A DNA stretch of 64,000 bases from Thermoanaerobaculia bacterium (GCA_963816185.1 CAWFJJ010000024.1:640001-704000), one strand, 5' to 3'; shown: positions 1 through 64,000, numbered from the stretch's first letter. Notes: generated by a model not told the origin, from the letters alone. Program-made: numbers and translations.

Positions 1-2
1 CC

Positions 3-185
3 GGAGCCGGTGCGCGCAACTCGATCGGCATCATGCTGGTCAGCGGCATGATCATCGGCAGCGCCTTCACGCTCTTCGTCGTGCCGTCGATCTACGTGCT
101 CGTGGCGCGGACGCACAAGGCGGAGGTAAGCGTCGCGGAGCCCGAGCCGCGCGCCGAAGGGCCCGAGCTCGCGCCAGCTTCATGA
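3..185 (+). CDS. C-terminal fragment of an RND efflux transporter permease (AcrB/MexW-like), truncated by the window edge
   Basis: Frame from position 3 reads GAGARNSIGIMLVSGMIIGSAFTLFVVPSIYVLV, the typical last transmembrane helix of AcrB-family pumps; TGA at 183-185. Confidence 0.85.
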   Translation, partial: GAGARNSIGIMLVSGMIIGSAFTLFVVPSIYVLVARTHKAEVSVAEPEPRAEGPELAPAS

Positions 186-216
186 TGAGTGCTCGACCAA
201 ACCCAGGAGGGAAGAG

Positions 217-882
217 ATGAAGCTGACCGTTTTCGCAGCCACCGGAGGCATCGGGAAACTGATCCTCGAGCAGGCCGTCGTCGCGGGCCACGACGTCACG
301 GCCGTCGTGAGAATTCCGAAGAACGTCTCGGCGAAGGTGCAGATCGTCGCGGCCGACCTCGCGGCGCCGGACCCGGCGGTCCTCGCATCCGCGGTCGAAG
401 GAAGAGACGCCGTGCTCTCCGGCCTCGGCGCGCGGACGGGGGCGGAGGTGGGAGTCGCCGAAAAGGGTACGCGGGCGATCATCGATGCGATGCAGGCAAA
501 ACGTGTGCGGCGCATCGTCGTCGTCAGCGCCGCTCCAATCGGCACCGTGCCTTCGCCCGGCCGCCCGAAGCCGCCGAAGTACGACCCCGGAGACGGATTC
601 TTCATGCGGCATCTCTTCAGTCCGTTCGCGAGAACGGCGTTCCGGGAGCGTTACTTCGACCTCGCGTTGATGGAGGACGATCTTCGAAACAGCGGCCTCG
701 ACTGGACAATCGTCAGGCCCCCGCGGCTGACCGACAAACCGCTGACCGGAACCTACCGGACGGCAGACGGGCAGAACCTCCGGGGCGGCTTCCTCATTTC
801 GCGCGCCGACGTCGCCCATCTCATGCTCCACGTGCTCGAACGACCCGAGACGATCGGGCACGTCATCGGCATCGCTGACTAG
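217..882 (+). CDS. NAD(P)H-binding atypical SDR / flavin reductase (BVR-B-like)
   Basis: N-terminal VFAATGGIG Rossmann motif, LDWTIVRPPRL, ISRADVA; RBS GGAGG upstream. Confidence 0.85.
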   Translation: MKLTVFAATGGIGKLILEQAVVAGHDVTAVVRIPKNVSAKVQIVAADLAAPDPAVLASAVEGRDAVLSGLGARTGAEVGVAEKGTRAIIDAMQAKRVRRIVVVSAAPIGTVPSPGRPKPPKYDPGDGFFMRHLFSPFARTAFRERYFDLALMEDDLRNSGLDWTIVRPPRLTDKPLTGTYRTADGQNLRGGFLISRADVAHLMLHVLERPETIGHVIGIAD

Positions 883-974
883 CGGCGGCTCCGCGCGCCT
901 CCAAAAGTTCCCATCAGTCACTCGCCCGCCGCGGCGAGGCACGCAATATCGATGCGAGCGGCGGGCGCCTCGCC

Positions 975-1478
975 CTAACGCGAGGCGCCGACTTCCACGG
1001 GCTGGCCTTTCGCGGCGGTCCGAGCGGGCGCCAGCTGGTACGTTCCGGCCGGCGACCGGAAGGCGACGTTGAAGCGATTCCAACCGTTGATGGCCACGAT
1101 GCCGAGCGTGAGATCGACGAGCTCCTTCTCGGAGAAGTAGCGGCGCGCTTCTTCGTATACGGAGTCCGGCACGTGTCCGCCATCCAGGCGTGTCACGGCT
1201 TCCGTCCACGCGAGGGCGGCGCGCTCGCGCCCCGTGTAGTAAGGCGACTCGGCCCACGCGTCGAGCCCGTACAGCCGCTGTTCGTTCTCGCCTGCCGCGC
1301 GAAGATCCTTCCAGTGCATGTCGATGCAGTAGGCGCAGCCGTTGATCTGCGACGCCCTCAGGTTGACGAGATCGAGGAGAGTGCGCTCAAGTCCGCTCTT
1401 GCTCAGGTAGCCGCCAAGGCCCAGCATCGCGTGCAGCACTCCGGGTGCGACGTTGGTGTAATCGATTCTCGGTTCCAT
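975..1478 (-). CDS. Carboxymuconolactone decarboxylase / AhpD-like protein
   Basis: LRASQINGCAYCIDMH motif, ERAALAWTEAVT, INGWNR; RBS GGAGGT. Confidence 0.9.
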   Translation of the reverse strand: MEPRIDYTNVAPGVLHAMLGLGGYLSKSGLERTLLDLVNLRASQINGCAYCIDMHWKDLRAAGENEQRLYGLDAWAESPYYTGRERAALAWTEAVTRLDGGHVPDSVYEEARRYFSEKELVDLTLGIVAINGWNRFNVAFRSPAGTYQLAPARTAAKGQPVEVGASR

Positions 1479-1618
1479 GTAACACCTCCAAAGGTTCCGG
1501 CCCTCTTTGCCGAGACCTCATCGAGGTGCATTTCCCATGCCTCATCGAGATTCCGAGGGTTCGGTCCATTCCGCCCGCGCCCGCCTCCTCATGAGTGACC
1601 GCGGTTCGACCGGCTCCA

Positions 1619-3046
1619 TCACTGAACCCGGAGGAACGCGGCGAGGTCCGAGATCTCTGCGTCCGTCAGGCCGATGCTGAAGCGCTCGTTGTAGAATCGG
1701 ACGGCGTCGGCGAGGGTCGCGGCCGAGCCGTTGTGGAAGTAGGGCGCCCGGGCCGCGAGGCCGCGCAGGATCGGTCCCTTGAACCGGCCGATGTGCTTCC
1801 ATTTGCCGGTGATGAGGGCCCGCCCGGGATCGGTCGTTTGAATGGTCTGTCCCGTCGTCTTGTTCTTGAGCGTGTAGAAAGGCATGTCGGGCGTCCGGCG
1901 TGAGGCGTCGGTGAGGCCGATGTCGAGCGGCGCCGCCACCGAGTGATCGCCGATGTTCGGCGAGTCGTGACACGTGCCGCAGGTGCCCGGGATGCTCGCG
2001 ACGCCCAGGTCGTCGTTGAGGCCCTTCACGCCGGTGATGTTGATCCGCTTGCTGTTGAACAGCTCCTCGCCACGCGCCACGGCCAGCCGCGCCGCAGTTC
2101 GTCCCTCGTCCTCTTCGTCGGCGTCGTCCCCGTGACTGCTCTTGAGCTTGGCCCATGCCGCGAAGTCGGTGAAGATGATCGGGCTGAATGGAATCTTCTT
2201 GGGATTCAGCCCCAGCGGGTCGTTGATCCCGAGGTAGAAAGCCTGCCTCGAGAGAGTCTTCGGTCCGCCCTTCGCCCCCTGACTCTTGAGATCTCCTGCG
2301 GCGACGTCGTAGACCTGGGCCGTGAACAGCCCCGTCTCGAAGGCCACGATCTGCTCCCGCTGCTCGGTCGAGAGCGGGACGCTCGCCTGAGCGTGTCCCA
2401 TCGTGGCGGAATTCGCCTGGTCCGAGAGGTCGAAGTCGATGGTCTGCCCGGGGAACGTCTCGCGGCCATCGACCATGACCGTGCTGAGGTAAGCCACATT
2501 CGTGGAAGGGAGGGGACGACGGAAGAGAGAGAGCTCATGGCTGCTCGCGAAGCCGTAAGGATCGTCTACCGCTTCGAGAGTGAACTCGGCGTCGGCCGGA
2601 ATGCCGATGCCGACCCGGATGAGGCCCTTGCTCAGGAGCATGCTGTAGGCGCTTCGACGCGCCTCGACGGTCACGACGTCGGCATTCGGCGAGTTGGAGC
2701 CATCGTTCGTGCGGAAGATCGGGTCGAGCCCGGCTGTGGCCTCGAAGCGCTCCCGCAGACCCGCCGGAGTGATGGTCCACCCGCTCTCGGGGCGATGGCA
2801 AGTGAAACACGTGCGCCCGTTCGTGCCGAGATCCTGGAAGAAGGGATTGTCCGTATCGATGTGGCCCGCGGTCGAAAACGTCTGGGCCGCTCCCGTCGGG
2901 TTCACGAACGGCTCGAGGAAATTGTGCCTGCTCTCGCCGGAGGCTATCCAAGACCTTCCGGCGGCGGCGAAGATGGCGGCTGTCAGGCAGAAAGCGGACA
3001 CTCGAACCACACGTGTCTTGCGCATGCTCTCGGACATGTTCCTCAC
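1619..3046 (-). CDS. Exported di-heme cytochrome c (cytochrome c peroxidase/MauG superfamily-like)
   Basis: Signal peptide, two CxxCH motifs (CFTCH, CGTCH), C-terminal GRFKGPILRGLAARAPYFHNG; exact start uncertain. Confidence 0.8.
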   Translation of the reverse strand: MRNMSESMRKTRVVRVSAFCLTAAIFAAAGRSWIASGESRHNFLEPFVNPTGAAQTFSTAGHIDTDNPFFQDLGTNGRTCFTCHRPESGWTITPAGLRERFEATAGLDPIFRTNDGSNSPNADVVTVEARRSAYSMLLSKGLIRVGIGIPADAEFTLEAVDDPYGFASSHELSLFRRPLPSTNVAYLSTVMVDGRETFPGQTIDFDLSDQANSATMGHAQASVPLSTEQREQIVAFETGLFTAQVYDVAAGDLKSQGAKGGPKTLSRQAFYLGINDPLGLNPKKIPFSPIIFTDFAAWAKLKSSHGDDADEEDEGRTAARLAVARGEELFNSKRINITGVKGLNDDLGVASIPGTCGTCHDSPNIGDHSVAAPLDIGLTDASRRTPDMPFYTLKNKTTGQTIQTTDPGRALITGKWKHIGRFKGPILRGLAARAPYFHNGSAATLADAVRFYNERFSIGLTDAEISDLAAFLRVQ

Positions 3047-3062
3047 TGCCTTTCGGTTTGCG

Positions 3063-3335
3063 TCAATCGAGTTGTACGTCGCAGGTTGCTTCGTTGCTCG
3101 CGTCGTTCGGCTTGACGGAGTCTCTCTGGGCCGAAGAGGCGGGGCTCGCAGCGATCGCGTTCGAACCCGCGGCGGGAGCCGGCGGCTGCGACCGTCGTGA
3201 AGATCCTTCGAGCTGGGAACGGTGGCCGAGGGGGCCGAGCGGCACGAAGACGGCGATCGCGCCGACGAGCGTCCCGGCGGCGAAGCTCAAACCAGGGGAG
3301 ATCTGCCTTCCGGACTTCCTTGCGAAGGTTGTCAT
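3063..3335 (-). CDS. Small membrane-anchored hypothetical protein (90 aa)
   Basis: Strong RBS (AAAAGGGAGG) before ATG, one hydrophobic segment, directly upstream of the cytochrome gene on the same strand. Confidence 0.55.
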   Translation of the reverse strand: MTTFARKSGRQISPGLSFAAGTLVGAIAVFVPLGPLGHRSQLEGSSRRSQPPAPAAGSNAIAASPASSAQRDSVKPNDASNEATCDVQLD

Positions 3336-3564
3336 TGCTTCCTCCCTTTTGCAGTCTTCGGGACGCCATCCGCGGAAAGTGGAGAGTCGCTGCTCACTCA
3401 GGAAATCGGAATTCGGAAGGGAAAGGCGACAGGGGCGGGACTAGCAGCGAAACCCGAGGAGAAAACACAACAAATGACCGCAGGAGGGCTCCGGTCGGAA
3501 AATTTTTCGCGCCCGTCGGGCTCGGATCTTGCAAAGGGGTGTTCTTGACTTTAGTTGAGAGCCG

Positions 3565-6500
3565 ATGAACTACACGATCTCCTCGCTCATCCTCTCGAGC
3601 GAGTCAGGCGACCGATCCGCGGCGGACACGCTCTTCGCCTCGCTCTACTCTGAGCTGCACCGGTTGGCGAAGAGTCAGCTGGCGCGGAACGGACCCTCCG
3701 TCGCGCTGAGCGCGACGACGCTGCTCCACGAGGCGTATCTCAACATCGCCGGACGCGAGGCCGCGTTCCCGGACGAAGGCCGGTTCATGGCTTACGCCGC
3801 GAAGGTGATGCGCGGCCTCATCATCGACTACTCCCGAAGCCGTCAGGCGCAAAAGCGCGGCGGTGGCTTCGAGATCACGTCGCTCGGTGACGTGGCCGCT
3901 GAGGCAGTCGTGGATGAAGGCGAGCTGGTCCGGATCAGCGCTGCGCTCGACGGCCTGGCGTCGGTCGACGCGTCGCTCGCCGAGGTCGTCGATCTGAAGT
4001 TCTTCTGCGGTTTCTCGTTCCCTGAGATCGCCGCGATGCGGGGCTTGTCGGAACGGACCGTGCAGCGCCGCTGGGAGAAGGCGCGCAGGCGGCCCCCGCT
4101 TGAACTCGGAAGCGTAGCCGTGTCCTCGGAGAGCCGGGATCTCTGGCAGGCCCTGAGTCCCTACCTCGATCGCGCTCTCGAAATGACGGATGACGAGCGC
4201 GGCGCCTGGCTGACGTCTTTGTACGCAGAGGATTCGGCTCTGGCCTCCGAAGTTGAGGCCCTTCTCGAGGAACACCGCGCGCTCCGTCAGGAAGGCTTTC
4301 TCGAAGACGAGGCCCTGAAGCCTCCCGCATCGGCGTCGCTCGCGGGCCAGAAGATCGGTGCCTACATGCTGATCGAGGCCATCGGTCAGGGCGGCATGGG
4401 CAGCGTCTGGCTGGCCCGGCGCAGTGACGGCCGTTTCGAGGGCCAGGCCGCGGTGAAGCTCCTCAACGTGAGCCTCGTCGGTCGTGCCGGCGAGTCGCGA
4501 TTCGAGCGGGAAGGGCACCTTCTCGCCCGCCTGACGCATCCGAACATCGCGCGTCTGATCGATGCGGGCGTGTCGTCGATCGGACAGCCCTATCTCGTGC
4601 TCGAGTACGTTCTGGGCGAACAGATCGACCGCTACTGCGATGGCAAGAGGCTGAACGTGGAGGGACGGCTGCGTCTCTTCCTGGACGTACTGGCCGCCGT
4701 GGCGCATGCGCACGCCAATCTGATTGTGCACCGGGACATCAAGCCGTCGAACGTGCTCGTGGCGACCGACGGACAAGTGAAGCTGCTCGACTTCGGGATC
4801 GCGAAGCTTCTCGAGGAGGAGGGGGGCTCGGCGGAGGCTACGGCGCTCACGCGCGAAGGGGGTCGGGCACTGACCCCCGAGTACGCCGCCCCCGAGCAGC
4901 TGACCGGCGGAACGATCACGACCGCGACCGACGTCCATGCCCTGGGCACGCTGCTCTACGTGCTGCTCTCGGGACGGCATCCGGCCGAGGCGTCCCTGGG
5001 ATCGACGGCAGACCTGGTGAAGGCGATCGTCGACATGGAGCCGCAGGTTCTCTCCCATGCAGTGGGGCCGACCCGGGCAACCGCGACGGAGACCGTTCGC
5101 CGCAACGCGCAGATGCGGTCTGCGTCGCCGGACGGGCTCCGGAGCTCTCTCAAGGGAGACCTCGATACGATCGTCGCGAAGGCCTTGAAGAAGGATCCGG
5201 CCCAGCGCTACGCGTCGGTAACCGCTCTCGCCGACGACCTCAACCGCACACTTCGCCGCGAGCCGATCAGCGCGCGGACGGACACGCTGGCTTATCGGAC
5301 GACCACGTTCCTGCGGCGTCACGCGCGAGGTGTCGTCACGGCCGCGACGGTGATCCTGCTTCTCGCGGGTTTGATCGGCTTCTACACCGCGCGCGTGGCG
5401 GCCGAGCGCGATCGGGCTCGTCTCGAGGCGCAGAAAGCAGCAAAGGTGAGCGAGCTCCTGTCTGGGCTCTTGACCGGAGCGGATCCCTACGCCACTCACG
5501 ATGCGAAGGACCTCACCGTCCGCGGCCTCCTCGACGCCGGCGCGGCGCGCGTGCAAAAGGAGCTCGCGGGCCAGCCGGAGCTGAAGGCCGAGATGCTGTC
5601 GGTGATGGGACGCACCTACCAGCGGCTCGGCGAACCCGACAAGGCACGGCCCTTGCTGGAGGAGGCGCTGACCACGAGACGCCACCTTCTTGGTCCGGAG
5701 CACCTGCAGGTGGCCGAGAGCTTGAACGACCTGGGAGTTCTTCTGAGAGAAGAAGGCGACTCGGGCGCCGCCGAGCCTTTGCTCGTCGAGGCTCTCGCAA
5801 CGCGGCGAAAAGTGCTCGGCGGGGAGCACCGGGACGTCGCGGAGACGCTCGTCGAGCTCGGCCGCCTCTACAGCGACAAAGGATCCGATCAGCGGGCCGA
5901 GCCGCTGTTCCGAGAGGCGCTCGCGATCCGCCGGAAGGTCCTCGGAGATCAGGACCATGACACCGCCACGAGCATGAACGAGCTCGCCCTCCTCTTGTGG
6001 CACAAGGGCGACCTCCCCGGAGCCGAGGAACTCTTTCGCCAGTGCCTCGCGATCAACCGCAAGACGCTGGGCGAGAACCATCCGGACGTCTCGACGTCGC
6101 TGAACAACCTCGCTCTGATCGCCGGAGACCGGGGGGACTTCGCGGCTGCCGAAGCGCTGTCGCGGCAGTCTCTCGCTATCGCCCGACAGACCCTTGGAGA
6201 CAGACATCCGGATGTCGCCATCAAGCTCAGCAATCTGTCCCGGCCGTTGCTGGCGCTCGGGAAGTACGACGAGGCGGCCGCCTCTCTTCAGGAGGCGCTG
6301 CAGATCGCGACCGCCGCTCTCGGCGCGGAGCATCCGTGGGTCGCCCAGTACAAGGTGAACCTTGCCCGCGTGCAATTGGCGCGCAAAGACGCCGCCTCTG
6401 CCGAGCGCCTGCTCTGGCAGGCTCTGGAGATCCGCCGGCGCGCCTTTCCGGAAGGCGACTGGCGGATCGCCGTGGCGAAGAGCTTGCTGGGCGAAGCCCT

Positions 6501-6657
6501 CACGTCCCTCGGCCGCTACGACGAAGCGGAGCGTCTGCTGCTCGAGGCGAAGGCGATCCTGAAGGAAGGCCGCGGCCCCGAGGGCCGCGAAGCCTCGGCA
6601 ACCGCCGAGCGCCTCGACGCGCTCTACAGCGTCTCGCGGTCGCACAAGGCCCCGTGA
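3565..6657 (+). CDS. ECF sigma factor (kinase-associated type) fused in frame to a membrane Ser/Thr kinase with TPR repeats
   Basis: First ~175 aa ECF-like (LSATTLLHEAYL, RQAQKRGGG, EIAAMRGLSERTVQRRW); then GQGGMGSV, HRDIKPSN, DFG, TPEYAAPEQ, a TM helix and repeated SLNxL TPR units. Confidence 0.85.
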   Translation: MNYTISSLILSSESGDRSAADTLFASLYSELHRLAKSQLARNGPSVALSATTLLHEAYLNIAGREAAFPDEGRFMAYAAKVMRGLIIDYSRSRQAQKRGGGFEITSLGDVAAEAVVDEGELVRISAALDGLASVDASLAEVVDLKFFCGFSFPEIAAMRGLSERTVQRRWEKARRRPPLELGSVAVSSESRDLWQALSPYLDRALEMTDDERGAWLTSLYAEDSALASEVEALLEEHRALRQEGFLEDEALKPPASASLAGQKIGAYMLIEAIGQGGMGSVWLARRSDGRFEGQAAVKLLNVSLVGRAGESRFEREGHLLARLTHPNIARLIDAGVSSIGQPYLVLEYVLGEQIDRYCDGKRLNVEGRLRLFLDVLAAVAHAHANLIVHRDIKPSNVLVATDGQVKLLDFGIAKLLEEEGGSAEATALTREGGRALTPEYAAPEQLTGGTITTATDVHALGTLLYVLLSGRHPAEASLGSTADLVKAIVDMEPQVLSHAVGPTRATATETVRRNAQMRSASPDGLRSSLKGDLDTIVAKALKKDPAQRYASVTALADDLNRTLRREPISARTDTLAYRTTTFLRRHARGVVTAATVILLLAGLIGFYTARVAAERDRARLEAQKAAKVSELLSGLLTGADPYATHDAKDLTVRGLLDAGAARVQKELAGQPELKAEMLSVMGRTYQRLGEPDKARPLLEEALTTRRHLLGPEHLQVAESLNDLGVLLREEGDSGAAEPLLVEALATRRKVLGGEHRDVAETLVELGRLYSDKGSDQRAEPLFREALAIRRKVLGDQDHDTATSMNELALLLWHKGDLPGAEELFRQCLAINRKTLGENHPDVSTSLNNLALIAGDRGDFAAAEALSRQSLAIARQTLGDRHPDVAIKLSNLSRPLLALGKYDEAAASLQEALQIATAALGAEHPWVAQYKVNLARVQLARKDAASAERLLWQALEIRRRAFPEGDWRIAVAKSLLGEALTSLGRYDEAERLLLEAKAILKEGRGPEGREASATAERLDALYSVSRSHKAP

Positions 6658-6672
6658 TAGAAGGAGGTCGCG

Positions 6673-8208
6673 ATGGCGCACAAGAATGGCGAGCTCCAGG
6701 GGGCGGATTTCGGAGCAGGCGTTCCGGTGAACGACGTTCGGGAGGGCATGCCGCTCCTCGGGCACGCGCGTGGGGAGGCGGTCGTCCTCGCGAGAAGCGG
6801 GGGAGAGTTCTTCGCCGTCGGCGCGACATGCACGCATTACGCGGCGTCGCTCGCGGGCGGAATCGTCGCGGACGGGGCCGTCCGCTGTCCCCTCCACCAT
6901 TCCTGTTTCGATCTGAAGACGGGGGAGGCCGTCCGTGCGCCGGCGTTCGCGTCCCTCGCGTGCTACCGCGTGGAGGTCGCGGGCGGACGCGTTCGGGTGG
7001 GCGAACGCCGGCCGGAGGCGGCGGCAGAGACGGCCGCACCTGCCCGCCCGTCCTCGGTCGTGATCGTAGGTGCGGGCGCCGCGGCGTACGCGGCAGCCGA
7101 CAAGCTCCGCCGGGAAGGTTTCCAGGGAAAGATCACGATGATCGGCTCAGAGGACACCGGTCCGGTGGATCGCCCGAACCTGTCGAAGGATTACCTCGCC
7201 GGCAAGGCTCCCGACGAATGGATTCCGCTGCCGATGCCTGCCGGCGTCGAGATCCGGACGGGGACACGCGCCACCGCGATCGACACGAGCGGGCGACGTG
7301 TGCTCCTCGCGGACGGCTCGGCCGTTCCGTGGGACGCGCTCCTCCTCGCGACGGGCGTCGAAGTGGTGAAGCTCCAGGTGTCCGGAGCGGATCTGCCGCA
7401 CGTCCACACGCTCCGGACGCTCGCCGACAGCAAGGCGATCATTGCGGACGCGGCGTACGCGAAGCGGGCGGTCGTCGTGGGCGCGGGGTTCATCGGCCTC
7501 GAGGCGGCTGCCTCCCTGCGCGAGCGCGGCGTCGGGGTGGACGTCGTCGATCTTTTCCCTCCGTTCGAGAGGGTGCTCGGGCCCGAGGTCGGGAAGCTCG
7601 TGAAGGGCCTCCATGAGAAGCACGGCGTCGTCTTTCACATCGGCGAAAGCGTCGCATCGATCTCCAAGAGCGCCGTCGCCCTGAAGAGCGGCGTCGAGCT
7701 GCCTGCGGATCTCGTCGTGGTGGGCATCGGGGTCCGCCCCACGACCGTCCTCGCGGAGAGCGCAGGCCTTCGGATCGACCGCGGGATCCTCGTGGACGAG
7801 CATCTCGAGACGAGCGCCAAAGGGATCTTCGCAGCCGGCGACGTCGTGCGCTGGAACGATCCGCGGTTCGGCGGGCCGATTCGCGTTGAGCATTGGGTCG
7901 CCGCCGAGCGAATGGGAGCGGCGGCGGCGCGCTCGATCCTCGGGCGGCCCGGCGCTTTCCGCGACGTGCCATTCTTCTGGAGCGCCCACTACGACGTCCT
8001 CATCGCCTACGTGGGCCACGCCGAAAAATGGGATCGGATCGACGTTCACGGCAGCCTCGCCGCGCTCGATGCCACACTTGCCTATCGCCAGGGCAAGAAG
8101 ACGTACGCGGTCGTCACGATCGGACGCGACCGTGCGGGCCTCGAGGCCGAGCTCGCGTTCGAGCGCGGAGACGAGGCCGCCCTCGCCGCTTTCGGAAGAA
8201 CGCGATAG
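6673..8208 (+). CDS. Rieske [2Fe-2S] domain fused to FAD-dependent pyridine nucleotide oxidoreductase (AIF-like)
   Basis: CTH...CPLH Rieske ligands, GAGAA and GAGFIG motifs, FAAGD, VPFFWS; RBS AAGGAGG. Confidence 0.9.
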   Translation: MAHKNGELQGADFGAGVPVNDVREGMPLLGHARGEAVVLARSGGEFFAVGATCTHYAASLAGGIVADGAVRCPLHHSCFDLKTGEAVRAPAFASLACYRVEVAGGRVRVGERRPEAAAETAAPARPSSVVIVGAGAAAYAAADKLRREGFQGKITMIGSEDTGPVDRPNLSKDYLAGKAPDEWIPLPMPAGVEIRTGTRATAIDTSGRRVLLADGSAVPWDALLLATGVEVVKLQVSGADLPHVHTLRTLADSKAIIADAAYAKRAVVVGAGFIGLEAAASLRERGVGVDVVDLFPPFERVLGPEVGKLVKGLHEKHGVVFHIGESVASISKSAVALKSGVELPADLVVVGIGVRPTTVLAESAGLRIDRGILVDEHLETSAKGIFAAGDVVRWNDPRFGGPIRVEHWVAAERMGAAAARSILGRPGAFRDVPFFWSAHYDVLIAYVGHAEKWDRIDVHGSLAALDATLAYRQGKKTYAVVTIGRDRAGLEAELAFERGDEAALAAFGRTR

Positions 8209-8227
8209 CGATTCGGGCCAGCGTCCT

Positions 8228-8936
8228 TTACACGCGGATCGCTGCGCCTCGAACGAGCTTCGCGTCGTCGCTGGCGAGGAAGAGGACGACGCGGGCGATC
8301 TCCTCGGGCGTCGGCCACTTCGAGAAGTCCGCCTTTGGCATGGATTTTCGATTCGCCTCCGTGTCGATGATGCTTGGGAGAATCGAATTCGCCCTCACGG
8401 CGGTGCCTTTCAGGTCTTCGGCCAGGGAATCCACGAGAGCCACGGCCGCCGCCTTCGAGGCGGCGTAGGCTGCGTTTCCTGCGCCGTGATCGAGCGCGGC
8501 CGTCGAGGCCACGTTCACGATCGACGCCGTGCCCCTGGGAGAGCATCACGGGGACCGCTGCGCGCAGCAGCGTGAAGCCCGAGCGGAGATTCAGGTTCAG
8601 CATCCGGTCGAGGAGCCGTGCATCCTGCTCCCAGAGCGGCATCCCGCCTGCGTAGCCGCCGACCGCATTGACGAGGGCATCCAGCCGCCCGTGGCGCGCC
8701 CGAATGGCCTCGACGAGCCCGCGCACCGCCTGCTCGTCGGTGACGTCGACCTCCCGTCCGTCGAGCCGGTTTGCGTTCGCGCCCGCGGCGGCCTTCAGGG
8801 CGGCGAGCTCGTCGGGGCTCCTGTATGTGACGATCACGGTGGCGCCCTCTTCGAGGAACGACAGACTGACCGCGCGGCCCAGCCCTCCCGTCCCGCCCGC
8901 TACCAGGGCCACCTTGCCGGCCACACTCGCCTTCAT
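8228..8936 (-). pseudogene. SDR family oxidoreductase with a single-base frameshift near 8525
   Basis: 5' part GGTGGLG...VNAVGG; 3' part in another frame VNVAS...YAASK...ANSILP; junction reads CAC GGC G TCG ATC GTG AAC (one extra base). Confidence 0.8.
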
Positions 8937-8965
8937 TGATCCTCGATCCTATCCTTGATGCCGCC

Positions 8966-10021
8966 GTGCGCCTGTTCGTTCTCCTTGCTTTGGCATTCGC
9001 TCGTGCGGCTTTCGGTGCCGAAGCACCCGGTGCCGCGGCCGAGGGGTCGCTCAGCCTGGATGGACGAACGATCCCGTTTCATTACGCATACGTGACGGAA
9101 CACGGGACGCTGTGGGTGACGCTGTCCGCGTCCCCGCTCGATCGAGGGCAGTTGAAGCAGATCGATTTCGGCCACCTGCCTAGCGAGGAAGCCGTCTTTC
9201 TGGAGATTCACGTCAACGGGCAGAGGGAGGCGACATCCATCTCCGTGCGGGCGCGGAGCCTGGCCGACGGCCTTTTGAACAACGATGACGTCGGAGTTTT
9301 CTCCGCGAAAGTCGCTTCTGCGGAAAGGGTTGAAGGAAGCCTGACACTTCCGTTGCCGAGGGAGATCAAGGGCCACCGCCTCTCTTATTCCGTCCGGTTC
9401 CGCGCGCTCCCGCCTGCCTCCGGTCCGGTTCGGAATCTCGACGACGCTCTCGATCGTGTGCCTTCGATCCGCAGACCGTTCGCCCGATTCAACCCCTCTG
9501 ACGCCGTCCTGGGAATCGGCGTCCTGGGCTCCTTCCTTCTCCTGGTCGCTCTCGCCCTCGCCTGGGCACTCTTCATCGCGCCACGCCGGGCGCGGAGTCT
9601 TTTTCGGGAGCTCGAGGAGCGAGGCTACGCCGAGATGGACAGGGCCGCGCCGGAGCTGCAGTCTGCGATCAAGTCGCTCGCGCCCTTGGAAACGGAATTC
9701 AGCGCCCGCCTGCGCAACCTCGACCACATCGGCCGCGGCCGTGAAGAGAGGTTCGGTTTTCGGAAGGTCGACGTTCCGGGTCTGTCGACCGAATTCGCTT
9801 CCCTGTATGCGGTCTATTCCAGGAACGGGCGCGACGTCGCGGTGTCGCCGCGGCTTCAAGAGGCGCTCCTCGACATCTCGCGGACTTTTTGGCCGTCGAG
9901 CAACTCCAATACGAGGTTCGGCCCGAACGGCTGGGGCATCTCCGCATCGAGCGCCTGGCTGGACCGCAAAGCGCTCCGGATCCTGCTCGACGCCGCGGAT
10001 CGCATCTCCGGAGCGCTTTGA
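8966..10021 (+). CDS. Hypothetical exported/membrane protein (signal peptide, one internal TM helix)
   Basis: GTG at 8966 opens a signal peptide (RLFVLLALAFARAAFG); TM LGIGVLGSFLLLVALALAWALFI; plausible codon usage; start uncertain. Confidence 0.65.
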   Translation: MRLFVLLALAFARAAFGAEAPGAAAEGSLSLDGRTIPFHYAYVTEHGTLWVTLSASPLDRGQLKQIDFGHLPSEEAVFLEIHVNGQREATSISVRARSLADGLLNNDDVGVFSAKVASAERVEGSLTLPLPREIKGHRLSYSVRFRALPPASGPVRNLDDALDRVPSIRRPFARFNPSDAVLGIGVLGSFLLLVALALAWALFIAPRRARSLFRELEERGYAEMDRAAPELQSAIKSLAPLETEFSARLRNLDHIGRGREERFGFRKVDVPGLSTEFASLYAVYSRNGRDVAVSPRLQEALLDISRTFWPSSNSNTRFGPNGWGISASSAWLDRKALRILLDAADRISGAL

Positions 10022-10065
10022 CTCTCGATGCCTCGAGGAGCGCGAGCTCTGGCCGGCACGGCGTC

Positions 10066-11706
10066 CTACTCCGCGAGGACCCGATGGACGAGCTGGACGC
10101 AGACGGAGCCTTCGCCCACCGCCGCGGCGACACGCTTGACGCTCGAAGCGCGGACGTCGCCGACCGCGAAGACGCCCGGCTGGTTCGTCTCGAAAAGGAA
10201 CGGCGGTCGGGCGACGGGCCACTTCGCTGCTTCGAGGTCGCCGGACGTGAGGTCCTGCCCGGTCTTCACGAAGCCCTTTTCGTCGAGCGCGACACAGCCC
10301 TGGAGCCAGGCCGTGTTCGGATCGGCTCCGGTCATGAGAAAGACGTGCCTTACGTCGAGGGTCGCCCGCTCGCCGGCGGCGTCGCGCCACGTCACGCGCT
10401 CGAGGCGCCCGTTTCCCTCGAGGGCCACGATCTGCGTCCGCGTGCGGAGGGTGATGTTCGGCGTCTCCTCGATGCGGCGGATGAGATAGCGCGACATGCT
10501 TGCGGCGAGCCCTTCGTCCCGGACGAGCATGTGCAGGCGCCGCACCCCGCGCGAGAGGAACACAGCGGCCTGCCCCGCGGAGTTTCCGCCCCCGACGACG
10601 ATGACGTCTTCTCCCTCGCAGAGGTTCGCTTCGATCTGAGTCGCCCCGTAATAGACCCCGACGCCCTCGAAGCGCGCGAGGTTCGGGAGGTCGGGTTTTC
10701 GGTACTGGACGCCGGTAGCGATGATGAACGTCCGTGCGCGGACGGAGAGGCCTTCCGCGAGCTCGAGCCGATAGGGGCGCCGTTCGCATGAGAGCCGCAC
10801 GGCTGTCCGTGCCACTGCGATCGCGGCGCCGAACTTCTCCGCCTGAACCAGGGCGTTGCTCGCGAGCGCCTGTCCCGAGATCCCCATCGGAAATCCGAGG
10901 TAGTTCTCGATGCGTGAGCTCGAGCCCGCCTGTCCGCCCGGGGCATTCGCTTCGAGGACGACGGCGTCGAGTCCCTCGGAGGCCGCGTAAACGGCGGCAG
11001 CGAGCCCTCCCGGGCCGGCGCCCACGACCACGACGTCGTGCACGGAGCTCGTGTCGAACCGGTTCAGGCCGAGACACTCGCCGACCTCCTCGATGGTGGG
11101 CTTCTTCAGGACGCGCGTGCCGCGGCAGATGACGACCGGCACGTCGTCCACGCCCACGCTGAAGCTGTCGAGAGTCTTCTGTACGTCCGGGTCGCGGTCC
11201 ACGTCGAGGTACGCGTAGGGCTGTCCGTTGCGCGTGAGGAACTCCTGGAGGAGGAGAGTGCCGGCCGAGTGGCGCGAGCCGATGAGAACGACGCTGCCCT
11301 GACCCAGCTCCTGGAGGGCGATGCGGCGGAGGATGAACGCGCGAAGGAAAGTCTCGGACAATTCCGGGTCGGTCTGAACCAGCGCCCGCAGCCGCTCCGG
11401 CGGAAGCTCGAGAACGCGCGTCTCGCCCGTCGCGCTTCCCTTCACGATGGTGGGGCGACCCGAAAGCAGGTCGACGTCGCCCGAGAACTGACCGGATCGA
11501 TGCGCCGTGACGAAGCGATCCGTGTCCGACAGGACGGTGATCTGGCCTTCGAGGACCAGGAAGAGGGGGCGGTCGCAATCGCCCTGCTGCCAGAGCAGTT
11601 CACCGTCGGCGAACCGCCGTTCCCGCGCGAAGGCGGCGACGCGCCCGCGCTGTACCTCGGACAGCTTCGGGAACATCTCGTCGGGGGGTGGCATCGACGC
11701 GGACAT
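10066..11706 (-). CDS. Cyclic nucleotide-binding domain plus thioredoxin-reductase-like FAD oxidoreductase
   Basis: N-terminal cNMP-like domain (LWQQGD, FSGD); GAGPGG, GGQAGSSSRIENYLGFP, GGGNSAGQAA, FAVGDVR. Confidence 0.9.
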   Translation of the reverse strand: MSASMPPPDEMFPKLSEVQRGRVAAFARERRFADGELLWQQGDCDRPLFLVLEGQITVLSDTDRFVTAHRSGQFSGDVDLLSGRPTIVKGSATGETRVLELPPERLRALVQTDPELSETFLRAFILRRIALQELGQGSVVLIGSRHSAGTLLLQEFLTRNGQPYAYLDVDRDPDVQKTLDSFSVGVDDVPVVICRGTRVLKKPTIEEVGECLGLNRFDTSSVHDVVVVGAGPGGLAAAVYAASEGLDAVVLEANAPGGQAGSSSRIENYLGFPMGISGQALASNALVQAEKFGAAIAVARTAVRLSCERRPYRLELAEGLSVRARTFIIATGVQYRKPDLPNLARFEGVGVYYGATQIEANLCEGEDVIVVGGGNSAGQAAVFLSRGVRRLHMLVRDEGLAASMSRYLIRRIEETPNITLRTRTQIVALEGNGRLERVTWRDAAGERATLDVRHVFLMTGADPNTAWLQGCVALDEKGFVKTGQDLTSGDLEAAKWPVARPPFLFETNQPGVFAVGDVRASSVKRVAAAVGEGSVCVQLVHRVLAE

Positions 11707-11728
11707 CAGGACTCCTCCAGGTACCGCA

Positions 11729-11769
11729 GAAAGAAGCGAGCGCGGCGACCACGCCGCGCCCGCTCTTTT
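11729..11769 (-). terminator. GC-rich hairpin, probable intrinsic terminator
   Basis: AGCGAGCGCGGCG-ACCA-CGCCGCGCCCGCT stem flanked by AAAGA and CTTTT, just after the stop of the 11794 gene. Confidence 0.5.
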
Positions 11770-11793
11770 GAGACCCGCTGGCGGTCGACGTGC

Positions 11794-12735
11794 TCAGTCG
11801 GTCATGACGACCAGGTACCGGTCGCCCTTCCAGAACGCGGAGGGATCCTTGACCGTGAGCGTCGAGGTCTTCGAGTTCGGGCCGCCGTCCACGATCTCGT
11901 AGCTCCCCTTCGGCTGCGCGGTGACGACCTGCACCTTACCCGCGGGCGCCGGGATCGAGACTTCCATGTCCTTGGTCACGTCGATCTCGTGGAAGACGTC
12001 GGGGTCGAACTTGCCTGTTTCGATCCAGCGGCCGCCGAGGCCTGCGATCGAGCCTCTCTTCTCGACGACGCCCTTCTGCTTGAGCGTGTTCCTGGAGGCG
12101 ACGGCCACGTAAGCCGTGTTGAGCTCCTTCGTCTTCTGCGCGATCTCGCTTTCACCCTTGTGAATCGTCTCTTCTCTCTCCGCGAGAGTCGACGCCTGCG
12201 ATTCGACCGTCTTCGAGAGGTCCCCGACCCTGCTCTCCAGCTCGGTGACCATGGACGCCTTCTCCTCGAGCGACTTCTTCAGCTCGTCCGCGAGCTTCCC
12301 GAGAGACGCCATTTGCACGCCATTGGCCTTGTTGATCTTCTCGAGGTGAGCGAGCTTCTGAAGGTTCTTGTGAACGGCGTCGCGGATCATCTGGAGCTCC
12401 GCCTCGAGGCGCTCGCGGCCGGCCGCCTTCCCCTGGCCTTCCTTGGCCATCTGGATCGAGGACTGGACCACCTTCAGCTCCTTGGCGCGGATGTCCTCGA
12501 GGCCCTTCTGCACCTCATCCAGAGTCGCATTCGCCTCGGCCGATTGGGACTCGAGGGATTGCAGCTTATCCGAGAGCTGCTGCTTCTCGCCGGTGAGCTG
12601 CACCTTCTCGGCCCGGAGCTGGTCGCGCTCCTGTTTCCACGCGCAACCTCCGGTTGCGAAGACGATTCCAAAGGCACCTGCGACGACGATCGGCCCGATC
12701 CCTCTGAAACGCGGGTTCTTTGGCACTTCTTTCAT
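11794..12735 (-). CDS. Coiled-coil lipoprotein resembling Cbp1-family (collagen-binding adhesin-like) proteins
   Basis: Lipoprotein-like signal ending ATGGC, long heptad coiled coil, C-terminal ELNTAYV...LTVKDPSAFWKGDRYLVV; RBS GGAGG before ATG 12735. Confidence 0.6.
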   Translation of the reverse strand: MKEVPKNPRFRGIGPIVVAGAFGIVFATGGCAWKQERDQLRAEKVQLTGEKQQLSDKLQSLESQSAEANATLDEVQKGLEDIRAKELKVVQSSIQMAKEGQGKAAGRERLEAELQMIRDAVHKNLQKLAHLEKINKANGVQMASLGKLADELKKSLEEKASMVTELESRVGDLSKTVESQASTLAEREETIHKGESEIAQKTKELNTAYVAVASRNTLKQKGVVEKRGSIAGLGGRWIETGKFDPDVFHEIDVTKDMEVSIPAPAGKVQVVTAQPKGSYEIVDGGPNSKTSTLTVKDPSAFWKGDRYLVVMTD

Positions 12736-12821
12736 ATGGACCTCCATCCGGAGAATCGTTAGCAAACGGCGTACCCGGCTTCGCGCCGATCGCTCGGCCG
12801 TCGGTCTTGAGGTCGCGTCCC

Positions 12822-13714
<893 letters not shown>

Positions 13715-13718
<4 letters not shown>

Positions 13719-14722
13719 GTTTGACTTCCCTTCGTTTTCGTCGGGGGCATGCCGCCCATCCCGGCCGCCCGCGAGAAAGATCGATACAGATCGTCGAAGA
13801 GCGTGAACCCGCGCGTCAGCCGGTCCTCGTCCTCCGGATGGGAGAGGACGAGGCCGAGCAGCAAGCGCTGGATTCCGGGCGCGTCGGTGCGACCGTATTT
13901 ACCGTCCTTCAGGTCGATGTCGTGGACGATCTCGGCGATCTGCGAGACGGCGGGGTCGGCGATCCCCGCCCTCGCGACGAGCGTCTCGAACGTGCAGCGG
14001 TCGCCCTCGTGCGTGAAGTCGCCGGGCATCGTGTCGAAGCGGATTTCTCCCGGAGCGACCTCCGTCAGCTTCGGATCGACGAAACGGAAACGCGCGTTCG
14101 GGTCGATGAAGCGGCGGATGAGCCAGGCGGAAGCAATTCGGTCGATCTGGATCCCTCGGCGGGTCACCCACGTGCGGGCCGTGAGATCCTCGTGTTTCCT
14201 CGGCTTTGTCGTGCTCCTCGGGGCCTTCGGCTGGAGACGGCCCTCCAGTGTGCGGAGCGCGGCCTCGGTCTCCTTCCGCCCGGGCGCGGGGGAGAAGAAG
14301 TCGATCGCCTTCGTCTCGTCCAGCCGCTTCTTGAGCCGGGCGAGACGTCCGGTCAGCTCCTGCTCCGGGGGGTTGACCCCGCTCCGGCGCTTCAGCGTGG
14401 CCAGCGCTTCTTGGATCTCCTCGGTGAGCCCGGCGTAATCGGCCTGGCGGTCCGCCTTGAAGAGCTTCACGAGCGTCTCATCCGAGATGCCAGCCAGGAA
14501 GGCGGCCTCGCAGATGAAAGCCTCGCCGCCGCCTGCGACCGCCTCCTCGACGATCCACTGAAGGTCCTCGAGGCAGTCGTCCGTGCGCGGCAGGACGTAG
14601 ACCGAGTTCTTGAGAGCCACCGCCCCCACTTTCGCGAGGCGCTGCCGGATCTTGGCGCGCAGGTAGAGCGGCTTCGGCGGAAGCTGATGGATCAGCAAGT
14701 ACCAGCGCGGTTCGGCCATCAC
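13715..14722 (-). CDS. chrB: Chromate resistance regulator ChrB family protein
   Basis: WYLLIHQLPPKPLYLR N-domain; WVTR...IDRIASAWLIRRFID...FTHEGDRCTFE...IVHDIDLKD C-domain. Confidence 0.85.
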
Positions 14723-14752
14723 GTCCTCCCGATCGCTCCTCGTCCGTGATAC

Positions 14753-14777
14753 CAGTTGACATTCATCATGTCAATTG
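14753..14777. promoter_or_regulatory. Inverted repeat, candidate operator upstream of chrB
   Basis: CAGTTGACAT-TCATC-ATGTCAATTG (10-bp arms, 1 mismatch), AT-rich, contains TTGACA on both strands, in the divergent chrB/pfkB intergenic region. Confidence 0.6.
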
Positions 14778-14881
14778 ATAGACGAGCAAGGAGTCGACCG
14801 GATCCGTACGGCGCACGCAAAATCCCGGAGAGAGAAAAATGTTCCCGGCGTTTTCGGGAACGGCGCTTGCTGGAAGCTCTC

Positions 14882-15877
14882 ATGATGGACACCCGGAACG
14901 ATGCCCGTGTCCCCGTCGCCCTCTTCGGAGAGGCGCTGATGGACGATCTGCCTTCGGGGCCCGTGCCCGGCGGTGCCCCGCTGAACGTCGCCCGGCACCT
15001 CCGCGCGTTCGGCGTCGATCCGCTCCTCATCACCCGCGTGGGCTCGGACGAGGCGGGCGAGGGGCTCGTCGCCGCGATGGAGCGTTGGGGGCTCGACACC
15101 CGCGGCGTGCAGCGCGATCCCGACCATCCCACGGGACGCGTTTCGATCCGGGTCGCGAGGGGTCGTCACCGTTTCGAGATCCCGCTCCGCCAGGCGTGGG
15201 ATTTCATCGACGCCACGGCCGCCGCCGACGCGTTGCGCACGGCGCCGCCGGACGTCCTCTATTTCGGCACGCTGGCGCAGCGGCATGAGACGTCGAGGCG
15301 GGCCTTGCGAGGGCTCTTCGCGGGGCTCTCCGGCGCTCACCTCTTCGACGTCAACCTGCGCAAGCCTTGGTACGACGCGCAGGTCGTCGAGGCCTCGCTC
15401 GCCGAGGCTGACGTGCTGAAGCTCAACGAGTCCGAGCTCGCCGTCCTGGCCAGGGCTCTGGGCCTCCCGAAGGGGGCCGCCGCGCGCGCCGAGACCCTGA
15501 TGGAGAGGTTCTCGATCCGCGAGGTCGTGATCACGTATGGAGCCAGAGGCGCGCGCGTCTTCGAGGTAGGAGGAGCCGAGATGCGCGTCTCCGGGGAGGC
15601 CCTCGGCTCCCGTGTCGTCGATACGGTGGGCGCCGGGGACGGATTCGCGGCCGTCCTGATCCTGGGCACCTTTCGAGGGTGGGTCCCCTCGCTCACGCTG
15701 GCTCGCGCCGACCGCTTGGCGCGTGCGATCTGCCGGATTCCCGGGGCGATCCCCGAAGACGAGCGGTTCTACGAGCCCTATCTCGAGGAATGGGACCGAG
15801 GAGGAGGTGATGACCCTGAGCGAGAGAAGCTTGTCCATCGTCATGCGCAGCATCCACGGGCTCGTTCGAGCGCGTGA
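14882..15877 (+). CDS. PfkB family carbohydrate kinase (fructokinase-like)
   Basis: FGEALMD, PGGAPLNVA, FDVNLR, LKLNESE, VDTVGAGDGFAA; start placed at ATG 14882 or 14885. Confidence 0.9.
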   Translation: MMDTRNDARVPVALFGEALMDDLPSGPVPGGAPLNVARHLRAFGVDPLLITRVGSDEAGEGLVAAMERWGLDTRGVQRDPDHPTGRVSIRVARGRHRFEIPLRQAWDFIDATAAADALRTAPPDVLYFGTLAQRHETSRRALRGLFAGLSGAHLFDVNLRKPWYDAQVVEASLAEADVLKLNESELAVLARALGLPKGAAARAETLMERFSIREVVITYGARGARVFEVGGAEMRVSGEALGSRVVDTVGAGDGFAAVLILGTFRGWVPSLTLARADRLARAICRIPGAIPEDERFYEPYLEEWDRGGGDDPEREKLVHRHAQHPRARSSA

Positions 15878-15920
15878 CGCCGAGCTCGGGCTCATCGCGG
15901 AGCATGCGGCGAAGATGTAA
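15810..15920 (+). pseudogene. Truncated N-terminal remnant of sucrose-phosphate synthase (GT4)
   Basis: Strong RBS GAGGAGGAGG then MTLSERSLSIVMRSIHGLVRARDAELG, resembling the SPS start LYIxLISxHGLIRGxxxELG; stops after 36 aa. Confidence 0.6.
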
Positions 15921-15962
15921 GGTTCGCTCCCGATTCGGCGGCGGGCGATGAAGGAGGCACCG

Positions 15963-16382
15963 ATGAACAGGCAGCGGGCGAGACAGGTCACGTACTTCCT
16001 GCTTCGAGTCGTGGCGGGTCTGGTGTTCCTCCAGGCCGGGGGCCTGCTCCTATTCGGATGGTTCGGCGGAATGCCGCCGAACGGCTCCACCGCGCCCCTC
16101 TTGTCCCAGATGGGGATCGGCGGTGCCCTCGAGTTCTTCGGAGGTATCGCGATCGTGCTCGGCCTCCTGACCCGGCCGGTCGCATTCATCCTCTCCGGCG
16201 AGATGGCGGTCGCGTATTTCCAGTTTCACATGCCGAACGGGTTCTGGCCGATTCAGAACCACGGCGAACCCGCCGTCCTGTTCTGTTTCATCTTCCTGTA
16301 CATGGCCGCGCAAGGCGGCGGCGAGTGGAGCCTCGACGCGCTGATTCGGAGAAAGCGGGGAGATGCCGCGTCCGAGGAGTGA
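15963..16382 (+). CDS. DoxX family membrane protein
   Basis: LLRVVAGLVF, LEFFGG...GLLTRPVAFILSGEMAVAYF...GGGEWSLD; RBS AAGGAGG. Confidence 0.9.
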   Translation: MNRQRARQVTYFLLRVVAGLVFLQAGGLLLFGWFGGMPPNGSTAPLLSQMGIGGALEFFGGIAIVLGLLTRPVAFILSGEMAVAYFQFHMPNGFWPIQNHGEPAVLFCFIFLYMAAQGGGEWSLDALIRRKRGDAASEE

Positions 16383-16443
16383 AGGCGGTCAGGGACCCGG
16401 CCCGTCTGACGCCCGGCAGCCCTGAGAAGAAGCTCGTCCGGCC

Positions 16444-16470
16444 TGTCGATTCCGCGGGGTCTGGCTCGTC
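16444..16470 (+). promoter_or_regulatory. ECF42-type promoter upstream of the DGPF/YciI gene
   Basis: TGTCGA (16444-16449), 17-nt spacer, CGTC (16467-16470); matches the ECF42 consensus as I recall it; cognate sigma 1.6 kb downstream. Confidence 0.65.
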
Positions 16471-16546
16471 GTGAGAGTGGAGCCGGGGCTCGAAGGCGGC
16501 CGGAACCGCCGGGGGACGCCGGTTCGAGTAGAAAACATAAGGAGAT

Positions 16547-16975
16547 ATGACGATGCGATTTCTGGTCATGGTCCCGGCGAGCAAGGAGTCCGAGGCGGGT
16601 GTTCTTCCCGACAAGACGATCATCGCGGACATGCAGAAGTTCAACGAGGAGATGGTGAAGGCCGGCGTGATGCTCTCGGGCGAGGGGCTTCACCCGACCT
16701 CCAAGGGGGCGCGCATCAGGTTCTCGGGCGGAAAGACTACGGTGATCGACGGCCCCTTCACCGAGTCGAAGGAGCTGGTCGCCGGCTTCTGGCTGATCCA
16801 GGCGAAGTCGAAGGACGAAGCGATTGCGTGGATGAAGCGGGCGCCCTTCGGAGGCGGCGTGGAGATCGAGATCCGCCAGATCTTCGAGGCGGAGGACTTC
16901 GGCGCTCAGCTCACTCCCGAGCTCAGGGAGAAGGAGGAGCGCCTGCGCGAGAAGATCGCGGCGAGGCGGCGTTGA
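16547..16975 (+). CDS. YciI/DGPF domain protein
   Basis: GEGLHPTSKG, VIDGPFTESKELVAGFW; RBS AAGGAG. Confidence 0.92.
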   Translation: MTMRFLVMVPASKESEAGVLPDKTIIADMQKFNEEMVKAGVMLSGEGLHPTSKGARIRFSGGKTTVIDGPFTESKELVAGFWLIQAKSKDEAIAWMKRAPFGGGVEIEIRQIFEAEDFGAQLTPELREKEERLREKIAARRR

Positions 16976-17087
16976 GTCCCCTGCGAAAAGACGATGCGAG
17001 GCCCAGTCCGGAGGGCGTGGGAGGTCTTGACGTTGACCGAAAAGTGGGCGAGGACATAGGCTGCACGAAGGAAGATGGAGGTGAGAA

Positions 17088-17558
17088 ATGGCAGTGAAGA
17101 AGAAGACGAAGAAGAAGGCCGCGTCGCGAAACACGCGCCCGAAGAAGGCAAAAGCCGCACCGGCGAAGGGCCTCAGCATGAGCTCGGCGTCACCTTCCTT
17201 CACGGTGGGCGACATTCAGAAGAGCCTCGCCTGGTACAAGGACGTCCTCGGGTTCGGCGTCGAAGAGCGCTGGGAGCAGGAGGGGAAGCTGGCCGGAGTG
17301 CTGGTTGTGGCGGGCGACGTTCGCTTCATGCTCGGGCAGGACGACTGGAAGAAGGGTCGCGACCGGAAGAAGGGAGAAGGCTTCCGCATTTATTGTGAGA
17401 CGAAGCAGGACGTCGACGAGCTCGCGGGGAAGATCAAGGCGCACGGAGGCACGCTCGATGAGGAGCCGCACGACGAGCCCTGGGGCACCCGGGACTTCAC
17501 CCTCACCGATCCCGACGGGTTCAAGCTCACGATCGCGAGAGAAGTGAAAAAGCGCTAG
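17088..17558 (+). CDS. VOC/glyoxalase family protein with Lys/Ala-rich N-terminal tail
   Basis: SLAWYKDVLGF, PHDEPWGTRDFTLTDPDG; RBS GGAGG. Confidence 0.88.
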   Translation: MAVKKKTKKKAASRNTRPKKAKAAPAKGLSMSSASPSFTVGDIQKSLAWYKDVLGFGVEERWEQEGKLAGVLVVAGDVRFMLGQDDWKKGRDRKKGEGFRIYCETKQDVDELAGKIKAHGGTLDEEPHDEPWGTRDFTLTDPDGFKLTIAREVKKR

Positions 17559-18025
17559 GGAAAGCCGCTTTCCGAGCGTGCCCGGATCTTGGCGTCGATG
17601 AAGTCAGGATGAGGGACGTGGAGTAGCCCCGCGATCTTTCGGACCAAGTGCTCCTCTTCCGGATCCTTCTCTCCGTCGGCGAAGGCGATCAGCCACAGAA
17701 GCTCCACGATGCGTTTCTTCTGCGCGGCCGAAAACTCGTGGTCGACGAGACGCGTGAACTCGTAGAGCGAGGTCGCCTTGCGCGCCTCGGCCTCGCCCAG
17801 CCTCACCAGCTCCTCCGACTCCTCCCGGGAGAGACCGAAGGTGCCCTGGATGGCCGTGCGCATGACGGTCAGCTCCTCGTCGGTTACCTTGCCGTCGGCG
17901 CGAACGACCTCGAAGAGGAGAGCGGAGGCTGCAAGCTTCAGCGCGTGATCGCGGGTCTCCCCCGAATCCTCAGCGGCGCGGGCCGAAACGCGCTCCTCGA
18001 AGTAGCGCTTGAACGACTCCCACAT
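17555..18025 (-). CDS. TerB family (tellurite resistance-like) protein
   Basis: LLFEVVRADG, SLYEFTRLV, LWLIAFADG...EEHLVRKIAGLL. Confidence 0.85.
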   Translation of the reverse strand: MWESFKRYFEERVSARAAEDSGETRDHALKLAASALLFEVVRADGKVTDEELTVMRTAIQGTFGLSREESEELVRLGEAEARKATSLYEFTRLVDHEFSAAQKKRIVELLWLIAFADGEKDPEEEHLVRKIAGLLHVPHPDFIDAKIRARSESGFP

Positions 18026-18074
18026 GTCCGGAGGCTACAACGAGTCTCGTTCGACGGACACGCGATCGGGCACA

Positions 18075-18092
18075 AGATGCTTTAGATGCTTT
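18075..18092. repeat. 9-bp tandem duplication AGATGCTTT x2
   Basis: Seen directly in the divergent terB / sigma intergenic region. Confidence 0.7.
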
Positions 18093-18103
18093 AATCCGCG
18101 GCC

Positions 18104-19399
18104 GTGACGGCTGCGGACCCGCATGGCGCGATCGAAGCGATCTGGCACATCGAGTCGGCGAAGATCATCGCCTCTCTCGCGAGGATCGTGGGCGACGTCG
18201 GGCTCGCCGAGGATCTCGCGCAAGATGCGCTCGTGGCCGCGCTCGAGAGGTGGCCGGAATCCGGCGTTCCGGACAACCCGGGCGCCTGGCTCATGGCCAC
18301 GGCGAAGAATCGCGCGATCGACGTCCTGCGCCGGAACAGGCGTCACGAGACGAAGCACGAGGAGCTGGGCCGCGTGATCGAGGCGCGGCAGGAGAGGGCG
18401 GTGGCGGACTTCGACGCGGCGATCGACGACGACGTCGGCGACGACCTCCTGCGCCTCGTGTTCACGTCCTGTCATCCGGTTCTCTCCTCCGAGGCGCGCG
18501 TCGCGCTCACGCTCCGACTGCTCGGAGGCCTGACGACGGGGGAGATCGCGCGCGCGTTCCTCGTTCCCGAGTCGACCGTCGCCCAGCGAATCGTCCGCGC
18601 CAAGCGGAGCCTCGCCGAAGCGCACGTCCCCTTCGAGGTTCCCCGCGAGGCCGAGCGCGCCGCGCGCCTTTCGTCGGTGCTCGAGGTCCTCTATTTGATC
18701 TTCAACGAGGGCTACTCGGCAACCGCCGGCGAGGACTGGATGCGTCCGCAGCTCTGCGAGGAGGCTCTCCGTCTCGGCCGCATCCTGGCCGAGCTCGTGC
18801 CGAAAGAGCCGGAGGTTCACGGCCTCGTGGCACTCATGGAGATCCAGGCGTCTCGGATCGGAGCGCGGACCGGCCCGTCGGGAGAGCCCGTCCTGCTCCT
18901 CGATCAGGACCGCGCGCGCTGGGATCAGCTCCTCATCCGTCGCGGCCTCGGAGCGCTGGAGCTTGCCGAAGCGCTCGGCGGTGCGCGTGGCCCGTATGCG
19001 CTCCAGGCCGGGATCGCGGCCTGTCATGCGCGGGCGCGAACCTCCGCGGAGACGGACTGGGCGCGGATCGTGGCGCTGTACGACGCGCTCGTGGGGATCG
19101 CACCGTCGCCCGTCGTGGAGCTGAACCGCGCGGTGGCGGTCTCGATGGCGTCCGGGCCGGAAGCGGGCCTCGAGCTCGTCGATGCTCTGAAGGCCGAGCC
19201 TTCACTCGAGGAGTACCACCTCCTGTCGAGCGTGCGCGGGGACCTTCTCGCGAAGGTCGGCCGCGGGGACGAGGCACGTGCGGAGTTCGAGCGCGCGGCC
19301 TCGCTCACGCGCAACGCGCGCGAGCGCTCGCTGCTCCTCGGTCGCGCTGCCGCTTGCGCGCGAGGATCGGCGCCGGCGCCGCAGCGATCACGAGAGTGA
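18104..19399 (+). CDS. ECF sigma factor with C-terminal TPR extension (ECF42-like)
   Basis: LAEDLAQDAL, GAWLMATAKNRAID, DDLLRLVFTSCHP, YLIFNEGY, PSPVVELNRAVA; linked to a DGPF gene. Confidence 0.9.
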   Translation: MTAADPHGAIEAIWHIESAKIIASLARIVGDVGLAEDLAQDALVAALERWPESGVPDNPGAWLMATAKNRAIDVLRRNRRHETKHEELGRVIEARQERAVADFDAAIDDDVGDDLLRLVFTSCHPVLSSEARVALTLRLLGGLTTGEIARAFLVPESTVAQRIVRAKRSLAEAHVPFEVPREAERAARLSSVLEVLYLIFNEGYSATAGEDWMRPQLCEEALRLGRILAELVPKEPEVHGLVALMEIQASRIGARTGPSGEPVLLLDQDRARWDQLLIRRGLGALELAEALGGARGPYALQAGIAACHARARTSAETDWARIVALYDALVGIAPSPVVELNRAVAVSMASGPEAGLELVDALKAEPSLEEYHLLSSVRGDLLAKVGRGDEARAEFERAASLTRNARERSLLLGRAAACARGSAPAPQRSRE

Positions 19400-19415
19400 G
19401 CGGCTCTCGAGGCTC

Positions 19416-22400
19416 CTACGCCGCTCCCGGAGCCGCCAGCCGCCTGTGGTGCGCCTTCACCTGGCCGACGAACGCCTCCAGCACCATCCGTCTCGAAGGG
19501 TCCTCCGCGCCCGAGTAGACCGCGGTGATGATCGGCAGGCCGTCGTAGTCGCGCCGGATCCTCTCGATGATCGCCGCGGAGGCGTTTCCGACCATGCAGC
19601 CGAAGCAGATGGCGTTGACGATCCCGTCGACCCCGCCCTGCGCGAAGTCGACGATCTTCGCGACGTTGAGGTAGAGAAGCTCGTGGGCCTCGTTCGGCAT
19701 GTAGGGAGCCGCGAGCTTCTTGAGCTCGAGGTAGCCGGGCTCGTCACGGTGCGCCATCTGTGACCCGACGACGCGCCGCGTGCGCCACACCTGGAGCTCG
19801 CGCCGGAGCGCGACGGGGCCGTGGACGAGGAGCCGGGAGAGATCATGCGACGCGAGGCTCTGGTGGACCCGGCGGGAGATGTCGAAATCGATGAGGTCGA
19901 TCTGGAACGGCGAGGGCCACACCTCCAGCCCTTGCCCTTCGAGCCAGCGGACGACGTCGTGGTTGCCCGCGGGGTTCACCCTCGTGTAGATGTCGCCCGC
20001 GAGGCCGACGATCGGCCGCGTACGGCGCCCCTTCACCGGGACCGCCGCGAGAGAGCGGAGAGAATCGTCGAGGGCACCCAGCACGTCGCCTCCCGCGATC
20101 GCGGTCTCGATGCGCTCGAGGTTCCGCCGGTGGACCGCGTCCGTCGAGCCCGCCGCGAGCTCGTACGGGCGGACCTGGCAAACGGCCTTCGCGAGGAGCT
20201 CGATGGCGAGAAGTCCGACGTAAAGGCGTTCGATCGCGTCGATCCCGAAGGCCGTCAGGAGCTCCGCTGCGTTCGGTGAGCTCACGCGGATGCCTTCGGT
20301 GCCGAGCCGCGAGAGGAGCGACTCCATGCTCTGCCCGTATTCGTGTAACAGGCACGGGATCGACGTGCCGGGAAAGAAGAAGACCGTCCCGCCGGCGCGC
20401 TGATGCTGCAGGTTGACGAGATCCCCCGCGATCGCCGAGTAGGCGTGACACTCCTTGCCGAGGGAGTACCTCTCTCCGAGTGCCCGGATCTCCGGTCCCG
20501 GAAGCGGCAGCACGCGCGCGTCATGTCCCTTCAGCCTGAAGAGGCCGCTGAAGGCGTACGCGTGATCGGCGAAGTAGGGAATCCGGACCGATGTGGGAAC
20601 CTTCGGGATGAACGCCGCCGCGCGCCGCGGGACTCCCGACCCTGCCTTGGCCCGGCGGGGTCCGCCGCCGAGCTGATCGAGGAACGCCTCGATGCGGGTC
20701 ACGAGGCCCGCCTCGCCTCGGTGTTCGTCGATCTCGAGGGTGAGGTGGGGCTTCCGGCCGAGCGCCTCCTCGATCCGCGGCACGGCGAAGCCGTCGGGTC
20801 CGCAGCCGAAGCAGGAGACGAGGGCCGGGTGGACGTCGTCGACTCCCGCAAGGGCGATCGCCGCCTCGTGGGTGTCCGCCGGGAAGCGCCAGGGAAGCTC
20901 CGAACGCCCGTCGCCGTCCGAAGGAAGCGGGAGCATGCCGACAGGGATACCGAGCACGCCGAGTCTCCTCAGCCGCTCGAAGAGCGCGAGGTTCGCATAG
21001 GCGTCGAGCGTGACGTAGGGTCGCCCGAGGATCGCGAAGACGTGACGCGTTGTGCCCGACGCAATGAGATCTTTCGCCCGCTCGCGGAAGACCTCGTCGA
21101 GCTCGCGCTGGGCGAACCGCGCGGCGCGGAACGCGTCGCACACGCTGCTCGTCGAGACGCCGAGGATCTCCCGGTAAGGGTCGAAGCCCGCGGCGAAAGC
21201 CTGCTCGCTCTCGAACGTCACGACCGGCGAGAGAAGGCGTGACCTCTCGGGAGCGCCGACGAGGAACGGCTCCGCCATCGTGTAGGGGCAGGAGAACGAG
21301 CGCGCCGGGTCGTCGCCGGGCAGAACCGTGATTGCGGGAACGAAGACGAGATCGACCCCGCGCGCGAGGAGGCCGTGGACGTGGCCCGTGACGAGCTTCA
21401 TCGGGAGGCACATGCCGACGGAGAGATGCTCGAGCCCGAGCGCGAGCGTCTCCGGGGACGATGGATCCGAGAGGACGGGCCGATGGCCCAGCTCCTGGAA
21501 AAAAGTCGCCCAGAACGGGAGGGCGCCGAGCAGGCTCGAGGCGCGAGGGACGCCGATGCTCAGGCCGGAGCCGCCGCCCCGTGAGAACAGCGCCTCGCAC
21601 CGCTCCAGGTACTCGGCGGCGAGGTTCGGGACGGGGCACGCGAGCGAAGACTCCCTGCTCGTGTATCGCTCACAGGTGTCGCCGAAGAACGCCCTCCCCG
21701 CAGTTCCTGCGGCGATGACGTTCACCTCGCACCGGTTCGAGCAGTGGCGGCACTCGAACGACTTCAGCTTCAGCCCCTGCCGGGGGGCGAAACCGGTGAA
21801 ACGGGACGCCGCGGGCTTCGCCGCCGCGGCTCGTGCGGAGCGCGCAGCCAGCGCTGCGCCAATCGCGCCCGAGACCCGGTTGAAGGGGTGAACTTCGATC
21901 TCTCTCCCGAGCGCCCTCTCGAATGCCGCGACCACCGCGTCGTTCGAGGCGACGCCTCCCTGGAAGACGACTCGTCGCCCGACGGGCCGCGGTCCGACGA
22001 CTTTGTCGAGGTAGTTCCTCACGATCGAGTACGCGAGGCCCGCGCAGACGTCCTCGACGGCCGCGCCGGCACCGAGAGCGCCGACGACCTCGGTCCCCAT
22101 GAAGACCGTGCAGCGCGAGCCGAGGTCGAGAGGAGCGCCCGCGAAAGCGCGTGGGGCGAAGTCGCGGCAGACGTCGATTCCGAGGTCACGCGATTGCTCT
22201 TCGAGGAACGAGCCGGTCCCGGCCGCGCAGACCTTGTTCATGGCGAAGTCCGACATCGCGCCGTCTCGTACCGCGATGAACTTCGAATCCTGGCCGCCGA
22301 TCTCGAAGACGGTGTCGACGTCCGGGAAGTAGCGCTGTGCCGCGAGGAGCTGGCAGGTGATCTCGTTCTTGACGACGTCGGCGCCGACGAGCCTGCCGGC

Positions 22401-23537
22401 CAGGTGCCGTCCGCTCCCCGTCGCCCCGCAGCCGAGCACGCTCAGATGAGGTCCGAAACGGCGCTCCAGCACGGAGAGCGCCTCGTAGAGAACCTCGGCC
22501 GGACGGCCGCGCGTCGGCAGGTAGACGGACGAGATCGGCTCGCCGCCCTCGTCGAGAACCACGACGTCCGTGCTCACGGAGCCGACGTCGACGCCGAGGA
22601 AACCCTCCACGTCGGTGGCGGCCTCGCACGCGGGTTCTGCGGGCGCCGCACGCCGGATCCGCCTCCGGAGCGGCGCGAGCGTCGTCGCGCTCCGCAGATC
22701 CCGCGAGAGGAGCGCGGAGAGAAGACGCCTCACCTCGGCGATCGGCAGCTCGGGCATCTCCGAGTCGCGCGCCGCGAGGGCGGCCCCGATCGCTCCCTCG
22801 AGGCCGGGTTGCGACGAGACCAGGAAGAGCGCCGGGTCGGCGAAGTCCAGAGCCTCGCGGAACGCCCGCAGGATGCCTTCGTTCCGCGCGCACCCGCCGG
22901 CGATGACGACGGGGGCCGCGATGCGCTTGCCTTTCACGAGCGTCGCGAGGTCGTTCCGGACGATCGCCATGCAGAGCCCGTAGGCGATCTCCGGCAGGGG
23001 AGTCCCCTTCTGCTGGAGATGGATCATGTCGGAGGCCGCGAAGACCGAGCAGCGCCCCGCGATCGTGGCCGCGCGTCGCGCGCCTGCCGCGAGCTCGGAG
23101 AGCTCGCGAATCGAGAGGCCGAGCCGCCTCGCCTGCTGCTCCAGGAAGGAGCCAGTGCCCGCCGCGCACGCTTCGTTCGTCGCGAAGTCGCGGACCTCTC
23201 CCCGATCGCCGAAGGCGATGAGCTTCGACGTGTGTCCGCCGACTTCGAGGACGGCGCGAGCCTCGGGGTGCAGCGTTCTCACTCCCGCGGCTGTGGCGAG
23301 GATGCCGTTCACCGCGGAGGCGCCGCGGAAGAGAGATCCGGCCTCGCTCCCGACGGATCCGAGCTTCAGCCCTTTCGTGGGTTGCCGCGCCTCGATGTCC
23401 TCGAGGAACGCGTCGAGGGCCGCCGCGTCGTCCTGGTCTCTTCTCCGGTAAAGCACGGGCCCCAGAAGGCCGCCTTCACCGAGAACGACTGCCTTCGTGG
23501 TTGCGGAGCCGATGTCGATTCCGAGGCACGGAATCAT
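19416..23537 (-). CDS. CoA-substrate-specific enzyme activase (two BadF/BadG-type ATPase domains plus DUF2229-like domains)
   Basis: GIDIGSATTK and GVDVGSVST, two CAAGTGSFLE motifs, GRCSVF and SRCTVF, EIGGQDSK, CFGCGPD, IDEH. Confidence 0.9.
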   Translation of the reverse strand: MIPCLGIDIGSATTKAVVLGEGGLLGPVLYRRRDQDDAAALDAFLEDIEARQPTKGLKLGSVGSEAGSLFRGASAVNGILATAAGVRTLHPEARAVLEVGGHTSKLIAFGDRGEVRDFATNEACAAGTGSFLEQQARRLGLSIRELSELAAGARRAATIAGRCSVFAASDMIHLQQKGTPLPEIAYGLCMAIVRNDLATLVKGKRIAAPVVIAGGCARNEGILRAFREALDFADPALFLVSSQPGLEGAIGAALAARDSEMPELPIAEVRRLLSALLSRDLRSATTLAPLRRRIRRAAPAEPACEAATDVEGFLGVDVGSVSTDVVVLDEGGEPISSVYLPTRGRPAEVLYEALSVLERRFGPHLSVLGCGATGSGRHLAGRLVGADVVKNEITCQLLAAQRYFPDVDTVFEIGGQDSKFIAVRDGAMSDFAMNKVCAAGTGSFLEEQSRDLGIDVCRDFAPRAFAGAPLDLGSRCTVFMGTEVVGALGAGAAVEDVCAGLAYSIVRNYLDKVVGPRPVGRRVVFQGGVASNDAVVAAFERALGREIEVHPFNRVSGAIGAALAARSARAAAAKPAASRFTGFAPRQGLKLKSFECRHCSNRCEVNVIAAGTAGRAFFGDTCERYTSRESSLACPVPNLAAEYLERCEALFSRGGGSGLSIGVPRASSLLGALPFWATFFQELGHRPVLSDPSSPETLALGLEHLSVGMCLPMKLVTGHVHGLLARGVDLVFVPAITVLPGDDPARSFSCPYTMAEPFLVGAPERSRLLSPVVTFESEQAFAAGFDPYREILGVSTSSVCDAFRAARFAQRELDEVFRERAKDLIASGTTRHVFAILGRPYVTLDAYANLALFERLRRLGVLGIPVGMLPLPSDGDGRSELPWRFPADTHEAAIALAGVDDVHPALVSCFGCGPDGFAVPRIEEALGRKPHLTLEIDEHRGEAGLVTRIEAFLDQLGGGPRRAKAGSGVPRRAAAFIPKVPTSVRIPYFADHAYAFSGLFRLKGHDARVLPLPGPEIRALGERYSLGKECHAYSAIAGDLVNLQHQRAGGTVFFFPGTSIPCLLHEYGQSMESLLSRLGTEGIRVSSPNAAELLTAFGIDAIERLYVGLLAIELLAKAVCQVRPYELAAGSTDAVHRRNLERIETAIAGGDVLGALDDSLRSLAAVPVKGRRTRPIVGLAGDIYTRVNPAGNHDVVRWLEGQGLEVWPSPFQIDLIDFDISRRVHQSLASHDLSRLLVHGPVALRRELQVWRTRRVVGSQMAHRDEPGYLELKKLAAPYMPNEAHELLYLNVAKIVDFAQGGVDGIVNAICFGCMVGNASAAIIERIRRDYDGLPIITAVYSGAEDPSRRMVLEAFVGQVKAHHRRLAAPGAA

Positions 23538-23573
23538 GTAAGGTTCATATAGAGCCTCGGAGGAGACGATTCA

Positions 23574-24457
23574 ATGGCTCAGGTGTGTCAGCGCTGCCTC
23601 GCCGAGCGTGAAGAAGGCGTTCGCCGCGAACGCCTGGGTGATGGTCAGTTGCTCTTCGAGGTGCCGACCGGAGTCGTGGCGGATACGTTCGGGAGGAGGA
23701 CCTCCTACTTGCTCGGCTCTGCGACGCTCTTCGTCTCGACTCTGCTGTACCTGCTGATGTGGCGCGTCCATGGTCCGTTCTGGACGTGGGCCGCGTCCTC
23801 CATGCTGCTCGGGCTCGGCTTTACGTTCTTCTCCGGCGCGACCGAAGCTTGGCTGGTCGACGGTCTGCGGTTCGCCGGGTACTCGGGCACCCTGGAGTCC
23901 GCGTTTGCCAAAGGCCAGATCGCGGGCGGTGTCGCGATGCTGACCGGCACTCTGGCCGGCGGCGCGATCGCCCAGGTCACGAATCTGGGCGTGCCCTACA
24001 TTCTGCGAGCCGTGATGCTCGCACCGACGTTCCTCGTCGCGCTCCTCTCGATGCATGACGTCGGGGCCCGGATCTTCCGGCGGAGGACCTCGCTCTTCCT
24101 CGTCGGTTCGATCGTGAGCACGCCGCCTTGGCCCTCATCGGCCTGGCGCCGAGCTTCTGGGTCGCGTTGACCCTGTTGTCCGTCTGGGCGCTCGTCTTCG
24201 CCGCCACGGGGCCCGTGCGCGAAGCCTTCATCAACGACCTGATCCCGTCGGACGAACGAGCCACCATCCTGTCGACCGACAACCTCCTCGGCTCGTCGGG
24301 AGGCGTCGTCTTTCAGCCGGTGCTGGGGAAAGTGGCCGACGCCTGGAGCTACTCGACCTCGTACATCGCCGGCGCCTGCGTCGAGCTGCTCTCCGTGCCG
24401 TTCATCCTCCTCGCCCGCCGCGAGAACGCGCCTTCCGACCCGCTCCGGAAATCATGA
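23574..24457 (+). pseudogene. Degraded MFS transporter (deletions, frameshift, micro-inversion)
   Basis: FEVPTGVVADTFGRR, GLGFTFFSGATEAW, then C-terminal INDLIPSDERATILS in another frame; total length far below a 12-TM MFS. Confidence 0.8.
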
Positions 24458-25284
24458 TCGTTCATCTCGTCGACGGCACGTACGAGCTCTTCCGCCACTT
24501 CTACGGCCTCCGCCGCTTCACGAAAGGCGAGGATCCGCCGCACGGCGCGGTGATCGGCGTGCTCAATACGGTCCTGCAGATGATCGAGACGGGAGCGACG
24601 CACGTCGGCGTGGCGACCGATCACGTCATCGAGTCCTTCCGGAACGGACTCTGGCCCGGCTACAAGACGGGGGAGGGCGTGGAGCGCGGGCTCCTCGCGC
24701 AATTCCATCCGCTCGAAGAGGCCCTCACCGCCATGGGGATCGCCGTCTGGCCCATGAGCGAGCTGGAGGCCGACGACGCGCTCGCTTCGGCTGCGCGGAT
24801 CGCATTTGAAATCGACGACGTCGAGAAAGTCTGCATCTGGACTCCCGACAAGGACCTGGCCCAGTGCGTCCGCGGCACGCGAGTCGTGCAAGTCGACCGC
24901 CGCGGCCAGAAGATCCGCGACGCGGAAGGGGTGCGCGAGAAGTTCGGCGTCGAGCCCGCCCTCATTCCCGATTTCCTCGCCCTCGTCGGCGACGCGGCCG
25001 ACGGCTATCCGGGCATTCGAGGAATCGGCCGGGTCGGGGCTGCGCGGCTCCTGAACCGACACGGCACGATCGAGAGCTTCCCGCCTGCCGTCCTCGGGGA
25101 CAACCGCGACCTGGCTCTCCTCTTCAAGGATCTCGCGACGCTCCGGACGGACGCGCCCCTCTTCCGCGACGTTGACGAACTCAGATGGCGTGGACCGACG
25201 AAGGCGTTTGCGGCATGGGCGGATCGTCTGGGAGACGCGCAACTGCTGGAGAGGTGCCTCGCGGCGGGCCGTCGCGTGGCGTAA
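24454..25284 (+). CDS. 5'-3' exonuclease / flap endonuclease (H3TH)
   Basis: HLVDGT, EADD, TPDKDLAQ, LALVGDAADGYPGIRGIG. Confidence 0.9.
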   Translation: MIVHLVDGTYELFRHFYGLRRFTKGEDPPHGAVIGVLNTVLQMIETGATHVGVATDHVIESFRNGLWPGYKTGEGVERGLLAQFHPLEEALTAMGIAVWPMSELEADDALASAARIAFEIDDVEKVCIWTPDKDLAQCVRGTRVVQVDRRGQKIRDAEGVREKFGVEPALIPDFLALVGDAADGYPGIRGIGRVGAARLLNRHGTIESFPPAVLGDNRDLALLFKDLATLRTDAPLFRDVDELRWRGPTKAFAAWADRLGDAQLLERCLAAGRRVA

Positions 25285-25308
25285 GCTGAACCCGGTGTCA
25301 AAACGCGA

Positions 25309-26337
25309 ATGACGTCCAGGCTGATCCGTTCCGCGGCGCTCGTCGTGGCGATTGGCGTCGGCCTGAGCGTGCGCGCCGCGGGCCCCGCCTCCTTCGCGGA
25401 CGTCGTCCGGAAAAAACCCGATGTGACGATCGTCGTCACGGACTCGGGCCTCGGCGGGCTCTCGGTTGCGGCCGACCTCGCGGCGCGACTGCCCGCGAGC
25501 GGCATCGTTCGCTCGGCGCGCATCGTGTTCGTGAACGCGGAGCCCGACGCCGCCTTCGGCTATAACGACATGAAGCGCGAGGCCGACAAGGTCCGCGTCT
25601 TCGACGGCGCTCTGGCGGCGATGGAAGAGCGCTATCGGCCCGACCTGATCCTGATCGCCTGCAACACGCTGTCGGTCGTCTACCCAGGCACCGCGCACGC
25701 GAAGATGGGCGGCACCGAGACGGTCGAGATCGTCGGCCTCGGCGCCGACTTGATTCGCCGGGAGCTCGCGACGAAGCCGGGCGCGACGGCCGTCGTGTTC
25801 GCGACGAAGACGACGATCGAATCCGGGGCCCACAAGAAGCTCCTCGTCGAGGCAGGCGTCCCGGCCGAAAAGGTCGTCGGTGAAGCCTGCCCCCGCCTCG
25901 CGGGCGCGATCGAACGCGGCTCCGCGAGCGAGGAGACCGTGGCCTACGTGAAGAAGTTCGTCGCCGAGGCGCTGGAGAAGAAGCCGGCGAAAGGCGGCCC
26001 TCTCGTCGTGAGCCTCAACTGCACGCACTTCGGCTATGTGAAGCGGCTCTGGGAGCAGGCGTTCGAGGCGGCGGGGTACCCGGGCGTGAGGGTTCTCGAC
26101 CCGAATTCGCTCATGACGGACCTGGTCCTCCGGGAGGGGAGCGAGAAGCGCTTCCCGAAGACCTCCGTCACGGTCGAGGCGATCTCGAAGGTGCCGATCG
26201 ACGAGGCCACGCGCGCGAACCTCGGCGCGCTTCTGAGGGCCGTCTCGCCGCAGACGGCGGACGCTCTCGCACACGTCCGGCACGATCCCGCCCTCTTTCC
26301 GGCCGTCGTGGATCCCGCGGCGATCATCGCGCGCTGA
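25309..26337 (+). CDS. Asp/Glu racemase family protein with N-terminal signal peptide
   Basis: TDSGLGGLSV, IACNT, LNCTHF (both catalytic Cys); hydrophobic N-terminus ending VRA. Confidence 0.8.
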   Translation: MTSRLIRSAALVVAIGVGLSVRAAGPASFADVVRKKPDVTIVVTDSGLGGLSVAADLAARLPASGIVRSARIVFVNAEPDAAFGYNDMKREADKVRVFDGALAAMEERYRPDLILIACNTLSVVYPGTAHAKMGGTETVEIVGLGADLIRRELATKPGATAVVFATKTTIESGAHKKLLVEAGVPAEKVVGEACPRLAGAIERGSASEETVAYVKKFVAEALEKKPAKGGPLVVSLNCTHFGYVKRLWEQAFEAAGYPGVRVLDPNSLMTDLVLREGSEKRFPKTSVTVEAISKVPIDEATRANLGALLRAVSPQTADALAHVRHDPALFPAVVDPAAIIAR

Positions 26338-26375
26338 GAGCGCCGGCGAGGGGCTGGCGCCACGACCGTGAACCC

Positions 26376-27770
26376 TCAGGCCGAATCGACGGCCAGCGAA
26401 CCGGCAGCGCGGCGTTTTCTCAGGCGGTCGGCGAGCGCCAGGAGCGGGGCCGTCGAGAACGTCGTGACGAGCGCCATGAGGATCATCATCGCGAAGATCC
26501 GCGGCGGGAGGATCCCGAGCTCGTAGCCGACGTTCAGGACGATCAGCTCCATCAACCCGCGTGTGTTCATGAGGGCGCCGAGGGAGAAGGCGTCGAGGGC
26601 CCCCATGCCCGAGAGGCGCGCGGCGGCCATCGACCCGCCGAGCTTCCCGATCGTCGCCGCCGCGATCACGGCGAAGCACATCAGCCACGTCGCGGTGCTG
26701 TCGAGAAGGCCGACCTGGGTCCTGAGGCCCGTGAACGCGAAGAAAAGAGGCAGGAAGAGGATCGCGCTTACCTCCTCGAGCCGTTGGACGAGCGCGGCCC
26801 GGAAGGCACTCTCGCGCGGCATGACGACGCCGATGAGGAAGGCGCCGAAAAGCGCGTGGATTCCGATCCGCTCGGTCGTGAGCGCCGAGCCGATCAACAA
26901 GAGGAGGACGAATGCGAGGACGTTCTTGGACGGCGTCCCCGTGGCACCCCGTCCGATGATCCAGCGGACGGCGGGCCCGACGACGTACCACATGAAGCCG
27001 ATGAAGCCGGCGGCCATCAGGACGGTGAGCCCCGAGGACGCGATGCCCTGCGCCTTCCCGATGGCGACGACGATCGCGAGAATGGTCCAGGCGGTCACGT
27101 CGTCGACCGCGGCGCACGTGATCGCCATGCTCCCGAGCGGCGTTCGCGTGAGGCCCCGCTCCTCGAGGATCCGCGCGAGGACGGGAAAGGCCGTGATGCT
27201 CATCGCGATCCCGAGGAAGAGCGCGAACGGCAGGAACGGGACGCTCGTCGACGCGAGGGTCGGGTAGAGGGCGAGCGAGAGCGCGACGCCGAGGAAGTAG
27301 GGCAGGAGGATGCTGGCGTGGCTCACGAGGAGCGCGGTGTGAGCGACGGCGCGCAGGCGCTCGAGGTCCAGCTCGAGCCCCACGACGAACATGAACAGGA
27401 GGACGCCGACCTCCGCGAGCAGCTTCAGGGTCCCGAGCGATCCGGGAGGGAAGAGGGATGACGAGACGGCCGGGGCGACTGAACCCAGAAGCGACGGGCC
27501 GAGGAGGATGCCCGCGACGATCTCGCCGATGACTTTCGGCTGCCCGATGCGGGCCGAGAGGCGGCCGCACAGGCGGGCGGCCGTGACCACGACGACGATT
27601 TGCGTGAGGAGAGTCGCGAGGGGAGTTGCGGCGCCTGTGTCGGGCGCCGCGGCGGCGCGCGGGCCGGCTGTGCGTCCGCGCTCCAGGCGCTTGCCGTAGC
27701 CGAGGACGGCGACGATCGCGCCCACGAAGACCAGGACCAGCGCCGCATAGGGCAGGAGAGTCCGCCGCAC
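26376..27770 (-). CDS. Cation:proton antiporter (CPA2/Kef-type)
   Basis: QPKVIGEIVAGILLGPS, SITAFPVLARIL, GALMNTRGLMELIVLNVG. Confidence 0.92.
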   Translation of the reverse strand: MRRTLLPYAALVLVFVGAIVAVLGYGKRLERGRTAGPRAAAAPDTGAATPLATLLTQIVVVVTAARLCGRLSARIGQPKVIGEIVAGILLGPSLLGSVAPAVSSSLFPPGSLGTLKLLAEVGVLLFMFVVGLELDLERLRAVAHTALLVSHASILLPYFLGVALSLALYPTLASTSVPFLPFALFLGIAMSITAFPVLARILEERGLTRTPLGSMAITCAAVDDVTAWTILAIVVAIGKAQGIASSGLTVLMAAGFIGFMWYVVGPAVRWIIGRGATGTPSKNVLAFVLLLLIGSALTTERIGIHALFGAFLIGVVMPRESAFRAALVQRLEEVSAILFLPLFFAFTGLRTQVGLLDSTATWLMCFAVIAAATIGKLGGSMAAARLSGMGALDAFSLGALMNTRGLMELIVLNVGYELGILPPRIFAMMILMALVTTFSTAPLLALADRLRKRRAAGSLAVDSA

Positions 27771-27828
27771 GATCGGCCAATCGTAACCGAGGCTCGCGCG
27801 GGATGAGCGATACGAGGGCTCGGTGCCG

Positions 27829-28857
27829 TCACGGACGGGCGACCCGATTGCGGCCTGATTCTTTCGCGCGGTAGAGAGCGGCGTCGGCGGCGGCGATCCA
27901 TTCCCGCACGTCGCGGAGCTTGCCGTTCGCTTCCGCCGCGCCGATGCTGAGCGTGCACCGCAGGTCTCCGCCGGCGTCGAACTTCGCGGCCTCGGCGCGC
28001 TGGCACAGGCGCTCCGCCGTCCTCACGGCCGCGTCGATTCCGGATTCGGGCAGCACGATGGCGAACTCGTCGCCGCCGTAACGGCCCGGCGTGTCGATGT
28101 CGCGGATGCCGTCCTTGAAGATCGCCGACAGCCCGCGCAGGAGCTCGTCCCCGGCGGCGTGCCCGTACCGGTCGTTGACCTGCTTGAAGCGATCGATGTC
28201 GATCATCAAGAGCGAGGCGGGCCGGCCGCTGCGATGGCTGCGCCTGAGCTCGCCGACCGCGACCTCTTCCCAGTACGTGCGGTTGGGCAGGCCCGTCAGA
28301 GCGTCCGTGCGGTTGAGCTGCGCGAGAGTCCTGTTCTGGCGTACGACCTTGCTCGAGAGCGCACGCGTGACGGTGCTGATCGCCAGCGGATAGACGACGA
28401 GGATCGGCATGCATGCGATCACGACCGGCATCGAGGTCGCCGGCGCGAACGCGAATCCGACGGCCGCCGAGGCGAGGGCGCAGGCGACGATCTGCGCGGC
28501 CGACGTGCGCAGCAGGAAGGGCCAGCCGCCGAAGCTGATCTTGTCGATCGTGAGCATCGTGACGAGGATGACGCTGGGGAGGAGATTGAACGCCATGAGC
28601 GCCACCCAGACCCCGCCCATCGCGGAATCCGTCAGCAGGTTCCGGTATTCGGCCCTCTCGGGATTCGCGCTGCGCCGCGCGAGCAAATAGGCGGCGTGCG
28701 GCCAGACGAACGCGTCGAGGACGAGCAGGGTCCATTTCACGGGATGCGCGCCGTTCTCGCGGAACACCGACGCGACGCACAGGAACCCGAGCGCCATCCC
28801 CAGCGTGCGGAGGTGATAGATGCGGCGGACGAGCCGCAGATCCTCGGTCGGGGGCAT
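27829..28857 (-). CDS. Diguanylate cyclase with MASE2 domain (AdrA-like)
   Basis: Membrane N-terminus WPHAAY...MAFNLLPS; DALTGLPNR, DIDRFKQVND, RDID I-site, GRYGGDEF. Confidence 0.92.
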   Translation of the reverse strand: MPPTEDLRLVRRIYHLRTLGMALGFLCVASVFRENGAHPVKWTLLVLDAFVWPHAAYLLARRSANPERAEYRNLLTDSAMGGVWVALMAFNLLPSVILVTMLTIDKISFGGWPFLLRTSAAQIVACALASAAVGFAFAPATSMPVVIACMPILVVYPLAISTVTRALSSKVVRQNRTLAQLNRTDALTGLPNRTYWEEVAVGELRRSHRSGRPASLLMIDIDRFKQVNDRYGHAAGDELLRGLSAIFKDGIRDIDTPGRYGGDEFAIVLPESGIDAAVRTAERLCQRAEAAKFDAGGDLRCTLSIGAAEANGKLRDVREWIAAADAALYRAKESGRNRVARP

Positions 28858-28930
28858 GGCGCCTAGTGTATGAAAAGTTGATTCATCTGCCTCATCGCCC
28901 AGGTCATGCCGTCTTCCTTACCGTCATGTC

Positions 28931-29164
28931 ATGCCGGCTCAAGTGCTCACGTTGCTGTGCTCGAGGTGTGAAGACGTCCGGAAGATCGACCTCACGCTTC
29001 TCCGAAACGTGCCGTTCTGGGTCCGTATGATCGAGGAGGCCTGTCGGATCTCGGGCGCTTCGGCGATCCGTGTCGAGAGCTGCGACAGCTGCCGCGATAC
29101 GTGGGCGATGCGGGATTCGACAGCCGTTCTCGCGGAGCTCAAGCGCTCCGTCGAAGGCCGCTGA
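28931..29164 (+). CDS. Small hypothetical protein with two CxxC motifs
   Basis: 77 aa, CSRC and CDSC, fills an intergenic gap; no clear RBS. Confidence 0.4.
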   Translation: MPAQVLTLLCSRCEDVRKIDLTLLRNVPFWVRMIEEACRISGASAIRVESCDSCRDTWAMRDSTAVLAELKRSVEGR

Positions 29165-30224
29165 CCGCGCGCATCCGCCTGCCGCACCGCCATTCGAGGT
29201 ACCGCACCAGGGCCCACAGCCGCCTGAACGCCGGGTTGCGCGTCTCGCCGCGGTGGTAGCGTTTGTAGATCTGCTGCGCGATGGCGGCGAGCCGGAAGAG
29301 GCCGTAGACCTCGTAGAAGGTCGTGTCGCGTGGCGCGAGGCCGGATCTCTCGAAGTACACCGCCACGACTTCGCTCCGGGTGAGCATTCCCGGAAGATGC
29401 GTGGGCTGGCGGCGCGTCCAACGCGCGAGGAAGTCGTCGTCCGCCTGCACCCAGTACGCGAGGCTGTTGCCGAGGTCCATGAGCGGATCGCCCAGCGTGG
29501 CCATCTCCCAGTCGAGGATGCCGAGGACACGCGTCGGCTCTTTCGGATCGAGAACGACGTTGTCGAGGCGAAAATCGTTGTGGATGACGCAGGTCGCGAC
29601 GTCCTCGGGCGCCGCGGCTTTCAGCCAAGAGACGACTTTCGAAAAACGGGGCACGTTCCAGGTCCGCGCCCTTTCGTAGCGATCGGCCCAGCCTTCGATC
29701 TGTCGCCTCACGTAGCCCGCGCCTTTGCCGAGAGCCTCGAGCCCGGCTGCCTTCGCGTCGACGCGGTGCAGCTCCACGAGCCGGTCGATGACGTTCAAGC
29801 ACATCGCCCGGGCCGTCGGCGGATCGAGCGCGACGCCTTCGGGAAGACGTGCCCGGAGGATCATCCCGGGGATGCAGCGCATGACGTAGAACTCGGTCCC
29901 GATGACGCTCTCGTCGCTGCAGAAGGCGATCATCTCGGGCGCGTACGGGTAGAAAGGCCGCAGCGCCTTCTGCACGTGGAACTCCCGCCCCATGTCGTGA
30001 GCCGATTTCGCCTTCGTTCCGGCGGGCGGCCTCCTGAGAACGAGGTCGTCGCGTTCGTATTCCAGCCGGTAGGTCCAGTTCGAGGCCCCGCCCGAGAATT
30101 GCGTCACTCGGGGCGTTCCGGTCAGACCCGTGTGGCGGCTCTTCAGCCACGCGTCCACCGCGGAGGCGTTCAGCTCCTCGCCGGGGCGGATCGGACCGGC
30201 CGCGTCGGTCGGGGAGGACGTCAA
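29139..30224 (-). CDS. APH-family phosphotransferase (ACAD10/11 kinase-like)
   Basis: GGASNWTY, VLRRPP, SAHDMGRE, IHNDFRLDN, ILDWEMATLGDPL; TTG start overlaps the upstream TGA. Confidence 0.88.
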   Translation of the reverse strand: MTSSPTDAAGPIRPGEELNASAVDAWLKSRHTGLTGTPRVTQFSGGASNWTYRLEYERDDLVLRRPPAGTKAKSAHDMGREFHVQKALRPFYPYAPEMIAFCSDESVIGTEFYVMRCIPGMILRARLPEGVALDPPTARAMCLNVIDRLVELHRVDAKAAGLEALGKGAGYVRRQIEGWADRYERARTWNVPRFSKVVSWLKAAAPEDVATCVIHNDFRLDNVVLDPKEPTRVLGILDWEMATLGDPLMDLGNSLAYWVQADDDFLARWTRRQPTHLPGMLTRSEVVAVYFERSGLAPRDTTFYEVYGLFRLAAIAQQIYKRYHRGETRNPAFRRLWALVRYLEWRCGRRMRAVSGLRRSA

Positions 30225-31426
30225 CGCGCGCTCATTCCGTAGCCGCGGAGGATGCGCCGGGCCACGACCTCGAGGTGAACTTCGTCGGGACCGTCGTAGA
30301 TCCTCGCGGCGCGCTCGTGCGCGTACCACCAGGCCAGAGGCGTGTTGTCGGTCATGCCGAGGGCCCCGAGGCCCTGGATGGCCCGGTCGAGAACTCTCTG
30401 CATGATCCGGGCGACGGTGAACTTGATGAGAGAGATCTCCTCGCGGGCGGCTTCCGCGCCTTCCTTCTCGATCTTCCAGGCCGCGTGCAGGACCATGAGC
30501 CGCGCGGCGTGGATCTCGGCGCGGCTCTCGGCGATGCCCTGCTGCACGAGCTGTCTCGTGCCGAGGAGGCGGCCCGGAGCGAGCTCACGCGTCGCGACGT
30601 GCCGGCAGAGGATGTCGAAGGCCCTCTCGCAGACGCCGATCCAGCGCATGCAGTGGTGGATCCGGCCCGGGCCGAGCCGCTCCTGCGCCAGGGCGAAACC
30701 CGAGCCCTCGGTGCCGAGCAGGTTCCCGAGCGGCACGCGGGCGCCGTCGTAGCTCACTTCGCCGTGGCTCGCCCAATCGCCGCCGCGGTCTCCCATGACC
30801 GAGGTGTTCGCCAGCAGCGTGAAGCCAGGCGTGTCCGTGGGGACGAGGATCATGCTGGCCCGCCTGTAGGGATCGGCGACGTCCGGGTCCGTGACCGCCA
30901 TGCAGATCGCGAACGCGGCCCCGTCCGCCGAGGAGGCGAACCATTTGTGGCCGCGCAGCACCCACGAGTCCCCTTCCTTTCGGGCCACGGTCCCCAGCCA
31001 CACCGGATTCGAGCCCGCGAACTCGGGCTCCGTCATCGTGAAGCAGCTCCGGATCTCGCCGCGGACGAGCGGCAGGAGGTATTTGTCCTTCTGCTCCGGC
31101 GTGCCGTGCGCCATGAGGAGCTCCATGTTCCCCACGTCGGGAGCCTGGACGTTGAAGAGGTAATGCCCGAGCGGGCTCTTCCCGAGCTCCTCGCTCATGT
31201 GGGCGAACTCGAGAAGCGAAAGGCCGGCTCCGCCGAAGCGTTCCGCCACGTGTGCGGCCCAGAGCCCCGTCTCGCGCGCCCGCTCCCGCTTCTCTTTCAG
31301 GACGGGGAGGAGAGCCTTGAAGCCCCGCTGCCTCAGGGCCGGCTCGAGCGGGAAGACTTCCTTCTCCATGAACGCGCGGACGATGCCGCGGACGGCTTTC
31401 ACATTCGGCGATTCGGAGAAGTCCAT
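30221..31426 (-). CDS. Acyl-CoA dehydrogenase (ACAD10/11-like)
   Basis: APDVGNME, FTMTEPE, GHKWF, QERLGPGRIHHCMR, RIYDGPDEVH. Confidence 0.93.
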   Translation of the reverse strand: MDFSESPNVKAVRGIVRAFMEKEVFPLEPALRQRGFKALLPVLKEKRERARETGLWAAHVAERFGGAGLSLLEFAHMSEELGKSPLGHYLFNVQAPDVGNMELLMAHGTPEQKDKYLLPLVRGEIRSCFTMTEPEFAGSNPVWLGTVARKEGDSWVLRGHKWFASSADGAAFAICMAVTDPDVADPYRRASMILVPTDTPGFTLLANTSVMGDRGGDWASHGEVSYDGARVPLGNLLGTEGSGFALAQERLGPGRIHHCMRWIGVCERAFDILCRHVATRELAPGRLLGTRQLVQQGIAESRAEIHAARLMVLHAAWKIEKEGAEAAREEISLIKFTVARIMQRVLDRAIQGLGALGMTDNTPLAWWYAHERAARIYDGPDEVHLEVVARRILRGYGMSAR

Positions 31427-31470
31427 GTTGCCTCCACGTCGAGCGGATTTTCAGCCATGTCCGCTGCCTG

Positions 31471-33249
31471 TCACTTCAGCGGGGGAGGAGCCCCGGCGCC
31501 GGGCAAAACGGACAGCGCGCGCTCGAGGTTCGCGCGGGCATACTCGTAATCGGGCTTGAGGCGCAGCGCCGCGCGAAAGTGCTCGACGGCTTCGGCCGCT
31601 CTTCCGAGCTGCAGCAGGGCGACGCCGAGACCGTTGTGCGCGAGATAGTCCCCGGACGACCCGAGGCGGAGCGCTTCCTCGTATGACGTGACCGCCTCGC
31701 CGAACCGCCCCGCTCTCGTGCTCACCGTTCCGAGGTTGATCAGCACCGTGGTGTCGGCGGGATCGACCCTCAGGGCGGCGCGAAGACGCGAGGCCGCCGT
31801 GTCGAAGCGGCCGTGACTCTCGTCGATGCGCGCGAGGTTCAGAAGGGTCGGAACGTTGTCGGGCTTGAGCGCCAGCGACTTCTCGAAGTGGGGGACGGCT
31901 TCGGCCTCGCGGCCGTTCTCCATCAGCCAGTTGCCGTAGTTCGTGTGACACATGAAGCAGTCGGGGCTGCGCTCGAGCGTGTCGCGCCAGAGAGTCTCCG
32001 GATTGCGGAACGCGAGGCTGTGCCGGAAGCTCAAGGTCCCAAGGACCGCGAGGACGCTCACGACGACGGCTGCTCCGGCCCGTCGCGCCGCCGCTCCCCG
32101 GTGGAGGACTCGAGACGACGCCCCGCACACCGCACAGGCCGCGAACACGGCGGCGGCCTGATAGGCGAAGTGGTCCGCCACCCAGGAATAGCGCATCGCG
32201 TAGACGTTGAAGAACCCCATCGCCGGAAACAGCACTCCGAGAAAGAGAAGGAGGCCGGCGAGCGGCCCCCTCCCAAGACGGCGCCTGAAGAACCACGCCG
32301 ACGCCGTTGCCGCGATCACGAATGCGGTCGGAAGCCACTGGGAGAGGACCCGCGGATCGACGTGCCATCGCTCGTAGATGAACGCGAGCTTCGTCGGAAC
32401 GACGAGCTTCGCGGCATAGAAGCAGGAGGTCTGTCCGGCGAGGACGATGCGTCCCAGGAGATTCAGGTTCCACTCCGCGCCGGCCGCTTGCACCATGGTG
32501 CGCTCGAGCCACGCGGTGTGGAAGGCGAGCCCGGCGCCGAGCGCGAAGAACGGGACGAGAGGCCGGACATCCGACGCTCCGATCCGCCCCTTCTCCCACC
32601 AGGCCAGGACGAGAAGAACGGCCGGTACGGCGCAGGCCGTCGTCTTCGAGAAAAGGGCGAGCGCGAGAAATGAGAACGCCAACGCGTACCGTGTTGCCGG
32701 CCGATGCGTCCACGGCGTGACCGCACGCGGCTTCCGCTTCTTTCTCGGTTCGGCCGCCTTCGCGCGGGCCTCGAGATAGGCATACCAGGCATGCACCGCG
32801 AGAAGCGACAGAAACAGCGAGAGCGTGTTCTTGCGCTCGGTGACCCAGGCGACGGATTCGACGCACACCGGGTGCAGGGCGAAAACCGCGGCGGCGAGCC
32901 ACGCCCCGGGTAGGTTCAGGCGGGCCAGAAGCCGCCAGAGAAGCAGGGCCGAACCCGCGTGGAGCAGGATGTTGATGAGGTGATAGCCCAACGGATGGAG
33001 AGCCCACAGGCGCTTCTCGATCCAGAACGACGTGAAGACCATCGGGTAGTACTGCTCGTTCGCCTTCGGCTCGGTCCAGATGGTCTGGAGCCCGTCGAGC
33101 GTGTCAAGCGTTCGGTTCTCCGTCAGGTAGGTGTCGTCGTTCCAGATGAAGCCCGCCCGGAAGACCGGGAGATACGCCGCGACGACGGCGGCCACCATCG
33201 CCAGAGCGAGAAAGAGAGCCTTCCTTTGCACCGGCACACGATATGCCAA
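31471..33249 (-). CDS. TMTC-like membrane glycosyltransferase with C-terminal TPRs
   Basis: FIWNDD, YYP, GYHLINILLH, FALHPVCVESVAW, ADHFAY, TLWRDTL, then TPR repeats; start uncertain. Confidence 0.82.
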   Translation of the reverse strand: MAYRVPVQRKALFLALAMVAAVVAAYLPVFRAGFIWNDDTYLTENRTLDTLDGLQTIWTEPKANEQYYPMVFTSFWIEKRLWALHPLGYHLINILLHAGSALLLWRLLARLNLPGAWLAAAVFALHPVCVESVAWVTERKNTLSLFLSLLAVHAWYAYLEARAKAAEPRKKRKPRAVTPWTHRPATRYALAFSFLALALFSKTTACAVPAVLLVLAWWEKGRIGASDVRPLVPFFALGAGLAFHTAWLERTMVQAAGAEWNLNLLGRIVLAGQTSCFYAAKLVVPTKLAFIYERWHVDPRVLSQWLPTAFVIAATASAWFFRRRLGRGPLAGLLLFLGVLFPAMGFFNVYAMRYSWVADHFAYQAAAVFAACAVCGASSRVLHRGAAARRAGAAVVVSVLAVLGTLSFRHSLAFRNPETLWRDTLERSPDCFMCHTNYGNWLMENGREAEAVPHFEKSLALKPDNVPTLLNLARIDESHGRFDTAASRLRAALRVDPADTTVLINLGTVSTRAGRFGEAVTSYEEALRLGSSGDYLAHNGLGVALLQLGRAAEAVEHFRAALRLKPDYEYARANLERALSVLPGAGAPPPLK

Positions 33250-33303
33250 CGGCCGGACCGCGAAAGCGGCCGGCCGCCCCGAATGCCGAGCTCCGGGCGC
33301 GCG

Positions 33304-33726
33304 CTACGCCAGGTGCAGGTCGATCAGGCCGTGCTGATGGAACGCGCCGATGCGCGGCGCGAAGAGCCCGATGAGGAAGAGCACGAACGCGCCTCCGGCC
33401 ACCGCAGACAGCACGAGGAGCGGCGTGAAGCGGGCCGCGAGGATCTGGTCGGCGTTGTTCACGCGGACAGTGGCCTCGACGACGGCCTTCAGCCCTGTGT
33501 CCGTCGTGATGAGGAGCCGCTTGTCCGTGACGGCTTTCTGGAGCGGCACGTCGGCCACGAGCACCTCGATCCGGTCCGACGTCGTCGAAAGCGGCAGCGC
33601 GAGGTGAGCCGGGGTCCAGGTCGCGTTGACCGGCTGATTCTGGACGCGCCAGAGCCCGGCCAGCGCGACGACGAGGACGATTCCCCCTCCGAGCAGGGCA
33701 AACAGCCGGAAATGACTCTTGGGCAT
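33304..33726 (-). CDS. Hypothetical two-TM membrane protein
   Basis: RBS GGAGG before ATG 33726; hydrophobic segments at both ends. Confidence 0.6.
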   Translation of the reverse strand: MPKSHFRLFALLGGGIVLVVALAGLWRVQNQPVNATWTPAHLALPLSTTSDRIEVLVADVPLQKAVTDKRLLITTDTGLKAVVEATVRVNNADQILAARFTPLLVLSAVAGGAFVLFLIGLFAPRIGAFHQHGLIDLHLA

Positions 33727-33847
33727 GACGAAACCTCCCACTTCCGCGGCGGGGGCACCGCACTTTCCGGGATCCCTCAAATACTTAGGGCGCAGCCCGA
33801 AACCCGGTCAAGGGATGCGTTTGCATCTGATGCCCCAAGGGGAGAAT

Positions 33848-33925
33848 GAGGAGGAGATTTCTTAGAAAGGAAAGAGGAATCCGGCGCGCATCGCGAACAC
33901 ACCCTTCTAAGAAAATCTTCTTCTT
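33848..33925. repeat. AT-rich palindromic element, copy A (TTCTTAGAA...TTCTAAGAA)
   Basis: GAGGAGGAGATTTCTTAGAAAGG and CCCTTCTAAGAAAATCTTCTTCTT form an imperfect inverted repeat just after the ABC operon stop. Confidence 0.75.
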
Positions 33926-33933
33926 TCCCTCTT

Positions 33934-34782
33934 CTACTTGACCGCGCCGACCGTGAATCCGGCGATGAAGCGGTCCAGGAACAGGTTGTAGATGACGGCG
34001 ATCGGGAGGCTCGCGACGAGGCAGGCCGCCATCAGCGAGCCCCAGTAATAGACGTCGCCGCGCACCAGAAAGATCGGGATGCCCACGCCGACCATCTGAT
34101 TGGACTCGGGCGAGATGAAGGTCAGGGCGTAGACGAACTCCTGGGTCACCAGCGTGAACGTAAAAATGACGACGGTCAGGATCCCGGAGACGGAGATCGG
34201 CACGACCATCCGAAGGAAAGCGCCGAAGCGCGTCAGGCCGTCCACCATGGCCGCGTCCTCGAGCTCCTTCGGGATGGACTTGAAGAAACCCATGAGCAGC
34301 CAGATCGAGAAAGGAATCGTCATGCTCGGGTAGACGAGCACCACGGAAAAGATGCTGTCCTGCAGTCCCAGGATCGCGACGACCCGCGAGAGAGGAATGA
34401 AGAGCAGGGTCGGTGGAATCAGATAGGTGAGAAAGATGGCGATCCCCAGCCGCTCGCCCCAGCGGCCGGCCAGGCGGGCGAGCGCATACGCCGCCGGCAC
34501 GGAAAGGAGAAGCGTGATGGCGACGACGAGCACGCCCACGAGCGCCGTATTGCCCAGCCAGCGGACGAAACGCGTCTCGGTGAACAGGAACTTGAGGTGC
34601 TCGAGCGTCGGTGGGAGGTTGAAGAGGAACGGGTTGTTCTCGACCGTGTAGAGGTCGATGTTCTGCTTGAACGTGGCGACGAGCATCCAGAAGAAGGGAA
34701 ACGCCAGGGCGACGACGAAGAAGGCCAGCACGAAGACATGGAGGGTCCTGGCGCCGAGTCTGCGGAGCGTACTGCGTTCCAT
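33934..34782 (-). CDS. Carbohydrate ABC transporter permease (MalG-like)
   Basis: FPFFWML, AAYALAR, SIPKELEDAAMVDG EAA loop; ATG overlaps the upstream stop. Confidence 0.93.
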   Translation of the reverse strand: MERSTLRRLGARTLHVFVLAFFVVALAFPFFWMLVATFKQNIDLYTVENNPFLFNLPPTLEHLKFLFTETRFVRWLGNTALVGVLVVAITLLLSVPAAYALARLAGRWGERLGIAIFLTYLIPPTLLFIPLSRVVAILGLQDSIFSVVLVYPSMTIPFSIWLLMGFFKSIPKELEDAAMVDGLTRFGAFLRMVVPISVSGILTVVIFTFTLVTQEFVYALTFISPESNQMVGVGIPIFLVRGDVYYWGSLMAACLVASLPIAVIYNLFLDRFIAGFTVGAVK

Positions 34783-35669
34783 CAGGCCACCTCGGCGCGA
34801 TGTGCGACGCGCAGCATGAGGTACGCGACCGCGACGAGGACCGGCACGAGAAAGAGCGAGATCGCCGCTCCCGCGGCCAGGTCGCTGCCGGCGATCCCCG
34901 TCGCGAAGGCGAGAGACGGCAAGGTCTGGGTCGAATCGAAGGGTCCGCCGGCCGTCAGGATGTAGACGACGATCATGTCGGTGAACGTGAAAACCGTCCC
35001 GAAAAGGACGGCCACCGAGAGGATGGGGGTCATCATCGGGATGTTGATCTGAAAGAGAGTGCGCCAGAAGCCGGCGCCGTCGATCGCAGCCGCCTCCGGG
35101 ATCTCCTTCGGGATGGCGGAGAGACCCGCCAGGATGATCACGGTGGAAAACGGAATCAGACGCCAGCAATGGACGAGGATGACGGAGGCCATGGCGAGGT
35201 GCGGCTCCCCGAGCCACATCGGAGCGCTGTACGGCTTGTACAGATGCACCGCGACGAGCACCCACGTGATTACGCTGTAGATCGAGTCGAGGATCCACTT
35301 CCAGCCGATCGTGCCGAGAGAGACCGGGGCCACCCACGGCAGCAGGATCAGGAAACGGACCAGACCGCGGCCGCGAAAGGGCTTCTCCAGGGCGATCGAG
35401 AGAATCGTCGAGCACACGACGACGACGACCTGAGCGCAGACGGTGAACACGATGGAATTCTGAATCGCCTTCCGAAAGCTGGGGCTTTGCAGGATGCTCC
35501 GGAAATTCTCCAGGCCGACGAAATGAAACTCCGTACTGCCGATCCGCGCGTCGCTGAAGGCATAGAGCACGGCGAGAACGAGCGGCACTCCGACGAGCGC
35601 GACGATGTAGAAGACCGCTGGGAGCAGCATCGCCTGGCCCAGCCAGCGGTCGCCTGATCGCGCGCTCAC
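34782..35669 (-). CDS. Carbohydrate ABC transporter permease (MalF-like)
   Basis: FVGLENF, LLPWVAP, AIPKEIPEAAAIDGA, LTAGGP. Confidence 0.93.
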   Translation of the reverse strand: MSARSGDRWLGQAMLLPAVFYIVALVGVPLVLAVLYAFSDARIGSTEFHFVGLENFRSILQSPSFRKAIQNSIVFTVCAQVVVVVCSTILSIALEKPFRGRGLVRFLILLPWVAPVSLGTIGWKWILDSIYSVITWVLVAVHLYKPYSAPMWLGEPHLAMASVILVHCWRLIPFSTVIILAGLSAIPKEIPEAAAIDGAGFWRTLFQINIPMMTPILSVAVLFGTVFTFTDMIVVYILTAGGPFDSTQTLPSLAFATGIAGSDLAAGAAISLFLVPVLVAVAYLMLRVAHRAEVA

Positions 35670-36691
35670 GTCTTCCGGGCTCCCGTCGCCGCGTCGAAGA
35701 GCTTCAGGTGGCGCTTTTCGATGGCGAAATCGTACGTCGCGTCCTTCGTGAAGAGGCCTGCGTGCGTCGAGGCGATGCGCGAGACGACCTTCTGTCCTGC
35801 GAAGGGGCCGTCGTGGAGCGTGCCGTAGAGCATGCGCTCGGCGCCGAGGTATTCCTCGTGGCTGAACGTGAGGCGCATCGCGACGGAATCCGGAACGGCC
35901 GCGGCCCGGGCGGGGAGGAAGTGCTCCGGGCGGAAGCCGGTGATCCCGTCCGCGCCGGGCACGAGATTCATGGGGGGCGAGCCGAGGAACGTCGCGACGA
36001 ACGTGTCGGCGGGCTCGTCGTAGACGTCGGCCGGCGTCCCGATCTGACGGACGACACCCTGGTGCAGCACGACGACACGGTCGCCCATGGCCATGGCCTC
36101 GACCTGGTCGTGCGTCACGTAGATCGTCGTCGTCCCGACGCTCTTGTGGAACTGCTCGAGCTCCTCTCGCGCGCTCAAGCGGAGCTTCGCGTCGAGGTTC
36201 GAGAGGGGCTCGTCAAGGAGGAATACCGCCGGCTCGCGGACGATGGCGCGGGCGAGCGCGACGCGCTGCCGCTCGCCGCCGGACAGCTCTCGCGGCTTGC
36301 GCTCCAGCAACCTGCCGATGCCGAGAAGCCCCGCGGCCCATTCCACTTTCTTCTTGTGCTGCTCCCGCGGGACCCCCTGCGCCTTGAGAGGGAAGGCGAT
36401 GTTCTTGTAGACGGTGAGGTGGGGATAGAGCGCGTAGCTCTGGAACACCATGGCGATCCGGCGCTCGCGCGGCGACAGGCGGTTCACGATTTGCCCGCCG
36501 ATCAGGATCTCCCCCGAGGTCGGGGTCTCCAGACCCGCGATCATCCGGAGGAGGGTGGTCTTCCCGGAGCCCGAAGGCCCCAGGAAGACCAGAAACTCAC
36601 CCTCTTTCGTCGCCAGGTTTACGTCGTTGACTGCTCCGAGCTCGCCTTCCTTGAAGACCTTCGTGAGGTTTCGTGTTTCGACGACCGCCAT
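35666..36691 (-). CDS. Sugar ABC transporter ATP-binding protein (MalK-like)
   Basis: GPSGSGKT, VFQSYALYPH, LSGGERQR, LLDEPLSNLD, YVTHDQ. Confidence 0.95.
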   Translation of the reverse strand: MAVVETRNLTKVFKEGELGAVNDVNLATKEGEFLVFLGPSGSGKTTLLRMIAGLETPTSGEILIGGQIVNRLSPRERRIAMVFQSYALYPHLTVYKNIAFPLKAQGVPREQHKKKVEWAAGLLGIGRLLERKPRELSGGERQRVALARAIVREPAVFLLDEPLSNLDAKLRLSAREELEQFHKSVGTTTIYVTHDQVEAMAMGDRVVVLHQGVVRQIGTPADVYDEPADTFVATFLGSPPMNLVPGADGITGFRPEHFLPARAAAVPDSVAMRLTFSHEEYLGAERMLYGTLHDGPFAGQKVVSRIASTHAGLFTKDATYDFAIEKRHLKLFDAATGARKT

Positions 36692-36703
36692 CGAGCGCCC
36701 GCG

Positions 36704-38044
36704 CTACTTCCACCGGGCGAAGATGCGCTTGTACTCGGCTTCCGCCGCCTTCGCGGCGTCCTCCGGTGACTGATCCCCTCGCGCGACGGTCGCGAACATC
36801 GTCGGAATGACCCAGGTGCTGAATGCTTCGGAGATGCCCGCGGTCGCGTAGCCCGGATAGCCGACGTTCGTGGCCCAGTCGAGGACGTTCCCGAGGACCT
36901 TGTATTTGTCCGGCGGATTCGCCCGCGGATCGTTCGCGATCAGCTTCTGGAGGTCCGGGACCGTCGAGGGGAAGCAAGGGAAGTTGTAGAACTCCCCGGC
37001 GGCGAAGCCCTCATGGAAATGGTCCATGAAGTCGATCAGGAACTGCTGCGCGCCTTCCTTGTTCTCCGCGAATTCCCAGATCACGTAGCAGTTCATGACG
37101 TGCTCGGCCGCGATCCGGCGGACCGGGCCCTTCAGCGCCGGGCTGATCATGATCTTGCTGTCGATGGGGAGTTTCTCCCTCTCCGACTGGCGCGTGACGG
37201 AGATGGCGTTCATCACGAAAGAGACGCGTCCGGCGAGCATCGCCTGGTTGTTCGAGGGAGGAGTCCAGGTGAAGACCTCCGGTGTCTCGGACTTCTGGTA
37301 GAGCTCCTTCATGAACTTCAGGGCTTCGATGGTCTGCTTCGAGTTGATCGTGACGTTTCCGGCCTCGTCCTGCTCGGCCCCGCCGAACGACCAGAGAAGG
37401 GCGCGCATGGCCATGCTGGTGTCGAGCTCCTGTCCGAGGCCGACTCCGCACGGGTGGCCGCTCTTCTCCCGGATCTTCGTCGCTCCCTTGAGCAGGTCGT
37501 CCCAGGTGTCCGGCCCTTTCGGGAATCCGGCTTCCGTCCACCAGTCTTTGTGCCAGTTGCCCGGGTCGGGGGTGTACGCGTCGGAGAAGGCGAAGTATTT
37601 CTTCGTCTTCGGGTTGTAGGTGGACTTGTGGGCCAGGTCGATCTTCTTCCCGTGCTTTCTCTCCACCTCCTGGTACACGTGACTCATGTCGATGACTTGC
37701 TTCTCGTAGGACGCGGGCGGAGAAAGGAACATGAAGAGGTCGTGGCCCTTCTTCGCCGAGACCTCGGAGGCGGCCCGGGCGTTGAGGTCGACCAGGTTGA
37801 TGTTGTCGACGATCACGTTGGTGTTGTTCTTCTTGCCCCACTCCTTGGTGTACGTGCCGTTGAACCACGTGTCCCAGGCGGGAACGAAATGGCTCCACTG
37901 GATGATTTTCAGCGTCTTGGGCTGGGCGTCGGCCCGGCCGGCGAACAGGAACGCGGGCCCTCCGACGCCGGCAGCGAGTGCGCCGCCTCCGGCAAGCTTC
38001 GTGAACGTTCGGCGAGTGATTCCACGGGGCTGCTTCCTCTTCAT
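36704..38044 (-). CDS. ABC transporter substrate-binding protein with Tat signal
   Basis: ITRRTFTKL twin-arginine signal; SBP family 1-like PDTWDDL; RBS GGAGGAG. Confidence 0.88.
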   Translation of the reverse strand: MKRKQPRGITRRTFTKLAGGGALAAGVGGPAFLFAGRADAQPKTLKIIQWSHFVPAWDTWFNGTYTKEWGKKNNTNVIVDNINLVDLNARAASEVSAKKGHDLFMFLSPPASYEKQVIDMSHVYQEVERKHGKKIDLAHKSTYNPKTKKYFAFSDAYTPDPGNWHKDWWTEAGFPKGPDTWDDLLKGATKIREKSGHPCGVGLGQELDTSMAMRALLWSFGGAEQDEAGNVTINSKQTIEALKFMKELYQKSETPEVFTWTPPSNNQAMLAGRVSFVMNAISVTRQSEREKLPIDSKIMISPALKGPVRRIAAEHVMNCYVIWEFAENKEGAQQFLIDFMDHFHEGFAAGEFYNFPCFPSTVPDLQKLIANDPRANPPDKYKVLGNVLDWATNVGYPGYATAGISEAFSTWVIPTMFATVARGDQSPEDAAKAAEAEYKRIFARWK

Positions 38045-38196
38045 GACAGCACTCCTCCGGCCGATTTCGGCCTCCAAGTCATCAGTGAAAGGGAACCGGC
38101 TTCGACTCCGATCGTGAGGCGAATGAGATCACCCCGCATCGCGAGGGTCAACAGCCATTAGCGATTCTCAGTCGCGACCTGATAGCCTGTAGGAGC

Positions 38197-39765
38197 GTGA
38201 AGAGACTCCGGGTAGGGATCATCGATCTCGTCGCAAAGGGACCCACGGACGCCCTTTACGCCCGCGTCATGAACGCGAACCTCGCGAGCATCATGCCGCA
38301 GGTCGTCGGGGTGTGGTGCGAAGCGCGCGGGCACGAGGTCACATACGTCTGCTACACGGGCCTCGAGAACCTGGACGACGAGCTGCCGGGCAACGTCGAT
38401 GTCGTATTCATCTGCGCGTTCACCGAGGCGGCGTTTCTCGCGTACGCGCTGAGCAACCTCTTCCGGTCGCGGGGAGCCGTGACGGCCCTGGGCGGGCCGC
38501 ACGCCCGCTGTTATCCGGAAGACGCGCGCCGGTACTTCGATTACGTGCTCGGCTTCACGGACGAGGCGCTGATCGATGAGCTGCTCCAGGATTGCAGCAG
38601 ACACCGCCCCGTGGGTCTCCACCTCCACGCGCCGCGCCAGCCGCTGGCTCTTCCCGGGGTCCGGGAACGGTGGAAGTTCATCGAGCCGACTCTCCGGAAG
38701 GCGCCCCTGATCAAGATGATCCCGATTCTGGGAAGTCTGGGATGCCCCTACACCTGCAGCTTCTGCATCGATTCCGTCGTGCCGTACCAGCCGCTCGACC
38801 TGGAGGTCCTCCGGGAGGATCTGCGTTTCATTGTCCGGAAGGTCAAGAAGCCGCTCGTCGGGTGGCACGATCCGAACTTCGGCGTGAGGTTCGACCAGTT
38901 CCTGGACGTGATCGAGGATGCGATCCCGCCGGGGAGCATCACCTTCATCGCGGAGAGCAGCCTGTCGCTGCTTTCCGAGCCCCACCTGAAGCGACTGCGA
39001 CGGAACGGATTCAAGGCCGTCCTTCCGGGGGTCGAATCCTGGTACGACCTCGGCAACAAGTCGATGACGGGCCGGAAGACGGGGATGGAGAAAGTCAGGG
39101 AAGTGTCCGACCACGTCAACCTGATCCTGCGATACCTGCCGTACGTCCAGACGAACTTCGTTCTCGGCCTCGACGGCGAATCGGGCGCCGAACCGTTCGA
39201 GCTCACGAAGCGGTTCGTCGACCTGACCCCGGGCGCGTTCCCCGGCTACTCGCTTCTCTCGGCATTCGGGCGCGCGGCGCCGCTCAATCTGGATTACCAG
39301 CGCGCGAACCGTGTGCTTCCGTTTCCATTCCACTTCCTCGACAACAACCACGCGATGAACGTGCGGCCGCAGAACTACGCCTGGAAGGACTTCTACGATC
39401 ACGTGATCGACCTGACCCGATATACCTTTTCGTGGAAAGCGATTTTCAAACGGTTCGTCGCCACGAATGCCGCGATCCCGCGCTGGATGAACGTCGTGCG
39501 CGCGATCTCCTCGGAGGGCTCCGGCCGGATCGCGTACTACAGAGAGGTGCGACGACGGCTGGACACCGACGGGCAGATGCAGCGCTATTTCGCTCAGGAG
39601 ACGGACGCCCTCCCGGAGTTCTACGCGCAGCAGGTGAGCCGGGATCTCGGATCGCTGTTTCCATTCCTGCCCGCAGGAAGCATGTTCCACGATCACAAGG
39701 CTTACCTCACGTCCGAGGGGCCGCCGCGCGAGGTCCCGCGCCACGAGGAATTGGCGGCCGTCTGA
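38197..39765 (+). CDS. Radical SAM protein with N-terminal B12-binding-like domain
   Basis: GCPYTCSFC (CxxxCxxC), LGGPHA, DPNF, GVES, NFVLGLD; RBS AGGAG, GTG start. Confidence 0.85.
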   Translation: MKRLRVGIIDLVAKGPTDALYARVMNANLASIMPQVVGVWCEARGHEVTYVCYTGLENLDDELPGNVDVVFICAFTEAAFLAYALSNLFRSRGAVTALGGPHARCYPEDARRYFDYVLGFTDEALIDELLQDCSRHRPVGLHLHAPRQPLALPGVRERWKFIEPTLRKAPLIKMIPILGSLGCPYTCSFCIDSVVPYQPLDLEVLREDLRFIVRKVKKPLVGWHDPNFGVRFDQFLDVIEDAIPPGSITFIAESSLSLLSEPHLKRLRRNGFKAVLPGVESWYDLGNKSMTGRKTGMEKVREVSDHVNLILRYLPYVQTNFVLGLDGESGAEPFELTKRFVDLTPGAFPGYSLLSAFGRAAPLNLDYQRANRVLPFPFHFLDNNHAMNVRPQNYAWKDFYDHVIDLTRYTFSWKAIFKRFVATNAAIPRWMNVVRAISSEGSGRIAYYREVRRRLDTDGQMQRYFAQETDALPEFYAQQVSRDLGSLFPFLPAGSMFHDHKAYLTSEGPPREVPRHEELAAV

Positions 39766-39778
39766 GATACTCCCGGCC

Positions 39779-40738
39779 GTGAGGCGGGGGCTGGTTCTTT
39801 TACTCTTGCTCGCGGCGTCTCCCGCGCTGCCGTGCTCGATCTGTCGCTGCGGGGACGTGACGTTCAACGCGCTCGGCCCGAACGTTTTCGCCGAGGGAAA
39901 ATTCCGACTCGCGCTCGACTGGGACCGCTTCGACAAGGACAGCGCGATCGCGGCGGGCGTGGATCTGCGCGCCCTTCGGCATCGCCTCGGCACCGAACCG
40001 ACGGCGGGCCTCGATGCGGAGGTCGAGAACCGGTTCACCGCCGCCTTCTCGTACGTGTTCGGCGAACGCGTCGTCGCCGTCGTTCGCGTGCCGTGGAGTC
40101 AGAAGCGGCTCACGTCCACCGATGTCGGCTCGGACATCTCGGAGACGAGCCGGACGAGCGACCTGTCTGATCCCGAGCTCTATGCCCTCGTCCGCCTCTG
40201 GTCCGCGCCCTTCGACCCCGCTCTCGGGAGGCGCGGGTGGGCGTCCCTCGTCGGGGGCGTGAAGACACCCTGGGGAAGAAACGACCTGTCCGAGGGCGGA
40301 GTGCGCCTCGACGAGCACCTCCAGTCCGGAACAGGCGCGACGGACGTCTTCGGCGGCCTCTCGATGGTGGCCTTCATCGACATAAACTCATCCATCCTCG
40401 CCTCGGCCCAGTACCGCGGAACGGGTACGAATGACTTCGGGTACCGGTACGGGAACGTGACCCTCGTGAACGCGGCATACGAGCACAAGCTGGGGAGCGC
40501 CGTGGATGCCCTGCTCGAGCTGAATTACCGCCACGCGCAGCAGGATCGCGTGAACGACGCGGGAGACCTCGACCCGAACACCGGGGGCGACATCGTCTAC
40601 CTGACGCCGCGGGCCGTGATCGATCTCGGCCGAGGCGTCGCGGGCCGCGCCGCGATCCAGATTCCGCTCGTTCGCGCGCTCTACGGCGAGCAAACGGAGC
40701 GGTTCGTGGCGAGCCTCGGGTTGACGTACCTCTTCTGA
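39779..40738 (+). CDS. Outer-membrane beta-barrel (MetA-pathway/transporter-like) with N-terminal CxxCxC
   Basis: Signal peptide then PCSICRCG; amphipathic strands, GVKTPWG, LQSGTGATD, C-terminal LGLTYLF. Confidence 0.7.
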   Translation: MRRGLVLLLLLAASPALPCSICRCGDVTFNALGPNVFAEGKFRLALDWDRFDKDSAIAAGVDLRALRHRLGTEPTAGLDAEVENRFTAAFSYVFGERVVAVVRVPWSQKRLTSTDVGSDISETSRTSDLSDPELYALVRLWSAPFDPALGRRGWASLVGGVKTPWGRNDLSEGGVRLDEHLQSGTGATDVFGGLSMVAFIDINSSILASAQYRGTGTNDFGYRYGNVTLVNAAYEHKLGSAVDALLELNYRHAQQDRVNDAGDLDPNTGGDIVYLTPRAVIDLGRGVAGRAAIQIPLVRALYGEQTERFVASLGLTYLF

Positions 40739-40753
40739 CGGCCGCGTCAAGTC

Positions 40754-41374
40754 CTACTCGGCGATATCGGTCTCAGTGGATCCGGCGGGGGCCGCGCGGA
40801 AGACGAGCGGCACTGAGCCCAGGCGGATCTCGTCCCCGTCGGCCAGCTCGACTCGGCCCTCGACCCGCTGGCCCTTTAACCAGGTGCCGTTCTTGCTGCC
40901 AAGATCCTCCAGCGTCGCGGTGTCGCCCGAGATGAGGATCCGTGCATGGCGCCGCGAGATGGACTTCATCGAGATCACGACCGACACGTCGTCGTCCCGC
41001 CCCAGGACGTTCTCGCCCGGGTGCAGGTCGAAATCCCGGGCCAGGTGTGTCACGCGAAACCGCGCGACAGAGGCGGGCGCGTCGAAGCGGAAGGCGTAAC
41101 CGAACCCATAAGCGGTCTTGAGGAAGCGGGGGCTCCGCGCGTCCTCGCCGATGGCGGACCGCACTTCGGAGACGAGGCTCTTGAGGTTCGACTCCTCCAC
41201 GAAGACGCGTGGCCAGAGCGACTCGTAGAGGCTCGCCTTGGAGACGGCCTTCGGTGCGTTATCGATGAGGAGCTCCAGAAGGCGAAAGGCCTTGGGCGAG
41301 ACGTGAACTGGCTTTCTTCCACGCCGAAGCTCGCGTGCCTCCGCGTCGAACAGAAACTCGCCGAATCGGATCAT
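40754..41374 (-). CDS. Winged-helix (OmpR-type) plus FHA domain transcriptional regulator
   Basis: IRFGEF...LWP...VSEVRSAIG...TAYGFGY; FHA LGR...ISRRHA...DLGSKNGT. Confidence 0.9.
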   Translation of the reverse strand: MIRFGEFLFDAEARELRRGRKPVHVSPKAFRLLELLIDNAPKAVSKASLYESLWPRVFVEESNLKSLVSEVRSAIGEDARSPRFLKTAYGFGYAFRFDAPASVARFRVTHLARDFDLHPGENVLGRDDDVSVVISMKSISRRHARILISGDTATLEDLGSKNGTWLKGQRVEGRVELADGDEIRLGSVPLVFRAAPAGSTETDIAE

Positions 41375-41379
41375 CGAAA

Positions 41380-41413
41380 CCTACCGGATTCCTACGATTT
41401 CCTCACGACTTCC
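41380..41413. promoter_or_regulatory. Three imperfect direct repeats with 10-11 bp period, candidate wHTH binding sites
   Basis: CCTACCGGATT / CCTACGATTT / CCTCACGACTT between the divergent regulator and the exported-protein gene. Confidence 0.5.
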
Positions 41414-41454
41414 GGCGCGCGGGAAGGCACGTTGTAGGCGGAAAGGAGAACGCC

Positions 41455-42144
41455 ATGAATCTACATCGAAACCGCGCGCCCGCTTTTCTTCTCCCGCTGC
41501 TTTTCCTGATCGTTTCTCCAGCGATGCTAGCGCAGGCCATGAGGGCCGAGAACGACGACGTCCGGCTGCCGGAGGCCGTCACCGAGGGCCAGCTGCTCTT
41601 CGAGTTCGTCGGGCAGGTCTCAAACTTCACCCCGACCACCTCCACACAGTACGGCTACTTCACGTGGGTTCGTGATGTCGACACGCTTTTTTCGGGAAGT
41701 CCCGCTAACGAGACGTCCGCACGGTTCACGTTCTACCGCGAGATGACGAACGTCAATGTCGTCATCAATGGCACACTCAAGATCATCTCCCGCGAGGGGA
41801 CCACGACGCTCTATCTACAGCCGTCCGGCGGCGCCACGTTCTCGAATCCCGACTCGTTCCGGGCGGGCACGGCCATCCAGACATCCCGCTCGCATCAGCA
41901 GGTCATCGTCGACACCGTGACCTCGGCGTTCACGGTGGTCAACTTCGAAACCGTCACGGCGACGCCGCGATTCATGCTCGACGGACACGACACGACTCTG
42001 GGCCGCGTCGGAGACGTTTACCGCACGTCCAAGCAGGGCCACCTCTTCTCGCCGAGCCCCGCGGGCTATTTCAGCGGCTACTCCGTCAGCGTCGCCCGAA
42101 CGACGGGCGGCCTCCTCTCGGGAAGCGGCGCGATTCAGGAATAG
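41455..42144 (+). CDS. Exported beta-rich hypothetical protein
   Basis: RBS AAAGGAG, signal peptide ending MLA, Thr/Phe-rich mature region. Confidence 0.75.
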   Translation: MNLHRNRAPAFLLPLLFLIVSPAMLAQAMRAENDDVRLPEAVTEGQLLFEFVGQVSNFTPTTSTQYGYFTWVRDVDTLFSGSPANETSARFTFYREMTNVNVVINGTLKIISREGTTTLYLQPSGGATFSNPDSFRAGTAIQTSRSHQQVIVDTVTSAFTVVNFETVTATPRFMLDGHDTTLGRVGDVYRTSKQGHLFSPSPAGYFSGYSVSVARTTGGLLSGSGAIQE

Positions 42145-42156
42145 AGCCGCGGAAGT

Positions 42157-44556
42157 TCAGGACGGAAACCCGACGCGCTTGATTAACGCTGCGAAGCGGG
42201 AGTCGGAACGGATCGGCTCCCAGCGCAGGTCCCGTTCGAGCCAGACGAGCCAATGGGTTCGCTCCTCGACTCCCTTTTCCAGCCAGGCGAAGGCCCGATC
42301 CTTGTCTCCGAGCGCCGCATGAACGAGGGCCACGCCGTAAGCGGTGACGTATTCCTTCTTCGACCGCGCCTCCAGGTTGGAGAGAACCTGGAGCGCTTCC
42401 CGGCGCTTGCCCATGACGCCGTAGACGTAGCCGATCGCCGCGACCGTCGGCACCCACTCCTTGAGCGGCCCGGTCGCCTGGTACTCCGCGATGGCCTGCT
42501 CGTAGAGCCCCTTCGCCTGATAGACCCGCCCGAGGAAGAGGTGCGCAGGCGGGTATTGGGGATTCATCTCGAGGGCCTTTCGCAGCTCCTCCGCCGCCCG
42601 GTCCTGCTCGTAGCTGTAGTGAAGGAGGAAGCCCATGTCCGACTCGATCGGGACGGAGAGGGGATCGAGCTCGTGCGCTCGCTTGATCTGGGCGCGTGCT
42701 TCGGGGAGGCGCCCGGTCGCCGTCAAGAGGTAGGCGTACCAGTCGTGTGCCGTCGCATAATTCGGATTCAGCTCGATGGCTCGCTGGAACTCGCGCTCGG
42801 CTCCGGGCCAGTCCCAATCGAAATAGAACTTTTCGTAGGCCAGGGAGGCGTGCGGCTCGGCGAGAGAGGCATCCAGCTCGAGGGCCTTCCCGGCGGCCTC
42901 CCGCGCCTTTGGAAAGACTTCCCGGGGCGCGACGAGACTCAAGTATCCGAGCTGCGTGTAGGAGTCGGCGATCCCCGAGTAGGCCACGGCGTAGGCAGGA
43001 TCGACGTCCAGCGCCTGCTGGAAAAACCCGATTGCCTTCTTGAGGTTCTCGCCATCGCGCTTGTTCCAGAAGTACCGTCCCTTCACATAGGCCTCGAAGG
43101 CGGCCGGATCGACGCGCCTCGTCTTCGCGAGCTGGGATATTTCCGGTGGAGTCAGCTCGAGGCGGCCGGCGCGGGCGATCGCCTGCGCGATTTCACTTTC
43201 CAGAGCGAGCACGTCGTGGAGGTCACGTTCGTACGTCTGAGCCCAGAGGTGTTTGTCCGACGCCGCCTCGATGAGCTGGGCCGTCACGCGGACCTTGCTG
43301 TCCGCCCGCGAGACCGATCCCTCAACGACGGCGTCGACGCCGAGCTCCCGTGCGATCTCGGGCAGCCGCTTTTTCGTGTCGCGGTACGACATGACCGAGG
43401 TCCGGGAGGTGACGCGGAGCCCGCTGATCCGGGCGAGGTCGGCGATCAGCTCCTCCGTCATCCCGTCGGCGAAATATTCCTGGGTCGCATCGCCGGAAAG
43501 GTTCTGAAGAGGAAGAACCGCCAGCGATCGGATCGCGGTGCCTTTCCCTCGTGTGCCGAGGCGTCCGCGGAGACCGCCCACATCGAGGGCGAAAAGAAGC
43601 GCGGCGGCCAGGACGATTACACCCGCTGCGATGGCGGCGACTCGACCGCGACCCACCCTTGTGCCCACCATCGCCACGCCGGACATCTGAACCGCCGAAG
43701 CCGACGTCGACGCAATCTCGCGAAGCGCGTAGGTCAGATCGCGTGCCGACTGGAACCTCTCGTCGGGGCTCTTCTCCAGGCAACGCGTGATGACGCGCGC
43801 GAGCGCGAGAGGAATCGTCTTCCCTGATTCCGAAGGGTCCGGCGGCGATTCCTTGAGAATTGCCGCCATCGCATCGGCGGACGTCTTTCCCGCGAAAGCC
43901 CGCCTGCCGGTCACCATCTCGTAGAGCACGGATCCGAACGAGAAAATATCGCTCCGCGCATCCACAGGGAGCCCACGTACCTGCTCGGGAGACATGTAGG
44001 CGGCGGAGCCCATCACGGTGCCGGGCTGCGTCTGCGACGCCGTGAGGACCGAGCTGCCCACCTCCTCCGGTGCGCCGGGCTGGAGCCTTGCCAGGCCGAA
44101 GTCGAGGATCTTCACCCGTCCGTCTTCGGTGAGGAAGACGTTCTCGGGCTTCAGGTCCCGGTGGACGATCCCCTGCGCGTGCGCCGCCGCGAGGCCATCG
44201 GCGATTGACACGGCGATTTCAACCGCCTTTCGCCAGGAGAGTGACTCCCGATCGAGCCGTCCGCGAAGCGTCTCACCTCGGAGCAGCTCGGTGACGGAGT
44301 AGCACAGTCCGTCCTCGACCCCGAAATCGTGGATCGCGAGAATGTTGGGATGGGAGAGGGCTGCGACGGCCCGGGCCTCGCGCTCGAAGCGGCCCAAAGC
44401 GGCCGGGTCGGAAGCCAGGTGCTCCTGTAGCACCTTAATCGCGACCTCGCGGCCGAGACGTGTGTCCCGCGCGAGGTAGACGGCGCCCATGCCACCCGAA
44501 CCCAGATGCGAGAGGATCTCGTATGGCCCTAACCGGCTACCTTCTGAGAACGCCAT
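42157..44556 (-). CDS. Ser/Thr protein kinase with TM, TolB-like and TPR domains
   Basis: [28 protein letters not shown]; [11 protein letters not shown]...[11 protein letters not shown]; TPRs. Confidence 0.93.
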
Positions 44557-44591
44557 GAGACTCCCACTTTGCGTCCATTCTAGTCGCTGCG

Positions 44592-45122
44592 TTGTCCGCA
44601 GGTAGCGTCCGGGCTCATGAAGAGCACGCTGACGAGGTTCGCATCGCGGCCGGCAGCGGGGAAGTCCCGAGGTGGCGGCCTTCCGTGCGGACGTCGTCCG
44701 ACTTCTCTAAACTCGCCCGTATGCGACCCGCTCCCGAGAACGCGCAGCGAATCTATCTCAGGAGCGGATATGGCGGCGACCCGCTCGCGTTCTCCGTTCG
44801 ATGGTTCGTTCCGGCGGACTTCGACGCCGGCGGGGAGGCCGAGATCGCGAGCCACGCGACGGGAAAGGCCGAGCTGACGTCCTGCCTGACGCTTCTCGGC
44901 GTCACGGCCCTCGCCGTCATGGTCGGCGACGTCATGGACGGGACGCCGGTGTTCGATTTCAAGCCGTGCACTCCCACGGAAGCCGCCGAGCACGCCTGCC
45001 GGGAAGGCCAGCGCGCGCGGACCATCGCGTACTCGCAGACCGTCTACGTCGAGGCGGCGCCCATCGAGGTCTTCCGCCGCCTCTCGCTCTGGGAGAACGC
45101 ACGCCGGAGGTGGGCGCGATGA
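44592..45122 (+). pseudogene. Degenerate region with TrmO/TsaA-like and SRPBCC-like fragments
   Basis: DVMDGTPVFDFKP resembles TrmO DxxDGTPVLDIKP; YSQTVYVEAAPIEVFRRL resembles an SRPBCC N-terminus; the rest is unrecognisable. Confidence 0.4.
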
Positions 45123-45541
45123 GGGAGCCGTCCGTTCGCATCACGACGCACACGCACTTCTCGGCCGCCCACCGTCTCCATAACGAATCCAAAGACGCCG
45201 AGTGGAATCGCCGGGTCTTCGACAAGTGCAACAACCCGTACTCTCACGGGCACACGTACGGGCTCGACGTCACGGTGGAAGGGCCGGTGGACCCGCTCAC
45301 GGGCTGGGTGATGGATTTCGGCATGATCAAGCGAGTCGTGAACGAGCGGATCGTGAGGGCGTGCGACCGCAAGAACCTGAACGTGGACGTCCCGTTCCTC
45401 ACGGGCGTGAACCCGACCGCGGAGAACATCGCGATCCGCATCTGGGACGTCCTCGAGCCCGCCGTCTCTCCCGGCCGGCTCGTCAAGGTGGAGCTCCACG
45501 AGACGGAGCGGAACAAGGTCGTCTATACGGGGCCGCGGTGA
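45119..45541 (+). CDS. queD: 6-carboxytetrahydropterin synthase / PTPS family
   Basis: HFSAAHRL, CNNPYSHGHTY, GWVMDF, PTAENIA, ELHETERN. Confidence 0.85.
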   Translation: MREPSVRITTHTHFSAAHRLHNESKDAEWNRRVFDKCNNPYSHGHTYGLDVTVEGPVDPLTGWVMDFGMIKRVVNERIVRACDRKNLNVDVPFLTGVNPTAENIAIRIWDVLEPAVSPGRLVKVELHETERNKVVYTGPR

Positions 45542-46308
45542 GGGCCCTCATCTCCAACGACGACGGTGTGCACAGCCCCGGCATCGGTGCGCTCGAGCGT
45601 GCCGCGCGAAGCGCGGGGTTCGAGACGTACATCGTCGCGCCCGACCGCGAGCAAAGCGCCTCGGCGCACTCGCTCACGATGCACCGCCCGCTTCGCGTCC
45701 TGAAGACGGGCGAGAGGACCTGGGTCGTCGACGGGACGCCGACGGACTCGGTGAACATCGCGCTCTGCTCGGTCCTGAAGGCGAATCCACCCGACTTCGT
45801 GTTCGCGGGCGTGAACGCCGGCCCGAATCTCGGCGACGACGTGACCTATTCGGGCACGGTCGCCTGCGCGTTCGAAGGAACGCTGCTCGGCGTTCCGTCG
45901 ATCGCGTTCTCCCTGGACTACGCGCGCGACGCGGCCGGCACGGTCGACTATTCGGAAGCGGAGAAGGCGGCGGCGCAGATCATCGCGTGGGCGAGGGATC
46001 ACCCGCCCGCGCCGGATACGTTGTGGAACGTCAACGTCCCGGCGGGAAAGCCGAAAGGGTTTCGCTCCACGCGCATGGGTCGGCGGCGGTACGGAGAGAA
46101 TATCGTCGAGAAGATCGACCCGCGCGGTCGCCCGTACTACTGGATCGGCGGGACCTTCGTCGACACGAAGGCCGAGGGAACCGATCTCCTCGCGGTGGCC
46201 GAGGGATGGATATCCGTGACGCCGCTCCACATGGACATGACGGACTATCGCGCCCTCGCCGATCTCGACGGTCTCGGCGAGAAGATCGCTCCTCCCCGCG
46301 CGGGCTAA
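45538..46308 (+). CDS. surE: 5'/3'-nucleotidase SurE
   Basis: LISNDDG, APDREQSA, VDGTPTD, GVNAGPNLGDDVTYSGT, YYWIG, SVTPL. Confidence 0.95.
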   Translation: MRALISNDDGVHSPGIGALERAARSAGFETYIVAPDREQSASAHSLTMHRPLRVLKTGERTWVVDGTPTDSVNIALCSVLKANPPDFVFAGVNAGPNLGDDVTYSGTVACAFEGTLLGVPSIAFSLDYARDAAGTVDYSEAEKAAAQIIAWARDHPPAPDTLWNVNVPAGKPKGFRSTRMGRRRYGENIVEKIDPRGRPYYWIGGTFVDTKAEGTDLLAVAEGWISVTPLHMDMTDYRALADLDGLGEKIAPPRAG

Positions 46309-46318
46309 GATCGAGCGC

Positions 46319-47023
46319 GTGAAACCGGTCGACCGGGACGTGGAGCGCGCCGCGCGCGCCGGGGCCGGCGCTCGCCGGGCGCTCGTGGAGAGGCTCAAAG
46401 CCGCGGGGCTCTGCCGGGATCCTCGCGTCTCGGAGGCGATGGGATCCGTTCCGCGCCACCTCTTCGTGCCGGCGGCGCTCCGGGGCGAAGCCTACGGCGA
46501 CCACGCGCTGCCGATCGGGCACGGCCAGACGATCACGCAGGCGGCGAACGTGGCCCGCGCAGCCGAGCTCGCGGCCCTGACGCCGTCCTCGCGCGTCCTC
46601 GAGATCGGAACCGGCTCGGGCTATCAGGCCGCCGTCCTCGCGCGCCTCGCGCGTTGGGTCTTCTCGCTCGAGCGCATCGCGGCTCTGGGGAAGGGGGCCG
46701 TGCACCTTCTCAAGACGCTCGGGATCTCGAACGTCTCCATCAAGGTCTTCGACGGCTCGTACGGGTGGAGCGAGCACGCCCCGTACGACGCGATCCTCGT
46801 GGCTGCGGCCGCGCCGGAGGTGCCGGACCCGCTCGTCGCGCAGCTCGCCGCGGGGGGGCGCCTCGTGATCCCGGTCGGCCCCGCGGCGCGGCAGAGGCTG
46901 CTCGTCGTCCGCAAGCTCCCGAACGGCCGGACGCGGGCCGAGGACGCCGGCGAGGTCGCGTACGTTCCGCTCGTGGGCCGCTTCGGCTTCGCGCCCGCCG
47001 GGACGGAGAGGATCTCCCGATGA
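46319..47023 (+). CDS. pcm: Protein-L-isoaspartate O-methyltransferase
   Basis: VPRHLF, LPIGHGQTI, VLEIGTGSGYQAA, APYDAI; follows surE. Confidence 0.93.
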   Translation: MKPVDRDVERAARAGAGARRALVERLKAAGLCRDPRVSEAMGSVPRHLFVPAALRGEAYGDHALPIGHGQTITQAANVARAAELAALTPSSRVLEIGTGSGYQAAVLARLARWVFSLERIAALGKGAVHLLKTLGISNVSIKVFDGSYGWSEHAPYDAILVAAAAPEVPDPLVAQLAAGGRLVIPVGPAARQRLLVVRKLPNGRTRAEDAGEVAYVPLVGRFGFAPAGTERISR

Positions 47024-47346
47024 ACGGGCGCGATCCGGCGGTGGACGATTCCGGCGGATGGACCGCCGCCGCGCGGCGCTTCAGGATCTCGGGCCGCGTG
47101 CAGGGAGTGGGCTACCGCGCGTTCGCCGCCCGAGCGGGCCGCGCGCTGGACCTCAGGGGCGGAGCCCGGAACCTCGACGACGGTCGCGTCGAGGTCGTCG
47201 CGTCCGGCGCGACCCATGCCCTGGATCGCCTGGAAGCGGCCCTGGGGGAGGGGCCGCACCTCTCGCGCGTGAGCCGCGTCGAGGTCGAGATCCTCGCCGC
47301 GCCTCCGTCGTCCGCCGATCTTGCCGCCTGCGACGTGGAGTTTTGA
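47020..47346 (+). CDS. acyP: Acylphosphatase
   Basis: ISGRVQGVGYR, RNLDDGRVEV, GP; ATGA overlap with pcm. Confidence 0.9.
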   Translation: MNGRDPAVDDSGGWTAAARRFRISGRVQGVGYRAFAARAGRALDLRGGARNLDDGRVEVVASGATHALDRLEAALGEGPHLSRVSRVEVEILAAPPSSADLAACDVEF

Positions 47347-47371
47347 CATCGCCGTTTAAGATCGGAGAGAC

Positions 47372-49024
47372 GTGAACGAACGAAAAATCCTGATCGTCGA
47401 CGACGACGAGGACATTCTCCTCATCGTCCAGACGCTTCTCACGAACGCCGGCTACGCCCCGATCCTCGCGCGGAACGGGCGGGAAGGCATCGAGCAGGCT
47501 ACGGCGCTGCAGCCGGACGTGATCCTCCTGGACGTCACGATGCCGCAGATGTCCGGATGGGAGGTCTGCGCGACGCTGAAGAACCTGCCCGAGACGTCGT
47601 CCATCCCGATCGTGATGCTCACGGTGAAGTCCGAGATCAAGGACCTCATCACGGGGATGCAGGTCGGCGCCGACGACTACATCACGAAGCCGTTCACGAA
47701 GCGCCATCTGCTCGAGACCGTGGAACGGCTCCTCGAGCCGGGGGAGGGCCCGCGGTCGGCGTTTCTCCCGAGGGACACGGGAGACGCGCGGACGCGCAAC
47801 CTGCTCTTCGACACGGTGTCGGGCCTCCCGACGATCCCGGTCATCGTGGACGCGCTCCGGGAATGGCTCCTCGTCGACCAGGAAGTGGGCGTCCTGTTCA
47901 TCGACTTCGAGAAATACGCGCACATCGAAGACTATTACGGATGGGAGGTCTTCGACGACGTCCTGAGGGAAGCCGCGAAGGCTCTGAAGCGCCTTCTCGG
48001 AACGCTGTTCTCCACCGAAGACCTCATCGCGATCAACCGGCCATCGGGCTCGGAGTTCTACGTCTTCCTCTCGGTGCCGCCCGGCCTGCGGGGCGACGAG
48101 ATCCTCGAGCGGCTGCAACGCAAGGCGCGCCAGATCGAGGAGTCGCTGCGCGCGACGCTGAGCGAGAAGTTCGAGCACCGCATCCAGAGGAAGATCGGCC
48201 TGTACGTCGGCTACGCGAAGCTCGTTTACAGCCCGCAGGTCCGGCTCGAGCGGCTGGTCTACCGCGCGCTCCGCGAGGCGATCACCGTAGCGTCGACGAA
48301 AGAGGGCGAGCGCGCGGCGCTCTTGAGGGAGCAGTTCAAGGACGTGCTCGTGCACCGCCAGATCGAGACGCTGTATCAGCCGATCATCGACCTCGGGACC
48401 GGCGGTGTGTTCGCGCACGAGGCTCTTTCGCGCGGTCCGGCCGACTCGCCGTTCGAGAACCCCGAGATGCTCTTCGACTACGCGCTGAAATCGGACCAGG
48501 TGTGGAGCCTCGAGAAGATCTGCATGCAGTTCTCGGCCGAACGCTTCGTCGGAAAGCGCCCCGGCATGCTCTTCGTGAACGTGGAGACGGAGCTCATCCA
48601 CGCGCTGAAATCGCGCGGACACGAAGTGCTCCAGCCGCTCCTCGCGATCCAGAGCGGCGTCGTCCTCGAGATCACGGAGCGCGCCGCCATTCGCGACTAC
48701 GACCTGTTTCGCGAGAGCGTGAGGGTGCTCCGCGAGCTCGGTTTCCGCATCGCGATCGACGACGCGGGCTCGGGCTATGCATCGCTCCAGTCCATCGCCG
48801 AGCTCCGCCCGCAGTACCTCAAGATCTCGAACTACCTCGTGACGGGCCTCCACGAGGACTCGATCAAGCGCGACGTCGTCGAGATGCTCGTCCGTCTCGC
48901 CGCGCGCATCGACGCGGAGACGGTGGCCGAAGGCATCGAGACGGAGGCGGAGAAGGCCGAGGTGAAGCGTCTCGGCGTCACGTACGGGCAGGGCTACCTG
49001 CTCGGACGGCCCGCCCCGTTGTGA
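47372..49024 (+). CDS. Response regulator: REC plus degenerate GGDEF plus EAL (probable c-di-GMP phosphodiesterase)
   Basis: LIVDDD...LLDVTMP...KPF; GGDEF replaced by SGSEF; HEALSR, EITE, IDDAGSGY, VAEGIE, GQGY. Confidence 0.9.
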   Translation: MNERKILIVDDDEDILLIVQTLLTNAGYAPILARNGREGIEQATALQPDVILLDVTMPQMSGWEVCATLKNLPETSSIPIVMLTVKSEIKDLITGMQVGADDYITKPFTKRHLLETVERLLEPGEGPRSAFLPRDTGDARTRNLLFDTVSGLPTIPVIVDALREWLLVDQEVGVLFIDFEKYAHIEDYYGWEVFDDVLREAAKALKRLLGTLFSTEDLIAINRPSGSEFYVFLSVPPGLRGDEILERLQRKARQIEESLRATLSEKFEHRIQRKIGLYVGYAKLVYSPQVRLERLVYRALREAITVASTKEGERAALLREQFKDVLVHRQIETLYQPIIDLGTGGVFAHEALSRGPADSPFENPEMLFDYALKSDQVWSLEKICMQFSAERFVGKRPGMLFVNVETELIHALKSRGHEVLQPLLAIQSGVVLEITERAAIRDYDLFRESVRVLRELGFRIAIDDAGSGYASLQSIAELRPQYLKISNYLVTGLHEDSIKRDVVEMLVRLAARIDAETVAEGIETEAEKAEVKRLGVTYGQGYLLGRPAPL

Positions 49025-49066
49025 ACGGCATCCGGAAGACGTGAACGTCGAGGGGAGGTCGATGTC

Positions 49067-50332
49067 ATGCGCGCCCCGTCATCGAGACCGATCTGGCTCG
49101 TCGTCCTCCTGCTCGGCCCGGGCCCTTCGGCCGCGCAGAACATCCTCGCGAACCCGGGCTTCACCGCGAGTCTCGCCGGATGGACGGTGGAGTCGGGCGT
49201 CTCGGCGGGCTGGTCTCCCCTCGACATCGCCGGATCGGCGGTGTCCGGCTCCGCGCTCGTCACGAATTCCTCGGGCGTCGACGGGTTTTCCGGAGGGCTG
49301 GCGCAGTGCGTCGCCGTGGTTCCCGGTGTCGGGTACGCGTTTCGCGTACGCTTTCGCGTCCCGTCGGCACAGTCGAGCGCCGCGCGGGTTCAGGCGGCTC
49401 TCGATTACTTCTCGGGTCCCTCGTGCGTCGGGACCACGACCGGCGGATTCGGAAACGACACCGGGGCGATCACGTCCGGATTCGACTCCTGGAACGACTT
49501 TGTCATCGGCACGGGCGTCATCCCCACAGGCGTGACGAGCGTCCTCGTCGGCGCCCGCCTCGCGAAGGTGTCTGCCGGCGGAGTCGTTCGGGCGTATTTC
49601 GACTCGCCTTCGCTGGCACCGGTCGCGACGCTCACGATTCCCGCTTCGGCGTCGATCCACGGGCAGAACGGAACGTTTTTTCAGACGGATCTGTGGGTTC
49701 TCGGTTCCTCGGCGCTGTTCGACGTAACGGTCACGGCCCGACATCGCTGTTTTGCTTCTCAGACCTGCACCCATGCGAGTCAGCCTTTCCAGGTCCATCC
49801 CCGCCAGTCCGTGTATTTCACCGACGCGCTCGTCACGCTGTTCGGCGATCCCGGTACGTCCGGGGCGATCGAGCTGAGCTTCGACACGGCCACTCCGATC
49901 ACGGTGCTGTCGCGAACGTACTCGCCGTCGCTTCCCGCGCCGACGACGGGGACGTCGGTGCCGGCGTCTGCCTCATCCGAGGCCCGCACGCGCGCGGTCC
50001 TGGTCGGGCTCGCCTCGAGCGGCGGCGACCTGTCCCAGGGCTTCCGCTCGAACGTGGGCGTCTACAACCCGGGCGCTTCGGCCGTCTCGGTGACGGTCAC
50101 GTTGCACGCTAGCTCGGGAGCGACGCTGGGGGATCCGGTTTCGCTCGAACTGGCGCCGAACGAAGCCCAGCAGGTGAACGACATCTTCTCCGCGGCGGGC
50201 GCCGGGCCGACTCTGTCGAGGAACGCGTATGCCGTCGTGACGTCCGGCGCGGCCGTGTTCTCCTATGCCACGGTCATCGACAACCAGTCCCAGGACTCCG
50301 TGTTCATTGCGGGGGCGGACGACGGATCCTGA
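49067..50332 (+). CDS. Exported hypothetical protein (carbohydrate-binding-like N-domain plus beta-sandwich domains)
   Basis: Signal peptide, NILANPGF..GW start, IPASASIHGQNGTFFQTDL, FRSNVGVYN, YATVIDN. Confidence 0.75.
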   Translation: MRAPSSRPIWLVVLLLGPGPSAAQNILANPGFTASLAGWTVESGVSAGWSPLDIAGSAVSGSALVTNSSGVDGFSGGLAQCVAVVPGVGYAFRVRFRVPSAQSSAARVQAALDYFSGPSCVGTTTGGFGNDTGAITSGFDSWNDFVIGTGVIPTGVTSVLVGARLAKVSAGGVVRAYFDSPSLAPVATLTIPASASIHGQNGTFFQTDLWVLGSSALFDVTVTARHRCFASQTCTHASQPFQVHPRQSVYFTDALVTLFGDPGTSGAIELSFDTATPITVLSRTYSPSLPAPTTGTSVPASASSEARTRAVLVGLASSGGDLSQGFRSNVGVYNPGASAVSVTVTLHASSGATLGDPVSLELAPNEAQQVNDIFSAAGAGPTLSRNAYAVVTSGAAVFSYATVIDNQSQDSVFIAGADDGS

Positions 50333-51468
50333 GGGCCCGAGGGACGCGGACGGGAGCTCAGGCGACCGGCGAGCGACGAGACCGTGGCGGATCGATCGCC
50401 TTCTCTCGTGCGGACGAGAAAGCGCGTGCCGGGTGCGGTCCGCTCGCGCTTGACGTACCCGAGGGCGGTCGCCGACCGGAAGCCCGCCGCGCGCGACGCG
50501 CTCGTCACGGCGCCGACCTTCTCTCCTTCGAAGAAGATCTCGCTGCCGGCTGAAGGAGCTTCGCCGTCCAGGAGCAGCCGAACCAGGCTCCGGTTCACGT
50601 GGCCGTACGTCTTGATGCGAGCCACCGTCTCCTGCCCGATGTAGCAGCCCTTCGTGTCGGAGACGAATCCCCGCTCTCTCAGCCCCGCCTCATCCGGGAG
50701 GACGGCTTCGGTCAGCTCGAATCCCCAGCGGGGGATCCCCGCCTGGATGCGCAGACTCTCCATGTCGGCGTCCGAAGCCTGCCTCGCCCCGGCGACGAGG
50801 AACGCCTTTCGGATCTCTTCTGAATGGGAAGAAAGGCAGCGGACGTCGTAGCCCGGGACGCCCGTCCGGTTCTCGCGAACGAGGCGGATGGGAATGCCGG
50901 TGTCGTGGCCTGTTGACTGAGGAGCATCGGGAGTCGCTGGTTCTTCTTCGAAAAGTAATGAGGCGTGGAACGAGGCCGTCAGCGCCTCCGGCGGCTCGTG
51001 CGCCGGAACGGCGCTGGAGGCCGATTCTTCGAATGGGATTCGCGCCGTGACGTGACCATGCGGCGTGTCCGGCAACGCCGCGGCGGGTCCAAGCCTTATT
51101 ACCTTTCTAAGAAATTCTTCTACCGCGTCTCCCGCCGCCGAATGCTGGAGGTGAAAGACGGCCGTCTCCGATGTGAGATTCCCGACTTCGACCTCGTTGA
51201 AAACCAAATACTTCCGAAGCAGATCTTCAATCTTCTTCGCGAGCTCCGGCTCGCAGTCGATCTCGAGGCGGTCCTCCTCGCAGAGGACGACGCAGTCGGC
51301 AAGGAGCTTTCCCTTCGGCGTGAGGAAGGCCGCCGCGCAGCCGGTGCCCGGCGTGAGCTTCTTGATGTCGTTCGTGACGAGGCCGTGGAGGAATGAAGCG
51401 CGCTCCTTGCCCGTCAGGATCACGGCGCCCCGGCCGGTCACGTCGAAGAAAAGAGGAGCGGACTCCAC
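50263..51468 (-). CDS. ygfZ: YgfZ/GcvT family folate-binding protein with an internal insertion
   Basis: FLHGLVTND, FLTPKGK, LRIQAGIP, KGCYIGQETVAR; start at GTG 51468 is my estimate. Confidence 0.85.
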   Translation of the reverse strand: MESAPLFFDVTGRGAVILTGKERASFLHGLVTNDIKKLTPGTGCAAAFLTPKGKLLADCVVLCEEDRLEIDCEPELAKKIEDLLRKYLVFNEVEVGNLTSETAVFHLQHSAAGDAVEEFLRKVIRLGPAAALPDTPHGHVTARIPFEESASSAVPAHEPPEALTASFHASLLFEEEPATPDAPQSTGHDTGIPIRLVRENRTGVPGYDVRCLSSHSEEIRKAFLVAGARQASDADMESLRIQAGIPRWGFELTEAVLPDEAGLRERGFVSDTKGCYIGQETVARIKTYGHVNRSLVRLLLDGEAPSAGSEIFFEGEKVGAVTSASRAAGFRSATALGYVKRERTAPGTRFLVRTREGDRSATVSSLAGRLSSRPRPSGPQDPSSAPAMNTESWDWLSMTVA

Positions 51469-51745
51469 GCCCGGGATTCTCGCATTCGGCGACGCATCTT
51501 CGATCCGTGCGACAATGCGCCGACGTGACAGAGGTTTCGTGAACGACGCCGCCCCGAAGGCCGCGGGCGGCGCCCGGCGCCGGCGGCGCGGCGGGCGCGG
51601 ACGATCGGGCGCCAAGCCACAGGCGCCCGAGGACCTAGCCGATGCCCCGTTTCCGGAGGCCGAACCCGTTTTCGCCGCCCCGCCCCCCGTCCCCGTCACG
51701 TCGAATTTCATCGAGGGCATGGGGACCCCGCCGCCGGCAGGAGCC

Positions 51746-52501
51746 ATGAATCAGGAAGAACAGAATCTCGCCCTCTTCATCGACATCGACAACCTCCTCA
51801 TTGGATTGCGCGAGACCGGGCATCCGAAGTTCGACGTCAAGCTCCTCATCTCGCGGCTGTTGGAGAAGGGGAAGATCGTCGTCAAGCGCGCGTATGCCGA
51901 CTGGAGCCGCTACACGGAGTACAAGCGCGCCTTCCACGAAAGCGCGTTCGAGCTCATCGACATCCCGCAGCATCGCATGACCGGAAAGAACTCGGCCGAC
52001 ATCCGGATGGTCGTCGACGCGATGGACCTCGCCTCGAACAAAGAGCACATCACGACGTTCGTCATCGGTTCGGGCGACTCGGATTTCTCTCCGCTCGTGT
52101 CGAAGCTGAAAGAGAACAACAAGCAGGTGCTCGGCTTCGGCGTCAAGGGCTCGACCTCGGAGCTGCTCATCGACAACTGCGACGAGTTCCTCTACTACGA
52201 GGACCTCGTCCGCGAGAAGACGAAGACGGCGTCCCTCCAAGGCCTGCCCGAGAAGACCGCCGAGGCGTTCTCCCTGCTCATGGACTCCATCCTCGCGTTG
52301 AAGCGCGAGAACAAAGAGATCCTCTGGGGCTCGATGGTCAAGCAGACCATGCAGCGGAAGAACCCGTCGTTCAACGAGAGCTATTACGGCTTCCGTGCGT
52401 TCTCGGAGCTGCTCGAGGCTGCCGAAGAGTCGAAAGTCATCAGCCTGAAGCGCGACGCGAAGAGCGGCTCGTACATCATCACGGGCTTCGGGAACACCTG
52501 A
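51746..52501 (+). CDS. NYN domain (LabA/DUF88) protein with C-terminal OST-HTH
   Basis: ALFIDIDN, KRAYADW, GKNSADIRMVVD, SGDSDFSPL, FNESYYGF; the frame is open upstream so a longer N-terminus (51515 or 51539) is possible. Confidence 0.88.
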   Translation: MNQEEQNLALFIDIDNLLIGLRETGHPKFDVKLLISRLLEKGKIVVKRAYADWSRYTEYKRAFHESAFELIDIPQHRMTGKNSADIRMVVDAMDLASNKEHITTFVIGSGDSDFSPLVSKLKENNKQVLGFGVKGSTSELLIDNCDEFLYYEDLVREKTKTASLQGLPEKTAEAFSLLMDSILALKRENKEILWGSMVKQTMQRKNPSFNESYYGFRAFSELLEAAEESKVISLKRDAKSGSYIITGFGNT

Positions 52502-52515
52502 AGCGCTCGAGACGC

Positions 52516-52663
52516 GTCCGAAGAGAACGAAGAGAAGATTTCTTAGAATGAGTAAGAGGGGCCCGGGGCGTGGCGGTGTGCGCCGAGCAGACGTTTCTCG
52601 TCGCGCGTCGCGGGAGCCCAAGCCCGATTCAACTTCTAAGAAAATCCTCGGTTCTCTTCGGAC
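52516..52663. repeat. AT-rich palindromic element, copy B, overlapping the Nudix 5' end
   Basis: GTCCGAAGAGAAC...TTTCTTAGAA paired with TTCTAAGAAA...GTTCTCTTCGGAC (13-bp perfect outer arms). Confidence 0.8.
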
Positions 52664-53204
52664 CTTCCCCTCGATCTGGCCTGTCATCTCCCGCGAGACG
52701 CTCGGCAGCTTCAAGGTCTTCGCGGTCCGGCGCGAGATGCTGCGTTCTCCCCGGACGAATCTCCCGCACCCGTTCTACGTTCTCGATTGCCCGGACTGGG
52801 CGAACGTGGTCGCGCTGACTGACCGGAACGAGGTCGTCCTCGTCAGGCAGTTCCGCGCGGGCACGCGCTCGGTCACGCTGGAGATCCCGGGCGGCGGCGT
52901 GGAGGCGCACGACGGCTCGGCACTCGTGGCGGCCCGCCGCGAGCTGCGCGAGGAGACGGGCCACGTGGCGCGAAGCTGGAACCGCCTCGGTGTCGTGGAA
53001 CCGAATCCGGCCATCCTGTCGAACCGGTGCACGACGTATCTCGCGCGCGGGTGCCGGCCCGTCGGGGATCTCATCCCCGACGCTGGCGAAGACCTCGCCG
53101 TGGAGCTCGTGCCGTTGACCAGCATCCCGGGCCTCATCCGGCGCGGCCGCATCACACATTCTCTGGTGATCGCGGCTTTTCACTTTCTTTCGCTCGCGGG
53201 TTGA
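52548..53204 (+). CDS. Nudix hydrolase (ADP-ribose pyrophosphatase-like)
   Basis: LVRQFR, LEIPGG, AARRELREETG Nudix box, PNPAI. Confidence 0.88.
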   Translation: MSKRGPGRGGVRRADVSRRASREPKPDSTSKKILGSLRTFPSIWPVISRETLGSFKVFAVRREMLRSPRTNLPHPFYVLDCPDWANVVALTDRNEVVLVRQFRAGTRSVTLEIPGGGVEAHDGSALVAARRELREETGHVARSWNRLGVVEPNPAILSNRCTTYLARGCRPVGDLIPDAGEDLAVELVPLTSIPGLIRRGRITHSLVIAAFHFLSLAG

Positions 53205-53248
53205 GATCGGGGCACAACCGTCCCTAGAATCCCTCCCGGGAGGGAGCC

Positions 53249-54226
53249 ATGAAGAAGCTCGGTGCAGCCGCGGTCGTTCTCGTCGCCTGCTCGGGAGCCT
53301 TTCTCGTCGCGAGCACGAAGACGCCTGCCGTGAGGACCTTCGAAGCCACGTACGTCGGGACGATCGCGGCGCTTCCCGCCGCGGCGAAGAAGGCGGAGGT
53401 GTGGATCCCGCTGCCGTCGGACGGCCCCTACCAGGCGATTTCCGACATCAAGGTGGATGCGCCGGCCCCCTTCACGCTCGAAACGGACTCGATGGGAAAT
53501 CGGATGGCGCATTTTGTGCTCGAGAAGCCAGAGCAGTTCGGGAAGGACGTAGTGGTCAAGGCCACGTATCGCGTCACGAGGCGGGAAGCCGTCACTCCCT
53601 CTCCGGGCAGTGCGAAGACGGCCGAGCCTCCCCGCGCAGCAGCTTTTCTGAAGCCGAACCGGCTCGTGCCGCTCACGTCCCGCGTGAAGGAGCTCGCCGA
53701 CACCCTGTCCGCCGGCAAGACCGGCGCCGTCTCCAAGGCACACGCGTTTTACGACTATCTCGTCGACAACGGCACGTACGAAAAGGTGACGCCTGGCTGG
53801 GGCAAGGGCGATTCGGAGCGCTTCTGCGACATCAAGAAGGGAAACTGCACCGATTTCCATTCGGCGTTCATGGCGCTCGCGAGGTCCGAGGGCATTCCGG
53901 TGCGCTTCTCGATCGGCTTTCCGCTCCTGCATGACAAGGAGGGCATCGTTCCCGGATACCACTGCTGGGCCGAGTTCTGGGCGCCAGGACAGGGTTGGGT
54001 GCCGATCGACGCGTCGGACGCGGCGAAGACGAAGGAGCCCGTGAAGAAGGCGTACCTCTTCGGCCACCTCGACCCGGACCGCTTCGACATCACGACCGGC
54101 CGCGATCTCACGCTGTCCCCGCCCCAGAAGGACGGCCCTTTGAACTTCTTCATTTACCCGTACGTCGAGGTGGACGGGAGGGCCTTCGCGGAGACGAAGA
54201 TCCGGCTCGAATATCACGATCTGTGA
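53249..54226 (+). CDS. Exported transglutaminase-like protein
   Basis: Signal peptide; Cys-His-Asp triad GNCTDFH, YHCWAEF, WVPID. Confidence 0.88.
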   Translation: MKKLGAAAVVLVACSGAFLVASTKTPAVRTFEATYVGTIAALPAAAKKAEVWIPLPSDGPYQAISDIKVDAPAPFTLETDSMGNRMAHFVLEKPEQFGKDVVVKATYRVTRREAVTPSPGSAKTAEPPRAAAFLKPNRLVPLTSRVKELADTLSAGKTGAVSKAHAFYDYLVDNGTYEKVTPGWGKGDSERFCDIKKGNCTDFHSAFMALARSEGIPVRFSIGFPLLHDKEGIVPGYHCWAEFWAPGQGWVPIDASDAAKTKEPVKKAYLFGHLDPDRFDITTGRDLTLSPPQKDGPLNFFIYPYVEVDGRAFAETKIRLEYHDL

Positions 54227-55217
54227 CGGTGAGGGGCCCTGACCCGTCGATTGCGAACGCAACGCGCGCGAGCCGAGTCGGAGTCTCGGCCTCCATCCAC
54301 GTCGCCACACGCCGGTCGGCGGTGAGCGCGAGCGTTCCGGGCACCGGCAGAAGGGGCGCATGGAGGACACGGCGCGAGGCCGCCCCCTCCGGCGCATCGG
54401 GGCGTGACCCGACGACGAGGGCGAGATTCCCGATTTCGCCCTCGATCCTGACGACGGCAGGCTCGGGCCCGAGCGTGAGCCAGACCTCCTGGGGAAAAGG
54501 TGCTCCACCGGAACCGCGGAGACGCCGGACCGCCCGCGCCGCGGCGCGCAGGCGGCGAGCCTTCGAGGGGTCGGGCTCGAGTCCTTCGAGATGCTGGCTC
54601 GCATCGGTCAACCGGCGGTCGAGAGCGGCGAGATCGTCCGTCTTTCCGGCGGCGAGGAGGAGGCGTGCGAGGTCGGGTGCCGCGCGCTCGAGGCGGCGCG
54701 AGACGCCTTCGGCGACGCGCGGCGTCTGGACGGACTCGGCGAAGGTCAGCCAGGCGACCGTCGCCTCCCATTTCGCGACGAGCGTCTGGCCGGGCAGGGG
54801 GAAACGCGCGCGGAGCGCGCCCGCGAGCGCGCGCTCGCGAAGCCCGAGGAGCGGTCCCGCTGCGTCGGCCGGCACGTCGGCAAGGGCCCGGCGAAAGGCC
54901 TCGCCGTCGTAGATGCGAACCTGTCGCCCGAGCTTCGGGTCGAACGGCGTCGCGAACGAGACACCCTCGGGCGGGGCGCCGGGACGCGCGGCAAGCCGCT
55001 CCGCCGTCTCTCCGAGGAGAACCTCGGCCAGCGGATCGGGCGTACCTTCGGCTCTGAGGCGGGCGGCGCCCCGCGCGAGGAGGGCCGCCGCGAGCGGAAG
55101 GCGCATGTCGTCGGCTGCGAGATACCGGCCCACGACGACGAGGTTCCTGCTGCCTTCGGGCCCTTCCGCGAAGAGGGAATCGGAAGAGAGAGCCGCGACG
55201 AGGAGCGCGGCGATCAT
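54150..55217 (-). CDS. Exported hypothetical protein, paralog of 56641-58164
   Basis: ATGA-coupled to the SPFH gene, short signal MIAALLVAALS, shares LAAA.L / LLG...E.LAA / YDG.A.RR blocks with the 56641 protein. Confidence 0.65.
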   Translation of the reverse strand: MIAALLVAALSSDSLFAEGPEGSRNLVVVGRYLAADDMRLPLAAALLARGAARLRAEGTPDPLAEVLLGETAERLAARPGAPPEGVSFATPFDPKLGRQVRIYDGEAFRRALADVPADAAGPLLGLRERALAGALRARFPLPGQTLVAKWEATVAWLTFAESVQTPRVAEGVSRRLERAAPDLARLLLAAGKTDDLAALDRRLTDASQHLEGLEPDPSKARRLRAAARAVRRLRGSGGAPFPQEVWLTLGPEPAVVRIEGEIGNLALVVGSRPDAPEGAASRRVLHAPLLPVPGTLALTADRRVATWMEAETPTRLARVAFAIDGSGPLTVTDRDIRAGSSSPRRPSRPPRRTGK

Positions 55218-56404
55218 CGTGAAGTCCCACTCGCGATGCGCTTGCTCATCTCGGGTGCGAGGATGTCTGCAGTCAGATTCGGCATCACGATAACCTGCAC
55301 CTTGTCGCCAAGCTTTTCGGCGAGGGTCTTGTTGACCCAGGTCGGGTTCGCCTGGATGAGCTCCACCTCCCGCTTGAGATTCTCGAACTGTGCGAGAGAC
55401 GTTTGACGGATCGCGTAGGCCTCGGCCTCGGCCATGGTCTTGCGCCGCGAGGCCTCGGCCTCGGCCTGGATCTTCATCGTCTCGGACTGTGACTGCGCGT
55501 CCTTCAGCTTTCGTGCCTTCTGGGCCTCGGCCTCGAGCTCCTGCTGCTTGATCCCCTTCTCCTTGAGCGGCAGGATGTAGGTCATCGCGTCGGCCTCGGC
55601 CTTCGCCTCGATGAGGCGGCGATTCGCGGCCGCCTCGGCCTCCTTGTCGGAGCGGGCCTTGCGCGCCTCTGCCTCGAGCCGCTGCTGCTCGATCTCCTGC
55701 TTCTTGAAGCGGAGGTTCGCCTCGGTGCGTTCGACGAGCTGTGACTGCTCGAGGAGCGCGAGGCGGCCGCGCTCGAACTCGATCGGCAGCTTGAGATCGC
55801 TCACGAGCACGTCCTTGAGAACGATGCCGGTCTCGGCGAGGCGCTCGCCGGCCTGCTTCGCGGCCCGTGCCGCGAGCTCCTCCCGTTTGCTCGCGAGAAG
55901 CGACGGAGCGTCGTACTCGGGCGCGATGGCGCGAAAGGCGGACGCGAGAACCGGCCCGACGACTTCGGGTCCCGGGTCGGCAGGCAGGCCTTCCCATCGC
56001 ACGAGGAGCTGCCCGCGGTCGAGAGCCCAGCGTGCCTGGATGACAAGCCCGACCGCGAAACCGTCCCGCGTCGGAATGGTGAACGAAGCGGCGGGCCCTG
56101 CGAGCAGCTGATCCGATACCCGAACGCGCCTGAGGACGTACAGCGAGCCCGGGAGAAAGTGGCTTCCCGGCGAAACGATGCGGGTGGAGCCGGTGAACTT
56201 GCCGATGACGAGGCCGACGTCGCCGGGCGCCACAGACTTGAAGCTTCGCTCGACCCAGCGCACACCGGACCACAGGGCGACGACGAGCGTCGCTCCGAGG
56301 AGGATGTTGCGCAGGGGCAGGTGTTGCCTCCAGCCGCCGTGGCCGCCGAGGGCGCTGAGTTTCGCGCGGAGGCTGGGAGGGTCGTCGGGATCGGTGCCGT
56401 TCAT
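55214..56404 (-). CDS. SPFH/band 7 (prohibitin/flotillin-like) protein with long coiled coil
   Basis: TM helix, VAPGDVGL, IPTRDG, LASAFR, GIVLKDVLVSDLKLP, repeated EAEA/KAEA; RBS AAGGAG before ATG 56404. Confidence 0.85.
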   Translation of the reverse strand: MNGTDPDDPPSLRAKLSALGGHGGWRQHLPLRNILLGATLVVALWSGVRWVERSFKSVAPGDVGLVIGKFTGSTRIVSPGSHFLPGSLYVLRRVRVSDQLLAGPAASFTIPTRDGFAVGLVIQARWALDRGQLLVRWEGLPADPGPEVVGPVLASAFRAIAPEYDAPSLLASKREELAARAAKQAGERLAETGIVLKDVLVSDLKLPIEFERGRLALLEQSQLVERTEANLRFKKQEIEQQRLEAEARKARSDKEAEAAANRRLIEAKAEADAMTYILPLKEKGIKQQELEAEAQKARKLKDAQSQSETMKIQAEAEASRRKTMAEAEAYAIRQTSLAQFENLKREVELIQANPTWVNKTLAEKLGDKVQVIVMPNLTADILAPEMSKRIASGTSR

Positions 56405-56640
56405 CTTCGTCTCCTTCGCGGCGGAAGGGCCGCACGGAGGCGTCTTCACGAACGATGCCGGGCACCCCGTGCCGTGGACGGGGCGCTCTTCGCTCATCCG
56501 CGATCTCTGTTTCGAAGAAACATACTCCGCATCGCATGATTCCGCCATCACACGCATCACACGGGATGAGAGACGCCGCGCGGCACGAAGCATGAAACGC
56601 CCTCTCCGGGCGCGGACAGGACCCGCGCCGGGAGGTTCAC

Positions 56641-58164
56641 ATGTTTCGCCGCTATCTCGCCCCGATCCTGAGGCTTCTCGCGTTTCTCGCCCTTCTCGCG
56701 TCGCCCCTCGTCCTCGCGGCGATCGCCCGCGCCGAGGAGCCGGAAGGAAAGGACCTCGTCGCGCTCCGCTCGCTCGTCCTCGGCGAGACGCCGATCGATC
56801 GCTTCGGGCGCGGCGGGCGCGTCGCGGCCAGCGCTCGGGTCCAGCTTCTGGAGCGCAACGGGAGTCGCGTTCTCGTCTCGGCTCCTGCCTGGGGCTCGGT
56901 CGCTGCGGCGCGCGGCTTTGCAGACTCCTCGGCGTTCTTCGTCCTCGACGATCCGCTGGAGCCGATCGACCGGCTCGTGACCAACGCGCGCCTCCTCCTC
57001 GAGGCCAACGATCGGCCGGTCCTCGCGGCTGCGTATCTTCACGAAGTCACTCGGCGCGATGCGGCGCATGTCGAGGCGTGGGAGCTCCTCGGCCGCGCCG
57101 GCGAGCTTCTCGCCGCGTCGGCACGGCGGGGTGAGGACGGGCGCGAGCCCGCGTCCGTCCTCCTCGCCCGGGTCTGGGGCGTGTCGCTCGTTCCGAAAGG
57201 CGACGGGAGCGGGTATCGATACGACGGCGCGGCCTACCGGCGCGTGATCGCCCTCGCTCCTCCCGCCGACGTGGCCGAGCGCGCCCGCCTGCGCCTCCTG
57301 ACCTCGTGCGGGCCGGTCGTGAATCCGCTGGCGCCGGCCGATGCCGACGCCGTCTCACGACGCGAGCGCGACCTGGCCGAGTTCCTCTCTTCGTTCCCGG
57401 CGTCGCCTCGGCGCGTGCAATTCCTCCTCGAGCGTGCGCGCCTCCTGTCGTGGCTGGCCGAGGGCGCCGCCCGGCGAGGGGACCGCGAGACCTCCGCCGG
57501 CTACCGCGACGCGGCGATCGAGGCCGCCTCGGAGGTCACGGCGACGACGCCCGATGCGGCGCGCCGCCGCGCGGCCGACCGCCTCGTGGCGCGTCTCACC
57601 AAATCGCTTCCGCGCAAGATCGTTTCCGACAAGGCCGTCGTCTCCGCTTCCGGCCTGCGCGCGCAGTTCGTCGCGAAGGGCGGCGTCACGGCGCTCGTGG
57701 TGACGCGGCCTGACGGCAGGGATGCGATCCAGCCCTATCCCGTCGTCGGCGCGGATCCGGCAAGCCTTGCGTTCGACTCCACGGGCCAGAAGCTCGTGTG
57801 GGACGAGGCGCCGGCGGCCGGCCACCGAAGGACGCGCCTCCTCGACATCGTCCGGGCGCGCGTGATCGAGCCGGCAGCGGCCGCCGAGCCCGAGCTCCTG
57901 TCGGCCGGCGCTCAGGGTCCCTCGAGCGGTCAGGGGCCGGGAGAAGACCGATACACGACGTCTCTCGGCTTCTCACCGGACGGCCGCCTCCTCCTCGTCG
58001 TCTGCGAGGGGTTCACACCCGAAGGCGTGCGGATTCCGAAGCGGCACGTCCTCTGCGACACGGATGGCGCGCGCCGGCCGGTCCTCGTGGATCGCCCGTA
58101 CTCGGCTCCGGGCGTCGTGGACTGGAATCGCCTGGAGCAGATGACCGGGCGGCTGAGCGGATAA
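56641..58164 (+). CDS. Exported hypothetical protein (helical TPR-like region plus beta-propeller-like C-terminus)
   Basis: RBS GGAGG, signal peptide ending ARA, FLSSFPASP, LAFDSTG and GFSPDGR motifs. Confidence 0.7.
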   Translation: MFRRYLAPILRLLAFLALLASPLVLAAIARAEEPEGKDLVALRSLVLGETPIDRFGRGGRVAASARVQLLERNGSRVLVSAPAWGSVAAARGFADSSAFFVLDDPLEPIDRLVTNARLLLEANDRPVLAAAYLHEVTRRDAAHVEAWELLGRAGELLAASARRGEDGREPASVLLARVWGVSLVPKGDGSGYRYDGAAYRRVIALAPPADVAERARLRLLTSCGPVVNPLAPADADAVSRRERDLAEFLSSFPASPRRVQFLLERARLLSWLAEGAARRGDRETSAGYRDAAIEAASEVTATTPDAARRRAADRLVARLTKSLPRKIVSDKAVVSASGLRAQFVAKGGVTALVVTRPDGRDAIQPYPVVGADPASLAFDSTGQKLVWDEAPAAGHRRTRLLDIVRARVIEPAAAAEPELLSAGAQGPSSGQGPGEDRYTTSLGFSPDGRLLLVVCEGFTPEGVRIPKRHVLCDTDGARRPVLVDRPYSAPGVVDWNRLEQMTGRLSG

Positions 58165-58173
58165 TCGCGGCGG

Positions 58174-58698
58174 ATGACGATCACGCTGAAGGAGAACGAA
58201 GACCGGAGGCTGCGGCGAAAATCCGCAGCCTTTCGCTTGAAGCACGATGTCGGAAAAGCGCTCCGCTGGAGCGCGCCGGAAGACAGGGAAAAGGACGCCG
58301 AGGCTCTGCGCGCGCGGCTTGCAGCCGACCTCCTGCCGCGCGCGAGCGGCGGCGGCGCGAATCGTGACGTCCTGGAAACTTTCTTCGAATGGAAGAGGGA
58401 AGAGGGGCCGTTGTTTGCGAGCGGCGATCCGGATCTGGAAGCGGTCGAGCGGGCCATGACGACGGTGGGTCGCCTCGTCCCCCGACTCGCCTCCCCCCTC
58501 TTTCCATTCAAAGAATCCTCCTCTTCTCTTTCCGAATCTTCTCTTTCCGAAAACAAGTCCCTTCCTCTCTCCGAGCCTTCCCTCGTTTCCCTCGACGAAG
58601 CCTGTCTCGAGGCGTCGCGTGCCTGCACGGCGTTCTACCGCCGCGTCGCTCTCGACGACGGGCCGGAGATCGTGCGGCCTCTCGGAGAGCGCCGGTGA
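58174..58698 (+). CDS. Small hypothetical protein with H-box-like motif (possible phosphotransfer protein)
   Basis: FRLKHDVGKAL near the N-terminus; GTGA overlap with the next gene; Ser-rich low-complexity patch. Confidence 0.55.
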   Translation: MTITLKENEDRRLRRKSAAFRLKHDVGKALRWSAPEDREKDAEALRARLAADLLPRASGGGANRDVLETFFEWKREEGPLFASGDPDLEAVERAMTTVGRLVPRLASPLFPFKESSSSLSESSLSENKSLPLSEPSLVSLDEACLEASRACTAFYRRVALDDGPEIVRPLGERR

Positions 58699-60344
58699 CG
58701 GCCCGTGGCCCGCGCGTTCTCGTCGTCGACGATCAGCCCAAGACCGCCGAGTTCCTGCGGCGTCACGCGCCGGATCTGGTCTTGCTCGGCCCTTCGGCGG
58801 AGAAAGCCTGGGCGGGAAGCTGGCCGGAAGCCGAGGCGGCGCTTGCGCGTGCTGGGCGAATTCCGGATCTCGTCGTTCTCGATCTGAGATTCGACATTTC
58901 CGACGAGGATCTCCTGCCCGACAGGCGTCCTCTCGGCGAGTCGGCGGCGGGGAAGAGGGACCGGCGGGATCGGCGGGACCGGCAGGGCCTGTTCATCCTG
59001 GAACGCCTGCGCCACCGCGAGAGGGATCTGCCCGTCGTCCTGACGACGGCACACGAGGAGATCCCGTTCGAGGACGAGGCCCGCCGCCTTCGCGCCGACG
59101 CGTTCACGTACACGGTGGGCGAGGACGAGGCGACGGGCGAGGGGCTCGTCCGCCTCGTGCGCCGCGTTCTCGCGGAGAGCGAATCGCCTCTGTCGACGGG
59201 AAGGTTCTTCTGGGGCCGCGGTGCCGCGATGAGGGACCTGCGCCGCCGGATCGCGTCCCTGGCGCCCACGCCGCTGCCGCTCCTCCTCACGGGACCGACG
59301 GGTTCGGGCAAGAACTTCCTCGTGAAAGAGGTGATCCACCCCCTCTCGTCGCGCAAAGGGCCCCTCGTCTCCTTCGATTGCGCGACGGTGCCGGAGACGC
59401 TCCTGCAAGCCGCGCTCTTCGGCTCGGTGCGCGGTTCATACACGGGCTCGGTCGCGGACCGGGCGGGGGTCTTCGAGGCCGCGGCGGGCGGGACTCTCTT
59501 TCTCGACGAGATCGAGAACCTGTCTTCCGATGCCCAGAAAGCTCTTCTGACGGCGCTCAACGACGGCGTCGTGCGGCGGGTCGGGGCCACGGCCGCCGTG
59601 CCGCACACGGCGAGGATCGTGGCCGCGTCCAACGCGGACCTCAGGAAGCGCGTTCAGGACGGGCTCTTTCGCGCGGATCTTCTGATGCGCCTCAACCCCG
59701 CGCTTGCGCTCGAGCTGCCGCCGCTGTCCGCGCGGCGCGAGGACCTCGAGGACCTCGCCGACGACTTCGCGGCGACGTTCTTCTCGGACGCGGTTCATCG
59801 TCAGGAGATCGCCGTGCAGGTGCGTGCGGCCGGAGGAGCGGAGCCGGACCGGGAAGATACGTTCGAGCTCGCGCGGGGAGAGGAAGAGGTCGCGCGGAGC
59901 CGGGCCCCGGTCGTCTTCGCCCTCCCGCGCAAGGGCTGGCAGGCGATCGCCCGTCATCCGTGGCCCGGAAACGTGCGGCAATTCGCGATGGTCCTCGCAG
60001 ACCTTCTCGCGGCCACCCTGTACGGCCGAACGGCCGCCACGAAGGATCGGACGGGCCGCGTCGTCTTCACGATGGATCCGCGGCTGCTCTTCGATCTGCT
60101 GGCCGAGGCGCGCCAGGAGGACGTGCCTTCGGCCGGCGAGGTCCTCTCTCTTCCGCGTCCGAAAGTGGAAAGCGTCGAGGGTTTCCGGCGCGAGCTCGAG
60201 CGCTCCGCCTTCCGGCAGGTGTTTCGCGAGTGCGAGGGCGACTTCGCGCGCATGGCCGAGCGCATGACGGGATCGGCGGCCGACGAACGGGCGGTGCGTC
60301 TGCGTTTCAACAAGCTCGGTCTCTCGGCTCGCCGTGGGGCGTGA
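58695..60344 (+). CDS. REC plus sigma54-type AAA+ plus HTH transcriptional activator (NtrC-like, divergent)
   Basis: VLVVDD, VVLDL; GPTGSGKN, LFGSVRGSYTGS, LFLDEI, FRADL.MRL, WPGNVRQ; C-terminal Fis-like helices. Confidence 0.85.
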   Translation: MTARGPRVLVVDDQPKTAEFLRRHAPDLVLLGPSAEKAWAGSWPEAEAALARAGRIPDLVVLDLRFDISDEDLLPDRRPLGESAAGKRDRRDRRDRQGLFILERLRHRERDLPVVLTTAHEEIPFEDEARRLRADAFTYTVGEDEATGEGLVRLVRRVLAESESPLSTGRFFWGRGAAMRDLRRRIASLAPTPLPLLLTGPTGSGKNFLVKEVIHPLSSRKGPLVSFDCATVPETLLQAALFGSVRGSYTGSVADRAGVFEAAAGGTLFLDEIENLSSDAQKALLTALNDGVVRRVGATAAVPHTARIVAASNADLRKRVQDGLFRADLLMRLNPALALELPPLSARREDLEDLADDFAATFFSDAVHRQEIAVQVRAAGGAEPDREDTFELARGEEEVARSRAPVVFALPRKGWQAIARHPWPGNVRQFAMVLADLLAATLYGRTAATKDRTGRVVFTMDPRLLFDLLAEARQEDVPSAGEVLSLPRPKVESVEGFRRELERSAFRQVFRECEGDFARMAERMTGSAADERAVRLRFNKLGLSARRGA

Positions 60345-62848
60345 GCGTGCTGCTGGCGATCCTGCCGGTCCTCCTTGCCATCGCTCCGGGGCCGGAGACG
60401 GATTGCGCCGAGGATCCCGCGACTCTCGCGAGCCAGGCCGAAAAGCTCGTCGCGGACGGAACACCGCTCCCGGAAGACCTCGCTCAGGCTCGGAATTTGG
60501 TCCGGCGCGCACGTCTCGCGTCGCCCTCGCTCGCTCTCGCCCTGCGCGGCGCGGACCTCGCGGCCGCCGCGGGAGACACGGACGACGAGGCACGCCTCCT
60601 CGAGATTGCGGCGAGGGACGCTCCGGAGCTCCTCTCGCCGGCCGAACGCCTCGTGCTCGCGCGGCAAGCCGAGGCGCGAGGGGACCGGCGCGGCGCGATT
60701 CTCCAGTACGGGCACGTCCTGGCCGCGCTTCAAAGGCGCGGGCGGTCGGGCGCGGACTGGATCGGCGAAAACATCCGGCGACTGGACGCCGAGGACGAAG
60801 CCCGAAGGCTCCCGGCTCGCCCCGGATTCGCTCCCCCCTCCGTGGACGCCCGCCGCGCCTTCGCCGACGGCAAGACGGCTCTGAGGCGCGGGGCGAACGA
60901 GCCGGCGCGCGAGGCGTTCCGGAAGGCGCTCCGGCTCTCGCCCGGATACTCCGAGGCCGCGCTCGCGCTCGGAAGCGTCGAGGAACGGAACGGACGGACG
61001 GCCGAGGCGGCGGCGGCGTACCGGACGGCGCTCGCGGCGGAGCCGGACGGCTTCGAAGCTCTCGTGGCCCTTTCGAATCTGCTCTGGAACGAGCCCGACC
61101 GCTCCGCGAAGGAGGAGTCGCTCGCGCTTCTCGACCGCGCCGTCGCGCTCCGTCCTGATCTCCCGCGCCTCCAGCGCGAGGCGGCAGACCGCTGGGCGGC
61201 CTGGGGCGACCCGGCGCGCGCCCTCGAACGGCTCGACGGGTGGTGGGCGCTCGCCTCGCCCGGCGAACGAGCGCAAGCCGCCGGCTTCCGGGAGCGCTTG
61301 CACGCGGGCCTCGCGCGGACGGCGGGCCCCGAGCCGGTCGTTCTCGGATCGGATCCGGCCTCTCCCGCGGTGGGAGCATTCCGCCTCGCGCAGGTTTACG
61401 CGAGCCGGTCCGACGTGCGCGACTGGGACGCGGCCGAGTCCGAGCTTGCCGAGGCCGAGCGCCTGGACCCCGGCTTCGTCCCGGCTCTCGAGCTGCGCGC
61501 CGCCCTGCGCGAGCGTCGGGAAGATCTGGCGGGCGCCGAGCAGATCCTCAAGCGCGCCGTTGCCATCGACCCTTCGCGCGCGATCGCGTGGGAGCGGCTG
61601 GCCGAGCTTCTGGGCCGGCAGGCAGGCCGGGAGCGCGACGTCGAGATCGCCTGGGAGCACGCGGATCAGGCCGGCTCTCGCGAGGCTCTCTTCGCGCTCG
61701 CCCGCATCGCGTCGAGCGAAGGGCGTTCGTCGCGCGCCGTAGCTCTTTACCGGCGCTACCTCTCGGAAGCGGCGGGAGGCGTTCATGCCGAGGAGGCGCA
61801 AGCAGGGCTCGAGCGCGAAGAGAGGCGGCAGGGAACGCTGCGCGGCGCCACGCTCGGCGCCGCCTTGTGCGTCCTCCTGGCGGGCGGTCTTTCCTGGGCG
61901 AGGAGGCGCGTGGGCCTCACGCTCGAGGAGTGGCTGAAGCGCGACCCCGGCGCGACGCGTGACGCACGTTCCGTGGCGGGTCGCCTTTCTCACGAGGCGT
62001 TCAAGCACGGCGGCCTGCTTCTCGGCGAGGCGGTGGAACGCCTGGGCCCGCACGAGGGGCTCGCCGAGGCTGCGCCGCTCCTCGTCGAACGTCTTTACGG
62101 GAGCTCGGGCGCTCCCGGGCTCGTCGCCGAAGGACGAAGGGCTCTTTCCGATCTCGAGTCGTTGGCACGCCGCCGTGGAGCGCGCCTGAACCTGCGATTC
62201 AAGGATCCGCTTTTTTCCCGGGTCTTCCGTTCGCTCGAGGCCCTCGAGAAGGCGGCCGGCGATCTCGCGCGCCTCGCCGAGAGTGGCTCGCTGCCGCCGC
62301 GCCGACTCGCCAGGCTGAGCCGGGAAATTCGCGAGGCCGCTTCGGCGCTCAACCCGCGGACCGCGCAGCTCTTGACGGCAACCCTCGATGCGGCGGGCTC
62401 CACAGAAGCTCGCTTCGAGCGGCTCGCGTCGATTCTCGCGAGCGTCGCGCGCGAAAACGACGCGGCGGTGCCGCCGCTCGCGGGGCTGGGTCTTTTCGGG
62501 GAGGTGGCCGACAGAAATTACGTCCGCGTCCGGATCCCGGAGGGAGACTGGGCCACCCTCTGGCGGAATCTCTTCGCGAACGCCCTGCGCGCTCCGCGCC
62601 TTGCGCTCCTCGCCGAGGAGCGGCGCGACCCGGTGACCGGCCAGGCCCTCGCGCGGTTCGTGCTCTTCGACGGCGATCCGAGGCTCTTGACCGCAGAGAT
62701 GATCCGGGGGCGAGCCGCGGAGCGGGGCCTCGGAATCGTCGCGGACCTGGTCCGGCGATGGGACGGCCTCGTGGACGTGACGCCGGGAACGGGGGACTTC
62801 ACGAAGGGCGTCGCGGTGGAGTTCGCGGCCGTGGAGGAGGCCGCATGA
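60341..62848 (+). CDS. Exported-TPR, single-TM atypical histidine kinase
   Basis: Signal peptide, multiple TPRs, TM ATLGAALCVLLAGGLSW, H-box LSHEAFKH, N-box RNLFANAL, FDGDP, G2-like RGLGIV; GTGA coupling. Confidence 0.7.
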   Translation: MSVLLAILPVLLAIAPGPETDCAEDPATLASQAEKLVADGTPLPEDLAQARNLVRRARLASPSLALALRGADLAAAAGDTDDEARLLEIAARDAPELLSPAERLVLARQAEARGDRRGAILQYGHVLAALQRRGRSGADWIGENIRRLDAEDEARRLPARPGFAPPSVDARRAFADGKTALRRGANEPAREAFRKALRLSPGYSEAALALGSVEERNGRTAEAAAAYRTALAAEPDGFEALVALSNLLWNEPDRSAKEESLALLDRAVALRPDLPRLQREAADRWAAWGDPARALERLDGWWALASPGERAQAAGFRERLHAGLARTAGPEPVVLGSDPASPAVGAFRLAQVYASRSDVRDWDAAESELAEAERLDPGFVPALELRAALRERREDLAGAEQILKRAVAIDPSRAIAWERLAELLGRQAGRERDVEIAWEHADQAGSREALFALARIASSEGRSSRAVALYRRYLSEAAGGVHAEEAQAGLEREERRQGTLRGATLGAALCVLLAGGLSWARRRVGLTLEEWLKRDPGATRDARSVAGRLSHEAFKHGGLLLGEAVERLGPHEGLAEAAPLLVERLYGSSGAPGLVAEGRRALSDLESLARRRGARLNLRFKDPLFSRVFRSLEALEKAAGDLARLAESGSLPPRRLARLSREIREAASALNPRTAQLLTATLDAAGSTEARFERLASILASVARENDAAVPPLAGLGLFGEVADRNYVRVRIPEGDWATLWRNLFANALRAPRLALLAEERRDPVTGQALARFVLFDGDPRLLTAEMIRGRAAERGLGIVADLVRRWDGLVDVTPGTGDFTKGVAVEFAAVEEAA

Positions 62849-63309
62849 CGGCACGGCGCAAGGTCCTCGTCGTGGAGGACGGTACGGAATACGTGGAAGG
62901 CTTCGAGCGCCTCACGGCCGCACGGAACCTCGACGTCCTCTTCGCGCGGGCGAAAGACCTCGAGTCGGCCCGCGCGGCTCTCGCGGGGGAGCGGCCCGGG
63001 GCCGTCTTTCTCGACGTCGTCTTCGACCGCGCTCCGGAGGCCTCTCTCGCGGGAGACGCTGAGTCGCTCGTCGCGCGGTTCGGCGGGGACCGTGCGCGCG
63101 CCCTCCGCCATCTCGCGACGCACCAGGGCTTCTACATCCTCGACGCCCTCGCGCCGATGCTCGAAGAGCTGCCGGTCATCCTCGCGTACGACTTCGCAGT
63201 CGAGCCGCAGCGGCTCGAAGCGCTGCGGCGTCGGGTGCCCCGGCTTTCGGGGCTGCAAGACGGCGCGTCGATCTCACAGGCGCTCGAGATGATGCTGACA
63301 AGCTCGTGA
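62845..63309 (+). CDS. Single-domain atypical response regulator (REC)
   Basis: KVLVVEDG, VFLDVVF, QGFYILDAL, LPVIL; ATGA coupling and RBS GGAGGAGG. Confidence 0.7.
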   Translation: MTARRKVLVVEDGTEYVEGFERLTAARNLDVLFARAKDLESARAALAGERPGAVFLDVVFDRAPEASLAGDAESLVARFGGDRARALRHLATHQGFYILDALAPMLEELPVILAYDFAVEPQRLEALRRRVPRLSGLQDGASISQALEMMLTSS

Positions 63310-63425
63310 GCCGCGCGCGACACCATGGCAGTCCTTCTTCCCGGTCTCTACCAACGCGCACGGGACCCGACCGCGTGCCGCTGCGGACGCTGCGCTGCCC
63401 GACCTGAGATACGCTCTCCGACCGC

Positions 63426-63788
63426 ATGAATTCGAGACCGGAAGCCCGTGTTCGCCTCGTGACCCGCGCAATCCTGGCGGTCGGGTTCGCCAGCGCGGTC
63501 GTGATCTACCTCGTCAACGCCACGCCCCCCGACGCGGCGGACTTTGAATTCGAGAATTCCAAGAAGTACCTTCGCGAACTGGAGGTCTACGGCGGCAAGG
63601 CGAACGTCATGGCCACGCAGTTCCGGCACTGGTTCGACGGACTGTGGCACGGCAGATCCCTCGCTTTCACGGTTGCCGTTATTGCCGTCCTCCTGGCTCT
63701 GGTCTACAACTTCTTCGCCACGCCCCTGCCGCCCGCCCTCGAGGGCGACGCGGGGCGTGAAGCGAACGGGAGCGGACGCGGCGCATGA
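63426..63788 (+). CDS. Small two-TM hypothetical membrane protein
   Basis: Two hydrophobic helices around SKKYLRELEVYGGKANV; normal codon usage. Confidence 0.7.
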   Translation: MNSRPEARVRLVTRAILAVGFASAVVIYLVNATPPDAADFEFENSKKYLRELEVYGGKANVMATQFRHWFDGLWHGRSLAFTVAVIAVLLALVYNFFATPLPPALEGDAGREANGSGRGA

Positions 63789-63814
63789 CGGTCCGCGATG
63801 ACGATCATCGCGGC

Positions 63815-64000
63815 ATGCATCCCCGCGCCAGCGAGCTCGTCGCACGACTGAACCTCGCTCCCCATTCCGAGGGTGGCTATTTCACGCGTGCCTTCCGCTC
63901 AGAGGCAATCGTATTCCCATCCGATTCCCGGGGGGCGCGCTCAGCGCTCAGCGTGATCTACTTTCTTCTCGTCGCCGGTACGCCGAGTCGCTGGCATCGC
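63815..64000 (+). CDS. Cupin DUF985 family protein, truncated by the window edge
   Basis: MHPRASELVARLNLAPHSEGGYF...RSALSVIYFLL...SRWHR. Confidence 0.85.
   Translation, partial: MHPRASELVARLNLAPHSEGGYFTRAFRSEAIVFPSDSRGARSALSVIYFLLVAGTPSRWHR

Follow-up and report, generated by a model that had tools for sequence, protein, structure and literature searches.

An SPFH gene between two remote paralogs of an unannotated protein family, next to a sigma-54-type signalling operon, in a Thermoanaerobaculia genome

Organisation of the locus

The window analysed here is the whole stretch of 64,000 nucleotides from an uncultured acidobacterium of the Thermoanaerobaculia (GCA_963816185.1, CAWFJJ010000024.1:640001-704000). 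Towards its end we find a gene for an SPFH/Band-7 membrane protein, flanked by the genes for two proteins that we call P0001 (or A1) and P0003 (or A2). P0001 is encoded on the minus strand at 54150..55217 (355 amino acids by translation), and its ATG overlaps the stop codon of the SPFH gene (ATGA), which lies on the same strand at 55214..56404. A transglutaminase-like gene (53249-54226) is convergent with P0001 and overlaps its last 77 nucleotides.

On the other side, P0003 (56641..58164, plus strand, 507 amino acids by translation) is the first gene of what we call the relay operon. Its stop codon is separated by 9 nucleotides from the next conserved ORF, which encodes a small conserved protein of 174 amino acids (hyp174; 58174..58698) and is the second gene of the operon. 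It is followed, still on the plus strand, by an enhancer-binding protein of the sigma-54 type whose N-terminus is receiver-like (58689..60344, exact start uncertain), a TPR-rich membrane sensor (60299..62848, start uncertain) and, as the final relay gene, a small receiver-like protein (62842..63309). An earlier note on this DNA had the coordinates of P0001 and P0003, the ATGA coupling and the 9-nucleotide gap right, and the seven genes that it counted form two back-to-back transcription units.

The region between the two units contains two divergent promoter-like motifs of the sigma-54 -24/-12 type. The first points toward the SPFH gene (56445..56459, minus strand, GGCATCGTTCGTGAA; about 40 nt 5' of the SPFH ATG), the second toward P0003 (56582..56596, plus strand, GGCACGAAGCATGAA; 45 nt 5' of the P0003 ATG). 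Halfway between them there is an AT-rich block (56505..56541) that is conserved in an alignment of 6 loci and kept in a locus without SPFH and P0001 (L010); it may be an enhancer, that is, a candidate binding site of the activator. The leader of P0003 carries a conserved GC-rich inverted repeat, GGCGCGG...CCGCGCC (56609..56629, plus strand), directly 5' of the GGGAGG ribosome-binding site; we see this repeat in 10/10 upstream regions.

The flanking proteins are remote paralogs

The earlier note had proposed that the two proteins flanking the SPFH gene are paralogs. A pairwise BLASTP comparison of P0001 with P0003 was not significant (the best segment has 14 amino acids, YDGEAFRR / YDGAAYRR, E = 0.064) and would alone be insufficient. 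We therefore rely on the comparison of family profiles, built from 18 sequences for P0001 and 22 sequences for P0003, which hhalign aligned with a probability of 93.2% (E = 3e-7, score 62.0, 262 collinear columns). The alignment pairs residues 23-313 of P0001 with residues 109-393 of P0003, and all the blocks of similarity named earlier fall inside this range. The controls scored far lower, with 21.8 and 23.8 for two alignments that had been reversed and no more than 25.0 in 30 shuffles of the columns; the similarity is therefore more than an effect of Ala/Arg composition. Moreover, full-length P0001 orthologs from other genera (n = 11) align with the P0003 family from end to end (98.6%, E = 7.9e-16, 411 columns). 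By these profiles, P0001 and P0003 are true but remote paralogs, although they are not of equal size, P0001 not being a full-size paralog. In a tree of these proteins, P0003 is a long-branched sister to all SPFH-linked members and is not nested among them.

Both proteins belong to an unannotated family, which we call A and which we found only in Thermoanaerobaculia. According to predicted structures, a full-length member begins with a signal peptide, which is followed by a domain resembling bacterial SH3, by a helical domain of TPR-like appearance and by part of a TolB-like beta-propeller. P0003, for which we found 86 homologs, follows this plan: its AlphaFold model (pLDDT 89.3, pTM 0.81) has an N-terminal signal/anchor helix, an SH3b-like barrel, the TPR-like helical domain and the partial propeller.

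The three domains of P0003 were compared with known structures and families. The N-terminal barrel superposes on SH3b domains (Z 8.1-8.6, rmsd 1.5-2.5). A Pfam search for SH3_3 (PF08239) gave no match in P0003 and, in its relatives, only 17.4-25.5 bits (cut-off 27); searching with the family profile recovered tandem SH3_3 proteins at E values down to 4e-26. For the middle domain, a Pfam search for TPR families gave no match. Its similarity to TPR proteins in the predicted structure (Z 10-11.3) stays under the tool's recommended threshold for helical repeats, a Z of about 13, and its fold matches include LpoP (Z 10.2) and YbgF (Z 8.5), matches of this strength being usual among TPR-like repeats in general. 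The C-terminal domain superposes on TolB/tricorn blades (Z 9.9-10.5 over 126-139 residues, rmsd 3.0-3.8), and Foldseek matches the propeller part with TolB at E = 3.5e-4. With only about 150 residues (340-490), this propeller is too small for six blades.

We also considered NfeD, which pairs with SPFH proteins elsewhere. A Pfam and NCBIfam search gave no family for P0001 or P0003 at E 0.01 or better, and the models combine a helical repeat with a beta domain, without the membrane-helix triplet; NfeD identity was rejected.

The SPFH protein

The middle gene matches Pfam Band_7/SPFH (PF01145) with E = 7.5e-12 (46.1 bits, cut-off 23.6); a second scoring gave E = 1.4e-11 and 45.2 bits, and the match covers profile positions 2-176 of 176. 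While the ORF extends to a first ATG at 56593, the start is most likely at 56404, to judge from a conserved ribosome-binding site (AAGGAG) 7 nt 5' of it and from the conservation of the start region in 6/6 aligned loci. From this likely start the protein has 396 amino acids, with one N-terminal transmembrane segment ahead of the SPFH domain and, toward the C-terminus, a region rich in Ala and Glu.

A profile of 14 orthologs, searched against PDB sequences, gave 9 matches, all of them prohibitin-1, prohibitin-2 or HflK (E from 1.4e-7 to 6e-4; best prohibitin-2 match 1.4e-7, best HflK match 9.5e-6). The N-termini of the orthologs have, as judged by eye, Arg/Lys-rich segments ahead of the single transmembrane helix. 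By the positive-inside rule this would put the SPFH domain outside, and we predict that it faces the periplasm. A passage of Hinderhofer et al. 2009 (PMC2636767) suggests the same orientation for prohibitin-like bacterial SPFH proteins.

The relay proteins

The activator matches Pfam Sigma54_activat with E = 5.2e-48; its score for Response_reg is 22.7 bits, under the cut-off of 30.2. The sensor matches TPR families in Pfam (E = 1e-10) and has a large TPR-rich, predicted periplasmic region that is followed by a second hydrophobic segment. For its C-terminal 280 amino acids we obtained no Pfam match at E 0.1 or better, TPR families aside, and no PDB sequence match below E = 0.14. Its language-model features are nearest to HATPase_c clusters (0.92-0.94, 176-196 shared features). 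As a lead only, this C-terminal domain may be a divergent one that resembles the ATPase of kinases.

The last relay gene has a weak match to Response_reg (E = 0.058), and its position is conserved in all relay-bearing loci of the first of two locus surveys. No Pfam or NCBIfam match was found for hyp174. By tblastn, hyp174 is present at all relay-bearing loci of the first survey and at 18/21 relay-bearing loci of the wider survey, and where P0003 is missing it is the first relay gene.

Gene linkage across genomes

The SPFH gene lies directly upstream of a P0001-type gene, on the same strand, at 14/14 loci of the first survey. In the wider survey it is directly upstream of an A gene at each of the 38 loci for which upstream DNA is available; another five end at a contig edge and are outside this count. 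This suggests that the two form a fixed pair, with P0001 as the fixed partner of SPFH. A tblastn search with the SPFH protein of the window found one SPFH place per listed locus, directly upstream of the A gene; a two-subunit arrangement of the HflK/C kind was thus rejected for the listed loci.

The link to the relay is looser. The relay divergently adjoins the SPFH-A pair at 21 of the 34 loci with enough flanking sequence, as well as in the genus of the window, and the remaining 13 loci have no neighbouring relay; SPFH-A without a detectable relay is seen in the genera g7 and g9. Within the genus of the window, the order P0003, hyp174, activator, sensor and receiver is retained at 9/9 loci. 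Four of these come from genomes in which A1 and SPFH are both missing while P0003 and the relay are intact, which assigns P0003 to the relay operon. It follows that the two paralogs are not equivalent SPFH partners.

Do these observations mean that the P0003-relay operon is independent of the SPFH-P0001 pair, the two being neighbours only by descent in a narrow clade, without any regulatory or physical link? The four genomes just mentioned would fit such a view, as would the 13 relay-less loci: the sensor was found nowhere in 5/5 of the relay-less SPFH-A genomes (92-99% completeness), and it was found in 5/5 positive controls. On the other hand, the relay sensor occurs in 15 of the 201 genomes of the class and 14 of these 15 also match A or A2, the exception (G009) being a 370-contig assembly with sensor fragments only and no A/A2 match. 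Furthermore, the motif before the SPFH gene co-varies with the relay. The pattern GGCACG-N4-TTGAA is matched at 9 to 11 of its 11 positions at 21/21 relay-adjacent loci of other genera and at no more than 8 positions at 13/13 relay-less loci (present at 0/13). In the family of bacteria to which the window belongs, the same type of motif stands ahead of both divergent operons. We therefore regard independence as unlikely, though it is the alternative that fares best.

On the tree of the A proteins we count at least 3 changes in the state of the relay; the correlation between motif and relay comprises only about three independent evolutionary events, and all data come from one bacterial class.

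Promoter-like motifs

Canonical sigma-54 promoters have the form TGGCAC-N5-TTGCW, with GG at -24 and GC at -12 (GG-N10-GC), and the GC at -12 is nearly invariant. The motifs of the locus agree with this consensus in GGCAC(G) and in spacing and depart from it at -12, where GC is replaced by GA or, ahead of SPFH in the window's genus, by GG. The motif before P0003 is found 45-50 nt from the start codon at 10/10 loci of the window's family, and its strict pattern has only 11 occurrences in the genome of 5.09 Mb, both strands counted. The SPFH-facing motif of the window (GGCAT...GTGAA) is the most degenerate copy, more so than in the relatives; same-genus loci have TGGCAC-N5-nGTG(G/A) at the aligned place, and a locus from another genus of the same family (L011, g6) has two such motifs back to back. 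The motifs are sigma-54-promoter-like by position and context, outside strict membership of the class; for the SPFH operon, the co-variation of motif and relay makes a sigma-54 wiring plausible.

Potentially, GGCACG-N4-TTGAA could instead be the operator of a DNA-binding protein, encoded in the relay or belonging to another regulator, with the operons transcribed from sigma-70 or ECF promoters. The GA or GG at -12 speaks for this, and strict patterns find 4 to 5 strictly canonical sigma-54-type sites elsewhere in the genome, so the organism is not without the canonical form. However, the -24 element is identical and the GG-N10 spacing exact, the motif points toward the downstream gene and keeps a constant distance of 40-50 nt to the start codon, it is confined to loci with an adjoining sigma-54 activator gene, and rpoN is present in the genome (DNA-binding domain, E = 1.5e-63). 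An operator of this kind seems to us improbable. Judging from the comparison with related genomes, the neighbouring sigma-54 signalling operon probably switches on both the SPFH operon and P0003.

The SPFH-coupled copy

P0001 is shorter than a full-length A protein at both ends, without the SH3-like domain at the N-terminus and with a beta domain cut short on its C-terminal side. Its 52 homologs, where named, are all from Acidobacteriota/Thermoanaerobaculia. The AlphaFold model (pLDDT 86.4) has a helical domain (helices 20-234), a small beta domain (strands 243-322) and a disordered basic tail, which is the antisense reading of the end of the transglutaminase-like gene. The N-terminus in the window (MIAALLVAAL...) is shortened and without a charged n-region, while orthologs from the same genus and elsewhere bear ordinary signal peptides. 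The compartment of the window's P0001 is therefore uncertain, and the earlier description of both proteins as exported holds for P0003, with its hydrophobic N-terminus ending in ARA-EE, and is doubtful for P0001.

These losses, the antisense tail and the absence of the SPFH-P0001 pair from 4/9 same-genus loci could mean that P0001 is what is left of the ancestral partner gene, in decay and heading for loss after P0003 took over its function, but this is the least probable of the alternatives, given an intact reading frame translationally coupled to SPFH, a confidently predicted fold, the persistence of the short form at 65-88% identity in many metagenomic relatives, and a dN/dS against same-genus orthologs (0.16-0.22) that resembles those of SPFH (0.17-0.22) and P0003 (0.16-0.36). 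P0001 is a truncated member of family A that is still under purifying selection.

A model of the locus

The reading that we prefer, with a probability of roughly 0.55, is that the locus is an envelope module specific to the Thermoanaerobaculia lineage and centred on family A, with the relay driving SPFH-A and P0003 via sigma-54. The ancestral layout, seen in other genera, would be one operon of a prohibitin/HflK-like SPFH gene followed by a full-length A gene, often divergent from a relay of a small protein, a sigma-54 response regulator, a TPR-rich sensor and a single receiver. In the family of the window, a second and strongly diverged A gene (P0003) stands first in the relay operon, downstream of a sigma-54-like promoter of its own, and the SPFH-coupled P0001 would have lost its SH3-like domain, the distal part of the propeller and, in this sublineage, the ordinary signal peptide. 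Through sigma-54, the activator would switch on the SPFH-A operon; in the genus of the window it would also switch on its own operon, P0003 included.

We further suppose that A proteins may be periplasmic adaptors. The SPFH-linked copy would act at the SPFH assembly, and P0003 at the TPR ectodomain of the sensor, where its SH3-like domain might hold it to peptidoglycan. Such a module might monitor the envelope; a role in envelope stress or contact sensing, as put forward earlier, is suggested from domain content only.

Counting against this model, SPFH-A exists without a detectable relay, and the relay with P0003 exists without SPFH-A1 in four genomes. The non-canonical -12 elements, the small number of independent changes of the relay, the place of P0003 on the tree outside the SPFH-linked proteins, the doubtful export of P0001, the modest TPR-like and partial propeller matches and the sensor's C-terminal domain, unmatched in Pfam and PDB sequences, weigh against it too. 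The idea of a wired seven-gene system is therefore partly supported by the comparison of genomes: homology, linkage and the distribution of the motif speak for it, and each half also stands alone.

Comparison with known systems

HflK/HflC and prohibitin assemblies act with FtsH or the m-AAA protease. The SPFH protein of the window has the same order of parts, one membrane segment at the N-terminus, then the SPFH domain, then a long stretch rich in Ala and Glu; prohibitin-2 and HflK are its nearest solved sequences, and the predicted orientation toward the periplasm is the same. In contrast to HflK/HflC, there is one SPFH gene and no K/C pair, and the operon has no FtsH gene. Unlike in both systems, SPFH here shares its operon with a constant partner, a soluble SH3b/TPR-like/propeller protein that fits no described family.

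In the SPFH-NfeD operons (YbbK/QmcA-YbbJ, YqiK-YqiJ, FloT-YuaF, PH1511-PH1510), an SPFH gene is also strictly paired with one partner gene, and here the pair is translationally coupled as well. Strict pairing is presented as the classical argument for co-function in a part of Hinderhofer et al. 2009 (PMC2636767), where it is also said that no NfeD was found for the prohibitin-like and HflK/C-like subfamilies. The partner in the window differs from NfeD in that it has neither three N-terminal hydrophobic stretches with a small beta domain nor a Pfam match, its gene is downstream of SPFH, and its orthologs are secreted multidomain proteins.

A third comparison concerns regulation. In the Psp response, the gene of the activator PspF is divergent from the sigma-54-driven pspABCDE operon. 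Here too, the gene of an enhancer-binding protein lies divergently beside a sigma-54-type promoter that would drive an operon for a membrane-associated scaffold, an arrangement that suggests a stress-response logic. However, the effector would be SPFH with a predicted periplasmic partner and not PspA, the activator carries a receiver-like domain and is encoded together with a membrane sensor and one more receiver, and the -12 element is non-canonical.

Finally, the C-terminal domain of P0003 superposes on TolB-type blades (Z 9.9-10.3), but it is a partial propeller without the N-terminal domain of TolB and without a family match at the sequence level. The helical domain of P0003 resembles periplasmic TPR adaptors (the group of CpoB/YbgF, BamD and LpoP) at a level usual among TPR-like repeats, and these adaptors share its predicted compartment.

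Organisation of the locus

The SPFH gene and P0001, the shorter of the two family-A genes, lie on the reverse strand. P0001 (54150-55217, translated as 355 aa) follows the SPFH gene (396 aa, ending at 55214), and the stop codon of the latter overlaps the start codon of the former as ATGA. The SPFH reading frame is open to 56593; its likely start is 56404, since AAGGAG stands 7 nt before this ATG and the start region is kept in 6 of 6 aligned loci. Note that long spurious ORFs are abundant in the window because of its G+C content (approximately 65-74%). On the forward strand, the full-length family-A gene P0003 (56641-58164, 507 aa) is followed after 9 nt by the genes that we call the relay, that is, a conserved 174-aa ORF and the genes for a sigma-54 activator (E = 5.2e-48 for Sigma54_activat), for a membrane protein rich in TPR repeats (the sensor) and for a small receiver-like protein. 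The 174-aa protein has no family in Pfam or NCBIfam. For the C-terminal 280 aa of the sensor (62006-62845, forward strand) there was no match in Pfam or among PDB sequences; their language-model features are closest to HATPase_c clusters (0.92-0.94), a lead which suggests a very divergent kinase ATPase domain.

P0001 converges with a transglutaminase-like gene (53249-54226, forward strand; Pfam E = 3e-26). The neighbours at 50263-53204 encode a GCV_T-like protein, an NYN/OST-HTH protein and a NUDIX hydrolase. Synteny of the NYN-NUDIX(-transglutaminase) block is seen in every same-genus locus, and the block forms the edge of a deletion of SPFH and P0001 described below.

Paralogy of P0001 and P0003

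The earlier note had claimed that the SPFH gene is flanked by two paralogs. A pairwise alignment alone would have failed this claim: the best BLASTP segment between P0001 and P0003 has 14 residues and is not significant (E = 0.064). Testing the paralogy therefore needed profiles. Pairwise comparisons with intermediate sequences were also weak (P0140 against P0003, E = 0.018; P0139 against P0003, E = 0.30). At E <= 0.001 we found 86 homologs of P0003 and 52 of P0001, and their named sources are all Thermoanaerobaculia or Acidobacteriota. Compared with each other, the two family profiles gave a collinear alignment of 262 columns (score 62.0, E = 3e-7, probability 93.2%), and every one of the similar blocks originally pointed out falls inside it. 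In the controls, in which one alignment was reversed (2 runs) or its columns were shuffled (30 runs), the top score was 25.0, so that the claim of paralogy is borne out.

The P0001 family also includes distant proteins of approximately 490-520 aa (P0139, P0140 and orthologs from other genera), which have, relative to P0001, an additional N-terminal domain and a C-terminal extension. Between eleven such full-length orthologs and the P0003 family, the alignment covers the whole length, with 411 columns (E = 7.9e-16, probability 98.6%). Judged by these alignments, the controls and the longer distant orthologs, P0001 and P0003 are homologous and P0001 is a shortened derivative. The window's genome has one copy of each. 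As to an origin of P0003 within the window's family, the tree of A proteins puts it on a long branch, as sister to the whole set of those linked to SPFH and not nested among them; this placement may reflect either an old duplication or a fast divergence.

Predicted architecture of the A proteins

AlphaFold models of both proteins are confident and have the same pTM of 0.81, with a pLDDT of 89.3 for P0003 (62 sequences) and 86.4 for P0001 (42 sequences). In the P0003 model, residues 2-32 form an N-terminal helix, either a signal peptide or an anchor; after it come a small beta barrel at 38-101, a domain of helical repeats at 109-321 and a beta domain at 340-490. The barrel best resembles the bacterial SH3 domains of NlpC/P60-type enzymes (Z = 8.1-8.6, rmsd 1.5-2.5, 53-64 residues). 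The beta domain best matches blades from the propellers of tricorn, TolB and DPP-type peptidases, over 126-139 residues with Z = 9.9-10.5, and Foldseek finds TolB with E = 3.5e-4. The helical domain, compared in its P0001 version, matches TPR proteins with Z = 10-11.3, a level common among helical repeats. Neither protein has a family in Pfam or NCBIfam. In the Protein Atlas, P0003 gives only weak leads (0.76-0.82) to SH3_3, BamD- and TPR-like clusters. Searched against 1.84 billion representatives, the family profile finds 486 proteins at E <= 0.001, 38 of them at E <= 1e-30; the matches outside the family are mostly tandem SH3_3 proteins, confirmed by Pfam, that align at profile positions 35-100. 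Family members themselves score 23.8-25.5 bits against SH3_3, just below the threshold of 27.

In the P0001 model the helical domain is kept at residues 20-234; a small beta domain follows at 243-322, and the chain ends in a disordered basic tail. Orthologs from the same genus have a normal signal peptide and then a Ser/Pro-rich linker, and signal peptides are also present in the orthologs from other genera. The window's P0001 begins directly at MIAALLVAAL... and lacks this ordinary signal peptide, and its export is therefore uncertain. Compared with four same-genus orthologs, dN/dS is 0.16-0.22 for P0001, 0.17-0.22 for SPFH and 0.16-0.36 for P0003; by this measure P0001 is a maintained gene and not a wreck.

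P0001 and the convergent transglutaminase-like gene share 77 nt (54150-54226), and the basic tail is an antisense reading of the end of the latter. The same tail peptide can be read in L010, a locus from a relative without a P0001 gene, so the conservation of the tail is a by-product of the transglutaminase-like gene. A weak HMM match in this relative (G136/L010), considered as a P0001 remnant, was rejected because it is this antisense peptide. In three loci from long-read MAGs (L041, L054 and L062), the A-gene region (8001-9440) read straight through contains 1, 4 and 2 stops, respectively, and the tblastn matches are split; either indels in the assemblies or decay of the gene may be the cause.

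Gene neighbourhood

Next, we asked how the genes are arranged in other genomes. Both profiles were run against 201 genomes of the class; from these we cut out 17 loci and mapped the window's proteins onto them by tblastn. The P0001-type gene has an SPFH gene immediately upstream, on the same strand, in 14 of 14 cases (13 loci plus the window itself, belonging to two families). When the eleven full-length orthologs were used to scan the representative genomes of GTDB, 43 loci came up, each from a MAG of Thermoanaerobaculia or Acidobacteriota; nine of these coincide with L011-L019 of the first set. SPFH precedes the A gene in all 38 loci with upstream DNA, and the remaining five end within 200 nt of the A gene. 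The neighbourhood of SPFH and A gene pointed out in the earlier note is conserved in both sets, and an SPFH gene without an A gene was never seen in the clade examined.

For P0003 the picture is different. In four loci of the window's genus (L007-L010), SPFH and P0001 are both missing, from the locus as well as from the whole assemblies (95-99% complete), and P0003, the 174-aa gene, activator, sensor and receiver are all retained. P0003 is thus a member of the relay operon, whereas SPFH and P0001 make up a two-gene cassette of their own. The idea that SPFH has two equivalent partners did not hold. In the loci of other genera from the GTDB scan, a P0003-type gene is absent; the sole match to P0003 is L061 (identical with L011), from the other genus of the window's family.

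In 21 GTDB loci the relay stands upstream of SPFH in divergent orientation, and in 13 that have at least 3.2 kb of upstream DNA it is absent; four loci are too short to judge. We found the sensor in 15 of the 201 class genomes, and 14 of these also have a family-A gene, the exception being G009, an assembly of 370 contigs with the sensor as fragments only. The sensor was not found anywhere in 5 of 5 relay-less SPFH-A genomes (92-99% complete), and the same query was positive in 5 of 5 relay-bearing controls. The counts for family f2 in the profile and sensor searches include the genome G004, which is flagged as unpublished and on which the conclusions do not depend. Taken together, the occurrences look like those of a hub: an SPFH gene was always accompanied by an A gene, and the relay, fragmented G009 apart, was found only together with a family-A match, but SPFH-A occurs without the relay and the relay with P0003 occurs without SPFH-P0001.

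Promoter-like motifs in the divergent region

The sigma-54 consensus is TGGCACG-N4-TTGCW, and sigma-54 itself is encoded in the window's genome. A scan of the window's intergenic region with the canonical consensus gave background-level scores only. A recurring variant, GGCACG-N4-TTGAA, emerged only through the comparison of orthologous loci, when their SPFH-relay intergenic regions were scored against the consensus; it always points to SPFH, and its -12 dinucleotide is GA or GG, in contrast to GC in the consensus. Of the 11 motif positions, the best SPFH-facing match has 11 in 13, 10 in 5 and 9 in 3 of the 21 relay-adjacent loci, whereas the 13 relay-less loci reach 8 at most, at scattered positions. 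Since the relay state changes at least three times on the A-protein tree, this correlation represents a few events and not 34 independent ones. In L058, the relay and the SPFH operon are separated by an insertion of approximately 4.8 kb (1679-6262), which contains the genes of a 7TMR-GGDEF protein and an MFS transporter as well as an unknown 593-aa ORF; the motif facing SPFH still matches at 11 of 11 positions.

Within the window's family, a motif of the same kind faces P0003 in 10 of 10 loci, 45-50 nt ahead of its start (in the window, 56582-56596, forward strand, GGCACGAAGCATGAA). Behind this motif come a GC hairpin, likewise conserved, and the ribosome-binding site GGGAGG. The GC-rich inverted repeat in the P0003 leader (56609-56629) lies just before this site, is kept in 10 of 10 loci and is a possible translational or attenuation control element. 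The SPFH-facing motif of the same-genus loci reads TGGCAC-N5-nGTG(G/A), 40-50 nt ahead of SPFH, and the window has its most degenerate version (56445-56459, reverse strand, GGCATCGTTCGTGAA). In the other genus of the family (L011) we see two perfect motif copies back to back. Between the two divergent motifs an AT-rich block is conserved (approximately 56505-56541 in the window, including TTTCGAAGAAAC); it is retained in L010 despite the loss of SPFH-P0001 and is a candidate activator-binding (enhancer) site, as far as its conservation and position indicate.

The claim that all seven genes are wired into one system is therefore supported only in part: the SPFH-facing motif is found in 21 of 21 relay-adjacent and 0 of 13 relay-less loci, but the halves also occur separately. 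In a sharper form, the locus is a cassette of SPFH and its partner beside a relay operon that has captured a paralog of this partner, and a sigma-54-like control region is common to both units.

Discussion

Bacterial SPFH proteins are widespread, and their clients and signals are mostly unknown. To our knowledge, operon partners are well established in two cases only, the NfeD proteins and the pairing of HflK/C with FtsH. A profile of 14 SPFH orthologs matches, among solved structures, only prohibitins and HflK (E = 1.4e-7 to 6e-4). The orthologs carry an Arg/Lys-rich segment ahead of a single membrane helix, and the positive-inside rule thus places the SPFH domain, by prediction, outside the cytoplasm, in the compartment of the signal-peptide-bearing A proteins. 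Hinderhofer et al. 2009 (PMC2636767) give NfeD partners for SPFH subfamilies 1, 2 and 5 but no such partner for the HflK/C-like and prohibitin-like subfamilies or for those that remain, and they suggest a periplasmic orientation for the prohibitin-like group. Unlike the partner in SPFH-NfeD systems, the partner described here, which belongs to no Pfam or NCBIfam family, has no likeness to NfeD. The prohibitin/HflK-like SPFH gene is strictly linked to another type of partner, a predicted secreted SH3b/TPR-like/propeller protein.

In the simplest model, the A proteins are predicted periplasmic adaptors that serve the SPFH assembly and the TPR ectodomain of the sensor. The relay activator would switch on the SPFH-A operon via a sigma-54-type promoter. 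After the duplication, P0001 may have stayed on the scaffold side and been stripped down, and P0003 may have remained full length on the sensor side, co-transcribed and probably auto-induced with the relay. A putative role in envelope monitoring is suggested by the domain content (SH3b, TolB-like blades, TPR, SPFH) and by analogy with Psp- and Cpx-type circuits. The locus can be seen as a variation on two known kinds, an SPFH gene with an operon partner and a stress operon controlled by an enhancer-binding protein. In the open-access literature searched on SPFH with sigma-54 or enhancer-binding proteins, Thermoanaerobaculia and periplasmic operon partners, we found no description of such an arrangement. 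The system is confined to uncultured Thermoanaerobaculia, and the functional steps are all inferred. The comparative evidence backs a dedicated sigma-54 relay, and the genomes without either half are natural "knock-outs". Testable hypotheses concern periplasmic ligands of SPFH, the control of its expression and the division of a duplicated partner between scaffold and sensor.

A more far-reaching reading is that the family-A proteins are the physical hub of an undescribed envelope-surveillance circuit. Here, a periplasm-facing SPFH cage would hold the SH3b/TPR/propeller adaptor; the adaptor, or its duplicated and membrane-anchored sister P0003, would inform the sensor, through the TPR ectodomain, about the condition of the cage or the peptidoglycan; and the sensor phosphorelay would activate the sigma-54 enhancer-binding protein, which would induce the SPFH-adaptor operon. 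We consider it improbable that all these steps hold jointly (approximately 0.15). If true, this reading would mean a Psp- or Cpx-like feedback on an SPFH scaffold, and a promoter class with TGA at -12.

The strict variant pattern has only 11 occurrences in the 5.09 Mb genome. The best canonical sigma-54-type site in the window is at 5643-5658 on the forward strand (AGGCACGGCCCTTGCT), with an SD-preceded 315-codon ORF 51 nt downstream. Outside the window, the variant motif GGCACGCGTCTTGAA also occurs in the same genome (G000) at position 56746 of contig C1, on the forward strand; a 170-codon ORF with an SD lies 29 nt downstream of it and may also be controlled by this regulator.
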